This document shows, one piece after another, positions 1 through 64,000 of a DNA stretch of 64,000 bases. A program made the translations under genes and the position numbers. Below the pieces are notes generated by a model. That model did no database searches and was not told the DNA's origin. It saw nothing but the letters and a program-made list of their open reading frames with translations. The DNA comes from Bdellovibrionales bacterium. Its GTDB lineage: Bacteria > Bdellovibrionota > Bdellovibrionia > Bdellovibrionales > UBA1609. Positions within the stretch are counted from its first letter, which is position 1, and every line of letters starts with the position of its first letter. The stretch spans positions 487,574 to 551,573 of the forward strand of contig CBDBBW010000007.1 in assembly GCA_965203225.1 (NCBI GenBank). Reading direction: 5' to 3'.

Positions 1-1
1 A

Positions 2-277
2 CAAGGTTATGCTCCGGCTCAGTATAGCTTAGCCGATATGTATTATAATGGAGAAGGAGTGGAGCAAGATCTACATCGAGCAAGAGAGTGGATGGAAAAA
101 GCGTCTAAACAAGGTAATCCTCTGATTCAGCATAACTTAGCTAATATGTATTATAATGGAGAAGGAGGAGCGCAAGATCTACATCGAGCAAGAGAGTTGT
201 TTGAGAAAGCGGCTGAACAAGGTTATGCTCCGGCTAAAGAAACCTTGGAGAAGCTGTTTAAGAAAAAAAAGAAATAA
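2..277 (+). CDS. Sel1/SLR-repeat protein, C-terminal part (5' end outside window)
   Basis: Frame is open from the window edge. Two tandem ~36-aa units MYYNGEG(V/G)xQDLHRARE(W/L)xEKAxxQG match the Sel1-like repeat consensus. Lys-rich tail. Confidence 0.8.
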   Translation, partial: QGYAPAQYSLADMYYNGEGVEQDLHRAREWMEKASKQGNPLIQHNLANMYYNGEGGAQDLHRARELFEKAAEQGYAPAKETLEKLFKKKKK

Positions 278-611
278 GAGATCAGTTAAGGTCTTACATT
301 TTTTAAGCCTTGGAAAAGAATATACAAAGAAAATCGTTTAGAGTGTAAACAAATGATTTAGCAAATTATAGTAAAAACAATCATAGTTTGAATAAGCATC
401 GGAGGTAATGATGATAACAAAAAATAGTGTATGACTTAACTGCACATTTTTTTAATAAAAAAGAACTGAAACCCTTATCCACAGCTAAAGACTTAAGTCA
501 GCTACAACATCACCTAAACTTATACACTGAATATCACAAAGAAAGTAAAAAAAACAGCCTCAATTTATTGACGATAATCTTGGCAAATCTGCTTAAATAT
601 GCACAGTTAAG

Positions 612-992
612 TCATACATTATGTATATTACTGTTTAATTTTTCAAAAACTTTAATAAAAATTTCATCTTTTAATAAGCTTCCTAAAGGTCTTAATTCAA
701 AACCTGTTTTTCTAGGATTATTAGAAGCCTGATAAATGTCTCCTCCAGCTACAGAAATTAACTTTCTTATTGCTGATTCAATTTGATGCATCAATACAGA
801 GCAACTTACAATATAATTTTTGTTAAAATAGGCATTTAAACCTTCTTTTATAATAGGATGACTTGCCTTTGTAAATATTGGCGACTTAAACAAATGCTCT
901 GACAATGAGTTTGCATCTAATAATTTATTCTTTTCAAGATGACTTAGTCCCAATGAAATAAATAGAACACTGATCATTACTACCTGATTCAA
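612..992 (-). CDS. hypothetical protein, probably a gene fragment
   Basis: 126-aa ORF only, with no motif I can name. Its 5' end collides head-to-head with the truncated DUF4145-like gene. Confidence 0.25.
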   Translation of the reverse strand: MNQVVMISVLFISLGLSHLEKNKLLDANSLSEHLFKSPIFTKASHPIIKEGLNAYFNKNYIVSCSVLMHQIESAIRKLISVAGGDIYQASNNPRKTGFELRPLGSLLKDEIFIKVFEKLNSNIHNV

Positions 993-1459
993 TAGCTAAG
1001 CCACAGCCAGATTATATACCTGCACCTATTAGAAAGGACTATCAGGAAGCTTGCAGAATATCACATCTCAGTCCGAATGCTTCTGCCATTTTATCCAGAA
1101 GATTTTTAGAAAGCATGATTAAAGATTTCTGTGAAATAAAAGAAACCTCTCTTTATCAATCCATAGAGAAATTAAAAAGCAAATTGAAAAATAATGAAGC
1201 TCCTAAAGGTGTTACAGAAGAAACAATAGAAGTTATTGACAGTATAAAAAGAATGGGACGCATAGATGCACATATAAAAGAACCGACAGGTATGTTGGTT
1301 GATATTAAACCTAAAGAGGCTACTCTACTTGTTGAGCTTATAGAAATATTATTTAAAGATTGGTATATTGCCAGAAATGAAAGACAAAAGTGGTATATAG
1401 CTGAAGGTGGTTATAAAGAAACTCTTTGGAAATGGAAGAATGAAGCCAAACAAGGTTAA
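974..1459 (+). pseudogene. DUF4145-like helical-domain protein, 5'-truncated
   Basis: Frame is open from 974 (after TGA 971-973); the first ATG is only at 1115. APIRKDYQEACRISHLSPNASAILSRRFLESMIKDF resembles the DUF4145 core, which is often linked to restriction/Abi genes. The expected N-terminal part is missing. Confidence 0.45.
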
Positions 1460-1574
1460 ACAAAATAAAAGAGACTACTATACAAAAAGAACAAAAACGA
1501 AATTCTGGAGCAAAAAGCCAAAACTATGAATGATTATAAAAAAAGAAAATATTTATCCTCTTTCAAAGAGAAAA

Positions 1575-3290
1575 CTATTTTTTCTTTTCTATTTTATATA
1601 AATCAAACAACTTTTTAATTGAAGGTTCCGGTGATTTGGATTTTTTCTTTACTTTCCAGTCTCTTCTTTTTTCTCCTTTTTCTATAAAACCATTTTTTTC
1701 CCATTGTTGAAATAATTTTGACAACTGCACTATCTCTGATTGACTATTAGATAAACCAAAAAGCTGTCTTGCCTCTTTGTTTGTTATATAACCTGCACGA
1801 TTCTCCCTATAAGCATAATTTTGTAGTATTTTTTTAAATTTGTTTTCCTCTGCCTTTGAAAACACCTTTGACTCCTGACCTTCTAATTGAACTTTTACCC
1901 AGCGTTTTAAAAGAATTTTTATTACTGGCTGTTTCTTGTTTTTTTCAGGGTATTCAGTGGTTAATAAAAAAGGGGAATCATTATTTGAAAGAAGTTCAAC
2001 TATAAGCCTTTTATGATACTCGTCTATATAACTAAAAATTTCTTCTAAAGTTTTATCTCTCCATAATACAAAGGCCGCTGAAATTTTATATTTATCTGTA
2101 TTACTTTCATATAATCTTCTAAACTTTTTAAGAAGTTTTAAAAAATTCTTATTTGGCTGTTCATTATATATAGTCACTGACCATATACCATAAGCATCTG
2201 AGAGTCTTTGATATTCAAAGAGAGGTTCTCTTCTTCCATTTTCAATCATATATTTAAAAATCTTGTTTTTTCCTGTTCCAAGTTCATCAGAAAATTTAGC
2301 TTTTCTTAGAATTTTCATTAAGAAGGGATTATAAGAGGAATGACTTTGAGAGAATTTTTTATTGATGAAAGCTGTAGCTTTAGCTGAACAATGGTTTGAA
2401 ACCTTAATTCTGTTTTTATATAGCTCAACCGTTATTTCTCCCTTCTGTTTTTCAAAAGCAGAGTGGGCAACAGCATTGACAAGAACTTCTCTTAAAACAG
2501 AATCAGGGTATGGTTTTTCTTCCGTAACAGATACAGAGCCGGGGATTAAACTGATTCCTTTAGTTCTTGTCCATGACTGGATATGTTGGATAAAATCTTC
2601 CTTTAACAAGGAGTATAAACCTTCCTTTTCATACTGATCTATAAGCTCGGATTCCTGATTATAATGTGCAACTCTAAAAGAAAAATCTCCAAATAAAATT
2701 CCTGAAACATTTTTATCTTTTATATTCAGTTTAGACAAAATATTATCCGCTGATAGTTTCAACCAGTCTTCATCGCCATTTTTTAAGAATTTTGCAAAAT
2801 CTAAAATCAAAGAAGAGTTTACTTTCCCTTTATAATCAAAACTTGAAAAATCAAGACCAGGACGCTTTAGTTCTTGTTCTTGTTTTTCCCCTGGAGTCAT
2901 CTCCTCTGTTCTTGTTCCCAACCTTTTGTAAAATTTTTCATTCCAAGAAACTACTGCCTTGGGATTTATAATTTCAATAAGTATAAACTTTTTGTTATTT
3001 ACAGTCTCAGCAGAAATAGATTGCACTGTAGAATTAGGCTCAAGATACTGACCGATATGATTTTCTATACCAGTTTCCTGTTTTTTCACCCAACCTGAAT
3101 CCTTACCCAATAAAAAACCTTTATCATCAATGCCAATAATTAACCATCCACCTTCTTCTTCATTTCCAATAGCAGAAATACTTTTTCCATGTTCTTGATG
3201 CCACTTGGACTTAAATTCTACATGTTTATTTTCAGTTAACTGCCCAGAAGATAACTTATCCAGTAAAACCGTTTTTGTGTAAGAACTCAT
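1575..3290 (-). CDS. AlbA_2 (Schlafen-like) DNA-binding domain + HATPase_c_4-like domain protein with Lys-rich C-terminal region
   Basis: 571-aa ORF. N-terminal ENKHVEFKSKW...GGWLIIGIDDKG fits the AlbA_2 / divergent AAA_4 signature. REVLVNAVAHSAFEK fits the HATPase_c_4 signature (RE..NA..H). This family is usually annotated as a putative transcriptional regulator or RecG-like protein. Confidence 0.65.
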   Translation of the reverse strand: MSSYTKTVLLDKLSSGQLTENKHVEFKSKWHQEHGKSISAIGNEEEGGWLIIGIDDKGFLLGKDSGWVKKQETGIENHIGQYLEPNSTVQSISAETVNNKKFILIEIINPKAVVSWNEKFYKRLGTRTEEMTPGEKQEQELKRPGLDFSSFDYKGKVNSSLILDFAKFLKNGDEDWLKLSADNILSKLNIKDKNVSGILFGDFSFRVAHYNQESELIDQYEKEGLYSLLKEDFIQHIQSWTRTKGISLIPGSVSVTEEKPYPDSVLREVLVNAVAHSAFEKQKGEITVELYKNRIKVSNHCSAKATAFINKKFSQSHSSYNPFLMKILRKAKFSDELGTGKNKIFKYMIENGRREPLFEYQRLSDAYGIWSVTIYNEQPNKNFLKLLKKFRRLYESNTDKYKISAAFVLWRDKTLEEIFSYIDEYHKRLIVELLSNNDSPFLLTTEYPEKNKKQPVIKILLKRWVKVQLEGQESKVFSKAEENKFKKILQNYAYRENRAGYITNKEARQLFGLSNSQSEIVQLSKLFQQWEKNGFIEKGEKRRDWKVKKKSKSPEPSIKKLFDLYKIEKKK

Positions 3291-3435
3291 TTTTTAAACC
3301 TTAATATTATTTATAGAGCTTTTTTTAAGATAAACAAGTCTTGTCTATGATCTGGGAAATCAGAGGGCATCCAAATGACAAGCCTAGCCTTCTTATGGCT
3401 ATTTTACAATTTTGTCCAAAAAATTAGTAAAAAAA

Positions 3436-3948
3436 CAGAGACGACACGCAGACGACATGACTGGCACAAACTATTGATTTTCGCGGATTTTTTCAAGTAG
3501 TTGAAAACAGAGTGCGCCGAATTTGTTCAGACGACACGCAGACGACACGCAGACGACATCAAGGCACAAACTATTGATTTTCCCGGATTTTTTCAAGCAA
3601 CTGAAAGCAGAGTGCGCCGGATTTGTTCAGACGACACGCAGACGACATGCAGACGACATGACTGTCACAAACTATTGATTTTCCCGGATTTTTTCAATTA
3701 ACTGAAAGCAGAGTGCGCCGGATTTGTTTAGACGACACGCAGACGACATGACTGTCACAAACTATTGATTTTCCCGGATTTTTTCAATTAACTGAAAGCA
3801 GAGTGCGCCGGATTTGTTTAGACGACACGCAGACGACACGCAGACGACATGACTGTCACAAACTATTGATTTTCCCGGATTTTTTCAAGCGACTGAAAGC
3901 AGAGTCAGCCGGATTTGTTCAGACGACACGCAGACGACATGACTGGCA
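3436..3948. repeat. Composite tandem array: 5 units of 90-101 bp, each with 2-3 nested 11-bp subrepeats (gacgacacgca)
   Basis: The core cacaaactattgattttcccggattttttcaa recurs at 3465, 3565, 3666, 3756 and 3857. Period varies with the number of cagacgaca(c/t)g subunits. No unique spacers. Confidence 0.9.
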
Positions 3949-4394
3949 TAATAAATATCGGTAAAATGGCGGGGTAAACCTCGCCCCTCTCATTGATTTT
4001 AGCTGGAATTTAACGGGATACTCCGGTTAGTGGATATAAAGGGAAAACTATTTATAAAATAAGAAAATATGTAAAAATTTATAATAAAAAATACATCAAA
4101 GCAAGAAATTCAAAGCCACTAAAAGACTTCATAAATCGTGCTAAAATATTTAATGAAGTTTTTTATAGAAATAAAAAAGGCAGTAAAAAAGAACTATATG
4201 GAATTTTTATGAATTATGTTGAGCGTGCAAAGAAAATATTGAATAAGGATGATGAAAGAAAATATAATTTATCAGACAAACAGTTTCTTAAACATAAAAA
4301 GCGGATTCATAAAAAAATTGATGAAGCAATAATAAAACTTTCTGCTTTTAACACTTGATAGTTCCATAAAAAATTCATCTTCTTTAAAAATTAA

Positions 4395-4640
4395 AAAGAT
4401 CTTCATAAGATAGTGAGAAGATTTTGTGAGATGGCTGTAGAGGAAGAAGTGATTAACAAAAATCCTGTAAAGGATATTAAAATCAAATTCCCCTCACCTG
4501 AACAAAAGATTTTAACTTCTGAGGAAGCGGATAAGCTCTTAAAAGAAGCTCATGTTTGCAACCACAGATTTTATCTTCAATGGGCGGTGGCCTTATTTAC
4601 AGGGATGAGGAACGGAGAGATATATATACAACAACCCTAT
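4395..4640 (+). pseudogene. tyrosine recombinase (phage-type integrase) internal fragment
   Basis: RRFCEMAVEEEVINKNPVKDIK...LTSEEADKLL...ALFTGMRNGEI is the core-binding to first catalytic Arg (TGxRxxE) region. There is no N-terminal arm domain upstream (stop at 4392) and the homology ends near 4630. Confidence 0.6.
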
Positions 4641-4806
4641 AAAAGGGGAAAACCATATCAGGCTTTCCTATAAGGCCATGTCCTATTCTATATCTATACC
4701 CTTTTTTCCAAATTAGCTTTCTAACGATAATTTCTGGTTTTGTGTTTTTATTCTTTATTTGAGACATGCAATGATGCCTCTGTTTTCTTGTAAGATTGTC
4801 TGTCAT
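4640..4806 (-). pseudogene. vsr: very-short-patch repair endonuclease (Vsr), N-terminal fragment
   Basis: MTDNLTRKQRHHCMSQIKNKNTKPEIIVRKLIWKKGYRYRIGHGLIGKPDMVF matches the Vsr N-terminus (S..M..I....T.PE...R..L...G.RYR......GKPD.VF). The rest of the enzyme is missing; the ORF tail is antisense to the integrase fragment. Confidence 0.6.
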
Positions 4807-5117
4807 TTTATCACCTATATAAAGAATAATAAATTTTTAAAAAAATAGAAAGATAAAAAAACCGATCTATCTTCTTCTTAAGAAAATAGAAAGATCGTGT
4901 AATTTTTACTATTTGAATTAGAGCAAAAGAGGATGACAAAGAATGGTTTAAAATAATGAATGATATAAGTTAGAGAAAGATACAAAAAATTGATGACTGG
5001 AGGTAAAAGTTCGGAGTAAAGATTGAGTATAAATTTTTTTTAAATATTACTTTTGCACGAAAAAAGCTTTTCAAAGAAAACTCTCTATCGAAATTTTTGA
5101 CGGAATACTCTGGTTAA

Positions 5118-5230
5118 TAGGGTTATCAGCAGTTATCAAAGGGATAAAAAAGAGGTGGTTTTATAGTGTTTTTTGGCTTATTTTAGTGTTTTGAAAATTA
5201 TCTCTTCTGACCCGTCTACCTCGCCATTCG
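5118..5230. repeat. Divergent partial copy (C) of the ~190-bp repeat family also found at 10767-10958 and 12329-12526
   Basis: agcagttatcaaagggataaaaaagaggtggttttat...cccgtctacctcgccattcg aligns by eye with agcggtcatcaacaggataaaaagcgttggttttat...cccgtcccatcctgccattgc. A ~40-bp piece at 4008-4050 is also related to 5095-5130. Confidence 0.6.
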
Positions 5231-5649
5231 TTTCTTTAAGCCTTATAAAGGCTAGGGTTTTTCAGAGAAAAATGTTTAACTTGCCGGCTTTATCTTCTGT
5301 GAATAAAATGTCTTTCTGAGATTTCAGCTTCCATCAATTTGCTGTAGAAGCGATTTCACTAGATTAAGTCTTTTTTCCCTAGTTTTTTAGCTTCATTTAT
5401 TACAAGTTCTTGGAGCTTATGAACTTCTTTAATATATGAGCTTAGCTTCTTTCTGATTTCTCTAATATATTCTGTCATTTTCTTGGAAAGCCTTTTTATA
5501 CATTCATGACGCTGATCTAATAATTCCTTTTGTTTGTTCTTAATTTCATTTCTTAAATCATCTTCTTGTTTTTTTCTTTCTTCTTCTGTTTTTTTTATTT
5601 CATTAAATCTGATTTTGATTCTTAGTTTCTATTATATCAGAAAGGAGTG

Positions 5650-5972
5650 TAAGATTCAAAATCTTTAATAAGAAGCTTGAATTGAAAGTTTACCAGTTGG
5701 AAGTTGCATTGAACATCAGAACCATTTGTTGTATTGCTATATGCCAGTAAGATTTTTTATTTTTTCTGTTATAGGATTATTGGTTTTCATTAAATAACTA
5801 CCAAATTTTACAGGGCAAGATGAACTTGTATCCCAAATCATATATCCTATTTCAATAATATCTGAATAAGAAAGGTCAATTCCTGTTGTTTCTAAATCTA
5901 TTCCAAGTAGACATATTATTGTAGTTTCTTTTCTTATGTAGCTGATTAATTTAATCTGAAGACTGTTTTCAT
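5650..5972 (-). pseudogene. DnaQ-like DEDD 3'-5' exonuclease remnant directly downstream of the RT
   Basis: Manual translation gives ATG at 5972 (MKTVF), then a frameshift into ...ISYIRKETTIICLLGIDLETTGIDLSYSDIIEIGYMIWD...ITEKIKNLTGI, with a stop at 5738. This is the ExoI motif D-x-E-T-T-G and the LTGI box. Further degraded frame continues below. Confidence 0.45.
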
Positions 5973-5989
5973 AGTATTAATGTAAAAAA

Positions 5990-7642
5990 TTAATAGTATC
6001 CGTATCTTTGAGGAAAAGTAGCAAACTCCTCTCGTTTAATAGGTTTGCCTTTTATTTTGTTCAATTCTTCTTCGTTAATTATAGCTTTATCTTTTATTAT
6101 TTTTTTAAAATTATCTTTTAACCAATTGGATTCCCAGATAGGTATATTACCTGTATTGGCTACAATATTACAAATAGGTTCATCAAAATCAAATGAAATA
6201 CTTTCGTTAAAACCAATAACAACCCTTTGTAGCCAAATATCTAAATATCCTGTATTGGGAATTTTTTGGAATTTTTTTCTAATTTTCTCGATAATATTTT
6301 TTTGTTCTTTTTTTTGATCAATATGTTTGATCAACTGGCTTATTATGGGTGCTGATATATTGTAAGTTATAGGGTTATGATAAGTTATATCTACAATAAT
6401 ACTAATAAGCTGATATACATTTTTGAACTTTGTTTTGCTTTTCTTTATTTTCTTTATTATATCATAGACTTGCTGTAAAGCAGTTTTTAGACTGCCGGAA
6501 TTGGGAAATTCCTTCGAAAAAGCATAAATAAGAATTAGATCTTTTTGAACAGAACCCATAATTTGTTTTTGAACAGAATCCATGCTTTGTTTTTGAACAG
6601 AACCCATAATTTGTTTTTGAACAGAACCCATGCTTTGTTTTTGTTGCATCCAATATAATTTATCAGGTTTGATTGAGACTTTTATAACCTGATCAGTAGG
6701 TTTTGTTTTATTTGGGTTTAATGACATTCCAAAACCAATAAGTATTTCAGATATAATTTTAACAATTTTTTCGCCATTTTTTAAACTGTTTGTAAATATT
6801 CTGTAATCATCTCTATATCTGATTATCTTATAATTCTTTATATCAGGGTCCTTTTTTATCTTTTTTGTTAGATCATAATCAATATAACCAAGAACCATTT
6901 CTGCAATAAAATCCATAAGGACAGAGCCTTGCGGTATTCCATTGGTTTGTCCATACGACATATCTCTTAAATATTTGTCTATGACATTGCCAATTAATTT
7001 TTTATTGTTACGATTTTCTTTTTTTTTTGCTTCCTCTCTACCATGTATAGCCCAAGATACTGAGTGGGTATAAATAGATCCATAACAGTTGGAAATATCT
7101 ATATGTGTAAGGTATTCATAATCGAGAGACATTTTAATTGATTGTTGTTCAACTTTTTCCCACCAAGACAAAATTTGTTCAGCTTTATTTTTTTTCTTCG
7201 GTTTAGATGAAATAACTGGGATACTCATACATTTAATATGAAGTTTTTTTCTCAACTTTTTAAATCTCTTACAAATGGTTTCCCAATGATCTTTTTTTGT
7301 AATACTATGAACAAGCGACATATATAATACAGGATGGATGAGCTGTATAGGTCTCCATGCATACTTTCCATCTTTATTATGAAGTATGATGTGATTTATC
7401 TTTTCTTCATCCCTGGGAGGAGATTTCTGAAAAATATATTTACCATTTGTAAACAATTCTTTATCTTTTAATAAAGAACTAACGCTTTTTAAAATTGAAT
7501 CAAATGAAATATAAGGAGGTAAATCAAAGTTAAAATAACTTTCATTTTTCATAAAAAATTCACAAGCTTCTAAATATGACAAATCAAGAATACTTTTTCT
7601 TTTATCACTTCTATGTGATTTTTTAATTTTAGATTTAGACAT
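5990..7642 (-). CDS. Reverse transcriptase, Abi/UG (defence-associated) type with C-terminal helical extension
   Basis: Motif A: HIDISNCYGSIYTHSVSWAI. Motif B: NGIPQGSVLMDFIAEMVL. Motif C: IIRYRDDYRIF (YxDD). Motif D/E: FGMSLNPNKTK. About 200 aa of helical tail follow. The track start at 7711 is a TTG overlapping the upstream pseudogene stop, so ATG 7642 (MSKSKIKK) is more likely. Confidence 0.85.
   Translation of the reverse strand: MSKSKIKKSHRSDKRKSILDLSYLEACEFFMKNESYFNFDLPPYISFDSILKSVSSLLKDKELFTNGKYIFQKSPPRDEEKINHIILHNKDGKYAWRPIQLIHPVLYMSLVHSITKKDHWETICKRFKKLRKKLHIKCMSIPVISSKPKKKNKAEQILSWWEKVEQQSIKMSLDYEYLTHIDISNCYGSIYTHSVSWAIHGREEAKKKENRNNKKLIGNVIDKYLRDMSYGQTNGIPQGSVLMDFIAEMVLGYIDYDLTKKIKKDPDIKNYKIIRYRDDYRIFTNSLKNGEKIVKIISEILIGFGMSLNPNKTKPTDQVIKVSIKPDKLYWMQQKQSMGSVQKQIMGSVQKQSMDSVQKQIMGSVQKDLILIYAFSKEFPNSGSLKTALQQVYDIIKKIKKSKTKFKNVYQLISIIVDITYHNPITYNISAPIISQLIKHIDQKKEQKNIIEKIRKKFQKIPNTGYLDIWLQRVVIGFNESISFDFDEPICNIVANTGNIPIWESNWLKDNFKKIIKDKAIINEEELNKIKGKPIKREEFATFPQRYGYY
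6542..6645 (-). repeat. In-frame 24-bp tandem repeat (4.3 copies) inside the RT gene
   Basis: tttttgaacagaa(c/t)ccat(aa/gc)tttg runs head-to-tail from 6542 and encodes (Q)KQ(S/I)M(G/D)SVQ x4 between the RT catalytic core and the helical tail. Confidence 0.95.
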
Positions 7643-7700
7643 TACTTCAAACCCGGTTTTTGTTTTAGATGAATAAATATATTGTATCAATATTATTGCA

Positions 7701-8056
7701 TTACTTTGCAATAATCAAAACTTCTTTTGAAGATCCATTGCTTAAAACATACTTATAATCAAGTTTTTTTATTTCAATAGATGTTTTGTATTTTTTTAAT
7801 ATATAAACTAATTCATTTATTTTAGGTATTCCGTTATATCTATAAGAAACAACCAAGATTGAATCTTGAAATTTTTTAAATAGTTTTTCAAATGCTTCTT
7901 GTATTTCACCCTTATTGCACCATTCATTTTTTTCATTTTTTATTTTTAGATTTTTTATCAGTTAAATTAGACCATTCATTATAAAAAGCAATACCTTCAA
8001 GAAAATGGTAAAAATCAAAATAATTTACACCAATACCTTTTTCTGAAATATAGAGA
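7701..8056 (-). pseudogene. D12-class (Dam-like) N6-adenine DNA methyltransferase, C-terminal remnant with frameshift
   Basis: Manual translation: ...YISEKGIGVNYFDFYHFLEGIAFYNEW.. (frameshift) ..FEKLFKKFQDSILVVSYRYNGIP...IEIKKLDYKYVLSNGSSKEVLIIAK, then stop. This resembles the Dam C-terminus (vviSNsd...v.v.r.isSNg...v.ELL). The stop overlaps the TTG at the RT ORF start. Confidence 0.4.
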
Positions 8057-8124
8057 AAAAGGCCAAGAAATGATAAAAATCTACTCCTTCAAAAAAACCT
8101 TAAATTAGCTCTTGGCGTTAAAAA

Positions 8125-8155
8125 TTGACTAACAAAGGTCTGGAAAGCTTATAAT
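8125..8155 (+). promoter_or_regulatory. Candidate sigma70 promoter for the DprA-like/PRTase pair
   Basis: TTGACT (8125-8130), a 19-nt spacer, then TATAAT (8150-8155), 134 nt upstream of ATG 8289. The spacer is longer than optimal. Confidence 0.4.
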
Positions 8156-8288
8156 CCATTCCTCTTGCTGAATCCTATTTATTTTTTTGATAGGTCAGTT
8201 ATAAAAAATAGTAAAGATCAGGGCTTTTTGTACCCTATTTACTAGTTGAACCATTTGTTGTTTATTACTAAAATAACATAGTATTCTT

Positions 8289-9209
8289 ATGACACAAATA
8301 TCAGAAGATTTTATCCAAGATGTTATTTCTCCCCAACAAGAAATGTCTGCGTATGAAACTTTGTGGGCTATGGAAGATATTAAAGAGAAAACTCTAAAGG
8401 AAATGTTTGAAAAATACACTCCTTTTGAAACATTAAAGAGAATATCTAATCAATACGAACAACAGCAGGAATTATTTGTATCAAAGCAATCCACTTTAGA
8501 AATACAAGAAAAAGTAAATAAATTTCTGGAAAATTCATTAGGCAAAAAGCATCTTCCTTTTTCAATAGTGGTAAATAGAGGCATCCAATATCCAGAAAGT
8601 TTAAAGAGCGATTATCCTATAGGTTTATTTTATTATAAAGGGGATTTAGGTATATTAGAAACAAAATGTATTTCAATAGTAGGTGCGAGAAAAGCTTCTC
8701 CGCTAGGAATACAAAAAGCTAAAGAATTAGCCAAAGAATTAAGCACTAAGGAATTTACTATTGTTTCTGGACTTGCTCAAGGTATAGATACAGCGGCTCA
8801 TCAATCAGCAATTGAAAATAACAGCCTCACAATTGGAGTTATAGGGACGCCTATTAACAAATACTATCCACAGGAAAATAAACATTTACAGGACGAAATT
8901 GCAAAGAACTTTCTTCTTATAAGCCAAGTGCCGTTTTATAAATATGAAAATGAACCATTCAAGCACCGTTCCTATCATTTCCCTCGACGAAATATGACAA
9001 TGGCTTCAATTTCAAAAGCTACTGTTATTGTGGAAGCTTCAGATACAAGCGGTTCTCTTGTTCAAGCTAGAGAGTGCCTTAAACAAAATAAAAAATTGTT
9101 TATAATGGATTCCTGTTTTAATAATCCAAAAATCAGTTGGCCTGGAACTTATGAAAAAAAAGGAGCTATCAAGGTAAAAAACTATTCAGATATTTTGGAT
9201 AATATTTAA
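8289..9209 (+). CDS. DprA/Smf-family (SLOG-fold) protein
   Basis: CISIVGARKASPLGIQKAKELAKELSTKEFTIVSGLAQGIDTAAHQSAI...GVIGTPINKYYPQEN...FPRRNMTMASISKATVIVEASDTSGSLVQAREC follows the DprA Rossmann core (VGsR..S..G, SG.A.GID..aH, YP..n, F..RNr, vEa...SGsl.tA). Confidence 0.8.
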   Translation: MTQISEDFIQDVISPQQEMSAYETLWAMEDIKEKTLKEMFEKYTPFETLKRISNQYEQQQELFVSKQSTLEIQEKVNKFLENSLGKKHLPFSIVVNRGIQYPESLKSDYPIGLFYYKGDLGILETKCISIVGARKASPLGIQKAKELAKELSTKEFTIVSGLAQGIDTAAHQSAIENNSLTIGVIGTPINKYYPQENKHLQDEIAKNFLLISQVPFYKYENEPFKHRSYHFPRRNMTMASISKATVIVEASDTSGSLVQARECLKQNKKLFIMDSCFNNPKISWPGTYEKKGAIKVKNYSDILDNI

Positions 9210-9784
9210 TGGAAACTTGGTATAAGCTTGAAGAGTCTTTCCATTTCCATTTCCATATAAAAAATGAAGATAAATGTGTCTATGCTAGGGAATATAAATC
9301 TCGTTTAGGTTGGAAAATCAAAACAAATAGCCTTGTTCTAAATTTTAAAAAATCTCCTCTTACAAAAGACACTCCTGAATGGCAATATCGCAAAAAATCC
9401 ATTCAAATCTTTTCAAAAGAAATTGAAAAATTATTCAAGCCAAATTCAAATGCAACTATAACAGCAATTCCAAGTTCTAAACCAAAAATACACTCTGAAT
9501 ATGATAACCGATTTGAAGACTTATTTAAGGTGCTTTTAAAAACTCGTCCTCGTTTGAATATTGAGTGGCCTGTTGAAATTCGAAACCTTATACTCCCTGC
9601 TCATCAAGGGGGTTCTAGAAATCCAAAAGATATAAAGAAAAACTACAGATGGAAAGGGTTTAAAAACACTCCTAAGGAAATAGGTATTGTAGATGATGTT
9701 TTAACAACAGGAGCACATTTTCGTGCTATGTCTGATTTTCTTAAAGAAAATAGATATAAAGGACAAATAGTTGGAATTTTTTAG
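9209..9784 (+). CDS. ComF-like phosphoribosyltransferase-domain protein
   Basis: PRPP-binding loop IGIVDDVLTTGAHF near the C-terminus, a ComF-like layout (AIPSSKP..., ...R.....KNYRWKGF before the loop), and no N-terminal Cys Zn-finger. The start ATG shares one base with the upstream TAA (TAATG). Confidence 0.7.
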   Translation: METWYKLEESFHFHFHIKNEDKCVYAREYKSRLGWKIKTNSLVLNFKKSPLTKDTPEWQYRKKSIQIFSKEIEKLFKPNSNATITAIPSSKPKIHSEYDNRFEDLFKVLLKTRPRLNIEWPVEIRNLILPAHQGGSRNPKDIKKNYRWKGFKNTPKEIGIVDDVLTTGAHFRAMSDFLKENRYKGQIVGIF

Positions 9785-9954
9785 TCAAGAGCTGTGTGTT
9801 TAAAATAGTTGCTATTTTTAGATAAATTTTGACTAAATTGCACTTTACAAATATGAAAATTGACCTGCTAATAATATCAGTGGCTGGTGTCAATCGTTCC
9901 TTTCAGTGATTGTCCCTTTTTTGGGTTAGCCGCTCCTTTTTTTATTTCCCTTAA

Positions 9955-10681
9955 TTATGAATATCTCTTTATTGAAAAATCAGTATTTTCTTTTATATTC
10001 TTCCGTATAGTATGTAATTTTTTATCATGTCATTTCTCTGGCTGATAATTGTTTTCATGACGATTAGCCATATAAATAAGCATATCTGCAATCTGTAAAA
10101 ATCGGCTGTGATGAGAATGTGTAAAATATATTGTATCTTTTAACCGGCCAAGAGCCTGTCCTTAATACATTGGTGTTGAACCAGACTGTTTAAATTGTGA
10201 AAAATCTAAAACTGACCTTGTAATTTCATTTTCCTCATAGCCACCAGAAACAACTCCAATATCATCAACTTCATCAAGATAAAAGCAAAACTATTTTAAA
10301 ATAAGCACTAAGCCAAGACAATATTCAGGTTCGGGATATTTGTATTTTTTTTGATATTTTTTCACATCCACACAAACAATAGGAATAGGAATAGGAATAG
10401 GAATAGGAATTTTATTGTGAACTAAAACATTTCCAATATTTTCAAAAAGCTTAATTTATCCTGTAATTTTCTTTTACGATATACTCCTTTTCCATTGAAA
10501 ATAAATTGACCATGAAGTTCAGATATTATTGTCTAATCTGTTTGTTGAAAAAAAGTTATATTGTATCTACATTAAAATATTTTCAAGAGAAGTGATATTC
10601 TCTTCTGGCAATAAAACCCCTCCGATAAAAAAGAAAGGATTATCTTCTGAAGAATTTTTTATCAAAATATATAAGTCTCAT
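9955..10681 (-). pseudogene. DUF3800-family gene, multiply disrupted
   Basis: Manual translation: ATG 10681 MRLIYFD, then a frameshift into ..NSSEDNPFFFIGGVLLPEENITSLENIL, then stops, then ...YFTHSHHSRFLQIADMLIYMANRH (the DUF3800 C-terminal motif F.dS..s..iQiADl). Several in-frame stops and frameshifts. Confidence 0.5.
10381..10410. repeat. Hexanucleotide microsatellite (aggaat)x5
   Basis: Perfect 5 copies. It lies inside the DUF3800 pseudogene and reads IPIPIPIPIP on the minus strand. Confidence 0.95.
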
Positions 10682-10766
10682 CACTACTCTCTTGTTAGAA
10701 AGTTTTATTTCTTCTTTCTGTATCTCTTTCTTATTATAAAAACTAAACTTCAAAAGAAGATACTTT

Positions 10767-10958
10767 ATCTTATAAAATAATTGGCTTAGTGATATTCATT
10801 ACAAATTTTTTTGTGTGATTTTTGTATGATTGGGTAGGCTATAGAGGAGGACATAAGCGGTCATCAACAGGATAAAAAGCGTTGGTTTTATTGGGCTTTG
10901 AGGTTATTTTAAAGCTTTAAAACCACTTCCTACTTTCCCGTCCCATCCTGCCATTGCC
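10767..10958. repeat. ~190-bp repeat family, copy A (downstream of patatin, upstream of the DUF3800 pseudogene in minus sense)
   Basis: About 85% identical by eye to 12329-12526, running from tatcttataaaataattggc to cccgtcc(c)atcc(t/c)gc. In minus sense its gene-proximal end carries TTGTAA-17nt-ATTATTTTATAAG (promoter-like). Confidence 0.85.
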
Positions 10959-11150
10959 TTCTAATCTTTATAAAAATTGAAACTTTTTGGAGTGAAATAT
11001 ATTTTTGTTTGATTTTTTTGAAGCTGGGATTAAAATAACTTCACTTAGCTGTATCAAATATGTTGAGGTATTTGAATACTGAACATATAAAAAACCCAGG
11101 ATTTTCTTAAAAAATTCAGTATCCAGCTTAGTTGCCTTTTTTTCTGAATT

Positions 11151-12218
11151 TTAATAGAATGGTTTATAGGGTGTAGTAGGTTCTATTAAAAAGTTATCTT
11201 TAACTTTACTACTAAAATCTGAAAATGCTTTCTCAGCGGCTATTGGTAAAATTGTTACACTCTTTTTCCAATCGTCTAAATCTATACCTTTTTTTGGCAT
11301 CATGCTTTCTGGTACATCAATTCTGACAATATTATTTCTTCCTATCAATAAACCGGCTTGTCCTATAGCATTTTGTGATTGAAGATGCATAACTCCTTTC
11401 ATGATATTTCTCCAATGCCATAGTCCTCCTGTCATCATTTTATTTTTTACAGTATAAGGTCTTTCACCACAACCTATACTCAAAATTCTAATATTCTCCC
11501 TTTGAACATTAAAAGAAGATAGAGCTTCAACCACACCAATCATACACGGATTATTTGCCCATACTCCACCATCAACAAATATATAACCTTTATCTTTAAA
11601 TGATTTAAGAAAAGCAGGTGCAGCAGATGTGGAAAGCGCCACTTTTGTCATCAGTTCTTCACCATCTTTTTTAAAGTCAAGGTGATGAGGAGTTTTAAAC
11701 ACATATACTTCACTATGTACTCCTTCAAAAGACGGGATACATAAACGTACTTTACTTTCTTTTAACTTATTATCTTTAAACACTTTTTGTAATATAGTTT
11801 TCAGTTTATTTCTATTGTAAGGAACATACGCATACTGCTGTATTTTTTTTAACCATCTATATTTATAGGGAAAAATGTCATTGCCTTTTTCAATATATAG
11901 TTTTGAAAACTCGGAGGCTTTTATACCAGCTCCAAGCCCAAGTGCAATAATACCTCCTGTAGAAGTTCCACAAACCAAATCAAAATAATCAGTAATACTA
12001 TTTCCTCTTAAATAAGAGGATTCTATTTTTTCAAGAAAGCAAGCTGGAAAAATACCTTTTATACCGCCGCCATCTATAGAGAGAATTCGAAATTCTTTGT
12101 TATTAGGCCAAATATTGGGAACTCTTCTTTTGTTTAAAATTCCCTTAGAGCGTCTTTCTGGTTTATATTTTGATTCGCTTTCTTTGTGTTGATTTCGATT
12201 TTTGCTTTTTGTTTGGAT
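11151..12218 (-). CDS. Patatin-like phospholipase (start codon uncertain)
   Basis: Track ORF starts at an internal Met (11978) in the middle of the nucleophile elbow GTSTGG. The same frame stays open upstream to about 12270 and encodes FRILSIDGGGIKGIFP (oxyanion G-G-G-x-K/R-G). Asp dyad motif: FVDGGVWANNP. No ATG/GTG/TTG follows the strong SD GGGAGGAGGGG (12231-12241); the nearest in-frame candidate is ATC at 12218. Confidence 0.75.
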   Translation of the reverse strand: MQTKSKNRNQHKESESKYKPERRSKGILNKRRVPNIWPNNKEFRILSIDGGGIKGIFPACFLEKIESSYLRGNSITDYFDLVCGTSTGGIIALGLGAGIKASEFSKLYIEKGNDIFPYKYRWLKKIQQYAYVPYNRNKLKTILQKVFKDNKLKESKVRLCIPSFEGVHSEVYVFKTPHHLDFKKDGEELMTKVALSTSAAPAFLKSFKDKGYIFVDGGVWANNPCMIGVVEALSSFNVQRENIRILSIGCGERPYTVKNKMMTGGLWHWRNIMKGVMHLQSQNAIGQAGLLIGRNNIVRIDVPESMMPKKGIDLDDWKKSVTILPIAAEKAFSDFSSKVKDNFLIEPTTPYKPFY

Positions 12219-12328
12219 GTTCCCCTCCTCCCTTCCAGTTAACAGTATAAAGCCAGTTCTCAGAAATTGTCAGGATAAATATTGATATATTATTTTATAA
12301 AAAAGAATTTCTTGAAAGAAAATAATTA

Positions 12329-12526
12329 TATCTTATAAAATAATTGGCAGAGTGATACTCATCACAAAATTTTTTTTGCGTGGTTTTTACATGATTGGTT
12401 AGGCTATAGAGGAATATAAGCGGTCATCAACAGGATGAAAAGCGTTGATTTTATTGAGTTTTGAAGTTATTTCAAGGCTTGGCTTTCAAACCACTTCTTA
12501 TTTTCCCGTCCATCCCGCACTTGCAT
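12329..12526. repeat. ~190-bp repeat family, copy B (upstream of patatin in minus sense)
   Basis: See copy A. The promoter-like TTGTGA-17nt-ATTATTTTATAAG is conserved. Confidence 0.85.
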
Positions 12527-12971
12527 TTTAATGTAGAGTGTTCATACGGTAATGATATAATTTATCTTTGAATAATATATATATTTATTTTTGGAGAAAA
12601 AATAGTTGAATAAAAAATATACAGACAAAAAAAAGAATTTTTCCGAAAGACTTTATCAATCAGTTTTTATTTGGAGATTCTGATCAGATTTTAAAATAAA
12701 TCCCTGATGAAAGCTTGGATTTAGCTATTACATGATTTCCTTAATAATATTAAAAATTCAACTTCTCTTAGATATAAAGTTTTTTATGGAAGGTCGCTGA
12801 TGAAAAGCCGGTAAGTTATATCTCTGAGTGGTATGCTGGGGCAATTGCTTCTTTTTTAGCCATGATATACTTCCCTTTAGTTTGTTGTTGGCTTGCTTGC
12901 TCTTTTGGATAAAAGAAAGAAAAACGACGGGAACATTTTGCAAGACAAAAATTGGGAAGACACCAAAGCGT

Positions 12972-13043
12972 CAGTGAATGGAGAAACTGGCTCGTCCATG
13001 AACAGTGAATGGAGAAACTGGCTCGTCCATGAACAGTGAACAG
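12972..13043. repeat. 31-bp tandem repeat, 2.3 copies
   Basis: cagtgaatggagaaactggctcgtccatgaa occurs at 12972 and 13003, with a partial third copy. It lies just downstream of the oxidoreductase gene. Confidence 0.85.
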
Positions 13044-13089
13044 TAAACAGACTTTACTTTTCACATAGCAGGTCATAAACAATCGTTAC

Positions 13090-14583
13090 TTACTTTCCTC
13101 TTCTCCAGGAGTGAAATTTGTTTAATAGCTTTAGTGATCTTTCCGGTATATGATGCTTTTTCCATTGTCCGGCTACATATTTATTTCCTTCATTTAGTGT
13201 CGGATAAATATGAATACTATTTAGAATCGCGGAAAGATTTAGATTATGAGTCATAGCTAATATAAATTCGGAAATCAGTTCACTGGCTCGGCTATGGACA
13301 ATACTTACTCCTAAAATTTTATCTTTTCCTGGTGGAGTTAAAACTTCAATATAACCCTGCTCTTCACTGTCTGTAATAGCACGATCCAGTTCTTTAAAAT
13401 TATAAACAGTGGATTCATAGGGAATATTTTTTTCTTTCGCTCGCATCTTGGAAAGCCCCGCGCTAGCCACCTCCGGGTCTGTAAAAAGCGCCCAAGGTAT
13501 TATATTATAATTTGCTTTAAAAAACTTTTTTTGAATCCATGGAGGCAAAAAACAATTATAAGGGTGAAACAAAGCGTTTATACAGGCATAGTAAGCTTGG
13601 TAGCCTGCTATGTGAGTAAATTGAAAAGGCCCTGTTACATCTCCACAGACAAAAATATTAGGATAGTTAGTGGCCATAAATAGATTTGCCTGAATAGTTT
13701 TTTGTTTTGTAACTTTCACATTGAGTTTTTCCAGGCCAAAATCTTTAATCCGCGCTTTTCGTCCGAAAGCAATTAGAACTTCATCAAATGGAATTTCTTT
13801 TTGAAGACCTTGTTGGTCTTTCACTGTTAAAATTTTTTCTCCTGAATTATTGATAGAAAATTTCTCTAGTTGATGAGAGGTTAAAATATTCATTTTTTCT
13901 TTATGAAATTGGCTGGTTAAAATGTCAGATACCTCTTTATCCAATAAGGAAACAATTCGAGGAGCTTTATCTAGTAAAGTGACTTGAGATCCTAATCTTT
14001 GAAAACACTGAGCTAGCTCACAGCCAATTGGTCCGGCGCCTAAAACCAACAATCTTTCAGGCTTTGTTTTAAGATTCCAAATATTATCAGATGTTAGATA
14101 AGAAATTTTATTTAGACCTGGAATAGGAAAAACCAGAGGTTGAGCGCCTGTAGCGACAACAATAGATCTTGTGTTGAAAGTTTTATCCCCTATGCGAACT
14201 GTATAAGGTGAAAGAATCTCTGCTGTGTCAGAAAAACAATGGACTCCTAATTTTTTATATCTCTCCACGGAATCGTGAGGTTCAATTTTTTTTATTTTGT
14301 TTTGAACCCTATCCATAATGTCCTGAAAAGTATAATCTACAGATAAGGACCTAAAACCCAACTCTTTAGCTTTACTTTGAAGGTATAAAATTTTAGCGGA
14401 GCGAATAAGAGATTTACTGGGGACACAACCGGTATTTAAACAATCCCCTCCCATTTTATGTTTTTCTACAAGAGCCACTTTCGCTTTAAGAGCACTGGCC
14501 AGATAAGAGCAAACCAGACCGGCGCTTCCAGCGCCAATAACAATTAAATTAAAATCATATTTTGCCGGCTTTTTAAATTTCAT
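13090..14583 (-). CDS. Class I pyridine nucleotide-disulfide oxidoreductase (dihydrolipoyl dehydrogenase / mercuric-reductase-like flavoprotein)
   Basis: FAD fold IVIGAGSAGLV, redox-active disulfide GGDCLNTGCVPSK, second dinucleotide fold LVLGAGPIGCE, and a C-terminal dimerisation domain with HIYPTLNE. Confidence 0.8.
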   Translation of the reverse strand: MKFKKPAKYDFNLIVIGAGSAGLVCSYLASALKAKVALVEKHKMGGDCLNTGCVPSKSLIRSAKILYLQSKAKELGFRSLSVDYTFQDIMDRVQNKIKKIEPHDSVERYKKLGVHCFSDTAEILSPYTVRIGDKTFNTRSIVVATGAQPLVFPIPGLNKISYLTSDNIWNLKTKPERLLVLGAGPIGCELAQCFQRLGSQVTLLDKAPRIVSLLDKEVSDILTSQFHKEKMNILTSHQLEKFSINNSGEKILTVKDQQGLQKEIPFDEVLIAFGRKARIKDFGLEKLNVKVTKQKTIQANLFMATNYPNIFVCGDVTGPFQFTHIAGYQAYYACINALFHPYNCFLPPWIQKKFFKANYNIIPWALFTDPEVASAGLSKMRAKEKNIPYESTVYNFKELDRAITDSEEQGYIEVLTPPGKDKILGVSIVHSRASELISEFILAMTHNLNLSAILNSIHIYPTLNEGNKYVAGQWKKHHIPERSLKLLNKFHSWRRGK

Positions 14584-14600
14584 TTTCTATTACCTGCTTT

Positions 14601-15296
14601 CTATTTGAGTTTGTTTTTTTTTAGAACGAAAAGTTTAAAAAACAGTTTCATAATCCAGGGTAGTCCTGCTAAAATGCAAAAAGACAAAATAATCGGAACA
14701 GATAAAATATCAGACATGGATTGAACAGAAGATAACTGCTTTCCGGCGTTGACATAAACAAAAGTTCCTGGAAGCATCCCTAAACAACTAACTATAATGA
14801 ATTGTTTTGTGGAGATAGTGGTTAATCCCATTAGTAAATTGATAAGAAAAAAAGGAAATATAGGGATAAGCCTCAATGAAAGCAGATACAAAAATCCATC
14901 TTTTTTGAATCCTTTATTGATAATTTTTAAACGGGAGTGAAATTTTTTTTGAACAAAATCTTTTAATAAAAATCTTGAAATCAAAAATGCTAAAGTAGCT
15001 CCTGTTGTACTACCTAAAGAGACCAAAACGCTCCCTATAAAAAAGTCAAATAGAAAGCCCGCAGAGAGTGTTAATACCGCCGCCCCAGGGATGCTCAAGG
15101 TAGTGCAAAGCACATAAACACAGAAAAAAATTAATATAAATAAAACCGGATGATTTTTATAAAGAGAATCCAATTCCTGTTTTTTATTGATAAAAAAATC
15201 AGGATTGAAATACCGGTTTAAATCAAGATAAAAAAGTAATATCCAGATGAGTAAAATGAAACATACAAAAAAGATTTTTGTTTTTAAGGTATTCAA
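14601..15296 (-). CDS. TVP38/TMEM64 (DedA-superfamily) membrane protein
   Basis: Polytopic 231-aa ORF with LSLRLIPIFPFFLINLLMGLT (R.iP..P...iN...G.t signature). Adjacency to the flavoprotein reductase is a common pairing or fusion. Confidence 0.7.
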   Translation of the reverse strand: MNTLKTKIFFVCFILLIWILLFYLDLNRYFNPDFFINKKQELDSLYKNHPVLFILIFFCVYVLCTTLSIPGAAVLTLSAGFLFDFFIGSVLVSLGSTTGATLAFLISRFLLKDFVQKKFHSRLKIINKGFKKDGFLYLLSLRLIPIFPFFLINLLMGLTTISTKQFIIVSCLGMLPGTFVYVNAGKQLSSVQSMSDILSVPIILSFCILAGLPWIMKLFFKLFVLKKNKLK

Positions 15297-15533
15297 TATA
15301 TATATCTGGTAAGTGCATTGGCCAACTGCCTATATTCTACCGAATTTTTCATCCTCAGTCCAGTTCACAAGAAAAAACTATCCAGGAAGTGCAGAAAGCT
15401 TATTCAAACTCTTACCAATTTCAGAAGAAATGGAGGGATGTGATGGAATGTTTAGAGTTGAATTTTATGGGAATTTTCTTATCTTACCGATTGCAGAGAA
15501 AACTGGAGGGATGTGATGGGCTGAATATTTCAC

Positions 15534-16028
15534 ATTGTATCGGTCCCGAAAAGTGGATAGAGTATTAGTTTTTGCATAAGGTGGAAAACTAGGTATTCCA
15601 TTGTATCGGTCTCGAAAAGTGGATAGAGTATTGGAGAGATGAGGCACTATGAAACCAGATGTTCCATTGTATCGATCTCGAAAAGTGGATAGAGTATTAG
15701 TTTTTGCATAAGGTGGAAAACTAGGTATTCCATTGTATCGGTCTCGAAAAGTGGATAGAGTATTGGAGAGATGAGGCACTATGAAACCAGATGTTTCATT
15801 GTATCGGTCTCGAAAAGTGGATAGAGTATTGGAGAGATGAGGCACTATGAAACCAGATGTTTCATTGTATCAGTCTCGAAAAGTGGATAGAGTATTAGCG
15901 CACAAATTGGGACAACTATAATACACTAAATTGGATCAGTCTCAAAAAGTGGATAGAGTATTAGTGCACAAATTGGGACAACTATAATACACTAAATTGG
16001 ATCAGTCTCGAAAAATGGACAGAGTATT
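15534..16028. repeat. CRISPR-like interspaced array: eight 33-nt repeats separated by 33-nt spacers (exact 66-bp register); no cas genes in window
   Basis: The repeat attgtatcggtctcgaaaagtggatagagtatt starts at 15534, 15600, 15666, 15732, 15798, 15864, 15930 and 15996; the last two are degenerate. The spacers fall into three mutually unrelated classes in the order A,B,A,B,B,C,C. Confidence 0.8.
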
Positions 16029-16131
16029 GTGTATCATTTTGAAAATATTTCTAATTAGGATTTATTTTGATAGGTTATTGAAAAAATCACCACAAAAAAA
16101 TCTAATTAATTCTAATATTTAGGAAAGTAAA

Positions 16132-16207
16132 TGGTGGAGCTGAGGGGGCTCGAACCCCTGACCTTAGCGCTGCCAGCGCTACGCTCTCCCAGCTGAGCTA
16201 CAGCCCC
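16132..16207 (-). tRNA. tRNA-Ala (anticodon GGC), CCA encoded
   Basis: The reverse complement GGGGCTGTAGCTCAGCTGGGAGAGCGTAGCGCTGGCAGCGCTAAGGTCAGGGGTTCGAGCCCCCTCAGCTCCACCA folds as a cloverleaf by hand. It has the G3:U70 Ala identity pair and the anticodon loop CTGGCAG. Confidence 0.9.
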
Positions 16208-16386
16208 AAAAAGAAAATCTATTACCAACTACATACAATATGTCAAACGCACTAGTAAAAGCAATTAGCATAACCTTTCTTTTCGGTCGATTCGAATGAC
16301 ATTAATATGTCAAATGCATATCAATCACATTCGTAAAAACAGATAGAGATAGCAACCACTGCCAAACACTATAAGCTTCACTTGTG

Positions 16387-16806
16387 TTATAAGAGATCCC
16401 CTCTGATGACCTCCACGAGGGCATTTAATGCGTCTATAGAAGTAAAAATACCTAATTCACCGTCAGGGTTTGTTACTAAAGCGCTTCCATACTTATTTTT
16501 TGACATATAAAAAGCTACTTCGGAAAGTTTTGTGTCTGAACTAACCGAGTAGGGATCTTTTTGCATAATGTCTTTTGCTAACAACTGGTCTTTATTTTCT
16601 GAGCGATATACGAAAAAAATATCCCGTTCACTTATAATACCAACCAGTTCATTATTTTCCTGAACAGGTATGTGTCTGATTTTCTCTATTTTCATCACTC
16701 TTTCCAATTCCATTAATTCAGTATCAGGGGATACCACCTTTGGACAAGGAGTGGTGAACTCTTCCACAGTCAAGTTTTTTATTTTTTCCCATTTTTTTTC
16801 ATTCAT
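16387..16806 (-). CDS. CBS-domain pair protein
   Basis: 139 aa with two CBS-like units (IRHIPVQENNELVGIISERDI and ...GSALVTNPDGELGIFTSIDAL). Confidence 0.7.
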   Translation of the reverse strand: MNEKKWEKIKNLTVEEFTTPCPKVVSPDTELMELERVMKIEKIRHIPVQENNELVGIISERDIFFVYRSENKDQLLAKDIMQKDPYSVSSDTKLSEVAFYMSKNKYGSALVTNPDGELGIFTSIDALNALVEVIRGDLL

Positions 16807-16842
16807 AAAGTCACCCTTTCATAGCAAAATGATTTGTCATCT

Positions 16843-17108
16843 TTAAGTTTTGCCGTTGCATTCATTGGAGTTTGTACAGATAATAAGTTCCTTTTCCTTT
16901 CAGAAGGCAATAGATTATCTTTAAGTTTTGCCGTTGCATTCATTGGAGTTTATACAGATAATAAGTTCCTTTTCCTTTCAGAAGGCAATAGATTATCTTT
17001 AAGTTTTGCCGTTGCATTCATTGGAGTTTATACAGATAATAAGTTCCTTTTCCTTTCAGAAGGCAATAGATTATCTTTAAGTTTTGCCGTTGCATTCATT
17101 GGAGTTTT
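16843..17108. repeat. 78-bp tandem repeat, 3.4 copies, seeded by the 3' end of the deacetylase gene
   Basis: ttaagttttgccgttgcattcattggagttt occurs at 16843, 16921, 16999 and 17077. The last copy is the real stop plus the last 10 codons (KNSNECNGKT) of the minus-strand gene. Confidence 0.95.
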
Positions 17109-18333
17109 TAAGAATGGTAAACTCTCTTCCGTACCAGAAGTATCGCCCATTATAGTAAGCAGTGCAATTCAATCTTTCCCTATTGTTATTTGGATTGCTT
17201 AATCCAAAACCAAGTGGTTTGCTCAGTAAAATTGTGACCAATCCATCTGCGGAAATATCAACGCTGGCGGAGTTTCCCCGGCTGACATAGCAACGCATAT
17301 CCTTTAAATCTATATCTGAAGGAATGGAGAAATACACTCTGTTTACACCCTCCTCCACACAGATGGCTTTGTTTTTTGGGTGGTAATCAATAACCGGTAG
17401 ATGAAGACTGGTTAATTTTATCTTAAATAACTCGTTTATTACGCCGTATTTTTCATTGATGGCAAAACGGGGTAACGCAAATATATTTGAGGAACAACCC
17501 ACCGGGCCGGATTGTGTTGAAAAAGCGGCCGAAAAATGAAATGATTTAGCCAGAACCTGATCTATGTTTTGTATTTCCTTAATAAGATTGTCGCTCACTT
17601 CACCAAAAGGATAAGAGAAGAATTTTGGCATTGTTGAGGTGTTTTGGTAAATCCGCTCCACGGAAAGCAAAATATCTCTTACTCTTTGTGTTGTGTCCAT
17701 ATCCTGCACCAGATGGCCATGAGTGTGGGAGTGGGCCGCCAGTTCACCCAAATCGGATTGCGCTATATTGCTTAAATCCTCCCAATTCATGGAACTGGTG
17801 TATTGTTTATCCACTGCTTCTGTATTGACAAAAACAGTGTAAGGGTATTGGTGAGTCTCCAAGATAGGTTTGGCTTTCAAAAAGGATTTATAGGCATCAT
17901 CAATAGTAATAGCTATCCATTTTTTTCCAAATGGAATATGGCCTTTGACAGCTGATACTACTTTATCCAATGGAACAACCGTATATCCATTGTTTTTAAG
18001 AAAGGCCATTTGTTGCATAAACTGTTCAACAGTCACGCTGGTGCTTTTGTAAGGTTCACCAAATTTGTGATACATAAGAACCACTGCGGAACCTTGTTTC
18101 AGATCACAGGGTCTTTGTTCGACTGCAGTGCTCCTGTGGTTGTTCATATCCTTATTAAGAGAAGCAGGTAGTGTGTTTGATGAGTTTGTGTCTGAAGCCT
18201 GAACCTCATTATTGGTCGTACTCTGACAGGAGATGAGAAAAGATAAAAGGGATAATATGATAATCAGGAATTTCCTGTGTGGTCCGGCGCTGATTCTAAT
18301 AAGAAAAGTCAGTAAATGAAAAAAGTATTTCAC
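17077..18333 (-). CDS. Polysaccharide deacetylase (NodB-fold) lipoprotein
   Basis: Signal/lipobox LSFLISC. NodB motifs ITIDDAY and HSHTHGH. Confidence 0.7.
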   Translation of the reverse strand: MKYFFHLLTFLIRISAGPHRKFLIIILSLLSFLISCQSTTNNEVQASDTNSSNTLPASLNKDMNNHRSTAVEQRPCDLKQGSAVVLMYHKFGEPYKSTSVTVEQFMQQMAFLKNNGYTVVPLDKVVSAVKGHIPFGKKWIAITIDDAYKSFLKAKPILETHQYPYTVFVNTEAVDKQYTSSMNWEDLSNIAQSDLGELAAHSHTHGHLVQDMDTTQRVRDILLSVERIYQNTSTMPKFFSYPFGEVSDNLIKEIQNIDQVLAKSFHFSAAFSTQSGPVGCSSNIFALPRFAINEKYGVINELFKIKLTSLHLPVIDYHPKNKAICVEEGVNRVYFSIPSDIDLKDMRCYVSRGNSASVDISADGLVTILLSKPLGFGLSNPNNNRERLNCTAYYNGRYFWYGREFTILKNSNECNGKT

Positions 18334-18343
18334 AGACTACATA

Positions 18344-19228
18344 TTAGCAATTATCAATTATTTCGCAAACTTTTTTGATAGTATTTTGCACCTTTTTTAC
18401 ATAATTTGGGTCTTCTGCATACCTCCTCAAACCTACCGCCATTTTCAAAGATACGTCGCAAGGCTCATTACCAGCCAGTTCAGATTGGTATCTGTGCTCT
18501 CTTAGTGAAATATAGGGGCTGGTAGTGTTTAGTAATTGAGTGTAGATAAAAACACTGGTTTCAACAGAATTAAATTTGTAGACGCACCTTCTAGCTGATC
18601 GTCTGGCGACAGTGCATTGGTTGTTATTTCTTGTTTGCCGAGCGGAGGGAAAAGTGGTCTGAATACCAAAAAAATTGTATCCATTTTTGACAAAATAAGA
18701 GGTTCCCCATGCGGACTCCAACCCGGCCTGAGCGATCGCCAAAGGAACAGAAATAGCTCTTACTCGCTTCTCAATTGCCATTTTACATTCTTCACCAAGG
18801 AGAGGATATGTTTTTTCTCTACCACTGGAATATATATGGCACATATCTGGTCTGTTAAGGTTTGTTTGTAAATATTTCGTAGCAAGCGCATATATTGTAT
18901 TTATCGGTTTTGTGGGGTTATTCTTAATACACAAATAACTGAAAAATCGGCATTTTGTTTTTTTATCCTCATTGATAGGCAATAGGCGATACATCATTAA
19001 AGTGACTGTCAAATCCATTCGGGTGGTTTCTGTTATTGTTTTATTGGTTCTCAATTTTTCCAGTTGATGTAAAATAAACTGGCGGTCTCTGTCAATAAGG
19101 CTGTTTATATATTCGATTACCCCTTTATATCCACAAATAAATTTTGTTTGTGTTTTGCTCAGACTTTTTGCGTTAAAAGGCATTACAAAACATATAAATA
19201 GAATTAAAAAAAATTGACATTTTTTCAT
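18344..19228 (-). CDS. Secreted glucosaminidase-domain protein (Bax/FlgJ-like muramidase family)
   Basis: Signal peptide MKKCQFFLILFICFVMPFNA. LAIAQAGLESAWGTSYFVKNGYNFFGIQ matches the mannosyl-glycoprotein endo-beta-N-acetylglucosaminidase motif. Confidence 0.65.
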   Translation of the reverse strand: MKKCQFFLILFICFVMPFNAKSLSKTQTKFICGYKGVIEYINSLIDRDRQFILHQLEKLRTNKTITETTRMDLTVTLMMYRLLPINEDKKTKCRFFSYLCIKNNPTKPINTIYALATKYLQTNLNRPDMCHIYSSGREKTYPLLGEECKMAIEKRVRAISVPLAIAQAGLESAWGTSYFVKNGYNFFGIQTTFPSARQTRNNNQCTVARRSARRCVYKFNSVETSVFIYTQLLNTTSPYISLREHRYQSELAGNEPCDVSLKMAVGLRRYAEDPNYVKKVQNTIKKVCEIIDNC

Positions 19229-19287
19229 AAATATCGAACTATTTGCTGTATTTATTAATTGACTCTCTATTGTGTGAGGTGTGGTTT

Positions 19288-20076
19288 ATGCCGAGTCATT
19301 TTATTATTTTTTCTCTTTTTTCTCTTTTGTATTTCCTTGCTATTTTATGTCTAACTTACTTTTTTATTTACAAAAAAGTAAAGCTTCACCTGCATCATAT
19401 TATTGCTGTTGGAGCGGGTATTCTTATTACTTTAGTGTTTTTCGATTTTTTACCTCATTCCCTTGATACAGGGATAAGATGGTATAATATAATAATTATA
19501 CTTGCGGGATTTTTAGTCAATGCTTTTGCTGAAATTGTTATTTTGCCGCGTATAAAGTTTTTGAACCGCCTTTTGCCTGATAAACAACATGATTGCCATC
19601 AACATGACTCTGAACACACGCACTATCATTTAATCCCCTCTTCTGCCGGTTGTTCTGTTGTCAGCTGTCTGATTTTATGCGCTTTTTTTGATGGCGCCCG
19701 ATTGGCTTCCGCCCTTTTTATTGATGTGGAGACAGCTATTATGATGGGCATCGGACTTTTATTTCATCTGCTCCCTGAATGTATTGCTGTAGTGGGTATC
19801 GGACTTTCATCAGGCTTTTCACGGAAATTTCTTTTGAGTATTCCTATGGTTTTTTGCTTCGCTTTTTTGGGAGGTTATCATATTTTTTTTCTGTTGTCTT
19901 ATATACCAAATTTACAAACTCTTTTTTTGCCTTTTGCCTCCGGATTGTTTTTATATGTGTGTTTTGTGCATTTCATTCCTATTGTCATTAAGTTCAAAAA
20001 AACATTTTGGTTTTTCATTGGTGCTACTGCAGGAGCCGCTTTTCTCCTGCTCCCTCATTTGATGCTTCATCATTAG
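19288..20076 (+). CDS. ZIP-family metal (zinc) transporter
   Basis: Polytopic. It has a His-rich loop DKQHDCHQHDSEHTHYH and the motif HLLPECIAV (ZupT-like H..pEG.a). The track start 19243 is TTG; ATG 19288 is preceded by GTGAGGTGTGG. Confidence 0.6.
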   Translation: MPSHFIIFSLFSLLYFLAILCLTYFFIYKKVKLHLHHIIAVGAGILITLVFFDFLPHSLDTGIRWYNIIIILAGFLVNAFAEIVILPRIKFLNRLLPDKQHDCHQHDSEHTHYHLIPSSAGCSVVSCLILCAFFDGARLASALFIDVETAIMMGIGLLFHLLPECIAVVGIGLSSGFSRKFLLSIPMVFCFAFLGGYHIFFLLSYIPNLQTLFLPFASGLFLYVCFVHFIPIVIKFKKTFWFFIGATAGAAFLLLPHLMLHH

Positions 20077-20190
20077 TTGAATAAAATCAGTATGTGATTC
20101 AGGCAAAAATGTGTATGTGAAATCCAGTGTTTATTGTATTGACATTATCGCATCAATCAGGCTTTTCTTACTGAAAAAGAGGAGTATTCA

Positions 20191-21492
20191 GTGAGTGGCT
20201 TAAAGAGGAGTTTTATTTTTTTTCTCTGCCTGTTGTTTCTTGCCTCCTGTAAAACCAAGACCGGCAGTGTGGTATTTTTTCATCCTGATGGGATGTCTCT
20301 GGCTCATTGGGATGCCATTCGGTTGGTTCAGACGGGGCCGGATGGTTTATTAGAGTGGGATAAAATGACAAACATGGCGGTTTACCGGGGCCATACTAAA
20401 AAATATCTGAGCGCCACTTCCAACGCAGGAGCCACTATTCATGCTTATGGAGTGAAGGTGGGAATCCACAGCTTTGGCATGGATAACGGCCGGCGCCTGC
20501 TTTCTGCAAGTGGAAAGCCGTTTTCCATTATGACAGAAGCCAAAAATAGAGGTTTGTCCGTAGCCCTTTGTCAGTCCGGTGTTATAGTGGAACCGGGGAC
20601 GGCGGTGTTTTCAGCTCAGTCAAAAAACAGAAAAAATTTTGATGAAATTTCCCTTCAGGTAATTCAATCCGGCGCAGATCTTATCTTTACCGGTGGGGAG
20701 AAATTCCTTCTTCCAGAAGGTGTGCAGGGATATTTTGGAAAGGGGGTGCGACAGGATGGCGAAAACCTCATTGAATGGGCCAAACAAAACGGATACCGCA
20801 TTATTTACACTAAAGAGGAAATGAATCTTTTGTCCAGGACAGTGAAAAAAGTCCTGGGGGTGTTCGCTTATGAGAACACCTATAACGACAAGACGGAAAA
20901 ACAACAAATTGAAATGGGGCTTTCTCACTATGTAAAGTCCGCGCCCTCCATAGCGGAGATGACTCGGTGGGCTTTGGAGTTTCTTAAAAAGAAAAAGAAA
21001 AATTTTTTTCTTGTTGTAGAGGAAGAAGGGACCGACAACTTTTCCAATAAAAATAATACAGAAGGTTTTTTTACTGCCGGCAAAAGGGCAGATGCGGCAA
21101 TAGCTGAGGTCAACCGATTTCTAAAAAACAATCCCAACACTCTTTTTTTAACGGCTTCAGACAGCAATGCTTCCGGTTTACTGGTTGCGGACGGTTATCC
21201 AAAAAGGAGGTGGCGCAAGGAACAAAATTTGCCATTGAAGACAGACAAAGATGCTCATATAGATGGAGCGGGTATAGGCGGCGGGCAAAAACCTTTTTTA
21301 ACTTTTCCTGACCGATACGGACAACAGATGCCCTTTGGAGTGATATGGCCCACGTCTTGGGATCTTTACAGTGGTATGTTGGTTAAAGCCAGTGGTTTCA
21401 ATGCGCATAATATCAGTGGTATCGTGGATAATACAGACCTGTATAAATTAATGTACCTTACCTTATTTGGTGTTCCTCCCGGAAAAGAGTAA
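20191..21492 (+). CDS. Alkaline-phosphatase-superfamily lipoprotein (divergent)
   Basis: Lipobox LFLASC. FFHPDGMS (like PhoA DGMG), SATSNAGATIHAYGVKV (like DSAASATAWSTGVKT) and VVEEEGTDNFSNKNN (like VEGASIDKQDHAAN). The His of the D-x-x-x-H site appears replaced by Asn in a by-eye alignment. Confidence 0.55.
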   Translation: MSGLKRSFIFFLCLLFLASCKTKTGSVVFFHPDGMSLAHWDAIRLVQTGPDGLLEWDKMTNMAVYRGHTKKYLSATSNAGATIHAYGVKVGIHSFGMDNGRRLLSASGKPFSIMTEAKNRGLSVALCQSGVIVEPGTAVFSAQSKNRKNFDEISLQVIQSGADLIFTGGEKFLLPEGVQGYFGKGVRQDGENLIEWAKQNGYRIIYTKEEMNLLSRTVKKVLGVFAYENTYNDKTEKQQIEMGLSHYVKSAPSIAEMTRWALEFLKKKKKNFFLVVEEEGTDNFSNKNNTEGFFTAGKRADAAIAEVNRFLKNNPNTLFLTASDSNASGLLVADGYPKRRWRKEQNLPLKTDKDAHIDGAGIGGGQKPFLTFPDRYGQQMPFGVIWPTSWDLYSGMLVKASGFNAHNISGIVDNTDLYKLMYLTLFGVPPGKE

Positions 21493-21496
21493 TTTG

Positions 21497-22915
21497 ATGA
21501 GCAATGAAAAAAAATCTTTATCCTCTTTTACCTTTTTTTACCGTTATCTGTTTTCCAAGAGAGCCAATTCCGTCATTCGCAGAGTGTCTTTCATTTGTTT
21601 TTTGGGATTGATGATTTCCATTGGTAGTTTATTGATTGTGCTTAATGTTATGGGCGGGCTGGGGCAATCCATCAAAGATCAATTCCTGGCAACAGAACCT
21701 CATGTTATTGTTTCACTTGAAAAAAATTCCGATAGTCATTTTATTCAAAATCAAAAAGATAAGATTGAAAAAATATTAAAAAAAAACAATTTGGACACAG
21801 GGATTTCCTCTTTTTATTTTTTTGAAAATGTGGATATAGTGATTCGTACATCAAAAGGGATTTTTTCAGGAGCGGTAGCCAAAGGCTACGATTCATATCA
21901 TTTAAAAAATTTTTTGAGAAAAACACAAGGGACCCTGATGTTGTCCGCGGAAGGGGATATTTTGGACGATATTCCCGCTAAGGGAAAAAAATCAAATGAA
22001 AACGATGCTGTAGGAAGTAACGAAGGTAAAAAATCCAAAGAGGATTTTCTGGAAGTAACTTCTGTTGAAATGAGAGGAGAAAAGCTTTTTTTTGTTAAAG
22101 AAGTAAATAAGAAAGAAAGGCCGGTGAACAGGAAAACAATTGTTATGGGCTTGGATTTAGCCGGTGAACTCAATTTGTATCAGGAGGAAACAGTGCAGTT
22201 GATACCGGCGGAAAATCTTTTACTTCCTCCGGGAGAGCCTGTCCTGTTTGAGTTGGCTCGGGTAGGCTCTATTATCTCCATTCAGAACTCGGTGTGGAAT
22301 TCAAATTATATTTTTTATGATCGCGGGAAATTCCCCTCCTTTCGTGAAAGCAGTTCTTATGGTTCCGGGTTTGAGATAGGTTTAAAAGAGCCGGATGATT
22401 TTTTATTGTATAAAACAGCATTGGAAAAAGCTGGTTTTACTGTAGAGGTGTGGCCTGAGAGAAATTCTTCCGTGTTCTTTGCCCTGAAGGTGGAAAAGAT
22501 CATTATGAGTATTTTTTTGTCTTTGGCCGGGTTGATTACTTTATTGGCTGTTTCTTCTCTGTTGGCTTTGCTGATAGTTCAGAAAAAAAAGGAAATGGGC
22601 ATTTTGATGGCTATGGGTTTGCCTGTTAAAAAAATCCGTGACTTATTCGTGAGGATTGGCTTGATTTTGTGTGTGTTTGGAATATTGGGAGCTTGGTTCT
22701 TAAGTATATGTGCTTGTCTTTTTCTTAAATATTCCAATGTTCCTTTTCTGTCTCAGTTTTACGCGGGTGCTCAATTCCCCGTGGAATTTAATTTCTTGTT
22801 TATGCTGGGTTTATCCATCAGTGTTCTGCTTCTGGCTTATGTTAGTTGTGCATTGTCTGTTCGATTTCAATTCCGCTATTCTCCATCGGAACTGTTGAAA
22901 ACAGCGAATGGATAA
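21497..22915 (+). CDS. FtsX-family ABC-transporter permease (LolC/LolE-like)
   Basis: N-terminal TM helix, a large periplasmic domain (with a Lys/Glu-rich insert), and a C-terminal FtsX three-helix bundle (LLALLIVQKKKEMGILMAMGL...). Confidence 0.6.
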   Translation: MSNEKKSLSSFTFFYRYLFSKRANSVIRRVSFICFLGLMISIGSLLIVLNVMGGLGQSIKDQFLATEPHVIVSLEKNSDSHFIQNQKDKIEKILKKNNLDTGISSFYFFENVDIVIRTSKGIFSGAVAKGYDSYHLKNFLRKTQGTLMLSAEGDILDDIPAKGKKSNENDAVGSNEGKKSKEDFLEVTSVEMRGEKLFFVKEVNKKERPVNRKTIVMGLDLAGELNLYQEETVQLIPAENLLLPPGEPVLFELARVGSIISIQNSVWNSNYIFYDRGKFPSFRESSSYGSGFEIGLKEPDDFLLYKTALEKAGFTVEVWPERNSSVFFALKVEKIIMSIFLSLAGLITLLAVSSLLALLIVQKKKEMGILMAMGLPVKKIRDLFVRIGLILCVFGILGAWFLSICACLFLKYSNVPFLSQFYAGAQFPVEFNFLFMLGLSISVLLLAYVSCALSVRFQFRYSPSELLKTANG

Positions 22916-22949
22916 TAGATAAAAAAGAAGCCGGAGTGGAGGCGGGGAG

Positions 22950-23819
22950 CTATTGTAGCTGACACCTGTAACCTGCGTCCATTAACTCCTGTTTTCTTTT
23001 TTCAACAGCCAATTGGCAGGTGTTTTTTTGAATAGTGGCGTATCTCAGCACTTCTTTGTTTTCATTCAGATCACATAGCAATTTATTTTGATTGGGTGGA
23101 TTGTTCCATTCATTTATTATCAATAGCACTGGAAGCCCTCCGCTTTTTTCACATTTTGTTGTTTCCGTCAATGTGGGCTGTCCCGAAACAGGTTTTAAGC
23201 AGGTTTTGTGTTTTGTTCTACATTCTTCAGTGTTTGTACAGGGCGCTTTGCAAGGATCAGACGATGATATCATTTCCCGCGGCGCTTCTTGCGCCGCCGC
23301 TCTTGCAGTAGCCAAAGGTGGTTGTTCTCCGCATTCGTAGCCTTCACTTATCAAGTCTTTTTTTCTGTTATTCATTGCCACCCGGCAAACACCTCTGCTG
23401 ATGGTGGCAAAACGATATAAGTACTCTTTGTTTTCAATAAAATCACACAGGAGATTATTCTGACCGGCAGGGGCAGACCATTCATTTAATACAAGAGTTT
23501 TTTGAGGGAGAGTGGAATGCAGGCATGCCACTGTCTCAGTTGTGTCGACTGGCCCCGCTTTAGGTCTTAAGCAGACATTATACTTTTCCCCGCATTCCTC
23601 ATTGCCTACGCAGGTTCTGGTGCAAAGATCATTGGTATCGGTAGCCAACTGTAAATTAGGTGTGGGTGGATTAATGCTGTCGGTTCCTGATTCACCATCA
23701 GGGGTTCCTTTGGGTCTTTCCTCCCCCTCGAAGGAGGTCGGGTCATCAGTGCTTTCAGTTATATCACTGCCGCAATTTGCAAAAAGGATAAACAACCCGG
23801 AAAAAAATAAAATTTTCAT
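22950..23819 (-). CDS. Secreted Cys-rich protein made of two ~105-aa internal repeats
   Basis: Signal MKILFFSGLFILFANC. CTRTCVGNEECGEKYNVCLRP...NEWSAP.GQNNLLCDFIENKE...EGYECGEQ is duplicated as CKAPCTNTEECRTKHKTCLKP...NEWNNPPNQNKLLCDLNENKE...AGYRCQLQ. Confidence 0.55.
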   Translation of the reverse strand: MKILFFSGLFILFANCGSDITESTDDPTSFEGEERPKGTPDGESGTDSINPPTPNLQLATDTNDLCTRTCVGNEECGEKYNVCLRPKAGPVDTTETVACLHSTLPQKTLVLNEWSAPAGQNNLLCDFIENKEYLYRFATISRGVCRVAMNNRKKDLISEGYECGEQPPLATARAAAQEAPREMISSSDPCKAPCTNTEECRTKHKTCLKPVSGQPTLTETTKCEKSGGLPVLLIINEWNNPPNQNKLLCDLNENKEVLRYATIQKNTCQLAVEKRKQELMDAGYRCQLQ

Positions 23820-24124
23820 ACTAAAATGGAAAAAATAATGAGTTTGCACAATAATACTCCTGTTTAAATACCTACCGGTTTTGTTTTAGCTCCTCAGTGA
23901 CTTTTTTTTAAACAAGTTGTTGTTTAAAAAAAACAACACATTAGTTATGTACAAAAATTATTTTAGCAGGGAAAACTAAAATGTGAACAGTGTTTAATAA
24001 AAAAGGGAATTCAGGGGCAAATATAGGACTATAAGCCTGGATTGATCTTGCTGAAATCATTGAGTGGCGCATTAATAAATCAATTATTGTATAGGGGCAA
24101 ATTCATAAAGAATATTAAAGATTG

Positions 24125-24212
24125 TGGTGCGCCCGGAGCGACTTGAACGCTCACATTCATAATGAATACCAGGCCCTCAACCTGGCCTGTCTACCAATTC
24201 CAGCACGGGCGC
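24125..24212 (-). tRNA. tRNA-Leu (anticodon GAG), long variable arm, CCA encoded
   Basis: The reverse complement is GCGCCCGTGCTGGAATTGGTAGACAGGCCAGGTTGAGGGCCTGGTATTCATTATGAATGTGAGCGTTCAAGTCGCTCCGGGCGCACCA. Anticodon stem CCAGG/CCTGG, loop TTGAGGG, and a 17-nt variable arm. Confidence 0.9.
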
Positions 24213-24358
24213 TTTGCATTATAAAACTATACTGCATCGCTGTAGTGTAATACAAAATGAGTTTCTTGACACAATATATAAAAACAGGTTAGTAAAAATA
24301 TATAAAATAGTTTAGTAAACTTGTTTAAAAAAATTAACGTTTTTGAAAGGATTGTTCA

Positions 24359-24685
24359 ATGTGGTTTCTGCCATTGGCTTGGTCGGAGGAAACAGCTCCG
24401 CTTAAACAGCCCGGTATTTTTGAAAAAGTAATGCCGTTTTTATTTATTTTTCTCCTATTTTACTTTCTTTTAATTCGTCCGGCTCAAAATAGGCAAAAAA
24501 AACACCAGACCCTGGTAAACCAGTTGAAAAAAGGGGACAGTGTCATTACTTCCAGTGGGATACTGGGTATTATTCATGGTTTGACAGACAGTTTTGTGAC
24601 ATTGGAGGTGGCGGATAATACGCGGATTCGAATTTTAAGATCTCAGATTTCCTCTTTGGCTGAATCAGACACAAAAAAAACTTAA
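24359..24685 (+). CDS. yajC: Preprotein translocase subunit YajC
   Basis: Single TM, then LLIRPAQNRQKKHQTLVNQLKKGDSVITSSGILGIIHGLTDSFVTLEV (YajC signature). Sits upstream of secD-secF. Confidence 0.85.
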   Translation: MWFLPLAWSEETAPLKQPGIFEKVMPFLFIFLLFYFLLIRPAQNRQKKHQTLVNQLKKGDSVITSSGILGIIHGLTDSFVTLEVADNTRIRILRSQISSLAESDTKKT

Positions 24686-24872
24686 ATTTTTATTCAGAAT
24701 TTCCCACTTGGGCTGGTTTTAGGTAAAAAGTGATATGAGGATTGAAAAATCATGCGGTATCGGCAGGATCGGTAAAAAATATTTGGCTTATTTTCTTATT
24801 ATGGTTAATAACATATATACACAAATCACGGAGGGCGGGCTTGATTTATTCAGATCGGCCTTAAGATAAAAT

Positions 24873-26582
24873 ATGATTGAAAACAACAAAATGCGCTGGG
24901 CAATAGTTCTTTTTTCTCTTGTTTTGGCCGGCGCCTGGATACTTCCCAACTTTTATTCCTTTAAGGAAAATCAGTGGTGGATTTCCAAAGTTAAATTGAT
25001 TTACGGCTTGGATATTCAAGGCGGTCTGCATCTGGTAATGGGCGTGAAAACAGATGAGGCCATTCAGGAAAAAATCAAAAGTTTAACAGCCGATCTACAA
25101 GACAAGTTAAAACGATCGGAGATCAAAGTCAGCAGTATCAGTCCTTTACGGGGGAAAATAGGTCAGATGCAGGTGTCCTTGAACAAGGGGGAAGATAAGG
25201 AAAAAGCCGCCAAAGTGATTGAAAAGGAATACACGGGTTCTGTATTAGGAGGAGTGCGTCTCAGAATACTGAGTGAATCAGGGGAAAACAATCTGATCGT
25301 GGGCTACAATGAAGTGGAGCTTATTCGTCTACGTAAGAAGATTGCCAATCAGGTGGTGGAGGTGATTCGCCGGAGGATTGACGAATTTGGTGTCAGTGAG
25401 CCTATTATCACTGTTCAAGGGGATGACCGCGTCCTGATTCAGCTTCCCGGGGTGGAGGATTCCGCCCGGGCAAGAGACATTATTCAAAGGACCGCTAAGC
25501 TGGAGTTCCGTTTGGTGAATCAGACAGTGCCGACGGAGACACTCATGGAATGGGTCAAATCAGCGGAGGAAAAACAAGGACACTCCCTTGGTTCAAAATG
25601 GTCTTATCATGAATATGTGAGAAAAATTAATGAGGATTTAAAAGATAAAATTCCGGAAAATAATATGCTGGTGTTTCAAAGAGCGGAGGCCAGTAACAGT
25701 TTGCAGGCGGGCCGGATACCCGTTCTGGTTCGAATAGACAGCGGCATGGGAGGTGGGATTTTACAGACAGTATCGGTGGGTGTTGATGAATTTAATAACC
25801 CTGAAGTATTTTTTCAAATCAATATTTCCGGGCGAAAAGCCTTCTCTGAACTGACCGGCAACAATATCAAAAAACCCCTGGCTATTATTTTGGATAAGGA
25901 ATTAAAATCCATGCCTATTATTCAGTCCCGTATACCAGGCAAGGGAAGTATCAGTATGGGCCGGGGGGACTCTCAAAATATTCGTGAAGAGGCGGAGGAC
26001 ATTGCCACGGTTTTGCGGGCCGGAGCTCTTCCTGCCCGCCTGGTGAAAATGGAGGAGCGCACGGTAGGCCCCACTTTGGGAAGGGACTCCATTGAAAAAG
26101 GAAAAAAAGCCGGTATGCTTGCGGGGATCCTGGTGATTATTTTTGTGTTATTTTATTACCGTATATTAGGTTTAGTGGCCAATGTGGCTTTATGTATGAA
26201 TATGCTTTGTTTGCTGGCCCTTCTAACTTCTTTGGGAGCTACTCTCACTTTGCCCGGGGTGGCCGGCATTATCTTAACCATCGGTATGGCGGTGGACGCC
26301 AATGTGATTATCTATGAACGACTGAAAGAGGAATTGAAAAAAGGGTCCGCTTTTTTATTGGCGGTTAGAGATGGTTATCGATACGCGCTTTCAGCTATTT
26401 TGGACGCTAATATCACCACGGCTATTGTTTGCATGGTGCTAATGTCCTTTGGAACAGGTCCTATTCGAGGCTTTGCTATAACTCTTTTCTGCGGAATTAT
26501 CACTTCTATTTTTACCGCCGTATTCGTATCCCGTACTATTTTAAACACTTTGATAAAACGATTTAACTTAAAACATTTTTAA
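24873..26582 (+). CDS. secD: Protein translocase subunit SecD
   Basis: 569 aa. YGLDIQGGLHLV, a large periplasmic domain, and C-terminal LPGVAGIILTIGMAVDANVIIYERLKEEL. Confidence 0.9.
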   Translation: MIENNKMRWAIVLFSLVLAGAWILPNFYSFKENQWWISKVKLIYGLDIQGGLHLVMGVKTDEAIQEKIKSLTADLQDKLKRSEIKVSSISPLRGKIGQMQVSLNKGEDKEKAAKVIEKEYTGSVLGGVRLRILSESGENNLIVGYNEVELIRLRKKIANQVVEVIRRRIDEFGVSEPIITVQGDDRVLIQLPGVEDSARARDIIQRTAKLEFRLVNQTVPTETLMEWVKSAEEKQGHSLGSKWSYHEYVRKINEDLKDKIPENNMLVFQRAEASNSLQAGRIPVLVRIDSGMGGGILQTVSVGVDEFNNPEVFFQINISGRKAFSELTGNNIKKPLAIILDKELKSMPIIQSRIPGKGSISMGRGDSQNIREEAEDIATVLRAGALPARLVKMEERTVGPTLGRDSIEKGKKAGMLAGILVIIFVLFYYRILGLVANVALCMNMLCLLALLTSLGATLTLPGVAGIILTIGMAVDANVIIYERLKEELKKGSAFLLAVRDGYRYALSAILDANITTAIVCMVLMSFGTGPIRGFAITLFCGIITSIFTAVFVSRTILNTLIKRFNLKHF

Positions 26583-26591
26583 AGGAAAACA

Positions 26592-27548
26592 ATGAAACCC
26601 GTTCGATTTGATTTTTTATCCTCTTCCCCTGTCGTGACCACTGTTTCCCTCATTTTGTCTGTGTTCGCTTTGGTTTGGATCATTGTCAATGGTGTGAATT
26701 ACGGTATTGATTTCGCCGGGGGCAACGAAATTCAAATTCGGTTTGAACAGGCCCCTCCAGTGGAGAAGTTAAGAAAATATGTGTCTGAAAAGGGTTTTAC
26801 AAAACCTTCCGTTCAAACTTTGGGCAATGAAGAGAATGAATTTTTGATTTTTATAGAAAATATTCCACTTAAGGCGGATTCAGTGGGATCAGTGCCTGAC
26901 GAAATAAAGGAGGAAAGAAACGCCGATAAAGGTGCAGTGGTGGCTATCGAGGAATTAATAAAATCCTTTAAGCGGGATTTTGCCGAACAGGGAGTAGAGA
27001 TACGCAAGGTGGACTCTGTCGGACCACAAATCGGATCAGAACTGAGAAAAAAAGGAATTCTGGCTGTTTTTTACAGTTTGATTATGATTTTAATTTATCT
27101 GGTTATTCGATTTGATTATAAATTTGCCCCCGCCGCGGTGGTTTGTCTTTTCCATGACGCCATTTTAACAATGTGGGTGTTTGCCCTCTTTGATTTGGTA
27201 GTGAGTGTGCAAACTCTGGCGGCTCTTTTAGCCATTATCGGGTACTCACTGAATGACACTATTGTGACTTTTGACCGCATCAGGGAGAATGGGGAATATT
27301 TTGGAAAGAAGGAGTCTTTTTTCAAAGTTTGCAATCGTTCCATTAACGATGTGCTTTCCCGCACCTTATTGACCTCCATAACCACTATGATGGCGGTGGG
27401 AGTCATGTGGTTTTACACAGACGGAGTGATTAAGGATTTTGCTTTCACTTTGGGAATAGGGATCATTATTGGAACTTACTCCTCAATATATGTGGCTACC
27501 CCCTTGGTGATTTTTATTGATCACTTGCAGAAAAAACGTCAAGCTTGA
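26592..27548 (+). CDS. secF: Protein translocase subunit SecF
   Basis: YGIDFAGG and IGYSLNDTIVTFDRIREN. Follows secD by 9 nt. Confidence 0.9.
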   Translation: MKPVRFDFLSSSPVVTTVSLILSVFALVWIIVNGVNYGIDFAGGNEIQIRFEQAPPVEKLRKYVSEKGFTKPSVQTLGNEENEFLIFIENIPLKADSVGSVPDEIKEERNADKGAVVAIEELIKSFKRDFAEQGVEIRKVDSVGPQIGSELRKKGILAVFYSLIMILIYLVIRFDYKFAPAAVVCLFHDAILTMWVFALFDLVVSVQTLAALLAIIGYSLNDTIVTFDRIRENGEYFGKKESFFKVCNRSINDVLSRTLLTSITTMMAVGVMWFYTDGVIKDFAFTLGIGIIIGTYSSIYVATPLVIFIDHLQKKRQA

Positions 27549-28180
27549 TTTGGTTTTTGTTTTTCCAGGTCTGAATTGTATTTTCAAAAAGCCTGTGGGT
27601 GGTTTACATTCCGAAAACGACCTTTTTCCTAATTTAGATTATTTTTGCTTGATACAAAATCTTTAAAGGCCTCCTCAAAGGCCGCTTCCCCTTGTTCTGC
27701 CGGAATAAAGGAGTTTTTTCTTTTATCTGTTCAAACTAAAAAGCCGCTTTTCTTTTATCTACAGGAACGCCCTTTCCCTTGGAAAATATTTCATATAGCT
27801 TCTTCATTTGAGCAGGAAGCACTGGTTTTGCCGCCAGCAAAATCCAATTAGTACCTTCTAATAAATTCACCGGAAAGCCGCCCTGATCTTGAGTAGTATA
27901 GGTTTTAAGACAACAGTTCCATGTAACTTAAGAGTTAGTTTTAATAAAATCATAAGCTAAGGAAATGAAAAATCACGGTATCAAACAGTTCCATGTAACT
28001 TAAGAGTTAAGTTTAATAAAACTCTACAAGTTCTTTTCCTTCATTAGATTAAAAAATATTTTTTGCCGGTGAAAATTTTTCACTGGTTGATTTTTATCTC
28101 GTTTAAGGTTAAAAACAACAAGCGATTAAAAATATCTATAAGGCGCTACGTTGTTGGAAAAAACGAAAGAAAGTGCATAT

Positions 28181-30268
28181 ATGAAAACACTTAAGCCGGA
28201 ATCCTCTCTTCAATATTTGAAAGGGGTGGGGCCGTATCTGGCGGAGGTTTTTTCCAAAAAAAACATACATACCGTACAGGATCTGATTCACTGGTATCCC
28301 AGAACTTACAGAGATCAAAGGATTATCCATAACTTTTCCCAGTTGGTGCCTGGAGCTTATGTTACTTTACATGGTTATGTTGCACGAAAAAAGGTCTTTA
28401 AACTCGGCGGCAGAAAAACAATTTATGAAATGGCGGTCAAGACACAAGGTGGATCGATAGCCTGTAAATACTTTCGTCTTCCCTACAGAGGCTATTTTGA
28501 CGGTCTTGAAATTGATCAGAAAGTGAAAGTGGTGGGAAAGGTCACTTACTATAGAAACCAACCGGAACTGCATCATCCGGATATTTATCCTTTTAAAGCG
28601 GATGAAGAAACAGATGTGCTTGTGCCCGTTTATACGGAAATGGAAAAAATCAGCCAAAATAAAATCAGAAAAATGATCACCACCGCTTTTTTCATGTTGA
28701 AGCAAAGCTCGGATTTTCTGAACTCAGATCCCCTGCCTCTTTGGCTCAGAGAGGAAAATAATCTGGTCAGTAAAATAACGGCGCTGGAGCAAATTCACAG
28801 GCCTAATCAAAATCAGGTGGAGGATTACTTGCGATTTCGTTCGCCGGCGCAAAAGCGTCTTATATTTGAAGAATTTTTCTTTTTACAGCTTTATATGGGA
28901 ATGAAAAGCAGTGGCCTGAAAAAAGAACAAAGCTACTCCATAAAGTCATCCTCCACTCTCAGTGATAAATTAAAAAACTCTCTTTCTTTTTCCCTAACTG
29001 CCGCTCAGGAAAGAGTGTTAGAGGAAATTGGCCGGGATATGCAAAACAGTTATCCCATGCATCGTCTGATTCAAGGGGATGTGGGTTGTGGGAAGACCAT
29101 TGTGGCTTTGCTTTCCGCCAGCCTGGTTATGGAAAACGGGCTTCAATGCGCCATCATGGCGCCGACGGAAATTCTGGCGGAACAACATTATAGGAACAGC
29201 TGTTCTCTTTTACAGCCTTTGGGAATCAATGTTTCTTTATTGACAGGCAAAACCCGTGTGAAACAAAAAAGAGACATATTGGAAAAACTGGCGAGCGGAT
29301 ACACCTCCCTTTGTATAGGAACTCACGCACTTATTCAGGAGTCTGTTTTGTTTAAGAAACTGGGGTTGGTGATTATTGATGAACAGCATAGGTTTGGAGT
29401 GCACCAAAGAGGTTTGTTAAAGGAAAAAGGAGTGCACCCGCATTTTTTAGTGATGACAGCCACTCCCATTCCTCGGAGTCTGGCCATGACCTTGTACGGG
29501 GATTTGGATGTGTCTGTGATTGATGAAATGCCAAAAGGAAGGCAGGCGGTGATAACTAAAAAAACCTATCAATCAAAAAGGGATCAAGTATGGTCTTTTC
29601 TGGAATCTCAAATTCAGGCCGGACGGCAGGCGTATATTGTGTATCCTTTGGTGGAAGAGAGTGAAAATATTGATTTGAAAAACGCGGTGGAGGAGTATGA
29701 AAAGCTGAAAAAAAGATTTCCCGATTTTAAACTGGGCCTGTTGCATGGCCGGTTGTCTTTTTTTGAAAAGCAGGAGGTTATGTCCGATTTTTTAAAAGCG
29801 GAAATTCAGATACTGGTAAGCACCACTGTTATTGAAGTGGGGGTGGATGTAGCCAACGCCAGTGTGATGGTTGTGGAGCACGCGGATCGATTTGGCTTAT
29901 CCCAACTGCATCAGTTAAGAGGCCGTGTGGGAAGGGGAAAACACAAAAGCTACTGTGTGTTGGTGTTTTCCAATGGCTTTTCCGAAGAAGCCGCCAACCG
30001 TCTCTCTATTATGGAAAAGACAAATGACGGGTTTAAAATTGCTGAAGCGGATTTGGAAATAAGAGGGCCAGGGGAGTTTTTGGGAACCCGTCAGGCCGGT
30101 CTGCCGGAATTTAGAGTGGCTCACCTTGTTCGGGATGTGAGTCTCCTTCAACAGGCTAAAACAGCCGCCTTCAAGATGATAAAAAAAGACCCTTATTTAA
30201 GTTTGCCGGAGCACCAGCTTTTAAAAAAAGAAATGCAAAAACTTTCCAATCGTCTTCTGCCAGGATGA
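28181..30268 (+). CDS. recG: ATP-dependent DNA helicase RecG
   Basis: Wedge/OB N-terminus, Walker A GDVGCGKT, motif II IIDEQHRFG, QLHQLRGRVGRG. The track start 28151 is TTG, so ATG 28181 is preferred. Confidence 0.9.
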   Translation: MKTLKPESSLQYLKGVGPYLAEVFSKKNIHTVQDLIHWYPRTYRDQRIIHNFSQLVPGAYVTLHGYVARKKVFKLGGRKTIYEMAVKTQGGSIACKYFRLPYRGYFDGLEIDQKVKVVGKVTYYRNQPELHHPDIYPFKADEETDVLVPVYTEMEKISQNKIRKMITTAFFMLKQSSDFLNSDPLPLWLREENNLVSKITALEQIHRPNQNQVEDYLRFRSPAQKRLIFEEFFFLQLYMGMKSSGLKKEQSYSIKSSSTLSDKLKNSLSFSLTAAQERVLEEIGRDMQNSYPMHRLIQGDVGCGKTIVALLSASLVMENGLQCAIMAPTEILAEQHYRNSCSLLQPLGINVSLLTGKTRVKQKRDILEKLASGYTSLCIGTHALIQESVLFKKLGLVIIDEQHRFGVHQRGLLKEKGVHPHFLVMTATPIPRSLAMTLYGDLDVSVIDEMPKGRQAVITKKTYQSKRDQVWSFLESQIQAGRQAYIVYPLVEESENIDLKNAVEEYEKLKKRFPDFKLGLLHGRLSFFEKQEVMSDFLKAEIQILVSTTVIEVGVDVANASVMVVEHADRFGLSQLHQLRGRVGRGKHKSYCVLVFSNGFSEEAANRLSIMEKTNDGFKIAEADLEIRGPGEFLGTRQAGLPEFRVAHLVRDVSLLQQAKTAAFKMIKKDPYLSLPEHQLLKKEMQKLSNRLLPG

Positions 30269-30558
30269 CAATTCATGGATTTGTCTGCTTTTTATTTTAT
30301 TGTGAGGCTTTATTCAAACAGGAACTTTATTTACTGAATTATAGCTTCAGGCATAATGCTCTTTTTAAATTGTAGGACTTTGTTCAAACAGGAACACTTA
30401 AATCCAGTATTATACGCACCAATCAAAAAATGGTAGGTGATAAAATATGTTTTCCACACTAAAGTTGCTTGATTTAAAAAGTTTAATAAAGTTATACTCT
30501 TGCTGTTTATATCTTCTTAAGTTTTTTTCCTGATAGAAAATTCAAAAGGAAAACTTTT

Positions 30559-31575
30559 ATGAAAGAGAAAAATCGCAGTAAAGCCTCTTCCTTCGTAAGC
30601 TCTCAGGTAAAAAAAATAATTGGTTTCTATGAGTCGGAAAATTTAGGTGTTATCAATAACCTGACCCGGCTCTTGAATCATGGTTATTTGGGAGGAACGG
30701 GCAAGCTGGTTATTTTACCGGTGGATCAGGGATTTGAGCATGGTCCCATCCCGAGTTTCGGCTGTAACACGAACATCAGAGCCGATTCAGAAGAGCGCTT
30801 TCAGAGTGACTCGGCGGACACCCCTTATGATCCCCACTATCATTTCAAGCTGGCCATAGCCTCCGGCTGTAATGCCTATGCCGCGCCTTTGGGTTTTTTG
30901 CAAGCCGGTGGAAGAACATTTGCCGGAGAAATACCTCTTATTTTAAAGATTAATAATTCAGACAGTCTTTATAAGGACTCCTCCGCGCCGATTCCGGCTT
31001 TAACCTCTTCGGTGGAATCCGCTTTACAGCTGGGCTGTTCGGCGGTGGGTTTTACGATTTATCCTGGGAGTGAAAAGAGAAAACAAATGTACGAGGAAAT
31101 AGCAAGAGTGTCCGAGTACGCCCGGAAATACGGGCTGGCCGTGGTGATATGGTCCTATCCCAGAGGGAAAGGAGTTAGTAAAAAAGGAGAAACGGCTTTA
31201 GATATGGTGGCTTACTCAGCCCATATAGCCGCTCAGTTGGGCGCGCATATTATTAAAGTCAAACCCCCTTCGTATTATATTGAAAATGAAGAAGTCAAAC
31301 ATCTCTTTCAGGAGCAAAACATAGAGATGGACACACTTTCCAATCGTGTTCGTTATGTTGTTCAATCCGCTTTTAACGGCAGGAGAATAGTCATTTTTAG
31401 CGGAGGTCCGGCCAAGGAAATAAGTGTGTTTATGAGAGAAAGTAAGGAGTTGGCTGCAGGCGGCTCTTTTGGAAGCATCATCGGCCGCAACGCCTTTAAA
31501 CGGCCTTTCAATTCCGCCGTGGATCTGCTTAGAGAGGTAATGGATATTTATAAAAGCAACATGGCAAATAACTAG
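30559..31575 (+). CDS. fbaB: Class I fructose-bisphosphate aldolase, FbaB/DhnA type
   Basis: GGTGKLVILPVDQGFEHGP, HIIKVKPP (Schiff-base Lys region) and IIGRNAFKRP...VMDIY align by eye with E. coli FbaB (GTGYLSILPVDQGVEHS, IVKQK, ILGRKAFKK...VQDVY). Confidence 0.8.
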   Translation: MKEKNRSKASSFVSSQVKKIIGFYESENLGVINNLTRLLNHGYLGGTGKLVILPVDQGFEHGPIPSFGCNTNIRADSEERFQSDSADTPYDPHYHFKLAIASGCNAYAAPLGFLQAGGRTFAGEIPLILKINNSDSLYKDSSAPIPALTSSVESALQLGCSAVGFTIYPGSEKRKQMYEEIARVSEYARKYGLAVVIWSYPRGKGVSKKGETALDMVAYSAHIAAQLGAHIIKVKPPSYYIENEEVKHLFQEQNIEMDTLSNRVRYVVQSAFNGRRIVIFSGGPAKEISVFMRESKELAAGGSFGSIIGRNAFKRPFNSAVDLLREVMDIYKSNMANN

Positions 31576-31710
31576 GACTGAGACCCTGCGGGAACATGGT
31601 GGGAAAATCACGGGCAAATAAAAATAATATGTTAAATAACCGGAACTGAGATTAAAAAAAATAAAAATAATATGTCAAGTAACCGGAACTGAGATTAAGA
31701 AAAAATAAAC

Positions 31711-33198
31711 ATGGAAAAAGACAATGTGTTAAGAGAGGAAAAAAAAAGAAAGCTTAAAGAGCTTTTGGAAAAAAACCTCAACCCTTATCCTCATAATTTT
31801 AAGCGCACTCATGTCAGCTCTCAAATTCAAAAACAGTATGAGTATTTAAAAATCGGTGAGTCTGCGGAGGAAAAAGTGTGGACTGCCGGTCGTTTGATGC
31901 TTAAAAGAGGCATGGGCAAAGCGGCTTTTTTCAATATTCAGGATCAAGAGGGGGCTTTGCAGTGTTATCTTAAAGTTCAGGAGCTGGATGAACAGTCCAA
32001 TCAGTTTTTTTCCCTGGTGGACATTGGAGATATTGTGGGAGTCTGTGGAGCTTTGTTTCGCACCAAAAAAGGTGAGTTGACCTTAAGATGTGGAGCATTT
32101 CAGATTTTATGTAAAAGCCTTGAACCTCTTCCTGAAAAATATCATGGCGTGGAGGACATGAAATTAAAATACAGACACCGGTATTTGGATTTGATTATGA
32201 ATCCGGAGGCCAAAAAAGTTTTTCTTATACGTACAAAGGTGATAAAGGTTATTCGCTCTTTTATGGATGAGAGAGGCTTTATTGAAGTGGAAACACCGGT
32301 GTTGCAGCCACTTTATGGAGGAGCTGAAGCTCAGCCTTTTTCCACTTATCATCGGACTTTGGATTGCAATTTATATTTAAAAATTTCGCCCGAACTTTAT
32401 TTGAAACGACTGATTGTAGGTGGATTTGAAAAGGTGTATGAGCTGGGGAAAAACTTTAGAAACGAAGGGATAGATCGGTCTCACAATCCTGAGTTTATGA
32501 TGTTGGAATATTATGAAGCTTATACAGATTATTTGGATCAGATGAAACAGTTTGAAGAGCTGGTTTGTCATGTAGTAAAAAGTATAAAAGGCTCCTTGAA
32601 GTTTGAGTATCAAGGCCGGTCTTTGGATTTTTCCCCTCCTTGGAAAAGGATCAGTGTGTTGGAAGGGATCGAAAAACAAGGTGGTTTTTCGGTGGAGCGG
32701 ATGAGTAATGATGAGCTTTTTGAAAAAATAAAATCATTGGGATCGGATTTTGAAGGTGAGGTAAGTAGAGGAGCCATGATTATGAATGCTTTTGAATTAG
32801 TAGTGGAAAAACAGATTTGGGATCCTGTGTTTATTACTGATTTTCCAAAAGATATATCCCCTTTAACCAAGGAACATCGAACGCATCGGGATTTGGTGGA
32901 GAGATTTGAGCCTTTCGCCGGCGGAATGGAGTTGGGCAACGCCTACACGGAGTTGAACGATCCGGTGGATCAAAGAAGCAGGCTGGAGGAGCAGGAAAAA
33001 CAAAGGGAACAGAAGAAAGATCATTATCATCCTATGGATTATGATTTCGCAAAGGCTATTGATGTGGGTATGCCTCCCACAGGCGGCGTGGGTTTGGGTG
33101 TGGAACGGTTGATTCTCCTGCTGGCCAATCAGCCCGGCATAAAAGATATTATTTTGTTTCCCACCCTGAAACTGCTTGGGAGTGAAATAAAAAAATAA
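31711..33198 (+). CDS. lysS: Lysine--tRNA ligase, class II
   Basis: OB anticodon-binding N-terminus, YRHRYLDL, FRNEGIDRSHNPEFMMLEYY, GGVGLGVERL. Confidence 0.9.
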   Translation: MEKDNVLREEKKRKLKELLEKNLNPYPHNFKRTHVSSQIQKQYEYLKIGESAEEKVWTAGRLMLKRGMGKAAFFNIQDQEGALQCYLKVQELDEQSNQFFSLVDIGDIVGVCGALFRTKKGELTLRCGAFQILCKSLEPLPEKYHGVEDMKLKYRHRYLDLIMNPEAKKVFLIRTKVIKVIRSFMDERGFIEVETPVLQPLYGGAEAQPFSTYHRTLDCNLYLKISPELYLKRLIVGGFEKVYELGKNFRNEGIDRSHNPEFMMLEYYEAYTDYLDQMKQFEELVCHVVKSIKGSLKFEYQGRSLDFSPPWKRISVLEGIEKQGGFSVERMSNDELFEKIKSLGSDFEGEVSRGAMIMNAFELVVEKQIWDPVFITDFPKDISPLTKEHRTHRDLVERFEPFAGGMELGNAYTELNDPVDQRSRLEEQEKQREQKKDHYHPMDYDFAKAIDVGMPPTGGVGLGVERLILLLANQPGIKDIILFPTLKLLGSEIKK

Positions 33199-33256
33199 GC
33201 TGTAATTTTAATTTAAGAATAGGCTGACTTTAATTTTTTTGGACATCAATTTTGTT

Positions 33257-36200
33257 TTATTCATTAGTGGGTAAAAACGGAGGAAGTGTTGATTTCGCGT
33301 CATGCCACTTTTTGAGGATGTCTGATAATATAGGGTTTATTTCCGGTAGTAGTTTTTTTAGCTCATCTTTGTTGTTGGTTGTTTCGTCCAGTATGTCTTT
33401 TGCAACAATAATGCTGGGAAGTGACATTTGACTCGCGAGTTGAATGCCAGCAATTTTCTTATTTTTTTGGTCATTATTAATGAGATTTGCTATTGAGGAG
33501 AGTTTTTGATAGTACTCCATGCGATTTTCCAGTATCTTTCGGTCTGTAATTGTTATCGATGATTCCAGTTCGGCTAATGTTTCAATTGTTGCTTCTAACC
33601 TTCTATATCTGCTGTTAGATCCTACAATGGGTTGATTTCCTTGAGAGTTTTTTCCATAAAGCTTAATAACAGCTTCTTTAAGCTCTTTGCCCATTTCACC
33701 GTTTTCCATAGCAGTGATGGCGTTTTTTCTAATTGTTTTTGCATTTTGCACATAATATGAAAATACATCTTCAAAATGATTAATATCCGGCATATGTTTC
33801 TCAAAAATCTTCATGACCTCTTCTGCATTCATTTGTTCCGGCTGGCTTTCGGCTATTAGAGCGAACTCCTTCTCCACAGCCGCCGCCATTTTAATTTGAG
33901 CAGGCAATATTGTTTGTTCAAAATTCTGCTGGTGCTTTTGAACTTCTTTGATTAAAGAATGGGGAGGGTTATCGAATATGGCTTCCAATGCTTCTTTAAT
34001 TGTTTTGATAGATTGTTCCACTTCTATAATTAAAGAGTTATGTGTTTTTTTATGTTTGTCCATCTCAATTTGCAGTTTATTTCTTAATTCCAATAACTCT
34101 ATCCGATTGTTCACTATTGTTTCTAAAGCTGTATGATCATTTTGTATTCTGTTATAGACACTCTGCTCTTTGACGAGCGCATTAATATGGTGTAGTGCAG
34201 TGTTCACATGTTCAAGCAAGGCTTGATTTTTTGTTTTGGAAAATTCGGCCTGCATTTTTTGTAATGTCGTCTGTAAATATGTCAATACTTTCGGGGTGAT
34301 TTCTCCGTCTTCAGTTAAACTTTCCGTTTTTTCAGGGATTTGAATACCTAAATTGTTCAGCAGATCCTGTAGTAGTTGAGCACCTCTTTTTTTAGTATCT
34401 GGATGGTTTTGTGTAGCCATATTTTTCAATTCTGTCCACTCAGGTACATATAGGCTATTAATGATTTGATCATTTTCGAGATGTTCATTTATAAGCTGGA
34501 GCAATTTTTTATTAACTGTATCGGGAAGCTGGTAAGATGCTATCTCTTTTTCTATGCTCTCAATATCTTTTAATTTAAGTAAATTGTTTACAAAATGAAC
34601 TGGTTTTTTGGTTTGTGATGAGTTCTGCAATTTTTTAAACTCTGGCTTTAGATGTTCATTCAGTGTTCTCAGCGCTGTTTCTGTTATAATGGGTAGAGAG
34701 TTATGCCCGTTAAGTTTAAATGTTGAGCTCTCTTCCTGCGAAGGTATAGCGGTTGTAATCTGATCTTTCAAGCTTAATAATATATCTTTAATTTTTTTAT
34801 TTCTTATTTTATTAAGATGGTCTGGGGAGGTGAGATAATTTAGTTCCCCTTTCAAAGAGTTTAATTTATTAAAATCTTTTACTTCACTCAACTGAGTTAA
34901 CCAAAAAGCGATTCGCAGTTGAGGATTACTGTAAGGAAGCAAAAGAGTTACCACTTTTTGGTTTATAGCCCGAAGTTTATCCATAGCTAAGTTAAAATTT
35001 GGCAAGACTTTTTGGTCCTTCATAAATTCGAAGTCCCTTAGAAAATTCCTGAACGCAAGATTATTTGCATATTCCTGAACAATTCTAAAATAAGTAGGTA
35101 TATTTACTTTTTTGGAAGCAGATAACTGAACTCTTTCCTCTAGTCTATCAATATTTTGTTTGAGATTGGTTATATTATCAGGAGAATGTGACTGAACATG
35201 AGGATTTGCTTCTATAAAGTGTTTAATTTCTCCAAAAGAACCCTGTGAGTTTAATTCTTCTAAAGAGAGTTGATTTTGCTTGAGTAAGGATTGTTCTATA
35301 AACCCAGCGACGTTTTCTTTGGCAGTTTTAATGTTGAATAAGGTTAATTGTTTTTCGATAAAAGCTGTGATTAATTTGTCTTGCATACCTTCTTTTTTAT
35401 CCGTAGTCAAAAAATCTTGAATTATGTGACCTACTTTCGTCTCTTTGCGGTTTCGATCTAGTTTGTATGGGAGTGTATCTAAAAAATGCGCTTCCACATT
35501 TTCCAGCCCTTCGTAATACTCACGATAAAGCTTTTCAAATCCGAGAAAAACCAAAGGGTCGTATTCGCCCACAAGCATTAACGCCGGAATAAATTTTTTT
35601 CCTTTATGTTCAGGAATATACTGTAAGGCTTCTAATATGATTTTCGTAGCATAGCTACTTCCCAAAAGGGAGTATTTTCCCCTCCTGATTATCTCTTCCC
35701 ATAAACCTTTTTCCATATCGGCGGCCTCATTCTGCCTAGAAGTATTAACTTCGTCTAATATTTTTGTGTAGTTCTCGTATATGACTTCACGAGGTGTGTT
35801 AGGGGTTGCGCCTGTAAATGCGTTGGAAAGGATAATGGCTCCAGAAAGGCTTTTGTGGAAATGAAAATCTGGTTGTTCTGTCATCCTCATTAATTGCTCT
35901 GCGAATAGGGCACCCCAGCTGTGTCCCGCAACGAATAAAGGAACATGAGGTGGAAGGTATTTGCGGGCAAAGCTCCCCAACATTTTAATCACGCCTTCTA
36001 AACTCAAAAGGTCTCTAGGGCCTTGACCGTGATAAGGTAAATCCACAGCCACTACATGTATACCAAGATTGTGATAATGATTTATCATATTCACTGCCGT
36101 ATGAGCGCCAGTAGATTTGGTTCCCCCGCCATGCAGGTATAATATAACGGCTTTTGCACCTGCCCCCGCCAGCCAATTTTTTTGTGTTTCCATATTATCT

Positions 36201-36619
36201 ACAAGAGCTCCTATGCTGAATGCCACATTTGTGTGAAGTGTAAGCTTCGGAGATGATGGGTGTGGGAATGAGGCTCTGCCCATTATCGTGTACCCCGTCG
36301 GCGGTCTTAGTTTAATGGTAGTTTGCGTTGCAGGTTTATAGAGCTGATACCGGAGAAGGTGAACACCTTCGGGTAAAAGCGCGTTCAGCATTTCCGGAAC
36401 TTTCGGATTTGAAGGGGGGAGGTTCCATAGCTTCGATAATTTTATGTCTTTTACAAAATTTACGCCCGTAGGCTCAACTTTCCTGCTTTCGGGTAATTGT
36501 TTCAGAACCTGAAATTCATAATATAATTTGGCAAAAGCATTCTTGCATTCAAGTTCAGAGAAGGAAATACAAGGAAATAAAAGTAAATATAAAAAAATAA
36601 TTGGTTTTAAAATACGCAT
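33257..36619 (-). CDS. Large secreted alpha/beta-hydrolase (lipase/esterase-like) with ~700-aa helical C-terminal region
   Basis: Signal MRILKPIIFLYLLLFPCISFS. The oxyanion region ILYLHGGG and the nucleophile elbow GHSWGA sit within the first ~400 aa. The rest is Lys/Glu/Gln-rich helical sequence with no motif I can name. Confidence 0.55.
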   Translation of the reverse strand: MRILKPIIFLYLLLFPCISFSELECKNAFAKLYYEFQVLKQLPESRKVEPTGVNFVKDIKLSKLWNLPPSNPKVPEMLNALLPEGVHLLRYQLYKPATQTTIKLRPPTGYTIMGRASFPHPSSPKLTLHTNVAFSIGALVDNMETQKNWLAGAGAKAVILYLHGGGTKSTGAHTAVNMINHYHNLGIHVVAVDLPYHGQGPRDLLSLEGVIKMLGSFARKYLPPHVPLFVAGHSWGALFAEQLMRMTEQPDFHFHKSLSGAIILSNAFTGATPNTPREVIYENYTKILDEVNTSRQNEAADMEKGLWEEIIRRGKYSLLGSSYATKIILEALQYIPEHKGKKFIPALMLVGEYDPLVFLGFEKLYREYYEGLENVEAHFLDTLPYKLDRNRKETKVGHIIQDFLTTDKKEGMQDKLITAFIEKQLTLFNIKTAKENVAGFIEQSLLKQNQLSLEELNSQGSFGEIKHFIEANPHVQSHSPDNITNLKQNIDRLEERVQLSASKKVNIPTYFRIVQEYANNLAFRNFLRDFEFMKDQKVLPNFNLAMDKLRAINQKVVTLLLPYSNPQLRIAFWLTQLSEVKDFNKLNSLKGELNYLTSPDHLNKIRNKKIKDILLSLKDQITTAIPSQEESSTFKLNGHNSLPIITETALRTLNEHLKPEFKKLQNSSQTKKPVHFVNNLLKLKDIESIEKEIASYQLPDTVNKKLLQLINEHLENDQIINSLYVPEWTELKNMATQNHPDTKKRGAQLLQDLLNNLGIQIPEKTESLTEDGEITPKVLTYLQTTLQKMQAEFSKTKNQALLEHVNTALHHINALVKEQSVYNRIQNDHTALETIVNNRIELLELRNKLQIEMDKHKKTHNSLIIEVEQSIKTIKEALEAIFDNPPHSLIKEVQKHQQNFEQTILPAQIKMAAAVEKEFALIAESQPEQMNAEEVMKIFEKHMPDINHFEDVFSYYVQNAKTIRKNAITAMENGEMGKELKEAVIKLYGKNSQGNQPIVGSNSRYRRLEATIETLAELESSITITDRKILENRMEYYQKLSSIANLINNDQKNKKIAGIQLASQMSLPSIIVAKDILDETTNNKDELKKLLPEINPILSDILKKWHDAKSTLPPFLPTNE

Positions 36620-36987
36620 TATTGATTCCTAATTCTTTAAACTCCTAAAATCCAACATCCTGTTCTACCAGTTGATAAAGATTGTGCAACCTAAAACATC
36701 ACTGGCACTTTATACCGGACACATCATTGACAGTTGCTCCAATGGATTATCCCGCCAAAGGAACCCCACTCCAACTTATAACCCTCTTCATCAAAGCAAC
36801 CTATATCACATAGTTCATTGTATAGGTGAAATGAGATTACAGAACATACTACTTAAGTGGTTCAAACTACAGCGACAAAATAAAAATCTAAATTAATTGT
36901 ATTTTTTACACTAATTTTTTTATGATAAGCAATTGATTTGAATATTCAGAAATAAAAGTTATATCTGCCATAAGTTTTAATAATTCT

Positions 36988-37323
36988 TTATAAATTATTG
37001 GCCGGTGTTTTTAATTTTGAATCCATCCATGAAAGAAACAGTGTGTTACCCTTTAAAATAGGAATAAACACCACACAGGGACAAGTGTAACTGTGATGAC
37101 TCACGACTGTTTTCTGCAGGTCATCAAATAAATCCTGACGGGTTTTAAGAATCAAAACGGTTTCTGTTTCTTCCTTGTACTTTCCATTCCATTCATAACC
37201 GGATGAAATGGAGGGGAAAATGTTGATGCAGGCGGTTAGGTTTTTATTGAGGCAGGCTTGAGCTATTTTCCTGGCTTCCTGAATATCTTTAGTTGTGACA
37301 TAAACAAAACCGTACTGTTTCAT
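36988..37323 (-). CDS. cutA: Divalent-cation tolerance protein CutA
   Basis: 111 aa. FVYVTT...AQ..L....AC.NI.P.I.S.Y.W.G.....E..LI.KT is the CutA1 pattern. Confidence 0.75.
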   Translation of the reverse strand: MKQYGFVYVTTKDIQEARKIAQACLNKNLTACINIFPSISSGYEWNGKYKEETETVLILKTRQDLFDDLQKTVVSHHSYTCPCVVFIPILKGNTLFLSWMDSKLKTPANNL

Positions 37324-37592
37324 TATCGCTTATTCCTGTTGTTTTCCTGCTTTCATTGTAAGTTCATCTTGTGAAGTTTGTTTTTTGCAGTATGTCAATA
37401 TTAAAGAAACTTTTTTACAGACTTGTTGTCTTTTTCGGAGGCTAACGACACAGTGCTTTTGTCCCATTAATTTTCAACATAATACTTCCTCTCTGATATC
37501 TCTGGTGTCATTTCTTTTCACAAGTAAGAGGTGCGTAGGCGAAATGGGGTCACGGGCAAAAAGAAGGTGCACCGGGATCATTTTTATTTATG

Positions 37593-38630
37593 TCAAATTC
37601 TGTTCATTGTTCTTTTTCTGATCTGCCATTGTTCCAAGGCGTACTGTCTCATGTCTTCCACAGAATCAAACTCATCCACAATTTCTACGCCCAACAAGGT
37701 TTCCACAGCGTCCTCCAAAGTTACCAGTCCGGTTAATACGCCATAAGAATCCACGGCAACAAAAATATGCTCCTTTCTTTTAATAAATTGGTCCAAAGCC
37801 GCGGACACTGAAATTTGATCCGGAATAGAATGAATGGGTTTCATATACTCTTCCAAGCTTATATCGAATAAGTCCTGTGAGTAAGCTTCCAGTATTTTAT
37901 AGCGGTGGATAAAACCCACCACCTGGTCCAAACTGTCTTCATAAACCGGAACACGGGAAAAACGAATAGGTTGATTTTTTTCCATCACTTCTTTGATTTT
38001 TATTTTTTTGTTAAAAGCCAGAATCACCGCCCGTGGAGTCATTATTTCAGATACTTTCAGTGTATCCAGCATAAGCAAATTCTTAATCACCCGGCTTTCT
38101 TTTTGTCCGATAGTGCCTTCGCTGGCGCCCATTTCCGCTGTGACGATCATGTCTTCACGGGTGACGGAAGCACCTTTTTTTCGAGACAGTAATTTGTTTA
38201 GCTTTTCTGAAAACCAGACAGCCGGATAGAGAACAAAAATAAGAGCGCCCACCAAATAGGCCACCACAGGGGCCAGGATGCGCCAGTAATTTGCCCCCAC
38301 TGTTTTGGGAATAATCTCTGAAAAAATCAAGATCACAAGGGTGAGAATAATTGACGCCAAAGTAACATAAGCGCTTCCGTATAAAGTATGAACCTGCGCT
38401 CCCACTCCAGCGGCACCCACCATATTGGCGAAAGTATTTAAAGTTAAAATAGCGGAAAGCGGCCGATTTATCTGATTTTTAAGTGATTTTAATAAGTTAC
38501 CGTAAGGTTTCTTGTGCTTGATAGCCGCTCGCACATAGACGGATGTAGTGGAAAGCATCACCGCCTCCATTACGGAGCAACAAAATGACACCACTACAGC
38601 CAGAAAAAAATAAATAAACAATAAGGTCAT
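37593..38630 (-). CDS. CNNM/DUF21 + CBS-pair transporter (hemolysin-family/CorC-like)
   Basis: Four N-terminal TM helices (DUF21), then KVSEIMTPR...PVYEDSLDQVVGFIH...LTGLVTLEDAVE (CBS pair). Confidence 0.75.
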   Translation of the reverse strand: MTLLFIYFFLAVVVSFCCSVMEAVMLSTTSVYVRAAIKHKKPYGNLLKSLKNQINRPLSAILTLNTFANMVGAAGVGAQVHTLYGSAYVTLASIILTLVILIFSEIIPKTVGANYWRILAPVVAYLVGALIFVLYPAVWFSEKLNKLLSRKKGASVTREDMIVTAEMGASEGTIGQKESRVIKNLLMLDTLKVSEIMTPRAVILAFNKKIKIKEVMEKNQPIRFSRVPVYEDSLDQVVGFIHRYKILEAYSQDLFDISLEEYMKPIHSIPDQISVSAALDQFIKRKEHIFVAVDSYGVLTGLVTLEDAVETLLGVEIVDEFDSVEDMRQYALEQWQIRKRTMNRI

Positions 38631-38842
38631 TTAAAGACCACCTGCTTCCAGCCATCTATAAAAAAATACAATAATATCATGGATTTTACTGAACAAGCGA
38701 TAAAGAAATAAAGCCGGTTTACCCGAATCAGGGTCATCCTTATCAGACTTTTCACTTGTTACCAATAAAGAAACAAAAGAGGACAATAGGGCACCACTCA
38801 TATATCAAATCTGATATTAACAAATTTTCCGATCATTTTACA

Positions 38843-39379
38843 CTAACTATTTTCCTGATCCATGAAAATACGGGTGCCTACAGCTCCTTTTTGGCCCTGA
38901 TATTTGCCTTTATAGGGCTTTTTTGTCTTCTGATCCATTTTACAGAACACAATTTGGCAGATACGACGCCCTGCACATAAACGAATGGGTAAGGTATTGG
39001 CATTATAAAGCTCCAAGGTGAGTTGTCCTTCAAAACCGGGGTCTACCCAGCCGGCATTTTGGATAAAAAGCCCCATACGCCCCACGGAGCTTCGTCCTTC
39101 CACAAAAGCCGTTAAGTTGTGAGGTAGTCGCAGGGTCTCACTCGTTACAGCCAACACAAAAGAATGGGAAGGCACTAAAAATGTATCAGCCGAAACAGTT
39201 TGATAGTTGGGCTGGGAGTTGAAATCCAAAATATCCCCCCCCCAATGTTTGATGATAACAAACTGTGTTCCCAACCTTAAGTCCACCGAAGCGGGTTGAA
39301 TGCAGTTTTTATCCAAAGGGTCAATCAGCAGTTCCCTGCTGTCCAGGCAGGCCTGGATACCTCCGTCAGAAAGAATCAT
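38843..39379 (-). CDS. dcd: dCTP deaminase
   Basis: [21 protein letters not shown]...[11 protein letters not shown] and the GWVDPGFEG beta-barrel motif. The start overlaps the fusA stop by 4 nt. Confidence 0.85.
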
Positions 39380-41484
39380 GCTTTTTTCTCTTTCTTTTCT
39401 TTTTCTGTGTGTTTCTTAATCAACTCAACCTGTATACCCCCCGGCACTTGGAAATATCTGGCAAATTCCATAGTGAATTCCCCTTTCCCTTGAGTGGCTG
39501 AACGCAGTTCCGTGGAATAGCTAAACATTTCCGCCAGGGGAACTTCCGCCTCAATGGTAACGAATTTGTTTTGCGAATGAGTATTTTTAATCATTCCTCT
39601 TCTTTGGTTGATTTGTCCAATGACATTACCTTGAAATTCATCCGGCGCCGACACCTCCAGTTTCATTATAGGCTCCAGCACAGCAGGGGAGGCTTTGGAA
39701 AAATGTTCCCGAAACGCGGTCATCGCACAAATTTTAAAAGCCAGTTCACTGGAATCCACATCATGGTAGGCTCCATCAGATAAAATAGCCTGAACCCCCA
39801 CAATGGGAAATCCGAGCAGTGGGCCTTTTTTCATCTGTTCCTGAAAACCCCGATCCACAGCCGGAATGTATTCTTTTGGAATCCGTCCTCCGGTAATTTT
39901 GCTTACAAATTCATAGTTTTTCTCTTCATCCACCGGCAAAGGATTAAATGTTCCCATTACCTTGGCAAATTGTCCCGCTCCCCCTGTTTGTTTTTTATGA
40001 GTGTATTCGTATTTCACGGGTTTCGTGATGGTTTCACGGTAAGCCACTTGAGGCTGTCCCACATTCACTTCGCACTTGAATTCTCTTTTCATTCTTTCGA
40101 TGTAAATATTCAGATGAAGCTCTCCCATTCCTGAAATCACTGTTTGTGCTGATTCCTCATCTCTGTGCACTCGAAAGGTGGGGTCCTCTCTGGTGAATTT
40201 TTGTAAAGCTTTACTGAAATTACCGGTGGAGCTTCGCTCTTTGGGTTCAATGGCCATAGAAATAACCGCATTCGGCACAAACATGGAGGTCATGGTGTAT
40301 TGCGCGTTTTCAGAACAAAAAGTGTCCCCGGAAGCGCAGTCAATGCCAAAAAAAGCTACGATGTCCCCTCCTTTTGCAATTTCGATATCCTCCATTTCAT
40401 CCGCGTGCATATAAACGATACGAGGCACTTTTACTTTTTTTCCCGTTCGTACATTATAGATAAAATCCCCCTTTTTTACTGTTCCTTGATACAGCCTCAT
40501 ATAAGTAAGTTGTCCAAAGCGGGTGTCATCCAGCTTAAAGGCCAGTCCCACGAAAGGGGTTTCAAGGCGGGGTGACAGAATGACTTCCCTTTCATTGTTC
40601 ATCTGGTCCAGGGCTTTGTTTTCGACTTCAGCCGGACTGGGGAGGTAATTCACCACTGCGGATAATACCGGTTGCACTCCTTTGTTTTTGAAGGCGGACC
40701 CCATAAAAACCGGGGTTGCATTTAAAGACAAGGTGACCTTACGAAGAGCTGAATGTATCTCCTCTTCATCGGGGTCTTTTTCATTTAGGAATTTTTCCGC
40801 CAGAGTATCGTCAAAGTCCGACAAAGCTTCAATCATTTTCAAACGGTATTCCCGAGCTTGATTTTTCAGTTCCTCAGGCATATCTTTGGTTACCGGCCGT
40901 TCCCCTTCCTCACCTTCAAAGTAAATCGCTTTCATTGTCACCAGATCTACCACTCCTTCGTGTTTTTCTTCCAAGCCAATCGGAATTTGCGTTAAAATCG
41001 TGTTATGATTCAGTTTTTCCCTTAACATTTCACAAACCCGAAAAGGGTTGGCGCCGGCCCTGTCCAATTTATTGATAAAGGCGATACGAGGCACTTTATA
41101 TCGTCGCATCTGGCGATCCACTGTAATGGACTGAGACTGCACTCCAGCTACACCACACAGGACCAGGATAGCGCCGTCCAATACTCTTAAGGACCTTTCC
41201 ACTTCAATGGTGAAGTCCACATGTCCGGGGGTATCAATAATATTCACATCATGTTCATCCCAGTGTACATTGGTGGCGGCGGACTGAATGGTGATGCCTC
41301 GTTCTTTTTCCAACTCCATAGAATCCATTTTGGCTCCCACTCCATCCTTACCTCGCACATCGTGAATGGCGTGGATACGCCCGGTATAAAACAAAATTCT
41401 TTCCGTCAAGGTGGTTTTTCCCGAGTCAATGTGAGCGGAAATTCCAATATTACGCACTTTTTCAATATTCCATTTTTTGCTCAT
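39376..41484 (-). CDS. fusA: Elongation factor G
   Basis: G1 [10 protein letters not shown]3 DTPGHVDF, G4 NKLDR. 702 aa with domains II-V. The N-terminus ...[25 protein letters not shown] is of the mitochondrial-EF-G1-like type. Confidence 0.9.
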
Positions 41485-41742
41485 TTTTTCCTGCTTTGTT
41501 TAAATGTTTTCCCTTCGGAGAATGTCCTTGTTTCTTCGGACTTTAAGAAGGGCTAATTACTGTTTATTCTATCCTGTTCTGATTTTCAACACTATTTTTC
41601 CCCTATTTACCGGTTCCTGTTTTTCGCGGTCCTCTTTATTATAGTTCAGGGCGGCTTCATTACCTTTGAACAGGATATTTTTTAATTTAAAAATTTGCCG
41701 TGTTTCCCAAAAAAAGAGACCATATAGCCCATGAAACCATGG

Positions 41743-42056
41743 AATAATCAAATCGAAATAATCAAGAAATATTACAGTGGATTATGCGCTAAAGCCGGGT
41801 TATTTACATGTTTCCTGATATGGTTGTCATACCGGCAAATCCGGCTTTGGAATACAGTTTATATATTAGCACTACTGGCACAGGTATGGCTGTAATTGAA
41901 TAATCAAATCGAAATAATCAAGAAATATTACAGTGGATTATGCGCTAAAGCAGGTTATTTACATGTTTCCTGATGTGGTTGTCATACCGGCAATATCCGG
42001 CTTTGGAATACAGTCTATACATTAGCACTATCGTCACAGGTGTGGCTGTAATTGAA
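41743..42056. repeat. 157-bp tandem duplication (2 copies)
   Basis: aataatcaaatcgaaataatcaagaaatattacagtggattatgcgctaaag... is repeated from 41743 and from about 41900, in the non-coding region upstream of fusA. Confidence 0.9.
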
Positions 42057-42343
42057 TTGGTTAATAAGAAAACAAATAATATGTTTCCTGATACATATTT
42101 GAGATACGACTTGAATCATATATTAATGGGGTATGCTAACAAACGAGAGCCACTTCAAAGCCTGTTTGCAACACTAAAGGATGTGTTGAGCAACGCGTTC
42201 GTAAGGGAAAGGCAGATGGCAATGCTCATTTTTGAAGAGGAGGATACTTTACAAAAAACCATACAAGAATCACGCTAAAACCATGAAAAAAAGCGAATGG
42301 AAAAGTTAAAAATACTGTGTTTATAGGGAGTTATGAAGATTAG

Positions 42344-42998
42344 TGTTAGAGTCGTGCGGACTCTGCCATTTTATAAGTTTTTTGTGTCTTCTGTTTTTCA
42401 ACATTCAGTGTGAAAAATCTGCTGTCTCTTTATAGCTTAAAACACTTGTCGGTAGATACAAGAGATTTTTAACATTTTTATATATAAAATATTTTATATT
42501 TAAAAAATTACAATTATATCAAGAATTTAGTTTTTTAAAAAACTGTTTCATTTTAGGACATTTTGTGATTTCCTGTGTTCTTATTTCAAAAAACAGGTGT
42601 TTTTGTGCTACTCATTTTCGATTTATATAATTCAAGAGTTGGTTTTCACTTTTAGTGATTTATTTTTTTCTTTATTGGATTTTTTTGCAGTGTTTTAATG
42701 CAATAACCTGTTTTATTTCTTTGATTTTCCTATCGCTTCAACATAAAAACCACCCCACTGAACAACTTTCTTTTTCAAATCGGAATATATTAAAAGTTGT
42801 TTTTTATGTAAAATTTCTTTTTTACTCAAGGTAAATCATCTAAAAATTTGAGTTCCATTTTACATGCCATAACTTTCCAGCAGTGACAGCGTTTTTCTTT
42901 TTTTTATTCAAACTCCTATATTTTAAAAACTCATAACACAGTCTTTTGTAATCACTTTGTATCAGCCTATTAATGGCAGAGTCCGCACGACTCTAACA
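42344..42998. other. 27-bp perfect inverted repeats enclosing a 601-bp AT-rich ORF-free segment (candidate invertible switch or MITE)
   Basis: Left arm: tgttagagtcgtgcggactctgccatt (42344-42370). Right arm: aatggcagagtccgcacgactctaaca (42972-42998), its exact reverse complement. Each arm contains its own 6-bp hairpin (agagtc/gactct). Confidence 0.85.
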
Positions 42999-43080
42999 TT
43001 TTCTGATTTAGGAGTGATTTCGGAAAAGGCTGTGGTGGATCAAATGATTTCAAAACTTGTTTCTGTTTTGGTTTGTGTGC

Positions 43081-43189
43081 AATCGAAGGAAGTATCTGTA
43101 ATGCAGTCGAAGGAAGTTACCTGCAAAAGGGTTATGTGTAGTCGAAGGAAGTTATCTGCAATGTAGTCGAAGGAAGTTACCTGCAAAAG
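43081..43189. repeat. Four direct copies of a ~21-bp motif (a/g)tcgaaggaagt(t)a(t/c)ctg(c/t)aa upstream of the small membrane gene and pilin
   Basis: Copies start at 43081, 43105, 43140 and 43165. The array ends 33 nt before GTG 43223. Confidence 0.85.
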
Positions 43190-43222
43190 ACAAGATAACA
43201 AAAAAGTTTTTAAGGATGGATT

Positions 43223-43462
43223 GTGAATAAAACAGACAAAAAATTTATTTCCGCGATAGTTATTTTACACACAGGTGTCATTGTTTTGACAATCTCTGTT
43301 TCCGGTTACTTTTGGCATCATCAAACAATTAAAGTGCAAAAACTGAATCAACTTCATGAGCTGGTTGAGTTCGTAAAAGATACAAACAATGAAATAGGAT
43401 CACAGCAAAAGATTGAAGCGTTGAAAAAACATTATGAAACAAAAGGTGTTTCAGTGGAATGA
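43223..43462 (+). CDS. Small single-pass membrane protein (hypothetical)
   Basis: 79-aa ORF with a GTG start and one TM helix (FISAIVILHTGVIVLTISVSGYF). Lies 31 nt upstream of the pilin gene. Confidence 0.4.
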   Translation: MNKTDKKFISAIVILHTGVIVLTISVSGYFWHHQTIKVQKLNQLHELVEFVKDTNNEIGSQQKIEALKKHYETKGVSVE

Positions 43463-43493
43463 GAATTAACCAATAACCAAAGAAGGGGGAAAT

Positions 43494-44069
43494 ATGAAAA
43501 TAAAAAACAACAAAGGATTTTCGTTGATTGAAGTTCTAGTCACTGTAGGGCTTGTCGGTATCCTGGTGGGTATTGCCGTGCCAAGTTATCGGGGCTACAA
43601 ACAAAATACTGTGAAAATGGCAATAAAGGCGGATGTGGCCAACGGCTCCAAAGTTTATAACGCCAAGTATGCGACAGAATCAACATATTGTTATACTTTA
43701 TTGGATGTTGGGCTTCCACCCATAGCTCAAAGGGCGGTGAATCCTTTGTATAAAAGGCAAGCATTTTATGGCTTTCAGGATGTCGACAGTTCGTGTTCAG
43801 GTGTAAATAGTGGTGATCTATCTTATAAAAGCTCGGGAGCTGGATGTTCTGATACCACACATACAGATCAAACAGCATGTACAGGCGCAGGTGAAACATG
43901 GACGACAAGTGCGGCTAATGCTTTTTCTGGAAGTCCGGCAACGTGTGTATTGGAATCTCAAGCTTTTAAACTTGGAGCAACAACCAATGTTGCTGATTTA
44001 AATGTTTTTTTTACGGCAAACCATGAAGGACAAATACTGGAGGAAGCCACCGGTACTGATTGCCAGTAA
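43494..44069 (+). CDS. Type IV pilin-like protein (prepilin N-terminal methylation motif)
   Basis: MKIKNNKGFSLIEVLVTVGLVGILVGIAVPSY is a class III signal with G|F..E5. There are C-terminal Cys pairs. SD GAAGGGGG lies upstream. Confidence 0.85.
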   Translation: MKIKNNKGFSLIEVLVTVGLVGILVGIAVPSYRGYKQNTVKMAIKADVANGSKVYNAKYATESTYCYTLLDVGLPPIAQRAVNPLYKRQAFYGFQDVDSSCSGVNSGDLSYKSSGAGCSDTTHTDQTACTGAGETWTTSAANAFSGSPATCVLESQAFKLGATTNVADLNVFFTANHEGQILEEATGTDCQ

Positions 44070-44205
44070 TAAAATGTATTTAAGCCACGGCCGGTTTTAC
44101 ATTTTTAGTCTTTGTTTTTCCGGCCTTGATAGCGGGTAACTCAAACAGGTTGTCCACATTTTTTAACTTTATTGTTCCAGCCTTTTAAAGTGATGATGGT
44201 TTTTA

Positions 44206-44472
44206 TTGAGGTTACCTCTTTTTGGTTACGGTATTTTGAAAACACGAAAGACGAAAAAAGAGTATAACCGGCAATACTATCAAAGGAGAAAAAAATCAGC
44301 CGGGCTTTTCTTAAGAAAGAGGAAGTGTCCTTATTGCAAAGAGTGGTATCGTCCCCGATTTGTCTTCAGCCTGGCTTGTTCTGAAAAGCCCTGCCAGGTC
44401 CAAAGAAAAAGAGATTACAATCGTCAATATGTAAAAAGGCCGGAAGTTAAAAAACAACGTGAAAGAGTATGA
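44206..44472 (+). CDS. Small highly basic protein with CxxC...C..C (hypothetical)
   Basis: 88-aa ORF with a TTG start and an internal duplication KKEYNRQYYQRRKK / KRDYNRQYVKRPEVKK around CPYCKEWY...CSEKPC. No family assignment. Confidence 0.3.
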   Translation: MRLPLFGYGILKTRKTKKEYNRQYYQRRKKSAGLFLRKRKCPYCKEWYRPRFVFSLACSEKPCQVQRKRDYNRQYVKRPEVKKQRERV

Positions 44473-44630
44473 CAGGAAATACGGAAGACTTCTTCCTGTC
44501 AATGTTCAGGAGAAAAACAGTCAAGCACAGTAAAAAAGAAGAGTAATGGTGAAAAATATTCACTCTGAGAATATTTTTTTTATGATTCTGAAAACATTAC
44601 ACGCATGAAATATTCCTACTAAGTAAAAAA

Positions 44631-44660
44631 TTGACAGATATTAATTCTAGGGTTTATAGG
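44631..44660 (+). promoter_or_regulatory. Candidate sigma70 promoter of the integrase gene
   Basis: TTGACA (44631-44636), an 18-nt spacer, then TATAGG (44655-44660). SD AAGGAGG (44675-44681) lies 7 nt before ATG 44689. Confidence 0.4.
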
Positions 44661-44688
44661 ATGCCTTAACCAGTAAGGAGGCTAAGTC

Positions 44689-45861
44689 ATGGCTATAACC
44701 AAAAGACCTTTAAAGAAAAACAGACAAAGAAAATTATGTTATCGAGCACAGATTTATGTCAAACACGTTCATATTAAAACCAAGCCTTTTAAGAACGAGA
44801 TAGACACTTGTATTTGGCATGATAAGGAAAAAGAGCGATTTTTGAAAGATCCTTCAGAATTATATCAGAAAAAACATTCTCTCTTTTTTTCCGATTGTTT
44901 TAAGCAGTATAGGAAAGAGGCTTTTCCTTTGCTTAAAAAATCCACACAGCAAAGTTATGAGGAGCGATTTCGGTATTTCACAAAAGGTCCTCTTCCTAAT
45001 GTTAAGATGGAGTGTTTTAATGCCAGATGTGTTCATACATGGATTAACTGGCTTAAGGAACATTCCACCGCGACAAACAAAAGAAGGAAGAGTTTTGTTC
45101 ATGAATTGCAGTTGCTTTCAGTCATTTTAAACTGGTACCGCAACTTTATGGATGAAGATTTTAATGTTCCCATTACAAAACAGCATAGGCAACTTTGCCA
45201 CTATAAGGCTGTTTCGCCCACCCGGCCTGATTATTATGCGAGACCGGATGAATTGAGGCTTTGGATTAAGTGGCTCAAGCAAAACAGAAGCAATCCGGTA
45301 TATTGGAGGCTGGCTTCTTTTATGCTCCTTACGGGGGCGAGAGTGGGTGAAGCCTGTGGCCTGCTTTGGTCTGTTGTGGATTTCAAGCAAGGAACAGCGA
45401 GAGTAATGAGGAGGATAAGGTGGGACCATTATACAAGAAGACCGCATCTTGAAGATGCAACAAAGACGGAGGCTTCCGCGCGTCTGCTGGTTCTTTCTGA
45501 TGAGTTGATAAGCATACTTAAGGCGATGAGGGGGGAAAACAGGGCAAGTGAGTTTTTATTTACAGACAAAAAGGGCGGGGCTTTAAAATACAATGCTATT
45601 CAATCGGCATTTAATGCAGGCTTTATAGCATTAAAGCTCCCTTGGCGCTCAACCCACATATTAAGGCATTCCTACGCCACAATGGCTTTAATAGCTACGA
45701 GAGACCTATCTGCGGTTCAAGCGAGCCTTGGACACACAGAGCAAAGAGTCACTCAGAGGTATGCTAAAGTAGTTGCTCTTTTAAATAGACAGACAGCGGA
45801 AAAAACCACTAAAGCTTTTGACCTGTTTAATGGGGAGCTTGATAATGGATTTATCAACTAA
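44689..45861 (+). CDS. Tyrosine recombinase / phage-type integrase
   Basis: LLTGARVGEACGL (Arg I), HILRHSYATMAL (H-x-x-R), LGHTEQRVTQRYAK (catalytic Tyr). 390 aa. Confidence 0.9.
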   Translation: MAITKRPLKKNRQRKLCYRAQIYVKHVHIKTKPFKNEIDTCIWHDKEKERFLKDPSELYQKKHSLFFSDCFKQYRKEAFPLLKKSTQQSYEERFRYFTKGPLPNVKMECFNARCVHTWINWLKEHSTATNKRRKSFVHELQLLSVILNWYRNFMDEDFNVPITKQHRQLCHYKAVSPTRPDYYARPDELRLWIKWLKQNRSNPVYWRLASFMLLTGARVGEACGLLWSVVDFKQGTARVMRRIRWDHYTRRPHLEDATKTEASARLLVLSDELISILKAMRGENRASEFLFTDKKGGALKYNAIQSAFNAGFIALKLPWRSTHILRHSYATMALIATRDLSAVQASLGHTEQRVTQRYAKVVALLNRQTAEKTTKAFDLFNGELDNGFIN

Positions 45862-46116
45862 AGAGCGTCTTTGTTTTCTGGAAGTTTTTGGTTTATCTGA
45901 AATAGAAAAATCCAAATCTTCACTCAATCTATAGAAACCAACATAACATTTATTGAGAAGAGTTCCGCCTTTAAAAACCAATAGATTAGACCAATCTACA
46001 TAACCTTTTCCCTGAAAAATTTCCTTAAGAATCAGTGAGCAATAATAATCTTTTTCTATTAAAATTTCAGAAAATCCTGAGTTTTGAGAGGTCTTTCTAA
46101 TAGCTTCTAAAAAAAC
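45862..46116 (-). pseudogene. AbiEii-type nucleotidyltransferase toxin, N-terminal fragment only
   Basis: Manual translation: VFLEAIRKTSQNSGFSEILIEKDYYCSLILKEI...LVFKGGTLLNKCYVGFYRLSEDLDFS (AbiEii signature iEKDY...FKGGTaL.K....RfSEDlDF). There is no canonical start, and it is cut off where the integrase 3' end begins. Confidence 0.6.
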
Positions 46117-46126
46117 TTATTCTTTT

Positions 46127-46948
46127 TTATGAAAGTGTAACATTTTCTATAATATTCCATTTTTTATTTACAGAGCCCTTTCTGTTTTTGGGATCAAGAG
46201 GTGTCAGAAAATTTGTATTAGATATTTTCTTTTGTAATGGGTTGATAATTTTCTTTGAAACTTTTAATTGATCTAAAGCCCAGCCAATTCTTTTCTGACT
46301 TATTATATTTCCATATTTGATTGACACATCAATCAGTTTTTTTAATTGGATTTTTTTATCTTTTAAAGAACGAGCTATCCATTCATAAGCAACAGGTAAA
46401 GTTCCATATTTTTTATAATCATAAACAGCATCAAGAAGAGCTTGTTCTGGAGAGCTATATCTTACCCATATAAATTTGTCATCCTCAGTATAAACTTTCG
46501 CTTTTTTTATATTTCCTAAACGAGTTGAAACAACTTTTGTGAAATCCAAATGATATTGAAGAAAATATTTTTTTCTGGAAATTTTATTGTTATATACAGT
46601 AAACCATGCTGAAACTTGATCAGAGTACCCATATAAATTAAATACAGCCTGTCCGCTAATATGAAACTTAGCTCCAACATTTTGCATATATTTATTTATG
46701 ATTAAATAAGGGGAAGGAGACCAACTGCCACTTAAGGGGAGTCTTTGAGGCACTAAATAAAAACCTCGCTCAAGCTGAAAAATAATCCTATTTGAAGATA
46801 AGTTATAAAGTAAATCAGCTTCTTGTTTAGGAGAAAGATTCATGGCTTTTACAAGATCACCGGTTCTTACTTCCTCTTTTTTTTCAAATTGAATCCATGC
46901 AAAAAATTGCATTTCCCAAGGCCCCAATAAAGATTTTTTCTTTGTCAT
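46127..46948 (-). CDS. AbiEi-family antitoxin/transcriptional regulator
   Basis: N-terminal wHTH ...VRTGDLVKAMNLSPKQEADLLYNLSSNRIIFQLERGFYLV and C-terminal ...SSPEQALLDAVYD fit AbiEi. It lies immediately upstream of the AbiEii fragment. Confidence 0.65.
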   Translation of the reverse strand: MTKKKSLLGPWEMQFFAWIQFEKKEEVRTGDLVKAMNLSPKQEADLLYNLSSNRIIFQLERGFYLVPQRLPLSGSWSPSPYLIINKYMQNVGAKFHISGQAVFNLYGYSDQVSAWFTVYNNKISRKKYFLQYHLDFTKVVSTRLGNIKKAKVYTEDDKFIWVRYSSPEQALLDAVYDYKKYGTLPVAYEWIARSLKDKKIQLKKLIDVSIKYGNIISQKRIGWALDQLKVSKKIINPLQKKISNTNFLTPLDPKNRKGSVNKKWNIIENVTLS

Positions 46949-46960
46949 AATTTTTATTAT

Positions 46961-46979
46961 ATTCGCTTTATAAGCGAAT
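46961..46979. promoter_or_regulatory. Palindrome ATTCGCTT-tat-AAGCGAAT just upstream of abiEi (candidate operator)
   Basis: 8-bp perfect arms, 13-31 nt upstream of ATG 46948. AbiEi proteins are known autorepressors that bind inverted repeats in their promoter. Confidence 0.35.
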
Positions 46980-47282
46980 AAAAGAAAAAATATAGCAACA
47001 TCTTACTGATATATACCAATCTTATTTAATTTTTTGAAATGATAGTCATTCCTGCGAAAGTGGGAAAACAACTGAAACCTAAATTTTAAAATTGCAATTA
47101 AGGCTCACTGGATATAGTTAAATTTATAGAGGAAAAATGCTGATAAAAGGAAAAATCATAATTCTTATAAATAATGATCTAGAATTTAGTGAAAAAATGC
47201 AATATGGCTTTGTCCAAGTCAAAGGCATCGAAGAGGATGTTTTTTCAAAAGAAAAAAATCAATATAATCAAGGATGATAAAA

Positions 47283-47564
47283 AATGGATAAAAATTCAGC
47301 TAAAAGATTAGTTAAAAAACTCTGCAAAGCTCTTTCAATAAAGAGCAGTTTATTCATTTAATTAAAAATACCTTGAATGAGTTTGAGGGAAAAACTTTTA
47401 CTTATAAAGGAAATACAATACCAAAAGCTTTCCAATATCCTATAAAAAATTTAGAGCGTGTCGGTCAATATAAAGATTCAGAGGACAATATTCTTGATAT
47501 TCTCATTGTTCAATGTTTTAGTTTATTTTTACTTGTTTTCATGTTTTATATGATCGCATACTAA
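47283..47564 (+). pseudogene. 5' fragment of an Eco57I-like type IIG restriction-modification / DNA methyltransferase gene (frameshifted, truncated)
   Basis: MDKNSAKRLVKKL.. (frameshift) ..FNKEQFIHLIKNTLNEFEGKTFTYKGNTIPKAFQYPIKNLERVGQYKDSEDNILDILIV matches, from memory, the conserved N-terminus of this family (F.kekF..fi.nlLn......y.G..ip.a....i..leriG.Y.d.....idiLiV). Nothing of the enzyme follows. Confidence 0.4.
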
Positions 47565-47750
47565 CCTTCTTTGTAAAGTTTTGGTGTGTTATAATGCACC
47601 AGAAAGCAGGTCTTTAAACTGCTTTTTTACTCTTGTTCAATCTCTTGCAAATGAAAAAAGAATCTGATTCCCTTCAAAATCCTGTCAAAAAAATAATAAA
47701 CCGACTTCTATTTGTTCTTTATAGAAATAATGCTATATAATCTCTTTTAA

Positions 47751-50501
47751 ATGTTAGAAAAACAGACACGACAAGAAATTATTGATAAGTTGCTTAAAAA
47801 AGCTGGCTGGGATGTAGATAATCCTTCACAAGTTGTTTCTGAACATGAGGTTTTTCATCAAATAGGTACGGTTAGTGGCGTTGGTTTTTCTGATTATGTT
47901 TTACTAGATAAAGCTGGCAATCCTCTTGCTGTTGTAGAAGCAAAAAAAAGCTCTTCTGATGCAAGAAAAGGAAGAGAACAAGCCAAACAATACGCAGATG
48001 GTTTTGAAAAAGCAGGACATGATCGACCTTTTATTTTTTATACTAATGGGAATAATATTTATTTTTGGAATGATTCAACAGATATACCAGGAAAAATTTA
48101 TGGCTTTCTTACAAGAGATGATTTAGAAAGCTTGCTATTTAAAAGAAAAGAAAAATTAGACTTATCTTCTTTGCCAATTGAAACCAACATTGCCGGTCGC
48201 CCTTATCAAATAGAGGCTATCCGAAAAGTGATAGAAAATTACTCTCAAAATAAGCGTTCTGCTTTGCTTGTTATGGCTACAGGAACAGGAAAAACCAGAA
48301 CAGCTATAGCTATTATAGATATTTTGATGCGCTCTCATTGGCTTAAAAGAGTTCTCTTTTTAGCTGATCGAAACGCCCTTCTAAGACAGGCAAAAGCATC
48401 CTTCACAGAATATTTACCCCATGCTCCTAGACACTGGATTAAACAAGGCCGGTTTCCTGAAGACAAACGAGTTTATTTTTCCACCTATCCCAGTATGCTT
48501 AGCTTATATCATAAAATATCACATGGTTTTTTTGATCTTATTATTTGTGATGAGTCTCATAGAAGCATTTATAACAGATACAGAGAAATACTGGATCATT
48601 TCTATTCTTATAAATTAGGCTTAACAGCTACACCAGTTGATTATATTGATCGAAATACTTTTCATTTATTTGATGTTGAAGTAGGCAATCCCAGCTTCAA
48701 CTTCAGTTATGAAGATGCTATAAACAATAAGCCTTCCTACTTAGTCCCCTATCAAGTTCTATCTGTGCAGTCTCGTTTTCAAATGGAAGGCATTAAAGCT
48801 GGTCAATTACCGGTCTCTGTTCAAAAAAAATTAGTAGCAGAAGGAAAAGACTTAGAAGAAATTGACTTTGACGGAACAGATTTAGAAAAGAAAGTTACAA
48901 ACTCTGGAACAAATGAGTTGATTGTTTGTGAGTTTATGAAGGAGTGTATCAAAGACGAAAATGGAGTCTTGCCCGGAAAATCCATTATATTTGCTATCTC
49001 TCACAAGCATGCTTTAAGGCTTGAAGAGGCTTTTAATAAAATGTTCCCTCAGCATAAAGGTCGTCTGGCTAGAGTGATTGACTCCCATAACCCCAGAGCT
49101 AATACAGAAGGAGGTCTATTAGATCAATTTAAAGACCCTAAAAACCCTCTAAAAGTAGCTGTTTCAGTAGATATGCTGGATACAGGTATTGATGTGCCGG
49201 AAGTTGTCAATCTTGTATTTGCCAAGCCTGTATTTTCAAGGGCTAAATTTTGGCAAATGATAGGAAGAGGAACAAGGCTTTGCCCCAATTTATTTGGTCT
49301 AGCTAAAGATAAAAAGAATTTTTTAATTCTAGATCATTGGAATAATTTTTCTTACTTTGAAATGAAGCCAGAAGGAAAAGAGCCTTCTACTAGCCGTTCT
49401 ATTCCAGAGCAGTTGTTTCAAACAAAACTTGATAAAGCAGAGGCTGTTTTGTCTCACTCTCTAACACATCTTAAAGACAAAACTATCCAATCTTTAAAAG
49501 AGGAAATCAATGCTCTGACTATGGAAAGTGTTCCTGTAAAAGAAAAGGCTGGACAAGTGGCTCAAGTTAAAGAAGAAGCTTTTTGGAAAAGCTTTAATCA
49601 AAATAGTATTGATTTTTTACAGAAACACATTTGCCCGCTTATGAAGACACAAATGGCTAGAGATTTTCAATCTCTGCGCTTTGATATTGATATTTTGGAA
49701 TCTCAAATTGCCGTAATCCACCAGGACGAAGAACAAATTGAAAAAACCAAAGAAAAAATACAACAAAAAATATCTGAACTTCCTTTAACATTAAATCAAG
49801 TCCGAGCGAAAGAGTCTGTTATCACTAAAACCAGATCACAAAATTTTTGGAATCAGTTATCAGAAGAATCTCTTGAAAGCTTAAGACTTGATTTGAGAAA
49901 GCTCATGCAATATCGCTCTCTGCCTAGTAATGAAATGGAAAAATTGCATTTAGAAGACATGGTTTTAATTAAACAAAATATTGAGTTTGGACCCGACATG
50001 GAACAAGCTGGTGTTTCTGAATATCGCAAAAGATTGGAAACAAAAATACAAAACCTTCTTTCTAATAATGAAGTTTTACAGCGTCTTAAAAAGGGTAAAA
50101 AGATTGACGATGTAGATATAGAAAATTTGGCCTGTATTTTACAAAGTGAAGACCCTTATATTACACTGGATAACTTAAGAAAAGTTTATGACAATAAAAA
50201 AGCCAGTTTTATTGATTTTATAAATCATGTTTTAGGGCTTCAAAAGCTTCAAACCCGATCAGAAATTATTGCAAATTCTTTTGATCTTTTTATAAAAAAT
50301 CATAGTGATTTCAGTTCGGATCAAATTCGATTCCTGCAAATCCTCAAAATTTTTGTGATTGAACGAGGACAGACTACAAAAGAAAATTTAACCTCTCCGC
50401 CTTTTACCAACTTACATCATGAAGGCGTTATGGGTATTTTTAAACCTCAACAAATCACAGAAATTTTATCTTTTATAGAGGAAATAAATGAAAAGCTTTA
50501 A
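47751..50501 (+). CDS. hsdR: Type I restriction enzyme R subunit (EcoEI-like, COG4096 type)
   Basis: N-terminal PD-(D/E)xK nuclease FSDYVLLDKAGNPLAVVEAKK, helicase motif I MATGTGKT, motif II ICDESHRS, and a C-terminal EcoEI_R_C-like domain (...FSSDQIRFLQILKIFVIERGQ...). Confidence 0.85.
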   Translation: MLEKQTRQEIIDKLLKKAGWDVDNPSQVVSEHEVFHQIGTVSGVGFSDYVLLDKAGNPLAVVEAKKSSSDARKGREQAKQYADGFEKAGHDRPFIFYTNGNNIYFWNDSTDIPGKIYGFLTRDDLESLLFKRKEKLDLSSLPIETNIAGRPYQIEAIRKVIENYSQNKRSALLVMATGTGKTRTAIAIIDILMRSHWLKRVLFLADRNALLRQAKASFTEYLPHAPRHWIKQGRFPEDKRVYFSTYPSMLSLYHKISHGFFDLIICDESHRSIYNRYREILDHFYSYKLGLTATPVDYIDRNTFHLFDVEVGNPSFNFSYEDAINNKPSYLVPYQVLSVQSRFQMEGIKAGQLPVSVQKKLVAEGKDLEEIDFDGTDLEKKVTNSGTNELIVCEFMKECIKDENGVLPGKSIIFAISHKHALRLEEAFNKMFPQHKGRLARVIDSHNPRANTEGGLLDQFKDPKNPLKVAVSVDMLDTGIDVPEVVNLVFAKPVFSRAKFWQMIGRGTRLCPNLFGLAKDKKNFLILDHWNNFSYFEMKPEGKEPSTSRSIPEQLFQTKLDKAEAVLSHSLTHLKDKTIQSLKEEINALTMESVPVKEKAGQVAQVKEEAFWKSFNQNSIDFLQKHICPLMKTQMARDFQSLRFDIDILESQIAVIHQDEEQIEKTKEKIQQKISELPLTLNQVRAKESVITKTRSQNFWNQLSEESLESLRLDLRKLMQYRSLPSNEMEKLHLEDMVLIKQNIEFGPDMEQAGVSEYRKRLETKIQNLLSNNEVLQRLKKGKKIDDVDIENLACILQSEDPYITLDNLRKVYDNKKASFIDFINHVLGLQKLQTRSEIIANSFDLFIKNHSDFSSDQIRFLQILKIFVIERGQTTKENLTSPPFTNLHHEGVMGIFKPQQITEILSFIEEINEKL

Positions 50502-50511
50502 GTTAAATTGC

Positions 50512-52004
50512 TCAACTAAAATTAATTTGGAAGTCTTTAATCATTCTTTCAATAACAGGATGATGAGGTATATAGCAAAACATTTGAAGGTTGCTGTCTG
50601 TTGTATCATACAACACATCTAAAAGAGGAAAAGAAGGGTTAACTAGACCTATTCTCACTAAACCTAAATGTGGACTCATAGGTCGAACCTGTTCCCAAAG
50701 CCTTAACCTTAATTGGCTTAAAACTTCTGGTTGTCCTTTTAATAACCTACCTAATTCATCATGAATATAGTCTGTTAATTTTATAAACCTTGTTCCCAAA
50801 GACAACTGAATAGGACTCCCACCGCTCCTAAATATCCAATCTAATTGAACAGCTATATTCCAACCCCCACTATATAACTGCTCTGGAGAAGTTCTTAATT
50901 CATTATGTGTAGCTATAACCAATGTTCTGGGAATAATTTGATAATTGTCAGTCTCTGGAAATGGACTATAGTTTGGAGCCTCCAGATGAAGAACAGGGTA
51001 AGAAAAATTATTTTTCTGGGCTGTTTTAATTTTAAATCTCGCATTAGTTCCAATATTATCATCGTGTATGTATAGTATATCACTTGAAGAATCTTCTAAG
51101 GTAATAGTAGGTATTTCCGATGAGCTAAGTTTATCTCTAAAACCCACTGCACACACAGCATGTGGTCCAATATCTTGATTTCTACTTTTCAAATCACCTA
51201 AAACAATAACAGGATAGCCTGATCGGATATAGGAGGCAATAGAACTCATAAATCGATCTTTTGTGAAATATTTTTGATTATTCAATATATAATCACCATT
51301 TTGAACCATAGGAGACAGCCCTAACTCTTTTATAGCTTCATATAGTTGAAAGTCAGTTAAACCTTTTGAGGGGAATGTTTTTGAGCCTAAAGAAGCTGTC
51401 TTATTTGCCAGCTTAGTAATCTCTGCCGTGGTTGGTATGGCATGAAAATCATCAAATGCAGAAGATTGAAGGGCTGACCATAAAGCAATTGTTGCACAAG
51501 CCCCTACCCCAGAATCTTGCTGTTGCCAAGCTAAACCTTCTACTTTTAATTTAACTCCGGCAACATGACAAACATACTCTCTTCTTACTGTTAAGCGGTT
51601 ACTGTTTTGCTCTTTGTTCCCATACCATTTAAGGACAGTCCGTCCAAACTGAGTTTGTATAGGTCTTAAAACACAAAAACCGAGATAATTGTCACTTAAA
51701 ATTCGTATAGAATTTTTATCTCCTCCAACAGCTTTTTCAAAAAATGCTCTGTCTATACTATCATCAGAAAAAAGTGAAACCTTTGACAGATATTTTCATA
51801 TCCAGAAACACTGGTAGAATAAAAAGATGAAAATTCAGATAGATAATCCCTATCAAAATAGTTTGGCTCTATCAATATCCTTTTTACATTTAAACCTTGA
51901 AGATAATTTAAAAGATACTGCGTTTGTTTTGAGTTTTTATTTTTAGTTAATCTCTCTTTACCTTCTTCAAAAGACAAAAATTCTAATGACTTGGGAGAGT
52001 GCAT
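50512..52004 (-). pseudogene. ~497-codon papain-like (Cys-His) peptidase-fold protein with an unassigned N-terminal domain, split by a frameshift in a homopolymer
   Basis: The track shows 83 aa (52004-51753) plus 265 aa (51309-50512). My translation shows the second frame is open from 51795 with no Met. One extra T in the T6 run (A6 on the plus strand, 51768-51773) fuses ...CQRFHFF to SDDSIDRAFFEK.... Catalytic-looking WQQQDSGVGACATIALW (Gln + Cys), GPHAVCAVGF (His), IHDDNIG. Confidence 0.55.
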
Positions 52005-52028
52005 GTAAATTCCTGATTTAACAAACTA

Positions 52029-52226
52029 TTATTTTTGAGGTTTAAACATTTTTGCCATTTCTTCTATTTCAGGAGCTGGCTTATTGATGTCAATGTTATT
52101 ATCTTTAATATGTTGGATTGCTTTTTCTATCTCCTGATGTGTGGGAAGAAAAGACTCATCCATATCTGCAAGAGTTGTTGTCCATAAAGACGACCTTTGA
52201 TTTTTTGCTTTCTCTGAATGTCCCAT
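52029..52226 (-). CDS. Small acidic hypothetical protein, 24 nt upstream of the peptidase-like gene
   Basis: 65-aa ORF on the same strand, tightly spaced. No recognisable motif. Confidence 0.35.
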   Translation of the reverse strand: MGHSEKAKNQRSSLWTTTLADMDESFLPTHQEIEKAIQHIKDNNIDINKPAPEIEEMAKMFKPQK

Positions 52227-52425
52227 AATCTCCTCCTGTGTCCTTATTTATATTGTAGCTCTTCAAATAGTCAATAAGTAGTTATTTCTGTTTTTTAGCT
52301 TAAAAATGGATGGTATAATTTCCCTAATTATTTAAAAAAAACTTTTAAAAACAAGGTAGAATCTTAATTAAATGTGGTATTATATATATTGACACTACCA
52401 CATTTAATAGGGATACTACCACATT

Positions 52426-53526
52426 ATGAGTTCTTTAAGCCCAAAATTCATTGATTCACTCAATTTTAACAGCTCTCATTTAGCCGATTTAAGAAGGCTT
52501 GGAGAATTTAGAGGAAAACAAGACCTTTTTAGTAAAAAATCACAAGAAGCTCTCAAAGTTCTTAAACAACATGCCATTATTGAATCTATTGAATCGTCCA
52601 ATAGATTGGAGCAAATCACAGCTCCTTATCAAAGAATCAAAGGGCTTGTAAATCAATCCACAACTCCAAAAAATCGATCGGAAAAAGAAATATCAGGTTA
52701 TAGAGATGCTCTTAATCAAATCCATGAGTCTTATAAACACATGGAAGTATCGGTTAATATAATAAAGCAATTACATACAATAATTTATCGCCATTTATCA
52801 GAGGACGGAGGAAAGTTTAAATCAGCTGATAATAAAATTATTGAAAAAGACCCTAGCGGACAGATTATTCGGGAGCGTTTTGCCCCTGTGTCTGCTCTCC
52901 AAACTCCTCAAATTATGGATAAGTGCTGCAAAAGTTACATAGATTTTTTAAGCAATACTAGCACAGACCCTCTTATTCTTTTGCCTCTTTTTATTTTGGA
53001 TTTTCTCTGTATTCACCCTTTTAAAGACGGAAATGGTCGTATTTCCAGACTGCTAACTCTTTTGATATTACACCGTCATGGTTATGAAGCGGGAAAATAC
53101 ATAAGTTTAGAACGGATATTTGAAGAATCAAAAGAAAGCTACTATAGAAGCCTTTATGAAAGCTCTCAAAACTGGCATTCAGCTAAGCATGATCCTTTCC
53201 CTTGGATAGAATATTTTTGGGGGGTTATGATTAAAGCCTATAAAGAATTTGAGGAAAGAGTTACTCATATTAAAGACACCATTGGCGGAAAAGGCTCTAA
53301 GGCAGAACAAATCAAATTTATTATTAGAAAAAAAATAGGACCCTTTTCTATTTCAGATATTGAAAAAGCCTGCCCCGGTATAAGCAGAGATTGGATTCGT
53401 TATGTTCTAAGAGAACTTAGAACCAAAGGAGAATTACAATCTATTGGAGTGGGTCGTGGCTCTAAATGGGTTTTAGTAAAAGGCTGGGGAGGCGGTTTAG
53501 ATTTTGAAGATAAAGAAGACTCATAA
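52426..53526 (+). CDS. Fic/DOC-family protein (AMPylase-type) with C-terminal wHTH
   Basis: Canonical Fic motif HPFKDGNGRISRLLT (HxFx[D/E]GNGRxxR). 366 aa. Ends 27 nt before hsdM-S. Confidence 0.85.
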   Translation: MSSLSPKFIDSLNFNSSHLADLRRLGEFRGKQDLFSKKSQEALKVLKQHAIIESIESSNRLEQITAPYQRIKGLVNQSTTPKNRSEKEISGYRDALNQIHESYKHMEVSVNIIKQLHTIIYRHLSEDGGKFKSADNKIIEKDPSGQIIRERFAPVSALQTPQIMDKCCKSYIDFLSNTSTDPLILLPLFILDFLCIHPFKDGNGRISRLLTLLILHRHGYEAGKYISLERIFEESKESYYRSLYESSQNWHSAKHDPFPWIEYFWGVMIKAYKEFEERVTHIKDTIGGKGSKAEQIKFIIRKKIGPFSISDIEKACPGISRDWIRYVLRELRTKGELQSIGVGRGSKWVLVKGWGGGLDFEDKEDS

Positions 53527-53553
53527 TCAGATCAAAATCATATAGAGGATACT

Positions 53554-56058
53554 ATGTTAGAAGCTGGCTTAAAATCAAAAATTGATAAACTTTGGGATCT
53601 ATTTTGGTCTGGCGGGATAGCCAACCCTCTTACAGCTATAGAGCAAATTTCCTATTTGCTTTTTATGAAAAAATTAGATGATCAAGATATTAAGAAAAAA
53701 AAAGAGGCAAAGTTTGTCGGGAAAGCTTATCGTTCCATTTTTAAAAACAATAAGGAACTGTGTTGGTCTCACTGGAAACACTTTGAAGCGGAGCAAATGC
53801 TTAATCATGTTCGAGACAATGTTTTTCCTTTTATGAAAAAATTAAATTCAAGCAGTAACAATGGATTTTCTGCCCAAATGAAAGACGCTGTGTTTATCAT
53901 ACCCAAGCCGAGCCTGCTTGTTCAGGCTGTGGAAATCATTGAAAGCCTTAAAATCCACGAGCAAAACCAAGACACACAAGGAGATATTTACGAGTATTTG
54001 CTTTCAGAGTTACAAACTTCCGGCAAAAACGGACAGTTTAGAACTCCAAGACATATTATTAAAATGATGTGTGAATTAACAGATATAAAAATAGGGCAAA
54101 CAGTTTGCGATCCCTCTTGTGGAACAGGAGGTTTTTTAATAGGAGCTTATCAATATATTTTAAAACAACAAACAAGCCCAAAGCTTATCACTGTAGATGA
54201 AGAGGGCGTGGAACATGGACTGGTAAGAGATAAAATCACAAGCTCAAAAGCATGGAGTCATCTTAGAAATAAAACTTTTTATGGTTTTGATTTTGATTCA
54301 ACGATGCTCCGCATTTCTGCAATGAATATGGCTTTGCATGGTATTCAAAACCCAAATATAAAATATTTAGATTCTATTTCTAAAAGCAATGAGGAGGAAA
54401 ACCGCTATGATGTGATTTTAGCTAATCCTCCTTTTAAGGGAAACATTGATAAAGGCGATATTCATTCAGACCTCAGTAGAACAGTTAAAACAACCCGAAC
54501 AGAGTTACTTTTTATAGCTCAAATGATGAGACTTCTTAAAATTGGCGGACAATGTGCTGTGATTGTTCCCAGTGGGGTTTTGTTCCGATCAGACAAAGCT
54601 CATACCGCTATTAGAAAAAAAATTATTGAAGAGGCTCAACTTGAGGCTGTGATCTCTATGCCTTCGGGAGTGTTTAAACCTTATGCCGGAGTTTCAACAG
54701 CCATTTTATTATTTACCAAAGGGGGAGAGACAGAAAAAGTGTGGTTTTATGACATGACAGCCGATGGATTCAGCTTTGATGATAAACGAAGCAAAATAAA
54801 AGAAAATGACATTCCTGATATTCTTGAAAAATGGAAACAAAGACACAAGTTAAAAGAGCCGAAAAAAGAAGACAAATGGTTTTTTGTGATCAAAAAAAAG
54901 ATAGTGAAAAACAGCGATTACAGTTTGAATGGAAGAATATATAAAGAGACTGTAGATTATAGTCAAACAAAATGGCCTATGGTGGAGTTGGGAGGAATTG
55001 CTGATGTAATCTCAGGACAGTCTCCAGAGAGTAAATACTATAACAAAAAAGGTGAAGGGTTGCCTTTTTATCAAGGAAAAACTGAATTTTCAGATATATA
55101 TTTAGGCAACCCTGTTATATGGACAAATAAGACTACAAAAACAGCACAAAAAGATGATATTTTAATGTCTGTCCGCGCTCCTGTAGGTCCCGTTAATATC
55201 TCTACAGAAAAAATTTGTATTGGCAGAGGTTTAGCTACTATTCGGGCTAAAGATAAAGTCAATATGAAATTTTTATTTTATTTCCTGAAATCTATTTCTA
55301 GTCAAATTAGAGGGGTGGGTGGTTCTGTATTTGATTCCATAAATCAAAAGCAAATTAAACAAATAAAAATCCCTCTACCTCCTTTAGAAGTTCAAAAAGA
55401 AATTATAGATGAAATTGAAGGCTATCAAAAAATCATAGACGGAGCAAAACAAGTCGTTGATAATTGGAAACCCACTTTAAAAATTGATCCTTCTTGGTCT
55501 ATAGTGGAGTTGGGAGAAAATTGTAATATTCAATCGGGTGGCACTCCAAGTCGTTCAATAAAATCTTACTGGAACGGTAAAATTCCTTGGATAGGCTCAA
55601 CAGTTTGTAAAGATAAAGAAGTTATTAAAGCAAAAGAGTTTATTACAGTGAAAGGATTAAAAAGTTCATCAGCAAAGCTTTTTAAAAAAAACACAACATT
55701 GATTGCATTAGTGGGGGCAACTATTGGCAAGACTGGTCTTTTAAAGTTTGAGTGTGCAACTAATCAAAATATAGCTGGTTTATTCCCAAAGAATCCCAAT
55801 AAGGTTTATCCGATTTATCTTTTTTATGCAACACAGAAGCTTTATTCTAATTTTTTAAATTTAGGAGAAAAAAATTTTAAAATGGCAAATCTTTCTTTTG
55901 TAAAACAACAAAAAATCCCTCTCCCAACTCTTGAAGTTCAAAAAGAAATTGTAGAACAAATTGAAAAAGAAAAATCTCATGTTGAATCCTGTAAAGAGCT
56001 GATAAAAATCAACACAGAAAAAATCCAACAAAAAATAAACGAGATATGGAAAAAATAA
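53554..56058 (+). CDS. hsdM: Type I R-M methyltransferase fused to a complete two-TRD specificity subunit (HsdM-HsdS fusion)
   Basis: HsdM_N (LWDLFWSGGIANPLTAIEQISYLLFMKKL), GQFRTPRHII, motif I DPSCGTGGFL, motif IV ILANPPFKG. From about aa 470 there are two target-recognition domains, each followed by the conserved helix LPPLEVQKEIIDEIE / LPTLEVQKEIVEQIE. Confidence 0.8.
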   Translation: MLEAGLKSKIDKLWDLFWSGGIANPLTAIEQISYLLFMKKLDDQDIKKKKEAKFVGKAYRSIFKNNKELCWSHWKHFEAEQMLNHVRDNVFPFMKKLNSSSNNGFSAQMKDAVFIIPKPSLLVQAVEIIESLKIHEQNQDTQGDIYEYLLSELQTSGKNGQFRTPRHIIKMMCELTDIKIGQTVCDPSCGTGGFLIGAYQYILKQQTSPKLITVDEEGVEHGLVRDKITSSKAWSHLRNKTFYGFDFDSTMLRISAMNMALHGIQNPNIKYLDSISKSNEEENRYDVILANPPFKGNIDKGDIHSDLSRTVKTTRTELLFIAQMMRLLKIGGQCAVIVPSGVLFRSDKAHTAIRKKIIEEAQLEAVISMPSGVFKPYAGVSTAILLFTKGGETEKVWFYDMTADGFSFDDKRSKIKENDIPDILEKWKQRHKLKEPKKEDKWFFVIKKKIVKNSDYSLNGRIYKETVDYSQTKWPMVELGGIADVISGQSPESKYYNKKGEGLPFYQGKTEFSDIYLGNPVIWTNKTTKTAQKDDILMSVRAPVGPVNISTEKICIGRGLATIRAKDKVNMKFLFYFLKSISSQIRGVGGSVFDSINQKQIKQIKIPLPPLEVQKEIIDEIEGYQKIIDGAKQVVDNWKPTLKIDPSWSIVELGENCNIQSGGTPSRSIKSYWNGKIPWIGSTVCKDKEVIKAKEFITVKGLKSSSAKLFKKNTTLIALVGATIGKTGLLKFECATNQNIAGLFPKNPNKVYPIYLFYATQKLYSNFLNLGEKNFKMANLSFVKQQKIPLPTLEVQKEIVEQIEKEKSHVESCKELIKINTEKIQQKINEIWKK

Positions 56059-56272
56059 AAAATGAAAATCCTCAAGTTTTACATGAGCTTATTTATTTTT
56101 ATAGTTTCTTTGTGTGTTAAGAATTGTAGCTTAGATAACAAATAAATTGAAAAGGGGTTAAACAATGGCTCTTATATTTTTCGATCAAAATGTAATGGAA
56201 AAAATGTCAAAAAAAGGACATCAAGCTTTTCAAAATAATGTAGATCTCCTTTTGAAGGAGAGAGCAAAAAAC

Positions 56273-56772
56273 AATGAGGAGGATAAGGTGGGACCATTAT
56301 ACAAGAAAACCGCATCTTGAAGATGCAACAAAGACGGAGGCTTCCGCGCGTCTGCTGGTTCTTTCTGATGAGTTGATAAGCATACTTAAGGCGATGAGGG
56401 GGGAAAACAGGGCAAGTGAGTTTTTATTTACAGACAAAAAGGGCGGGGCTTTAAAATACAATGCTATTCAATCGGCATTTAATGCAGGCTTTATAGCATT
56501 AAAGCTCCCTTGGCGCTCAACCCACATATAAGGCATTCCTACGCCACAATGGCTTTAATAGCTACGAGAGACCTATCTGCGGTTCAAGCGAGCCTTGGAC
56601 ACACAGAGAAAGTGTTAGGTAGTCAGACCCAACAGACTGGGCACAAGCGAGCCTTGGACACACAGAGCAAAGAGTCACTCAGAGGTATGCTAAAGTAGTT
56701 GCTCTTTTAAATAGACAGACAGCGGAAAAAACCACTAAAGCTTTTGACCTGTTTAATGGTGAGCTTGATAAT
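56273..56772 (+). pseudogene. Duplicate of the integrase 3' end (direct repeat of 45405-45846), degraded
   Basis: Near-identical to 45405-45846, except for a few substitutions, a 1-nt deletion (acccacatat-aaggc, about 56528) and a ~59-bp insertion (about 56610-56668) that includes a 24-bp local duplication. The track ORFs 56274-56531 and 56510-56698 are its pieces. Confidence 0.9.
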
Positions 56773-56941
56773 TGAGTTTTAAGCTCTCTCACTTAAATTG
56801 ATAGCTTGTTGGAAAGAAAAGAGAAAAAACACTGTGAAAATCACTGCAAGAAAAAAGCGGTCATAAAAAAACCTTGTATTTCCAAAAGAGCGGCGGGGTG
56901 GACGGTATGATTCAAACCGCTTTTTTTAAAAAAGAGGTTTT

Positions 56942-58414
56942 ATGATAAATAAAAACCTGCATAAACCAATAAACCCTGAGTTTTATCTGCAAAAGTTCTT
57001 TGGGTTCAATAAATTTAAAAAACCGCAAAAAGAGATCATTTCCCGGCTTTTGAAAAAAAAGCATTGTCTGGTCATCATGCCAACGGGTTGGGGAAAAAGC
57101 TTATGTTATCAAATTCCAGCGCTCCTGCGAAAAGGGGAGGGGATGGCCTTGGTAGTTTCCCCTCTTATTTCTCTTATGAAAGATCAGGTGGATCAGCTGA
57201 AACAAAAGCGCATTCCCGCGGAAGCTCTTCATTCCGCTCTCTCCAAAAAAGAAAAAGAGGGTATCCTGAGAAAAGCAAGCGAAGGCAAATATGTTTTGCT
57301 TTATGTCACGCCGGAAAGATTTAAAAAAGCGGCATTTATGAATTGCATAAAAAAACAAAAAATCTCCTTTATGGCCATTGATGAAGCTCATTGTATATCT
57401 CAGTGGGGTTATGATTTCCGCCCGGACTACTCACGATTGGGTGAGGTAAGAAAAATATTGGGAGAACCTGTGACTTTGGCTCTGACAGCTACAGCTGGTT
57501 TAGATACACAAAAAGACATTTTAAAAAGTTTGAATCTTTCCTCTAAAATCAAAGTCTTTAAACAGAGCATCCATCGCTCCAATTTGTATTTTTGTGCTCA
57601 ACATACAGTGGGTATAGACAATAAAATTTCCGTGCTGAGGGAGTTGGCACGGAAACATCAACCGGCCATTATTTATTTTTCTCTTATTGATACTCTGGAA
57701 AAAGCCGCCCGGTGCCTGCAGGAATGGAATATCCCTTTCGTCAAATACCATGGTCAGCTGTCTCAAAAAGTCAGACATCAAAATCAATCCGCTTTTTTAA
57801 ATGATTCTATTCCGATTATTATGGCTACACCTGCGTTTGGATTGGGTGTTAATAAAAAAAATGTAAGGCTGATTGTTCACTTTGAGATACCGCTCAGTCT
57901 GGAATCCTATTATCAGGAGGCAGGGCGAGCGGGAAGGGATGATAAGCCCGCTTTTTGCCATCTATTGTATGATGAGGATGATTTAAGCATTGGAATGGAA
58001 TTTATTAAATGGTCCAATCCTTCCTTGTCTTTTATTCAGCGGGTGCTTTGGATTATTCAAAACCATTCTGATCAGGTTAAAAATTTCGGATTGGATTATA
58101 TTAGAGAAAAATTGAATTTTTATAATCGCCGGGATTTTCGCGTGGAGACAGCAATAAATATGTTAAAAAACTGGAACTATCTTTCTGAAGAAAAAGAGGG
58201 CTTTCAAATACTGGAGGAACCGTCTGCCTGGCCCAGTCCGGCTTTTTTGGAAAAGAAGGAAAAGCATCAGCTTATTCAATTACAAAAAATGATGGAGTAT
58301 GTGAAAAGCTCAGTCTGTCGAAAAAGGATTATGGGTAAATATTTTGGAGAACCTGATATACCCGCCTGCCAATTTTGCGGCAACTGTTTTGTTAATGTAT
58401 CAAAGTCTGATTAA
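56942..58414 (+). CDS. recQ: RecQ-family ATP-dependent DNA helicase (short form, no HRDC)
   Basis: Motif I MPTGWGKS, motif II AIDEAHCISQWGYDFRPDY, QEAGRAGRD, and a C-terminal Zn-binding Cys cluster. Confidence 0.85.
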   Translation: MINKNLHKPINPEFYLQKFFGFNKFKKPQKEIISRLLKKKHCLVIMPTGWGKSLCYQIPALLRKGEGMALVVSPLISLMKDQVDQLKQKRIPAEALHSALSKKEKEGILRKASEGKYVLLYVTPERFKKAAFMNCIKKQKISFMAIDEAHCISQWGYDFRPDYSRLGEVRKILGEPVTLALTATAGLDTQKDILKSLNLSSKIKVFKQSIHRSNLYFCAQHTVGIDNKISVLRELARKHQPAIIYFSLIDTLEKAARCLQEWNIPFVKYHGQLSQKVRHQNQSAFLNDSIPIIMATPAFGLGVNKKNVRLIVHFEIPLSLESYYQEAGRAGRDDKPAFCHLLYDEDDLSIGMEFIKWSNPSLSFIQRVLWIIQNHSDQVKNFGLDYIREKLNFYNRRDFRVETAINMLKNWNYLSEEKEGFQILEEPSAWPSPAFLEKKEKHQLIQLQKMMEYVKSSVCRKRIMGKYFGEPDIPACQFCGNCFVNVSKSD

Positions 58415-58860
58415 TGTTCCAGTCGTTGTATGATATTTCTAATAAACCCGGGATATTTTGTTTTGTTAATATATCAAAGTCTGATTAATGTTTCAGTGGT
58501 TGTATGGTTTTCTAATAAAAACAGGATATTTTGTTTTGTTAATGTACCAAAGTCTGATTAATGTTCCAGTCGTTGTATGATATTTCTAATAAACCCGGGA
58601 TATTTTGTTTTGTTAATGTACCAAAGTCTGATTAATGTTCCAGTCATTGTATGGTTTTCTAATAAAAACAGGATATTTTGTTTTGTTAATATATCAAAGT
58701 CTGATTAATGTTCCAGTCATTGTATAGTATTTCTAATAAAATCGGGATATTTTATTTTGTTAATGTATCAAAGTCTGATTAATGCTCCAGTCATTGTATG
58801 GTTTTCTAATAAAAACAGGATGTTTTGTTAATGTATCAAAGTCTGATTAATGTTCCGGTG
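58384..58860. repeat. 73-74-bp tandem repeat, ~6.5 copies in two alternating variants, seeded by the recQ 3' end
   Basis: caaagtctgattaatg occurs at 58401, 58475, 58548, 58622, 58695, 58769 and 58837. The first copy holds the last 9 codons and stop of recQ; the last copy holds the stop of the convergent methyltransferase gene. Confidence 0.95.
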
Positions 58861-59572
58861 GGGAATATTTATAAACATAAAATCTCACACCAAAAGATAC
58901 GAAATTTTTTATCAGCTTGAACACACCATCCTTAGTGATATGTTCTGTGTTTTCTCTGCTGTTGATCTGATAAACCAACAGCGCTTCTCTGGGACTTTCT
59001 CTTAAAGAGATGTAAATGTTTTGCAGGCACTGAATTAATATACTGTCTTGAAAAGGGTGAAAAAAATAAAAGAAATTATCCTCTTGCTTTACCTGATAAG
59101 CCAGGACATCCGTATGAATTAATTCAAAACAGTTTTTCCCGGTTTTTTCCGTGTAAGATTGAATGTTTTTTTTGGCTAAGTCATATAGAGATGAACTGAA
59201 TTCCAGTCCTTTTATTTTTTGAAAGCCGCATTCAGCGGCTAAAATCATCGCTCGCCCTTTGCCGGCTCCGTAATCCACAAACACAGGAGATTCAGGAAGA
59301 GAAAGTCCTTTTATCAGTTTATAAAAAGGGGTAATGGATGTGGGGGCATAATATGTGGAGTGTGTTTTATTATCCAGGTTTGTTTCAATACAGTTTAAAT
59401 TCATTAAATTAATGGAGGTGTTTCTATGGCTTGCAAACCAGAACCACTCTCTGCATGAGTTAAAAAAATAAATTAAACTGGAATAAAATCCTCTTCTGCG
59501 GATATATAGAACAAACGATTTGAGTATTTTTTTCCCGTCGCCGGAGCCAGCGAATTTGCTTGTGACTGTCAT
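58847..59572 (-). CDS. Class I SAM-dependent methyltransferase
   Basis: Motif I VFVDYGAGKGRAMILAAECGF, followed by an acidic post-I residue (KGLEFS). The substrate cannot be inferred. Confidence 0.6.
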   Translation of the reverse strand: MTVTSKFAGSGDGKKILKSFVLYIRRRGFYSSLIYFFNSCREWFWFASHRNTSINLMNLNCIETNLDNKTHSTYYAPTSITPFYKLIKGLSLPESPVFVDYGAGKGRAMILAAECGFQKIKGLEFSSSLYDLAKKNIQSYTEKTGKNCFELIHTDVLAYQVKQEDNFFYFFHPFQDSILIQCLQNIYISLRESPREALLVYQINSRENTEHITKDGVFKLIKNFVSFGVRFYVYKYSPPEH

Positions 59573-59930
59573 CTGATTTTCACTTGTAATAACATTAATA
59601 AATTTCCTGATTATTTTCTTAAGCGGGTATGCTACAGTTTTTAAAAAACAATAGCAAGTCTGTAAGTGGTTTTTTTTTAATTATGTCTTCGTTTGAGTGA
59701 TTCGGGAACGAAATACACGCTTTTTGATCGTAGGAACAACCATAAGATGCCTTTTAACAAGGAAGCTGTTTTATCCTTTTGAAACCCCCTTAAATTATTG
59801 AAAAATTCAGAAAAACAAATTAAAATTCCTTTGGGCAAAGTAAAAACCATGCCTGAGTGGATTAAACTATCTTGTCCTTTTGAAAAAAAATCAAACTATA
59901 TGTAATATAAAAAGGTTCAGGAAAACAACA

Positions 59931-60437
59931 ATGCAGTTCTTGATAAAGAAAAAAACAGGATTTACCTTAATTGAGACTTTAGTGGCTTTGATTATTTTGG
60001 CCGGCTCCACGATTATTATTTCCAGAATATGGTCAGGTAATAAGCAAAGGGTTGGAAAAATCGGCGATCATCATAAGATCGTGCAGTTAATGGAAAGAAA
60101 AATGACGGAATTGGAATTTGACTGGCGAAAAAAAAATTTTAATTCCATACCAAAAGAGGTAAAAGGGGATTTTAAGGAAGAGAAATATTTTTCATGGAGT
60201 GTGAAAACACAAGCTTTGACTCTGCCTGATCCGCAAATCTTCCTGGCATTACTCGGGCAAGGCGAAGGCATGGCTGTACAGGTGGCGCAGATCACTACTC
60301 AATTTTTATCCCAAGCTGTAATGGAAGCGAAGCTGACAATTCATTATAAGAAAGGTCTTCTGAAAAGCGCGTACTCACTGACTACATACATTGTAGACCA
60401 CAATAAAGAAATACAAATTTCCGGTTTGCCTAATTAG
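59931..60437 (+). CDS. Type II secretion minor pseudopilin (GspI/GspH-like)
   Basis: MQFLIKKKTGFTLIETLVALIILAG has the prepilin motif G|FTLIE. It sits immediately upstream of the gspJ-K-L-like genes. The track start 59880 is less likely. Confidence 0.65.
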   Translation: MQFLIKKKTGFTLIETLVALIILAGSTIIISRIWSGNKQRVGKIGDHHKIVQLMERKMTELEFDWRKKNFNSIPKEVKGDFKEEKYFSWSVKTQALTLPDPQIFLALLGQGEGMAVQVAQITTQFLSQAVMEAKLTIHYKKGLLKSAYSLTTYIVDHNKEIQISGLPN

Positions 60438-60517
60438 CGCCCGGGAATATTAAAATGGAATCACAAAAAGAAGGAACAATGAAAAGGAAAAGCCATAGAC
60501 AGGATAGCAACAGTATT

Positions 60518-61327
60518 ATGAAACGGTTGAATGTAAAAGGAACCACTTTATTGGAAGTGCTTATTGCCCTGGTTTTGTTTACATCCATTGCCATTTCCCT
60601 TATGCGCATGACAGATACAACCCTTAAGTATAAAACAAGAATCACACGCAATGTAAAAGATGTGAAATTCAGAAGAAATATTTTTCAAATTATCAGAAAA
60701 GATATTCGTAATGCGTTTTACATAACAGATATAAATGCCTTGATATACTCTCCCTTTATAATACCAAATGAGCTTGTTGATTCTAATGAGCCTGGTTCTC
60801 CTAAGCGATATACTGCATTGCAAAAAAAATGGGAGGAATTTAAAGCAAAGGAAATCACACCTTATATATATCCCATTGTTCGTTCTTCAGGAGGGTTTAT
60901 AGGAAAGCAAGACAGCCTGTATATTACGTCTTTTTCCAATTTACCAACTCGGGAGGATGCGGAATCCAGTGATCAAAATATTGTTGTTTATTATCTTAAA
61001 AACTGTCGGAACAGAGAGAACAATAAAACGCAAAGCACCTGTTTATGGAGGAAGTTCTCTTCGTTTATAAATCAGGAAATGGAAAATCTAAAAGATTACA
61101 AGGAATTTGCTTTATTGGAAAAGGTAAAGAAGTTTCAACTGTCTTATTACAGTATATCCACCAACGAGTGGCTGAAGGAGTGGAAGATAGGGCCTGATGA
61201 CAGAAATATATTGCCTTCCGCTATTCATATCACGATTGAATTTGAGGATAAAAAAAAACAATTGGTTAAAAATGAAATTAAAATACCTATCTACCAGCAG
61301 TTTATTCTTCCCGTGCAAAGGAACTGA
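60518..61327 (+). CDS. gspJ: Type II secretion minor pseudopilin GspJ-like
   Basis: MKRLNVKGTTLLEVLIALVLFTSIAISL (prepilin-type N-terminus). Size and position fit GspJ. The upstream part of the track ORF (from 60455) is probably not translated. Confidence 0.6.
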   Translation: MKRLNVKGTTLLEVLIALVLFTSIAISLMRMTDTTLKYKTRITRNVKDVKFRRNIFQIIRKDIRNAFYITDINALIYSPFIIPNELVDSNEPGSPKRYTALQKKWEEFKAKEITPYIYPIVRSSGGFIGKQDSLYITSFSNLPTREDAESSDQNIVVYYLKNCRNRENNKTQSTCLWRKFSSFINQEMENLKDYKEFALLEKVKKFQLSYYSISTNEWLKEWKIGPDDRNILPSAIHITIEFEDKKKQLVKNEIKIPIYQQFILPVQRN

Positions 61328-61687
61328 CATGATAGTTTATTCTTACTCGTGGAAAGGAACTGACATGATGGTTTATTCTTCTAGTGCAAAAGGAGCTGAC
61401 ATGATAGTTTATTCTTCTAGTGGAAAGGAACTGACATGATAGTTTATTCTTCTAGTGGAAAGGAACTGACATGATAGTTTATTCTTCTAGTGGAAAGGAA
61501 CTGACATGATGGTTTATTCTTCTAGTGGAAAGGAACTGACATGATGGTTTATCCTTACTCGTGTAAAGGAGCTGACATGATAGTTTATTCTTCCCGTGCA
61601 AAGGAGCTGACACGATGGTTTATTCTTCCCGTGCAAAGGAGCTGACACGATGGTTTATTCTTCTAGTGGAAAGGAACTGACATGATA
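61300..61687 (+). repeat. 35/36-bp tandem repeat, 11 copies, each carrying SD-like AAAGGA, an ATG (ACG in 2 copies) and a TGA
   Basis: The ATG/ACG of the unit ..gtttattcttc(tag/ccg)tg(g/c)aaagga(a/g)ctgacATGat(a/g).. falls at 61329, 61365, 61401, 61436, 61471, 61506, 61541, 61577, 61612 (ACG), 61647 (ACG) and 61682. The first copy is the 3' end of gspJ; the last ATG is the start of the gspK ORF. Confidence 0.95.
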
Positions 61688-63103
61688 AAATGCAAAACAC
61701 TTTCATTCGTGCTGAAGAGATTATACTTTCCATTGCGTGTTTTGCTTGTTGTGCGAAATATTTTTTTTCGAGCGAAAAAAAAAGCCCCACTAGAAGGCAT
61801 CCGCCGCGTAAGCGTATATTCTTTTTCGTTGTTAAAGAGAAATCAGGAAAAGGGAATGGCTCTCATAATGGTTTTATCCACTGTGGTTTTTATTATTTTG
61901 CTGATACAGGAAACAGTTTTTGAAACACAAATAGAATACCGCTCAGCTATATCTGAGATGAATTCCCTGAGAGCTTATCATGCCGCCAAGGCGGGAATGG
62001 AGGTGAATATATTAAGAGTGAAAACCTATATAAAAATAACCAAAAGTCACACTCAGTCCATAAATCAGTTTCGCTCTTATGTTGATCTTATATGGCAGTT
62101 TCCCTTTCAATGGCCTCCGTTTGCACCTGAAGGGTTGGACAATATCCAAACCGATGAGCTTAACAAAATAAAAAAAAATTCCTTTATGCAAAATCAGTTT
62201 GTCACATCCATTAAACCTGAGACCAGCCGCATTGATATTAATGATCTGGCTTCACCTATACCTTCATTGAGGAAATGGACCTTTAATATGTTGTATAGTC
62301 TTATTTTCATCCTCAGAGTGAAGGATAAAGAACTGGAGGAGGAAGTGAGTGACCAGAATATTGTTGATATTTTAAATAATATAAAGGACTGGGTGGACAG
62401 AGACACGCAACAGGGAGAACTTGGTGTTTCGGAAGGGGATTTATACAAGCAGGAAGGTTTACCTCCCAATCGCTCTTTTATCGGCCCGGGGGAGTTAAGG
62501 CAAGTGGCTGGAATGTCGGATATGTTGTACACAGCCCTTACGCCTTTTATTACTGTGTATGGCGAAAAGGGCCTGAATGTCAATACCGCCAGTTTGGAGT
62601 TGCTACAAGCTCTTCATGAAGAATTTCCAGAGGAATTGGCACAGGAAATAGTTGAATTGACCTCCAATCCTGTTAGTCCATTTGTTTTTACGAAAAAAAC
62701 TTTTATGGCTTTTTTAGCTGAAAGAGGATTTGATAATTTAAAGCAGTATTTATTTCCTCAGCCTTCACCGCCTCCCGATCAGGAGCCAATCCCGCCTCCC
62801 GATCAGGAGCCAATCCCGATCTCTTACTTTTATTTTGATGCTCCACATAATTTTCGTCTTCAAAGCACGGGATTTGCCGGTGAAAACCGAAAAACCCTGA
62901 CCGCCACCTATTTTGACACCGCTTCCAACGCTCGGCGTTTTAATGAGTTGATGAAGCAAGAACAAAAGCGTGAAGGGGAAAGAATTAAAAAAGAGCTTAA
63001 TAGGAACAGGATCCGCGCCGGCTCACTGCCTCAATCGACCCCTCCTCCCCCTTCGAATCAAAACAATCAGCCTTTTATAATTTACTGGAAAGAAAGTTCC
63101 TGA
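61682..63103 (+). CDS. gspK: Type II secretion minor pseudopilin GspK (start uncertain: ATG 61682, TTG 61829 or ATG 61856)
   Basis: QEKGMALIMVLSTVVFIILL (GspK-type N-terminal helix) and GLNVNTASLELLQAL (GspK helix-hairpin-helix signature). Contains the internal perfect duplicate PPDQEPIPPPDQEPIP. Confidence 0.8.
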   Translation: MIKCKTLSFVLKRLYFPLRVLLVVRNIFFRAKKKAPLEGIRRVSVYSFSLLKRNQEKGMALIMVLSTVVFIILLIQETVFETQIEYRSAISEMNSLRAYHAAKAGMEVNILRVKTYIKITKSHTQSINQFRSYVDLIWQFPFQWPPFAPEGLDNIQTDELNKIKKNSFMQNQFVTSIKPETSRIDINDLASPIPSLRKWTFNMLYSLIFILRVKDKELEEEVSDQNIVDILNNIKDWVDRDTQQGELGVSEGDLYKQEGLPPNRSFIGPGELRQVAGMSDMLYTALTPFITVYGEKGLNVNTASLELLQALHEEFPEELAQEIVELTSNPVSPFVFTKKTFMAFLAERGFDNLKQYLFPQPSPPPDQEPIPPPDQEPIPISYFYFDAPHNFRLQSTGFAGENRKTLTATYFDTASNARRFNELMKQEQKREGERIKKELNRNRIRAGSLPQSTPPPPSNQNNQPFIIYWKESS

Positions 63104-63259
63104 AAAGATATACTTTTGCTGTATATTTTTTTCTCTGGAAGCTCTTCAAGCGCTTTCAGTTCAGATGAATTTTCCTTTGCTGATGATTTATAAAAACTGG
63201 AAATTTAAAACCGTAAAAGATAAGATGAAAAAGGGTATTGTTTATAGGGGAGGTTCCTT

Positions 63260-64000
63260 TTGATTTATGTAGGTGTGGATATCGGTTCCTGTGCAGTAAA
63301 AGCGGCTGCCATAAAAACAGCCAATAAAACATTTACTGTTCTTCAGACTCATATTTTCCCAATCAAACCGGATGTAGACGAAGAACAAAAACGGCTTTTG
63401 AAATTAGGCCATTTGAAAACTTTGGCTGATCTGTATAACAGCACGGAAGCGCAATACATCTTCTGCTTTTCGCAAAACGAAGTTAGTTCGGAGAAGTTAA
63501 GTTTTCCTTTTAAAGAACGGTATAAGATAATGAAAAGCCTTCCTTATCAAATGGAGGAGAAACTGTCTCTTTTCGATCATAAAAAGCTGATTTCCGATAT
63601 TAAAATGTCCCATTTCTCTGAAGGAGCAAGACAGGTTTTGGTTTTTTCCGCTTTCAGGGACAGTATCTCCAATCTGATAAAGGACCTGGATTCAGTGAAA
63701 ATAAAACCCCTTATCCTCACTTGCGAGGCTTCCGCCGTGTCCAATTTATTTGAAATAAAGAAATCGGAAAATATAAAACAGAATTCCACAGAGGATGACA
63801 AAAACACAAATTGTCAGCTGTATCTCAAGATAGGTCATACACACACAATGGCTATGCTCTTTTCCCGTAATCAGTTACAAAATGTTTACAGCTTTGGCTG
63901 GGGCGCCGCCTCCTGCATCAGAAAAATAGCTCTTAAATATGAAATTCCCTTCTCTAAGGCAATGGAGTATTTTTGTGAAAAGGCTTTTGTCCTGACACAC
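63260..64000 (+). CDS. GspL/PilM-like actin-fold assembly protein, N-terminal part (3' end outside window)
   Basis: Not in the ORF track because it is open-ended. TTG 63260 is preceded by AGGGGAGG. MIYVGVDIGSCAVKAAAIK is the PilM/GspL phosphate-1 motif (vGiDiGs..ik). I translated all 247 codons to the window edge and found no stop. Confidence 0.65.
   Translation, partial: MIYVGVDIGSCAVKAAAIKTANKTFTVLQTHIFPIKPDVDEEQKRLLKLGHLKTLADLYNSTEAQYIFCFSQNEVSSEKLSFPFKERYKIMKSLPYQMEEKLSLFDHKKLISDIKMSHFSEGARQVLVFSAFRDSISNLIKDLDSVKIKPLILTCEASAVSNLFEIKKSENIKQNSTEDDKNTNCQLYLKIGHTHTMAMLFSRNQLQNVYSFGWGAASCIRKIALKYEIPFSKAMEYFCEKAFVLTH

What the first reader, a model, noticed from the sequence alone, without database searches (positions are those of the whole stretch)
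8125..9784. Intact, translationally coupled DprA/Smf-like + ComF-like PRTase pair inside a decayed defence island, divergent from an Abi-type RT
Seen in sequence: ORF 8289-9209 has a complete DprA/Smf Rossmann (SLOG-superfamily) core behind about 100 aa that I cannot assign. Its TAA shares a base with the ATG of ORF 9209-9784 (TAATG). That second ORF is a 191-aa ComF-like phosphoribosyltransferase (PRPP loop VDDVLTTGAHF) lacking the N-terminal Zn-finger of canonical ComFC. A near-consensus promoter precedes the pair. Nearly every recognisable neighbour within about 4 kb upstream and 1 kb downstream is a defence or mobile gene, and most are pseudogenes (vsr, integrase, Dam-like MTase, DnaQ-like exo, DUF3800). 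This pair and the divergently oriented RT are intact, which suggests selection on them. Established knowledge: DprA and ComFC both handle incoming ssDNA during natural transformation. SLOG and PRTase domains also recur in nucleotide-centred conflict systems, and PRTases occur as retron effectors. Inference: this looks like a two-gene accessory module. It could be a defence system, an ssDNA-protection or anti-defence function of a mobile element, or a partner for the neighbouring RT. Housekeeping competence genes seem less likely. I know of no named defence system with this composition, but my recall is not a search.
Basis: partly seen in the sequence, partly recalled or inferred. Interest (0 to 1): 0.7.

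Follow-up and report, generated by a model that had tools for sequence, protein, structure and literature searches.

The report
Short-form ShosTA defence pair, toxin truncated
The two overlapping genes are a member of the already named ShosTA anti-phage toxin-antitoxin family (DprA-like antitoxin plus phosphoribosyltransferase toxin), and in this genome the toxin gene has a fresh premature stop codon, so this is an ordinary and probably decaying defence module, not a new system.

Summary
Both ORFs exist as described: 8289-9209 and 9209-9784, joined by TAATG. PADLOC models identify them as ShosA (E 5.7e-78) and ShosT (E 3.8e-27). This is the named DprA-like antitoxin / PRTase toxin defence system, so a named system with this composition does exist. 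The pair belongs to a large PRTase-only "short form" (~200 aa; 869 50%-identity clusters at E<=1e-30). The characterised E. coli ShosT (424 aa) also has an N-terminal pyrophosphatase domain, which this form lacks. In 77 of 80 genomes from many phyla the ShosA-like gene lies directly upstream and overlaps the PRTase gene. The pair also occurs in P2-like phages, on plasmids and in defence/mobile islands. The "intact" claim fails for the toxin. The TAG at 9782-9784 replaces a conserved Trp codon: TGG in an 88%-identical syntenic contig, which encodes 199 aa. It removes the end of the last beta-strand. ShosA looks intact: dN/dS is 0.11 and the three ssDNA-binding arginines are kept. The AbiP2-type RT is a separate system, near ShosTA in only 1 of 80 loci. 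Verdict: a known kind and a new member, probably recently disabled. Low interest.

The parts
8125..8155 (+). Promoter-like TTGACT-N19-TATAAT upstream of shosA
   Evidence: Unique match in the window; expected 0.12, and 12 of 100 shuffles had at least one. The 19-nt spacer is suboptimal, so the 16-18 nt scan did not list it. Function is inferred only.
8289..9209 (+). shosA-like gene: DprA-like antitoxin, 306 aa, apparently intact
   Evidence: PADLOC ShosA PDLC03961, E 5.7e-78, residues 25-304 on model positions 15-291 of 303. Pfam DNA_processg_A at residues 94-296. AF2 model pLDDT 91.4. Foldseek matches: S. pneumoniae DprA TM 0.66-0.74, E. coli ShosA 8zva TM 0.63. dN/dS 0.107 against L083. R134, R234 and R261 align with the ssDNA-binding arginines of E. 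coli ShosA (PMC12961424).
8289..8570 (+).
   Evidence: The AF2 model shows helices at 6-10, 15-27, 33-40, 45-58 and 65-84. Foldseek aligns nearly the full length to DprA 3uqz and ShosA 8zva, which have a SAM domain plus a Rossmann fold (PMC11961720).
9207..9211 (+). TAATG stop/start overlap between shosA and shosT
   Evidence: Read directly from the sequence. The same 1-nt overlap is called in close relatives L083 and L084. Reading frames overlap in 77 of 80 loci.
9209..9784 (+). shosT-like gene: short-form PRTase toxin, truncated to 191 aa where relatives have 199-202 aa
   Evidence: PADLOC ShosT PDLC03962, E 3.8e-27. Homologues are about 200 aa. AF2 model of the 75%-identical P0004 has pLDDT 94.7. 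Foldseek matches: H. pylori ComF TMq 0.54, E. coli ShosT 8zvd/8zvb/8zvc TMq 0.48-0.49.
9689..9721 (+). PRPP-binding loop VDDVLTTGAHF (D162 and D163 invariant)
   Evidence: Invariant columns in alignments A2 and A3. The equivalent D331/D332 in E. coli ShosT are required for toxicity (PMC11961720, PMC12961424). The correspondence between the two is inferred from the shared fold.
9782..9784 (+). Premature TAG replacing the conserved Trp codon (W192*)
   Evidence: L083 reads TTT TGG TCA AGA GCT GTG where the window reads TTT TAG TCA AGA GCT GTG. Homologues read GIFWSRAV. TAG ends 5 of 30 long ORFs in the window, so it is an ordinary stop codon here.
9785..9808 (+). Leftover in-frame 3' end of shosT (SRAVCLK plus the next stop codon, TAG)
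   Evidence: SRAV matches the family consensus after the Trp.
5990..7711 (-). AbiP2-type defence reverse transcriptase. It is a neighbour in the island, not part of the pair.
   Evidence: PADLOC AbiP2, E 3.9e-192. An RT lies near ShosTA in only 1 of 80 loci. It is 56% identical to the L007 RT and has an extra in-frame repeat.
9961..10681 (-). DUF3800 pseudogene directly downstream
   Evidence: tblastn with the intact 237-aa L083 copy gives 75% identity with at least 5 in-frame stops, frameshifts and an (AATAGG)5.5 insertion.

Best explanation
The pair is a short-form ShosTA module, a type IV toxin-antitoxin and abortive-infection defence system.

By analogy with the characterised E. coli system, ShosT is a PRPP-binding phosphoribosyltransferase. 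Its activity disturbs nucleotide metabolism and causes DNA replication damage. ShosA is a dimeric DprA-like protein that binds ssDNA and interacts with RecA. It counteracts the damage without binding the toxin. Phage infection removes or titrates ShosA, through host transcription shut-off or phage ssDNA/replication intermediates, and this frees the toxin.

The antitoxin gene comes first and overlaps the toxin gene, so the two are probably co-translated. This copy lacks the N-terminal pyrophosphatase domain of the E. coli toxin, as does its whole family of ~200-aa proteins.

In this genome the toxin has a recent TGG-to-TAG nonsense mutation. It removes the last 8 residues: half of the final core beta-strand plus a conserved basic residue. 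The module is therefore most likely disabled or weakened and is decaying along with the island around it. ShosA is still intact.

Shown here: family identity, conserved operon structure, the nonsense mutation and the island decay. Inferred: the biochemical mechanism, which is transferred from E. coli, and the loss of toxin activity.
For: - Family identity: PADLOC ShosA E 5.7e-78 and ShosT E 3.8e-27. The same two models hit the pairs in Burkholderia phage Mana and on an E. coli plasmid.
- Operon: 77 of 80 loci have the ShosA-like gene directly upstream with overlapping frames.
- Family size: 869 representatives at E<=1e-30. The top 150 are nearly all 196-233 aa and extend to profile position 196 or beyond, out of 202.
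- ShosT-like fold: ComF and E. coli ShosT are among the top four PDB matches.
- ShosA fold: DprA and ShosA are the best matches. The arginines R134, R234 and R261 are kept.
- Nonsense mutation: TAG against TGG in the 88%-identical syntenic contig L083, which encodes a 199-aa ShosT. The tail G-x-F-W-[AS]-[RK] is present in about 97 of 101 homologues. The last strand of the model spans residues 188-198, and the window protein ends at the equivalent of residue 193.
- Island decay: DUF3800, Vsr and DnaQ-like fragments.
- Mechanism: PMC11961720, PMC12961424, PMC9122126 and bioRxiv 10.1101/2022.08.27.505566.
Against: - No experiment I found tests the PRTase-only short form. Every tested system I could trace is the 424-aa E. 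coli type.
- A sequence profile of the short-form ShosT does not find E. coli ShosT in the PDB. Structural similarity is only moderate, TM about 0.49 with 10-12% identity.
- By sequence the ShosA here is closer to S. pneumoniae DprA (E 2.9e-43) than to E. coli ShosA (E 3e-27).
- All invariant catalytic-region residues of ShosT are retained. Derived substitutions are symmetric between the window and L083, 15 against 14, so long-term relaxed selection in this lineage is not shown.
- The truncated protein could still be active.
- The TAG could be a sequencing error in the source assembly. I cannot check this.
Confidence: 0.62

Rival explanations
1. The module is a fully working ShosTA defence system. 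The last 8 residues of ShosT are dispensable, or the TAG is a sequencing error or is read through, so the pair still protects against phages by abortive infection.
For: All invariant residues, including D162/D163 and the PPi-loop PSSK, are present. Six residues of the last strand remain. ShosA is under purifying selection, dN/dS 0.107. Derived changes are not skewed towards the window lineage. The overlap and the promoter-like site are intact.
Against: About 97 of 101 homologues keep the tail with a basic residue two positions after the Trp. All 150 best family representatives extend beyond the truncation point. By analogy with E. coli ShosT beta-9, the strand that is cut lies inside the core sheet (PMC12961424; inference). 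TAG is a normal stop codon in this window. Neighbouring genes are decaying.
Confidence: 0.25
2. After the toxin was lost, ShosA is kept for its own benefit. It could act as an orphan antitoxin protecting against other ShosT copies, or as a DprA-like recombination mediator for the host or the island.
For: ShosA is intact with low dN/dS and keeps its ssDNA-binding arginines. Related genomes carry several ShosA and ShosT copies on one contig, for example P0141 and P0217 with P0022 and P0046 on a 2,177,344-bp contig. E. coli ShosA promotes recombination and binds RecA (PMC11961720, PMC12961424).
Against: The dN/dS value averages over both lineages and mostly covers the time before the nonsense mutation. 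Nothing shows the mutation is old enough for selection on ShosA alone to be visible. No second ShosT or ShosA is present in the 64-kb window.
Confidence: 0.1
3. The genes are the organism's housekeeping competence genes dprA and comFC, handling incoming ssDNA during natural transformation.
For: ORF1 matches DNA_processg_A and is structurally closest to S. pneumoniae DprA. The best structural match of the ORF2 family is H. pylori ComF.
Against: ORF1 scores below both DprA equivalog cut-offs: 157.6 against 191.15 and 142.5 against 495. ORF2 scores 15.8 against 233.55 for ComF and lacks the Zn-finger. The specific ShosA and ShosT models fit much better. The pair is on phages and plasmids and in variable islands across unrelated phyla. 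One member is truncated.
Confidence: 0.02
4. The pair is an accessory or effector module of the divergently transcribed reverse transcriptase, in the way PRTases serve as retron effectors.
For: The RT and the pair are adjacent and divergent here. An AbiP2-like RT also lies next to ShosTA in L007. PRTases are known retron effectors (PMC9122126).
Against: Only 1 of 80 ShosTA loci has such an RT within 10 kb, and there it is downstream and convergent. AbiP2 is a stand-alone defence RT class in PADLOC. ShosTA works without an RT in E. coli (PMC11961720).
Confidence: 0.02

Closest known systems
ShosTA of E. coli APEC O1 / KTE181 (also 'DprA + PRTase' of the P2 prophage hotspot; structures 8ZVA-8ZVD, 9VZO)
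   Same: A two-gene operon with the DprA-like antitoxin first and the PRTase toxin second. ShosA has a SAM-like domain plus a DprA Rossmann fold and keeps the three ssDNA-binding arginines. ShosT has a PRPP loop with an acidic pair. Both are found in defence and mobile hotspots.
   Different: The toxin here is about 200 aa, PRTase only, without the N-terminal pyrophosphatase (HAD-like) domain. ShosT similarity is detectable only by structure (TM about 0.49) and by a separate PADLOC model (PDLC03962). ShosA lacks the disordered C-terminal tail linked to instability in E. coli. This copy of the toxin is truncated by a nonsense mutation.
Short-form DprA-like + PRTase pairs matched by PADLOC models PDLC03961/PDLC03962 (for example Burkholderia phage Mana gp51/gp52; E. 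coli M11 plasmid B WP_001367158/WP_000175354)
   Same: The same two HMMs hit, the gene order and overlap are the same, and the protein sizes are the same (about 280-306 aa and about 200-225 aa).
   Different: Those copies have the complete C-terminal strand. The window copy ends at the conserved Trp position.
Canonical DprA and ComFC of natural transformation
   Same: ORF1 has the DprA fold and ssDNA-binding residues. The ORF2 family's best structural match is H. pylori ComF.
   Different: Both score below the curated family cut-offs. There is no ComF Zn-finger. They form a mobile, overlapping operon in defence islands and are not competence genes in a conserved genomic position.
PsyrTA / RqlHI (DprA-like antitoxin with a RecQ-like helicase toxin)
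   Same: The antitoxin is DprA-like. The PsyrA model hits ORF1 at E 1.9e-25.
   Different: The toxin partner here is a PRTase, not a helicase, and the ShosA model fits far better.

Membership tests
ShosTA (PADLOC / Millman 2022 / Rousset 2022) | Antitoxin matches a ShosA model over its full length | tested here: met
   PDLC03961, E 5.7e-78, residues 25-304 on model positions 15-291 of 303. The second ShosA model, PDLC02997, also hits at E 4.8e-20.
ShosTA (PADLOC / Millman 2022 / Rousset 2022) | Toxin matches a ShosT model and has a PRTase fold with a PRPP loop | tested here: met
   PDLC03962, E 3.8e-27. VDDVLTTGAHF with invariant D162/D163. The AF2 model matches ComF and ShosT structures. The match stops at model position 207 of 237 because of the truncation.
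ShosTA (PADLOC / Millman 2022 / Rousset 2022) | The two genes are adjacent on the same strand, A then T | tested here: met
   1-nt overlap, TAATG. The same arrangement holds in 77 of 80 loci. [quoted passage not shown]
ShosTA, characterised E. coli subtype | ShosT has an N-terminal pyrophosphatase-like domain (residues 1-164 of 424) | tested here: not met
   The window ShosT is 191 aa and its homologues are about 200 aa, a single domain. In E. coli this domain contributes only marginally to toxicity (PMC11961720).
ShosTA, characterised E. coli subtype | ShosA has a SAM domain plus a DprA Rossmann fold and ssDNA-binding arginines (R139, R234, R261) | tested here: met
   The AF2 model has five N-terminal helices plus a Rossmann fold. 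Foldseek gives TM 0.63 to 8zva over 323 columns. R134, R234 and R261 align with these arginines.
ShosTA | ShosT is toxic, ShosA neutralises it, and the pair protects against phage | not testable with these tools
   This needs expression and plaque assays. I found no experimental report for the short form.
ShosTA | Complete toxin open reading frame | tested here: not met
   TAG at 9782-9784 replaces the conserved Trp, and 8 residues are lost compared with L083.
DprA (NCBIfam TIGR00732 / PRK10736 equivalogs) | Score at or above the curated equivalog cut-off | tested here: not met
   157.6 bits against 191.15, and 142.5 bits against 495.
ComF/ComFC (TIGR00201) | Score at or above the family cut-off, with an N-terminal Zn-finger | tested here: not met
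   15.8 bits against 233.55. The N-terminus has no Cys-rich motif.
Retron or RT-associated PRTase effector | Conserved linkage of the PRTase gene to an RT | tested here: not met
   An RT lies within 10 kb in 1 of 80 loci.

The most novel reading that the evidence does not exclude
The PRTase-only short form, which has no pyrophosphatase domain and is only distantly related to E. coli ShosT, might use a different acceptor substrate or trigger than the characterised system. In this lineage ShosA may be on its way to domestication as a stand-alone DprA-like recombination mediator or anti-addiction factor after loss of the toxin.
Probability: 0.12. Interest if true: 0.45.

Novelty: new member of a known kind. 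Interest (0 to 1): 0.18.

Why it matters
The finding has little general importance, because it resolves into a named defence system. It has two modest uses. First, it shows that the abundant PRTase-only ShosTA class is untested: at least 869 clusters at 50% identity, spread across many phyla, phages and plasmids, while every study I could trace used the two-domain E. coli toxin. Second, the window and contig L083 form a natural pair of alleles, W192* against full length. That pair could be used to test whether the last beta-strand of ShosT is needed for toxicity.

Tried and rejected
- Exact-protein look-ups of the window's ShosA and ShosT gave no contig, and cluster look-ups gave no names. The source organism stays unidentified. 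The closest ShosT relatives are 'Bdellovibrionales bacterium' MAGs.
- Sequence searches of the PDB with ShosT alone and with a family profile found only weak PRPP-loop matches and one spurious designed-repeat hit. A structure comparison was needed instead.
- I expected the P2-hotspot 'DprA+PRTase' of Rousset et al. to be the short form. The supplement shows it is the long-form E. coli APEC O1 system.
- Kimelman 2012 (PMC3317161) is not held, so I could not check the original ShosTA.
- I tested whether the high dN/dS of ShosT (0.486) reflects relaxed selection in the window lineage. Derived changes are symmetric, 15 against 14, so I dropped that idea.
- Pfam scans of six-frame translations and of single fragments did not confirm the integrase or Dam-like methyltransferase pseudogenes.
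- Rfam found only a tRNA in 1-17000.
Full report
**Observation.** ORF1 is 8289-9209 (306 aa) and ORF2 is 9209-9784 (191 aa), both on the + strand. The TAA of ORF1 shares its last base with the ATG of ORF2. ORF1 matches Pfam DNA_processg_A at residues 94-296 (E 7.5e-55) and weakly matches a SLOG family. ORF2 has no Pfam hit but carries VDDVLTTGAHF. TTGACT-N19-TATAAT lies at 8125-8155 and is the only such match in the window. Twelve of 100 shuffles produced at least one. The spacer is 19 nt, so the standard 16-18 nt scan did not list it.

**Identity.** PADLOC models assign ORF1 to ShosA (PDLC03961, E 5.7e-78, nearly full length) and ORF2 to ShosT (PDLC03962, E 3.8e-27). ShosTA is a named two-gene system made of a DprA-like antitoxin and a PRTase toxin. 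It was shown to defend E. coli against T7 and lambda (PMC9122126) and has been characterised structurally and biochemically (PMC11961720, PMC12961424). So a named system with this composition does exist. ORF1 falls below both NCBI DprA equivalog cut-offs, and ORF2 falls far below the ComF cut-off.

**Short form against the characterised form.** The E. coli APEC O1 and KTE181 ShosT is 424 aa. It has an N-terminal pyrophosphatase-like domain (residues 1-164) and a PRTase domain. The Rousset construct pFR105 is that same APEC O1 system.
- The window protein and its homologues are about 200 aa.
- A profile search of 1.84 billion representatives found 869 at E<=1e-30 and 1,656 at E<=1e-10. The top 150 are nearly all 196-233 aa.
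- A sequence profile of this family does not find E. coli ShosT in the PDB.
- An AlphaFold2 model of the 75%-identical homologue P0004 has pLDDT 94.7. Its best matches are H. pylori ComF (TMq 0.54) and E. coli ShosT 8zvd/8zvb/8zvc (TMq 0.48-0.49), ahead of most ordinary purine and pyrimidine PRTases.

The pair is therefore a PRTase-only class of ShosTA that PADLOC already covers. I found no experiment on this class.

**Conserved operon and context.** A scan of one genome per species returned 80 loci that encode a relative of ORF2.
- In 77 of them a ShosA-like gene lies directly upstream on the same strand with overlapping reading frames.
- The hosts include Bdellovibrionales, Acidobacteriota, Alpha-, Beta- and Gammaproteobacteria, Bacteroidota, Chloroflexota, Planctomycetota and a Moraniibacteriota MAG.
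- The pair is also in P2-like phages. In Burkholderia phage Mana it is a 282-aa 'Smf-like' gene overlapping a 225-aa PRTase gene. It is also on plasmids such as E. coli M11 plasmid B. These copies hit the same two PADLOC models.
- In close relatives the neighbours are an integrase, a transposase and a KAP NTPase (L084). L085 has AbiEii and AbiEi genes, AAA_15/AAA_21 ATPases and DUF4145. L086 has an integrase fragment and RhuM. L087 has a Schlafen/AlbA_2 gene.

This pattern fits a mobile defence module, not core competence genes.

**ShosA.** The AF2 model (pLDDT 91.4) has five N-terminal helices followed by the Rossmann fold. It aligns over nearly its full length with S. pneumoniae DprA (TM 0.66-0.74), R. 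palustris DprA and E. coli ShosA 8zva (TM 0.63). R134, R234 and R261 align with the ssDNA-binding arginines R139, R234 and R261 of E. coli ShosA. By sequence this ShosA is closer to S. pneumoniae DprA than to E. coli ShosA.

**The toxin is not intact.**
- Homologues read ...GIFWSRAVYP.., while the window reads GIF-TAG-SRAVCLK-TAG.
- Logan contig L083 is syntenic and 88% identical in DNA. It encodes a 93%-identical ShosA, a 199-aa ShosT with the same 1-nt overlap, and an intact DUF3800 gene.
- At the critical codon L083 has TGG and the window has TAG. The next four codons are identical.
- The tail G-x-F-[WLIVM]-[AS]-[RK] is present in about 97 of 101 homologues. All 150 best family representatives extend past the truncation point.
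- In the model the last strand spans residues 188-198, and the window protein ends at the equivalent of residue 193. By analogy with beta-9 of E. coli ShosT, which lies inside the core sheet (PMC12961424), this strand is probably internal. That placement is an inference.
- TAG ends 5 of 30 long ORFs in the window, so it is a normal stop codon here.

**Selection.** Between the window and L083, ShosA has dN/dS 0.107 and ShosT has 0.486. Polarising the ShosT differences with eight outgroups gives 15 window-derived and 14 L083-derived changes. The faster evolution is therefore a property of ShosT in this clade, and the stop codon is probably recent. L083 itself has His at the otherwise invariant N45.

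**Surroundings.**
- The RT (5990-7711, -) is an intact AbiP2-type defence RT with E 3.9e-192. Compared with the L007 RT it has a 24-residue in-frame insertion, which falls within a 24-bp x 4.2 tandem repeat.
- An AbiP2-like RT lies near ShosTA in only 1 of 80 loci, and there it is downstream and convergent. I treat it as an independent neighbour.
- The Vsr and DnaQ-like fragments and the DUF3800 pseudogene are confirmed. The integrase and Dam-like methyltransferase are not.
- A CBASS-type patatin effector reads full length in frame but has no ATG, GTG or TTG ahead of its GGG motif.
- No second DprA-like or ComF-like ORF is in the window. The rest of the genome could not be examined.

**Mechanism (inferred from E. 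coli).** ShosT binds PRPP and transfers or consumes phosphoribosyl groups, which disturbs nucleotide pools and DNA replication. ShosA binds ssDNA and RecA and counteracts the damage without touching the toxin. Infection lowers or titrates ShosA and so releases the toxin (PMC11961720, PMC12961424, bioRxiv 10.1101/2022.08.27.505566). In this window the toxin is most likely disabled or weakened, which would leave an orphan antitoxin in a decaying island.

**Verdict.** This is a known kind of system and a new member of it, carrying a truncated toxin. Interest is low.

Noticed in passing
window 15534-16029: Eight copies of a 34-nt repeat (ATTGTATCGGTCTCGAAAAGTGGATAGAGTATT[GA]) at an exact 66-bp spacing, next to tRNA-Ala (16132-16207, -). 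The periodicity looks like a CRISPR array, but the repeats are degenerate (88-100% identical) and some spacers recur with a 132-bp period. No cas genes were looked for.
   Followed up: partly
window 3439-3948: A tandem array with a period of about 101 bp, about 5 copies, 88% matches. It lies between the Schlafen-like gene and the integrase-like fragment. Its nature is unknown.
   Followed up: no
window 6542-6643 (inside the RT ORF 5990-7711, -): An in-frame 24-bp x 4.2 tandem repeat in the AbiP2-type RT, just after the RT domain (peptide GSVQKQxM repeated). The 56%-identical RT of L007 lacks 24 residues here.
   Followed up: partly
window 11151-12130 (-), and about 12184-12273 (-): A CBASS-type patatin phospholipase (CapV-like). 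It reads full length in frame (PADLOC effector model positions 4-329 of 331, E 2.8e-107) but has no ATG, GTG or TTG before the GGGIKG motif. A weak E2-like remnant (E about 3e-4) lies just upstream. No cyclase was detected, so this looks like a decayed CBASS.
   Followed up: partly
window 1575-3290 (-); L087 3441-4892: An intact 571-aa Schlafen AlbA_2 + HATPase_c_4 protein lies in the island. A protein with the same domains sits about 2 kb from the ShosTA pair in relative L087.
   Followed up: no
window 10378-10410: An (AATAGG)5.5 microsatellite inside the DUF3800 pseudogene. It adds a PIPIPI stretch that the intact L083 copy lacks.
   Followed up: partly
L083 1196-1795: The full-length ShosT of the closest relative has His at N45, a position invariant in 28 aligned family members. 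That copy may also be compromised.
   Followed up: no
L087 7023-7959: In this relative the ShosA gene is split into two ORFs (161 and 162 aa) upstream of a 224-aa ShosT. This could be a real frameshift or an error in a contig whose name suggests 3x coverage.
   Followed up: no
homologue tables: Several contigs of about 2 Mb in related MAGs carry two ShosA and/or two ShosT homologues each. Examples are the contigs of 2,177,344 bp, 2,140,557 bp and 882,048 bp. The short-form ShosTA appears to be multi-copy in this clade.
   Followed up: no
window 1-277: Sel1-repeat coding sequence (Pfam Sel1, E 1.1e-19) with a 108-bp tandem period at the left edge of the window.
   Followed up: no

Follow-up and report, generated by a model that had tools for sequence, protein, structure and literature searches.

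A putative invertible promoter switch upstream of a type IV pilin operon in an uncultured Bdellovibrionales bacterium

The window analyzed here, a stretch of 64,000 nucleotides from an uncultured Bdellovibrionales bacterium, contains a pair of long inverted repeats just before a gene pair that includes a type IV pilin gene. This arrangement raises the question of whether the DNA between the repeats can be flipped, and so control the pilin gene. An earlier note on this DNA had proposed either an invertible switch or a miniature inverted-repeat transposable element (MITE). We consider it likely, with a probability of about 0.7, that the 655-bp element is a promoter inverton, serving as a phase-variation switch for an operon composed of orf79, which encodes a small membrane protein, and the pilin gene.

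The repeat-bounded element and its genomic setting

The left arm of the element, TGTTAGAGTCGTGCGGACTCTGCCATT (42344-42370), and the right arm (42972-42998) are exact reverse complements, complementary at 27/27 positions and 601 nt apart, which confirmed the 27-bp perfect repeats and their placement as described in the earlier note. The whole repeat-bounded element spans 655 bp, and its features are collected in Table 1. No match to the 27-mer with up to 3 mismatches was found in 100 dinucleotide-preserving shuffles of the window, and a census of the whole 2.08-Mb genome returned just seven perfect inverted repeats of at least 27 nt spaced by at most 3 kb. The perfection of the arms far exceeds chance. 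The interior (42371-42971) has a G+C content of 25-29%, and its longest ORF is 59 aa, with none that is credible, in line with the AT-rich segment lacking ORFs of 60 aa or more reported previously.

An AGAGTC/GACTCT stem is present in both arms, corresponding to the 6-bp hairpin that had been seen within each repeat, and the arms folded as RNA at -8.7 to -12.3 kcal/mol. On the minus strand, the arm reads AATG-GC-AGAGTC / CGCAC / GACTCT-AA-CATT, an imperfect 12-14-bp palindrome with the asymmetric 5-nt centre CGCAC. On the plus strand both arms resemble terminators, with a hairpin followed by a T run.

The element lies in a non-coding stretch that runs from 41485 to 43222, matching the 1.7 kb claimed for it, in which the sole long frame is a 101-aa ORF without a family match. 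The non-coding segment with its inverted-repeat borders stands directly upstream of orf79, whose GTG start at 43223 lies 224 nt past the right arm; a spacing of about 225 nt to a small membrane gene and a pilin gene had been given. The tyrosine recombinase gene said to lie 1.7 kb further on was likewise located (44689-45861). Rfam and tRNA scans found neither an RNA family nor a tRNA near the element, and it is thus not a tRNA-linked att site.

Table 1. Positions of the proposed switch, the pilin operon and associated features in the window
Feature	Position	Strand	Basis or remark
Inserted island, ~15.3 kb	41598..56900	.	approximate boundaries; fusA and 490-aa gene only ~95 bp apart in G001 and G010
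Conserved left flank, CACGC(A/T)A-type and GTGWTTAYAGG motifs	42251..42343	+	collinear with left flank of the G013 switch
Left recombination arm (IRL), putative	42344..42370	.	27/27 match, shuffles, hairpin folding
Invertible segment, 601 bp, putative	42371..42971	.	inversion deduced from homologous segments of relatives
Putative switch promoter TTGTAT-N16-TAAGCT	42434..42461	-	motif conserved in position; -35 at 42461-42456, -10 at 42439-42434
Conserved segment core, oriented like away-facing copies	42444..42606	+	nhmmer E 2e-4; homologous to G008, G012 and G014 interiors
Second sigma-70-like site TTTACA-17-TATATT (10/12), leftward as assembled	42784..42812	-	consensus match only
Right recombination arm (IRR), putative, exact reverse complement of IRL	42972..42998	.	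27/27 match, shuffles, folding
Direct repeats of ~21 nt, n=4, in leader between right arm and orf79	43081..43189	+	
orf79, small membrane protein, first gene of controlled pair, GTG start	43223..43462	+	conserved beside pilin gene in genus
Type IV pilin, 191 aa, leader MKIKNNKG/FSLIEV	43494..44069	+	Pfam N_methyl; NCBIfam prepilin-type cleavage/methylation domain
orf88, small, very basic, Cys pairs	44206..44472	+	just upstream of integrase gene
Intact tyrosine recombinase, 390 aa, candidate invertase	44689..45861	+	Pfam Phage_integrase

The pilin carries the methylation motif at its N-terminus, and its family is multi-copy in the genus. Weak homologs of orf88 sit downstream of pilin modules in G012 and G014, and orf88 possibly encodes a DNA-binding accessory factor or a recombination directionality factor. 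The direct repeats in the leader (AGTCGAAGGAAGTTAYCTGCAA) are irregularly spaced, and are possibly binding sites for a regulator or a feature of the leader RNA. A 156-bp tandem duplication (41739-42057) lies upstream of the switch. Neither the leader repeats nor this duplication has a counterpart in the modules of relatives.

The counterparts of the gene fusA (39376-41484) and of a gene encoding a 490-aa protein (56942-58414) are divergent neighbors in G001 and G010, about 95 bp apart. Homology to these two genomes ends just upstream of fusA and resumes within the 490-aa gene, and a remnant of the ancestral spacer, GATTTTCAACACTATTTTT, is kept at ~41579-41597. The short spacer in G001 and G010, together with the break in homology, indicates that ~15.3 kb of the window is an inserted island. 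Besides the switch and the pilin pair, the island carries orf88, the integrase, a defence cassette and the decayed 3' end of a second integrase gene. In G014, an integrase fragment adjoins fusA. The fusA spacer may be a site of repeated integration.

Related elements upstream of the same gene pair

No sequence near-identical to the window locus was found in any collection searched. Exact-protein look-ups of orf79 and the pilin returned no record in public assemblies, exact scans with arm 27-, 22- and 20-mers gave 0 matches in metagenome, genome and viral contigs, and a BLAST search of plasmids gave no match to the element. Nothing similar to the element or its arms was present in 60 related genomes. 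A search of the window's own genome at up to 6 mismatches, short hairpin-core matches included, revealed no further copies of the arm.

Within the genus, the orf79-pilin pair forms a module present in multiple copies, with a paralog on contig C6 of the same genome (42% and 56% identity) and nine pilin copies in G012. The regions upstream of these modules were scanned for inverted-repeat architecture. Five other species of the genus have related switches before this orf79-pilin pair. Seven G012 loci and one G014 locus contain perfect arms of 28-33 nt, 294-297 nt apart, G013 contains perfect 29-nt arms 450 nt apart, and G008 contains arms that are 90% complementary at the equivalent position. 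The distance to orf79 is mostly 60-420 nt, and ~1.4 kb in one G012 copy. Partial switch copies are present at contig ends in G002, G008 and G014.

The arms of relatives are palindromic around a small asymmetric centre, e.g. AAATGGCGTTTCC-TACCA-GGAAACGCCATTT, and fold at ~-22 kcal/mol. The sequence of the stem changes across species, and the dyad symmetry is kept. In G012 the central triplet varies between copies (ACC, ACT, ATC), and is always equal within a pair. The matching triplets and the conserved dyad would fit the binding site of a recombinase dimer with an asymmetric crossover region. They would also fit insulating hairpin terminators, and an arm could play both roles.

Among the G012 copies, the interiors share 85-97% identity and point either way with respect to the genes, 4 vs 3: copies a, d, e and g share one orientation with the G014 copy, and copies b, c and f have the other. 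This split was independently confirmed by a whole-genome search. In the comparison of loci L100 and L101, the gene-side flanks are collinear and 98.9% identical over 1566 bp, the far flanks are collinear and 96.1% identical, but the 361 bp from arm to arm, 98.1% identical, are reversed. Site-specific inversion at the arms has exactly this signature. The 25 G012 matches to the element all sit in the eight pilin-associated loci, none of them alone and with module flanks that are homologous on both sides, and the copies have therefore spread via duplication of the whole module rather than by transposition of the element.

In L098 (4786-4815; G012:C5, ~1087784-1087814), one hybrid arm connects the left flank directly to the right flank, and the interior is deleted. 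Such a deletion is possible because the palindromic arms are also near-direct repeats, which suggests that they can recombine in direct register too, leaving a promoter-less scar. Contigs of short-read assemblies end inside or right beside a switch in G008 (C93, C263, C31), G002 (C1) and G014 (C78, C14). Such breaks would be expected if both orientations coexist in a sample, and are circumstantial evidence of this.

Several other repeats and insertions were observed in the relatives' modules. Hairpins of the form ATTCCC-N8-GGGAAT recur in leaders and spacers of the pilin modules (L099, L100, L101, L105, L107, L108, L014), with a variant ATTCCGG...CCGGAAT in G008; none is present in the window. 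Their pattern is that of the Neisseria dRS3 repeats. In G012 copy b, orf79 is interrupted by an IS3-type element (L099 10856-12048). Upstream of orf79 in another G012 locus, a 20-bp inverted repeat with 1.9 kb between its arms (L103 2641-4572) was rejected as a switch and assigned to an insertion sequence with a 560-aa ORF that we take to encode a transposase.

To place the window element relative to this family, a profile was built from the G008, G012 and G014 switches and searched with nhmmer against the whole genome of the window. The best match (C6:116870-117000, E 7e-6) falls in the promoter region, devoid of arms, of the paralogous orf79-pilin pair, and the second-best match (window 42444-42606, E 2e-4) lies inside the element. 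In pairwise comparisons the window interior has the same orientation as those of G008 (E 4e-12) and G012_a (E 2e-6), and the opposite orientation to the C6 paralog promoter region (E 3e-10). Relative to G013, the interior is opposite (E 1e-4) and the left flanks are collinear (E 3e-4). The interior homology is modest, with 61-65% identity over 163/601 bp of AT-rich DNA with high composition bias. The window interior is roughly doubled in length (601 vs about 300 bp), and the window arms share with the G012 type only the outer AATGGC. By these comparisons, the window element is to be regarded as a diverged member of a genus-wide switch family. The invertible-switch reading of the earlier note is thus strengthened by repeat-bounded homologs at the same position in five species, in both orientations and between collinear flanks.

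A promoter-like motif, TTGnnT-N16-TAAnCT, is shared between copies and keeps its position. It reads TTGTAT-N16-TAAGCT in the window, TTGTTT-N16-TAAACT in the C6 paralog, TTGATT-N16-TAGACT in G013, TTGGTT-N17-CATAAT in G012 and, read by eye, TTGGCT-N16-TAATCT in G014:C1. The spacers have a yCGAnAA core in common. The proposed -10 element of the window, TAAGCT, is a poor match to the sigma-70 consensus. The window motif, found at ~60 nt from the left arm, faces leftward, away from the pilin operon, and further consensus promoter matches inside the segment are all leftward. The earlier note had mentioned many promoter-like hexamers; promoter-like sites in the region are no more frequent than in shuffled sequence.

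The motif faces the genes in both copies that are missing arms, namely the C6 copy, which has no arms, and the G014:C1 copy, which has one. Judging from this architecture, neither would be able to flip any more. In both copies, which also lack the left flank, the interior segment stays directly upstream of orf79 in one orientation. The gene-facing orientation was designated ON because both of these non-flippable copies face the genes. The window motif points away from the pilin genes, so that the switch, with its putative promoter, is read as OFF for the pilin operon as assembled. The C6 copy looks permanently ON.

The paralogous pair with its arm-less, gene-facing switch interior occupies C6:115839-117000, and three tandem repeats of ~72 bp lie upstream of it. 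A CRISPR-like array is located ~3 kb upstream of this paralogous locus (C6 ~119400-120400), in which the 36-nt repeat ATTTTCCTCAGTAGAAGACTGAGGCCTCATTGCGAC occurs at least 10 times, with spacers of ~36 nt.

The proposed switch, its candidate recombinase and alternative explanations

We propose that the two arms, each dyad-symmetric about an asymmetric centre and inverted relative to each other, would be paired and exchanged by a recombinase. Exchange by a site-specific recombinase between inverted dyad-symmetric arms would flip the 601-bp segment. In the OFF state, the putative promoter at 42461-42434 (minus strand) would fire leftward, away from the pilin genes. After inversion to the ON state, it would lie ~60 nt inside the right arm, from where transcription would cross that arm and the 224-nt leader to reach orf79 and the pilin gene. 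Each copy of the multi-copy pilin module would be served by its own switch, genus-wide. As the invertase, a tyrosine recombinase is most likely, with the adjacent 390-aa integrase, or one of its paralogs in trans, as the probable enzyme. We infer the flipping of the window copy, the activity of its promoter and the identity of the enzyme from sequence.

The case for the enzyme is made by elimination and by linkage, which leave the adjacent integrase as the best candidate. Serine recombinases (PF00239) are absent from the window's own genome and from G012, G013 and G014, and IS110/Piv-type enzymes (PF01548) are absent from the own genome and from G013, G008 and G002. The own genome's set of tyrosine recombinases consists of two Xer-like proteins, the 390-aa integrase and a truncated paralog. 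The segments of the 390-aa protein containing the Arg, H-x-x-R, His and Tyr motifs align with those of solved recombinases, and the alignment places the predicted catalytic Tyr in a QRYAK stretch. As claimed in the earlier note, whose doubt about this enzyme is fair, it is of phage type rather than FimB-like: it is 390 aa in length, has a long N-terminal region and is the sole neighboring recombinase. Several genera of the bacterial family carry this integrase family in multiple copies, as many as 15 in one genome, together with numerous fragments, and it looks primarily like one of mobile-island integrases.

The order switch-orf79-pilin-integrase recurs in G013 (L095), and an integrase lies beside the pilin gene, or a few kb from it, in three more G013 loci and in G008:C31. 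The G012 switches have no recombinase gene within ~5 kb, and the enzyme must thus be able to act in trans. The integrase family co-occurs with the switch in 6/6 switch genomes vs 3/9 others, a co-occurrence that may be a clade effect, the switch genomes probably forming one clade. No arm-like sequence was found at island or integrase boundaries, so that the arms could not be linked to the integrase's own att sites. Given an active switch, the integrase family is the most likely invertase, at slightly less than an even chance, with XerC/D as the alternative.

Two further explanations accept the inverton ancestry of the element. According to one, the element descends from an inverton, no longer flips and is fixed OFF, with the pilin pair silent or transcribed from another promoter. 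A doubled interior (601 vs about 300 bp) with recognizable homology over 163 bp, and an arm sequence unlike those of all relatives, would be in keeping with such a fossil, and locked derivatives are known in the family (the hybrid arm of L098, the single arm of G014:C1, the arm-less paralog of the own genome). However, the arms still match at 27/27 positions while their surroundings have diverged beyond BLAST recognition, as expected only under selection or homogenization by recombination, and the neighboring recombinase gene is intact; we therefore regard a locked switch as unlikely. According to the other, the segment inverts but contains no promoter: the transcript would start in the left flank, which is conserved across species, and orientation would set the termination of the leader RNA at the terminator-like arms, both of which have a hairpin and T run on the plus strand. 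Post-initiation control by an invertible leader has a precedent in the Clostridioides difficile flagellar switch (PMC7446863). This explanation is quite improbable, because the C6 copy and the G014:C1 copy, which abuts the end of an ORF, have no left flank but keep the gene-facing interior upstream of orf79, as fits a promoter inside the segment.

The remaining explanations do without inversion. A MITE or other non-autonomous transposon with 27-bp terminal inverted repeats would account for repeats that begin with TG and end with CA, for the absence of coding capacity and for the location on a mobile island. The genome search for the element returned one copy, single even at up to 6 arm mismatches, with no target-site duplication of any length (flanks GAAGATTAG on the left and TTTTCTGAT on the right), and no copies were present in the 60 relatives or in the genome, metagenome, viral and plasmid collections. 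The relatives' copies never stand alone, all 25 G012 matches being confined to the eight pilin-associated loci with homologous flanks. A true multi-copy inverted-repeat family of the own genome (GGTTCATGATACTTTAAG) looks different from the element. The MITE option of the earlier note is consequently extremely unlikely. Static hairpins serving as terminators or insulators, or an iteron-type origin of replication belonging to the small island, would agree with the hairpin and T run in each arm, and with an AT-rich core followed by four direct repeats of ~21 nt, which is superficially iteron-like. Against these, homologous segments of relatives were found flipped, no replication initiator gene is present, and the direct repeats are irregular and lie within the operon leader. 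An iteron origin was rejected for want of an initiator gene and because the segments of relatives flip, and static elements in general are very unlikely.

The GGTTCATGATACTTTAAG family occupies four sites in the genome (C5:149671-150434, C5:157916-158681, C7:923797-924548, C7:341085-342752). Its arms are 716-728 bp apart in 3/4 copies and 1632 bp apart in the fourth, and it is probably a small insertion sequence or MITE.

Comparison with known inversion systems and biological meaning

The archetype of fimbrial invertons is fimS of E. coli, which has 9-bp repeats and is acted on by FimB and FimE, proteins of ~200 aa. Promoter invertons are a class catalogued by PhaseFinder (Jiang et al. 2019, as summarised in PMC11868660). 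Like the promoter invertons, fimS among them, the window element is a repeat-bounded, non-coding segment, bearing a promoter that is putative here, directly upstream of a surface-fibre operon. As for fimS, orientation would set the ON and OFF states, and a tyrosine recombinase gene is nearby. The arms differ, being hairpin palindromes of 27-33 bp in the family described here compared with 9 bp in fimS, with a segment of 601 bp in the window. The candidate enzyme is a 390-aa lambda-type island integrase rather than a FimB/FimE pair of ~200 aa, the target is a type IV pilin rather than chaperone-usher fimbriae, and the whole unit rides on a mobile island, unlike fimS. With 27-bp arms and a sole neighboring recombinase of 390 aa, the window locus was not assigned to the fimS/FimB-FimE type.

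Many paralogous surface-protein loci are also switched in Bacteroides fragilis, where the serine recombinase Mpi flips capsule promoters, and in Mycoplasma penetrans, where each mpl gene has one invertible promoter. Similarly, the pilin loci described here (at least 7 switches in G012) each have their own switch in an independent orientation. As in the Mpi regulon, the enzyme would probably act in trans. Unlike in the Mpi system, no serine recombinase is available (neither the own genome nor G012, G013 or G014 contains PF00239), by which an Mpi-type invertase was rejected, and the lineage, arms and gene family differ.

In C. difficile, flagellar and other switches are flipped by the tyrosine recombinase RecV (PMC5386303, PMC7446863). 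The flagellar switch acts post-initiation via the leader RNA, and its promoter lies outside the switch (PMC7446863). The RecV system resembles the one proposed here in its tyrosine recombinase (a candidate here), in the inverted repeats upstream of a surface-appendage operon, and in the use of one enzyme for several switches. The window segment, in contrast to the flagellar switch, probably carries its own promoter, and RecV, unlike the candidate here, is not an island integrase.

In Moraxella bovis and Moraxella lacunata (Piv), and in the R64 shufflon (Rci), the expression or type of a type IV pilin is under the control of DNA inversion, as it would be in the window. These systems invert coding segments and exchange pilin C-termini, whereas the pilin gene here is outside the segment. 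Piv is an IS110-type enzyme. The own genome contains no PF01548 protein and the repeats do not enclose any part of the pilin gene, so assignment to the Piv/shufflon type was rejected. A separate cluster of inverted repeats at 447-452 kb of C6 was examined as a candidate shufflon and rejected; it consists of paralogous secreted-protein genes in both orientations.

A full-text literature search did not reveal any DNA-inversion switch described in Bdellovibrionota. Invertible promoters are already well known, and what is new is the setting, in type IV pilin operons of uncultured, small-genome Bdellovibrionales. Cultured Bdellovibrio needs type IV pili for prey entry, and the small-genome Bdellovibrionales studied here are probable predators or epibionts. 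The presence of several pilin modules per genome with independent switches suggests bet-hedging over attachment specificity. Because the module travels on an integrase-borne island, a phase-variable pilus could be acquired in one step. The strong hairpin and T runs in each arm suggest that the switches may be transcriptionally insulated, and insulated switches could serve as a compact genetic part. The contig breaks and "mirror hairpins" in these metagenome-assembled genomes may be circumstantial marks of active switches.

A more specific proposal is that the lambda-type island integrase family doubles as the invertase of hairpin-forming palindromic sites, with each of up to nine pilin modules per genome having its own insulated switch. 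We hold this proposal to be doubtful. If true, it would give these bacteria a combinatorial, horizontally transferable pilus repertoire, which could set the prey or host cells to which they attach.

Follow-up and report, generated by a model that had tools for sequence, protein, structure and literature searches.

The anticodon nucleases PrrC-EcoprrI and RloC are embedded in type I R-M loci, where genes that do not themselves belong to restriction can thus be found. A different arrangement is that of CapH and CapP, an HTH repressor paired with an ImmA/IrrE metallopeptidase that de-represses CBASS, Bub and other immune operons, and protease-based phage defence is also represented by Lit, which cleaves EF-Tu. 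Papain-like enzymes are widespread in another context, as most eukaryotic deubiquitinases are papain-like; in papain itself the catalytic Gln and Cys are spaced by 6 residues. The locus described in this work is a minus-strand cassette found in a window of 64 kb (the whole stretch of DNA that was analysed), and it shares some properties with each of these systems. Like PrrC-EcoprrI and RloC, it is a non-R-M element inside an hsd locus, here beside an embedded fic gene, and a role as restriction back-up is plausible; unlike them, it encodes a predicted peptidase and not an ABC-ATPase/nuclease, it consists of two genes on the opposite strand, its linkage to hsd genes is limited to about 10% of lineages and its allele has been exchanged independently of the R-M genes. 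The resemblance to CapH and CapP is found in one subclade, in which the small and the large gene follow a CapH-like gene divergent from Ubl/E1 operons, but the enzyme would be a cysteine peptidase instead of a zinc one, a small gene is present in addition, and most copies, including that of the window, have no HTH partner. As in type II toxin-antitoxin (TA) and AbiEi-AbiEii pairs, the small gene comes first, co-oriented and tightly coupled to a larger enzyme gene, and the patchy, horizontally transferred distribution, the copies on plasmids and in defence islands and the frequent inactivation of the large gene are also those of TA and abortive-infection systems; the differences from type II TA pairs are a small protein without recognisable DNA-binding domain and a putative toxin that is a 500-aa three-domain peptidase. 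With Lit, CalpL-CalpT and the CHAT/caspase-like effectors the cassette shares the concept of a latent protease released on infection, but neither sequence or fold relationship nor a PADLOC match. We propose that the copy in the window was inactivated recently and that it represents a two-gene module with horizontal mobility, most likely a protease switch of the TA/abortive-infection type whose mode of action we infer, a reading to which we give about an even chance of being right.

The sequence-only reading of this DNA had described a 65-aa ORF, a 24-nt gap and a split reading frame inside the R-M operon, and our coordinates agree with it. The minus-strand cassette was confirmed between hsdR and fic-hsdMS, all on the plus strand, with the following features:

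47751-50501, plus strand: hsdR, type I restriction subunit (context gene)
50512-51767, minus strand: 3' part of the peptidase gene, codons 80-497 and stop, in the shifted frame, assigned by full-length homologue alignment
50515-50970, minus strand: C-terminal domain (aa 346-497), the most variable part
50971-51561, minus strand: predicted papain-like core (aa 149-345), assigned by residue invariance, topology and weak profile and fold matches
51562-52004, minus strand: N-terminal domain (aa 1-148), a fold without match, with invariant E46, Y49, C73, R75 and R142
51768-51773, minus strand: frameshift site, T6 on the coding strand (A6 on the plus strand), T7 in intact relatives
51768-52004, minus strand: 5' part of the peptidase gene, codons 1-79, with the ATG at 52004
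52005-52028, minus strand: intergenic spacer of 24 nt, containing a ribosome-binding site (AGGA) that precedes the ATG at 52004 by 7 nt
52029-52226, minus strand: small partner gene, 65 aa, intact, an ORF of its own with orthologues in relatives
52355-52425, no strand assigned: operator-like array, 3 copies of ACTACCACATT / AATGTGGTA, in the divergent promoter region
52426-53526, plus strand: fic, SoFic-like, divergent from the cassette
53554-56058, plus strand: hsdM-hsdS, fused, divergent from the cassette

The stop codons of hsdR and of the peptidase gene lie 10 nt apart, tail to tail, and the operator-like array terminates at the fic start codon. The whole R-M island is bracketed by direct repeats of an integrase 3' end. 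PADLOC matches among the window neighbours were SoFic, AbiEi and REase_I, and a tblastn search found no Ubl, E1, E2, JAB or DUF6527 genes in the window. AbiEi/AbiEii adjoins within the same island.

As it stands, the 5' frame of the peptidase gene stops at 51753 and gives an 83-aa product (51753-52004), and an open frame, shifted by -1, runs from about 51795 as far as the stop at 50512. The addition of one T to the T6 tract, a repair already proposed by the sequence-only reading, yields a continuous 497-aa protein in which ...QRFHFF is joined to SDDSIDRAFF..., and the repair is matched by the nearest relative (locus L001), which carries an intact gene of 506 aa with T7 at the tract (A7 on the plus strand) and whose hsdR and fic are about 99% identical to those of the window. 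Since the alignment with more than 716 homologues of 480-540 aa spans the full length, junction included, the repaired frame is not a chance ORF. The poly-T tract encodes a conserved His-Phe-Phe-Ser motif, and its length is T6 in the window (off), T7 in L001 and L071 (on), T8 in L004 and L005 (on) and T9 in L006 (off), in which the tract was lengthened independently from T8 to T9, a +1 shift. Lesions of differing kinds disrupt at least 10 of the 67 family copies, with stop codons, non-homopolymer frameshifts and an insertion in the other dead copies. We read the window copy as recently inactivated by a -1 deletion in a T7 tract and, given the varied and irreversible lesions of the other copies, the evidence points to ordinary decay as the cause of the loss.

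An artefactual origin of the lesion deserves consideration, although we think it rather unlikely. The missing T might result from homopolymer miscalling in a long-read metagenome assembly, the gene being intact in the cell. The change affects a single base of a 6/7-nt homopolymer, L006 as a second relative has a +1 difference there as well, and among the related records several are MAGs with complete chromosomes, the contig names of which suggest, by inference, long-read assemblers. Nevertheless, the flanking genes, compared over about 5.7 kb with an identity of roughly 98-99% for the most part, contain 28 A/T runs of at least 6 nt, none of which differs in length between the window and L001, and dead copies, with stop codons and non-homopolymer frameshifts, also come from short-read assemblies. 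The indels of opposite sign at one tract, independent in the window (-1) and in L006 (+1), and the T7-T8 tracts of the relatives would also suit a phase-variable contingency switch, in which slippage at the poly-T toggles the gene reversibly. This possibility, which had been raised together with the repair, came out weak and we regard it as very improbable: the tract is short (6-9 nt); it is a by-product of the TTT-TTT-TCN codons for Phe-Phe-Ser of the conserved motif in AT-rich genomes, and is lost in GC-rich relatives that use TTC; other copies are killed by irreversible lesions; and there is no in-frame slippery heptamer. Programmed frameshifting was rejected on this last ground and because the intact relatives simply carry one extra T.

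The comparison with L001 is also informative about how the cassette reached its place. The dS between the two loci is 0.48 for the cassette and 0.035-0.04 for the flanking hsdR and fic. Because of this difference (0.48 versus 0.04), the cassette allele can be said to have been exchanged independently of the R-M genes, a diverged allele having landed between hsdR and fic-hsdMS. The C-terminal domain is 62% identical to that of L001 and the other two domains 87-88%, and domain identities between relatives are mosaic. Uniform pseudogene decay was considered as the source of the low identity to L001 and rejected, since dN/dS of the enzyme is 0.13-0.30 and the divergence is mosaic by domain.

The assignment of the core to the clan CA cysteine peptidases, as a C39-like/falcipain-like enzyme, is a prediction to which an invariant Gln-Cys-His-Asp arrangement, the topology and weak profile and fold matches point. 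The motifs WQQQDSGVGACATIALW, GPHAVCAVGF and IHDDNIG, already quoted in the sequence-only reading as typical of papain/C39-like peptidases, are present and hold family-invariant residues: Gln163, Cys170, His282, Asp315 and Asp316 do not vary in 24 sequences with identities as low as 27%, and Asn317 is invariant among the close family (codons of Cys170 at 51496-51498, His282 at 51160-51162, and Asp315/Asp316 at 51058-51063, followed by that of Asn317). In the full AF2 model the Cys is placed at the N-terminus of a helix (H165-184, with low local pLDDT), and in the model of the core alone C31 precedes a helix (H32-42); His282 and Asp315/316 are modelled on neighbouring strands (E277-290 and E310-315, pLDDT >85 in the full model). 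Foldseek matched the ComA peptidase domain (PDB 5xe8; E 0.095, probability 0.80, TMt 0.45), and with the core-only model, which did only slightly better than the full one, the top match was falcipain-2 (PDB 1yvb; E 0.033, probability 0.75, TMq 0.37). These are the only fold matches with a probability of at least 0.75 and neither reaches E <=0.001; the full model had no significant Foldseek match in PDB or BFVD. Low-probability matches to GNAT acyltransferases, herpesvirus gB and Borrelia OspE/ErpC, with TM below 0.3, were discarded as noise. Peptidase_C39_2 (PF13529) was matched weakly by 8 of 41 and by 2 of 10 members, the best member match having E 8.4e-4 and 20.4 bits against a cut-off of 24 bits, and profile searches of PDB with full-length close and distant alignments and with the N-terminal domain returned only noise.

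Clan CA peptidases are thus the only recurrent profile and fold matches, all below family thresholds, and the catalytic order Gln, Cys, His, Asp/Asn is shared with both C39 (PF13529, ComA 5xe8) and papain C1 enzymes (falcipain-2 1yvb). The protein differs from papain in a Gln-Cys spacing of 7 residues, and from clan CA peptidases in having its core flanked by two conserved domains without detectable relatives. The N-terminal domain, which contains a YFDRDYL motif as well, had been considered impossible to assign to any family, and indeed no match was found for it in PDB, Pfam or Foldseek searches. Distant relatives have different C-termini in place of the C-terminal domain. No ImmA/IrrE Peptidase_M78 match was found for the large protein, whose predicted active site is Cys-His-Asp, nor ABC-ATPase or anticodon-nuclease domains (Pfam, NCBIfam and PADLOC).

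The 65-aa protein (pI 5.85) is encoded by an intact gene, preceded by a Shine-Dalgarno sequence AGGAGG 5 nt upstream of its ATG. It is 37-68% identical to orthologous ORFs of 66-75 aa in L001 and L003-L005 and has the N-terminal S-L-W-T motif of its family. A small ORF is conserved 5' of the large gene in about 50 of 60 loci, as well as in three distant plasmid copies that are 27-30% identical. Because it is found in nearly every locus, distant plasmid copies included, the small and the large gene constitute an old two-gene module, which bears out the earlier suggestion of a cassette. The spacers between them across the family are mostly of 0 to about 60 nt, or replaced by a 4-nt overlap, and the two genes appear to be translationally coupled. 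The small proteins of the family have about 55-90 aa; 44 copies fit a single HMM with the pattern tLWt.P...rlraY.TPvt.E.L. The Bdellovibrionales small ORFs align with this main group only at the S/T-L-W-T motif, with no significance in hhalign (P 0.038), and homology of the two groups is suggested by their shared position, size and S/T-L-W-T motif. The dN/dS of the small gene is 0.54, above the range of the enzyme. No recognisable antitoxin or DNA-binding domain was found in the small protein with Pfam, NCBIfam and PADLOC scans, the sole Pfam line being an unrelated model at E 0.039.

The large protein belongs to a family with more than 716 full-length homologues at 43-79% identity, none with a Pfam domain, and a profile of the N-terminal domain retrieved about 2,956 representative proteins, of which those listed and checked also carry the peptidase core. 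Members occur in Bdellovibrionota, Gammaproteobacteria, Myxococcota, Planctomycetota and Bacteroidota and on plasmids, with an identity of about 45% between phyla and an invariant active site. Searches of Pfam, NCBIfam, PADLOC-DB 2.0 (2023) and PHROGs gave nothing usable for either protein (in the PADLOC scan, no family match at E up to 1), and we found no paper on the peptidase family in the literature. This is a large family without curated family, solved structure or assigned function, as the sequence-only reading had suspected. No relatives were found among GenBank phages or in IMG/VR, so that a phage origin or an anti-defence role is unsupported. The same absence from phage and viral collections is neutral for a defence reading and provides no direct link to phages.

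The family sits in defence contexts, and its linkage to type I R-M is recurrent and not obligate. Among 65 loci from about 57 lineages, examined within a radius of 10 kb, hsd genes were found in L001, L013, L020, L033 and L044, and an HsdS fragment in L003. These associations, which correspond to about 5 of about 57 lineages, are independent, since none of the hsd-linked proteins of these loci has another of them as its closest relative; in about 90% of lineages that radius contains no hsd gene. Fic occurs in four loci. The neighbourhoods outside type I R-M are diverse: the copy of L071 (77% identical) adjoins a type ISP-like restriction enzyme, L072 has ordinary genes around it and no R-M nearby, L002 lies amid ordinary genes and L073 adjoins rtc RNA-repair genes. 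Recurrent neighbours include HTH/CapH-like, ResIII, GmrSD, BrxC, TIR, ThiF and ImmA/IrrE genes, integrases and transposases, and a caspase-family gene adjoins the Hymenobacter plasmid copy.

These neighbourhoods allow different functions to be weighed. The cassette could be a second-line effector guarded by the R-M system in the manner of PrrC/RloC, silent until a phage inhibits restriction, as its position inside the hsd locus in the window and in L001, the copies directly beside hsdR in L020 and L033, those of L013 and L044, with hsd genes no more than 10 kb away, and the other type of restriction enzyme next to the L071 copy would suggest. We nevertheless judge this very unlikely, considering the scarcity of hsd-linked lineages, the variable orientation and position of the cassette relative to the hsd genes, the exchange of its allele apart from them, the lack of similarity to PrrC, RloC or any PADLOC model, and the presence of its own conserved partner, which argues for autonomy. 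Of the R-M-linked effector pair put forward in the sequence-only reading, the defence contexts and the recurrent linkage to hsd genes stand, although in so few lineages; its guarding by the R-M complex is not supported, as the closest relatives lie beside another enzyme or none. Ubl/E1 operons are at least as frequent as hsd genes as neighbours: at least six loci of differing arrangement have ThiF/E1 genes no more than about 3 kb away, in type I Bub operons (L027 and L029), type II Bub operons (L052 and L068) or Multi_ubiq plus ThiF arrangements (L014 and L016), with a lone ThiF directly upstream in L009, L010, L015 and L041. As Ubl operons are rare, this would probably be a strong enrichment. 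Together with the papain-like fold common to most eukaryotic deubiquitinases, it could indicate an accessory peptidase of a Ubl pathway, deubiquitinase-like or precursor-processing, with the small protein as tag or adaptor. This role seems improbable to us: E1 or Ubl genes are absent from the vicinity of most family members, the small proteins have no conserved C-terminal glycine and their consensus bears no resemblance to ubiquitin, and the adjacent Bub operons are already complete without the pair, as such operons carry their own peptidases, JAB and DUF6527 (PMC11601596).

The same loci suggest that the protein might instead be a signal-activated regulatory protease analogous to CapP, cleaving an XRE/CapH-like repressor so that the neighbouring immune operon is turned on; the small protein could then be a cofactor or a sensor and the stand-alone copies remnants or enzymes with another substrate. 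In L027, L052, L014 and L016 the small and the large gene come after a CapH-like HTH gene with 34-39% identity to the L029 CapH, and this unit is divergent from a Multi_ubiq/E2/JAB-ThiF/DUF6527 or ThiF operon; the same position is held by a canonical ImmA/IrrE CapP in L029 and L068, and no M78 peptidase was detectable in the four loci with the L029 CapP as query. CapH with CapP is found on 31% of Bub operons (PMC11601596), and the order HTH, small, large also occurs in L032 and L074, in neither of which a divergent immune operon was seen. On the other side, an adjacent HTH gene is found in only about 7-9 of about 60 lineages; the window, L001 and two plasmid copies (L069 and L070) lack one. 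The loci of this arrangement from the genome scan, L014, L016, L027 and L052, which unlike L074 and L032 were placed, belong to one subclade, so that one or few origins are possible; both CapP and the cassette are present in L029 and L068; and the gap of 65-185 nt between the HTH and the small gene leaves space for a separate promoter. We therefore consider this function unlikely, both for the cleavage of the repressor and for the parts it would give to the small protein and to the stand-alone copies. The weak similarity to C39-type domains and the small ORF directly upstream also bring to mind the processing of a bacteriocin/RiPP, with the small ORF as precursor peptide and the large protein as a C39 maturation peptidase. 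We find this highly improbable, given that neither an ABC transporter nor a modification enzyme occurs in the 25 most frequent of 112 Pfam families among 145 neighbour proteins, that the peptidase has no transmembrane or ABC part, that the small ORFs lack a Gly-Gly leader motif and that no N-terminal signal peptide was seen in either protein by sequence reading. Unlike C39 peptidases, the protein would be cytoplasmic, with no ABC transporter and no double-glycine substrate, and paired with a small ORF.

In the TA/abortive-infection-type protease switch that we prefer, the module, carried in defence islands and on plasmids, would consist of a cytoplasmic protein of about 500 aa and its small partner. 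The small protein may bind the peptidase as an inhibitor or as a decoy substrate, infection or stress would lift this restraint, and the peptidase might then cleave a cellular or phage protein selected by the variable C-terminal domain. The allele swaps, the death of genes and the company of R-M/Fic, Ubl/CapH, TIR, GmrSD and caspase-like genes form the usual signature of immune or addiction modules, and the frequent disruption of the large gene would be the signature of a cost or toxicity. A broader view, which we offer only tentatively and hold to be unlikely, is that of a new class of signal-activated protease switch in bacterial immunity: together with a CapH-like repressor it would replace CapP at Bub-type operons, as a stand-alone module it would act in abortive infection or as a TA system, and its two terminal domains, which would be new folds, would detect the signal and select the substrate.

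For the window itself, the broken copy marks a variable "slot" of the R-M island and is not a working gene. The pair of a small protein and a predicted papain-like protease can reasonably be proposed as a candidate new module, of the immune or the toxin-antitoxin kind. If confirmed, a papain-like protease switch would join the known mechanisms of bacterial defence, and it could explain the induction of some Bub/Ubl operons that have no CapP.

The sequence-only reading had proposed a minus-strand gene pair between hsdR and fic with a frame break at a T6 run, and re-reading of the sequence bore out this layout, whose features are:

47751-50501, plus strand: hsdR (domain scan)
52029-52226, minus strand: small ORF of 65 aa, between hsdR and fic, preceded by an AGGAGG ribosome-binding site
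52426-53526, plus strand: fic (domain scan; SoFic in PADLOC)
53554-56058, plus strand: fused hsdM-hsdS, one ORF of 834 aa with an N6_Mtase domain and two Methylase_S stretches

On the minus strand, a 24-nt spacer containing AGGA separates the small ORF from the large-gene ATG at 52004, whose frame ends after 83 codons, and an adjacent frame is open as far as 50512. Both frames converge on a coding-strand T6 run (plus-strand A6, 51768-51773), where the addition of one T, as had been suggested, does restore a continuous 497-aa protein with the junction ...CQRFHFF-SDDSIDRAFF.... As assembled in the window, the large gene is a non-functional copy.

The large ORF is a real gene, of which an intact form exists elsewhere. 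A search with the repaired protein returned more than 716 proteins at E <=1e-3; among the matches listed, most are of 480-540 aa and align over their full length with 43-79% identity, none carries a Pfam domain and all are named "hypothetical protein". The best match, P0001, comes from the metagenome contig L001, the closest sister locus, where the order AbiEi/AbiEii, hsdR, opposite-strand pair, fic, hsdM, hsdS marks the same locus and the large gene is whole (506 aa). In the nucleotide alignment, A7 in L001 versus A6 in the window is the sole coding-region length difference at the frameshift site. Bdellovibrionales MAGs are the nearest relatives in the genome collection, which makes it probable that the window derives from this group. 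By sequence, the large protein had no match in Pfam (2025), NCBIfam (2026), PADLOC (2023), PHROGs or PDB, from all of which the family is absent; it was not found in phage and viral collections, and a literature search retrieved no paper describing it.

Other features of the island were also observed. The 3' part (45405-45859) of an integrase gene (44689-45861) is repeated at 56273-56785, 10.87 kb downstream, with 96-100% identity, so that the AbiEii stub, AbiEi, hsdR, cassette, fic and hsdMS are all enclosed by direct repeats, and the block resembles a mobile island or a tandem integration. The AbiE genes lie at 45781-45981 and 46127-46948 (both minus strand). AbiEi (273 aa, minus strand, PADLOC E 5e-25) is intact, and AbiEii, present as two ORFs in L001, is in the window a 66-aa N-terminal stub abutting the integrase gene, which makes it a second degraded defence gene of the same island. 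Within the fused hsdM-hsdS, a 63-nt stretch occurs twice, at 55357 and 55903. L001 has unfused hsdM and hsdS genes, the latter of half size, and its identity to the window falls in the S part. In the stretch that separates fic from the divergent small ORF, a ACTACCACATT / AATGTGGTA motif is present in two direct copies and an inverted one (52355-52425); this set of three runs exactly up to the fic start codon and looks like a putative operator array for a regulator. Just upstream of the integrase and island lies a type IV pilin-like gene (43494-44069, plus strand) with an N-terminal KGFSLIEVLV motif.

The small and large genes form an operon-like pair. At almost all of the 65 genome loci, the large gene is preceded on its own strand by an ORF that stops 0-60 nt short of it or runs 4 nt into it, and plasmid homologs of 27-30% identity (Pseudomonas, Hymenobacter, Shewanella) have a 52-57-aa ORF directly upstream. 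The two-gene cassette originally proposed is thereby upheld, and conservation points to the small ORF as a true partner of the large gene. One HMM fits 44 upstream small ORFs (consensus tLWt.P...W ... rlraY.TPvt.E.L); the small ORF of the Bdellovibrionales clade, to which the window belongs, is a distinct version, which has only the S-L-W-T motif in common with the main group, and hhalign of the Bdellovibrionales small ORFs against the main family gave no significant match. Between window and L001 the small gene is the faster-evolving, with a dN/dS of 0.54 versus 0.13-0.30 for the enzyme.

An AlphaFold2 model of the large protein, built on a 41-sequence alignment, was confident overall (pLDDT 80, pTM 0.79), and its secondary structure together with the conservation pattern defined three parts. 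The N-terminal domain (aa 1-148) has many invariant residues, including E46, Y49, C73, R75, R142 and a YFDRDYL motif. As first noted, it can be assigned to no family, profile and fold searches having detected no relative. Its profile alone retrieved ~2,956 representative proteins; among 150 matches listed, most are of ~500 aa, and the weakest still have the peptidase core. In this core (aa 149-345), Q163, C170, H282, D315 and D316 are conserved without exception in relatives as distant as 27% identity, and the models place the Cys at a helix N-terminus and the His and Asp on adjacent strands, a papain-like arrangement. Clan CA peptidases are its sole recurring library matches: Peptidase_C39_2 was matched by 8/41 and 2/10 members (best E 8e-4, under cut-off), and fold matches were obtained to the ComA C39 domain (probability 0.80) and, with the core-only model, to falcipain-2 (0.75). 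Because of this invariant set, the helix-strand arrangement and the recurrent clan CA matches, a papain/C39-like fold is probable; the peptidase assignment of the sequence-only reading therefore stands as to residues and arrangement, but no match reached the cut-off of any curated peptidase family. The C-terminal domain (aa 346-497) varies most: its identity to L001 is 62%, versus 87-88% for the other two, and in distant relatives of 530-730 aa different sequences replace it.

The hsdR and fic genes are ~99% identical between window and L001 (dS 0.035-0.04), whereas cassette dS is 0.48, rising to 1.2 in the C-terminal domain, with dN/dS still 0.13-0.30. These values show that the two loci carry old, selected, different cassette alleles within a recently common R-M island, the divergence reflecting allele replacement by recombination; decay in place is ruled out as its source by the low dN/dS despite high dS. 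Since purifying selection acted along most of this divergence, the window large gene was functional until recently.

How its frame was lost can be weighed against the relatives. The T-run encodes a conserved His-Phe-Phe-Ser motif, with T7-T8 in AT-rich relatives and TTC codons without a T-run in GC-rich ones. Since L006 (Bdellovibrionales OZ241456.1, 10001-11450) carries an independent +1 frameshift in the same tract (T9 vs T8), the tract is either especially mutable or prone to assembly errors. A sequencing error is nonetheless unlikely, as none of 28 A/T runs of >=6 nt in flanking genes differs in length between window and L001, which counts against systematic error; a reversible switch is more improbable still. 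Family genes are often dead, with stop codons in L034, L041 and L048, non-homopolymer frameshifts in L032, L060 and L062, and a ~2.2-kb insertion between codons ~325 and ~348 in L050 (11005-13243; Bdellovibrionales MAG). We consider the window lesion to be probably a real, recent inactivation.

Restriction linkage is recurrent, not obligate. The neighbourhood check proposed earlier did find hsd genes within 10 kb of the pair in L001, L013, L020, L033 and L044 (Fic also at L001, L020, L029 and L033), and the association arose several times, since the large proteins of these loci are not mutual nearest relatives. However, they are a minority among ~57 lineages; P0002, a relative of 77% identity, adjoins a fused Mrr-helicase-methylase (type ISP-like) enzyme, and another relative sits amid unrelated genes. 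The idea of an effector guarded by the R-M complex fared poorly, with no sign of a physical guard relationship.

Among 145 immediate neighbours (~50 non-redundant loci), XRE/CapH-like HTH proteins occurred with seven members, ResIII, integrases and transposases with three each, HsdR, GmrSD, Fic, ImmA/IrrE, ThiF and TIR with two each, and BrxC with one. Of all these links, the one to ubiquitin-like conjugation operons stands out most. The pair adjoins complete Bub-type operons of type I or II in L027, L029, L052 and L068 and Multi_ubiq+ThiF operons in L014 and L016, and in the Planctomycetota loci L009, L010, L015 and L041 it is immediately preceded by a stand-alone ThiF/E1-like gene. In L010 (8723-13104) a TIR-domain protein follows directly 3' on the same strand, and ThiF, pair and TIR may form a larger operon. 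Bub operons and their association with CapH/CapP have been described (PMC11601596), and those of L029 and L068 have these canonical regulators. In four loci, a CapH-like HTH gene is followed by small and large genes where CapP sits in L029/L068, divergent from Bub-type (Multi_ubiq/E2/JAB-ThiF/DUF6527) or Multi_ubiq+ThiF operons:

L027, 6454-11581
L052, 7158-11689
L014, 6947-11602
L016, 1391-6036

No ImmA/IrrE (CapP) gene was detected at these four, and the HTH-small-large order recurs in L074. The large protein could be a CapP-like regulatory protease, which is the main rival reading, not a general explanation; such loci fall largely within one subclade.

The module is mobile, occurs in defence islands and on plasmids, and is often lost. 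Its enzyme is apparently cytoplasmic, no N-terminal signal peptide being visible in the large-protein sequences; the predicted papain-type catalytic set is intact in homologs, and both small partner and C-terminal domain are fast-evolving. We hypothesize that the small protein holds the peptidase in check or is its cleavage substrate, and that infection or stress would free the enzyme to cut a target chosen by the variable C-terminal domain. The N-terminal domain, which is conserved and has a set of invariant polar residues of its own, is a candidate for binding of the partner or of a ligand. The overall action would be like that of a toxin-antitoxin or abortive-infection switch, and in kind the family is similar to protease-based two-gene modules already known in defence or addiction.
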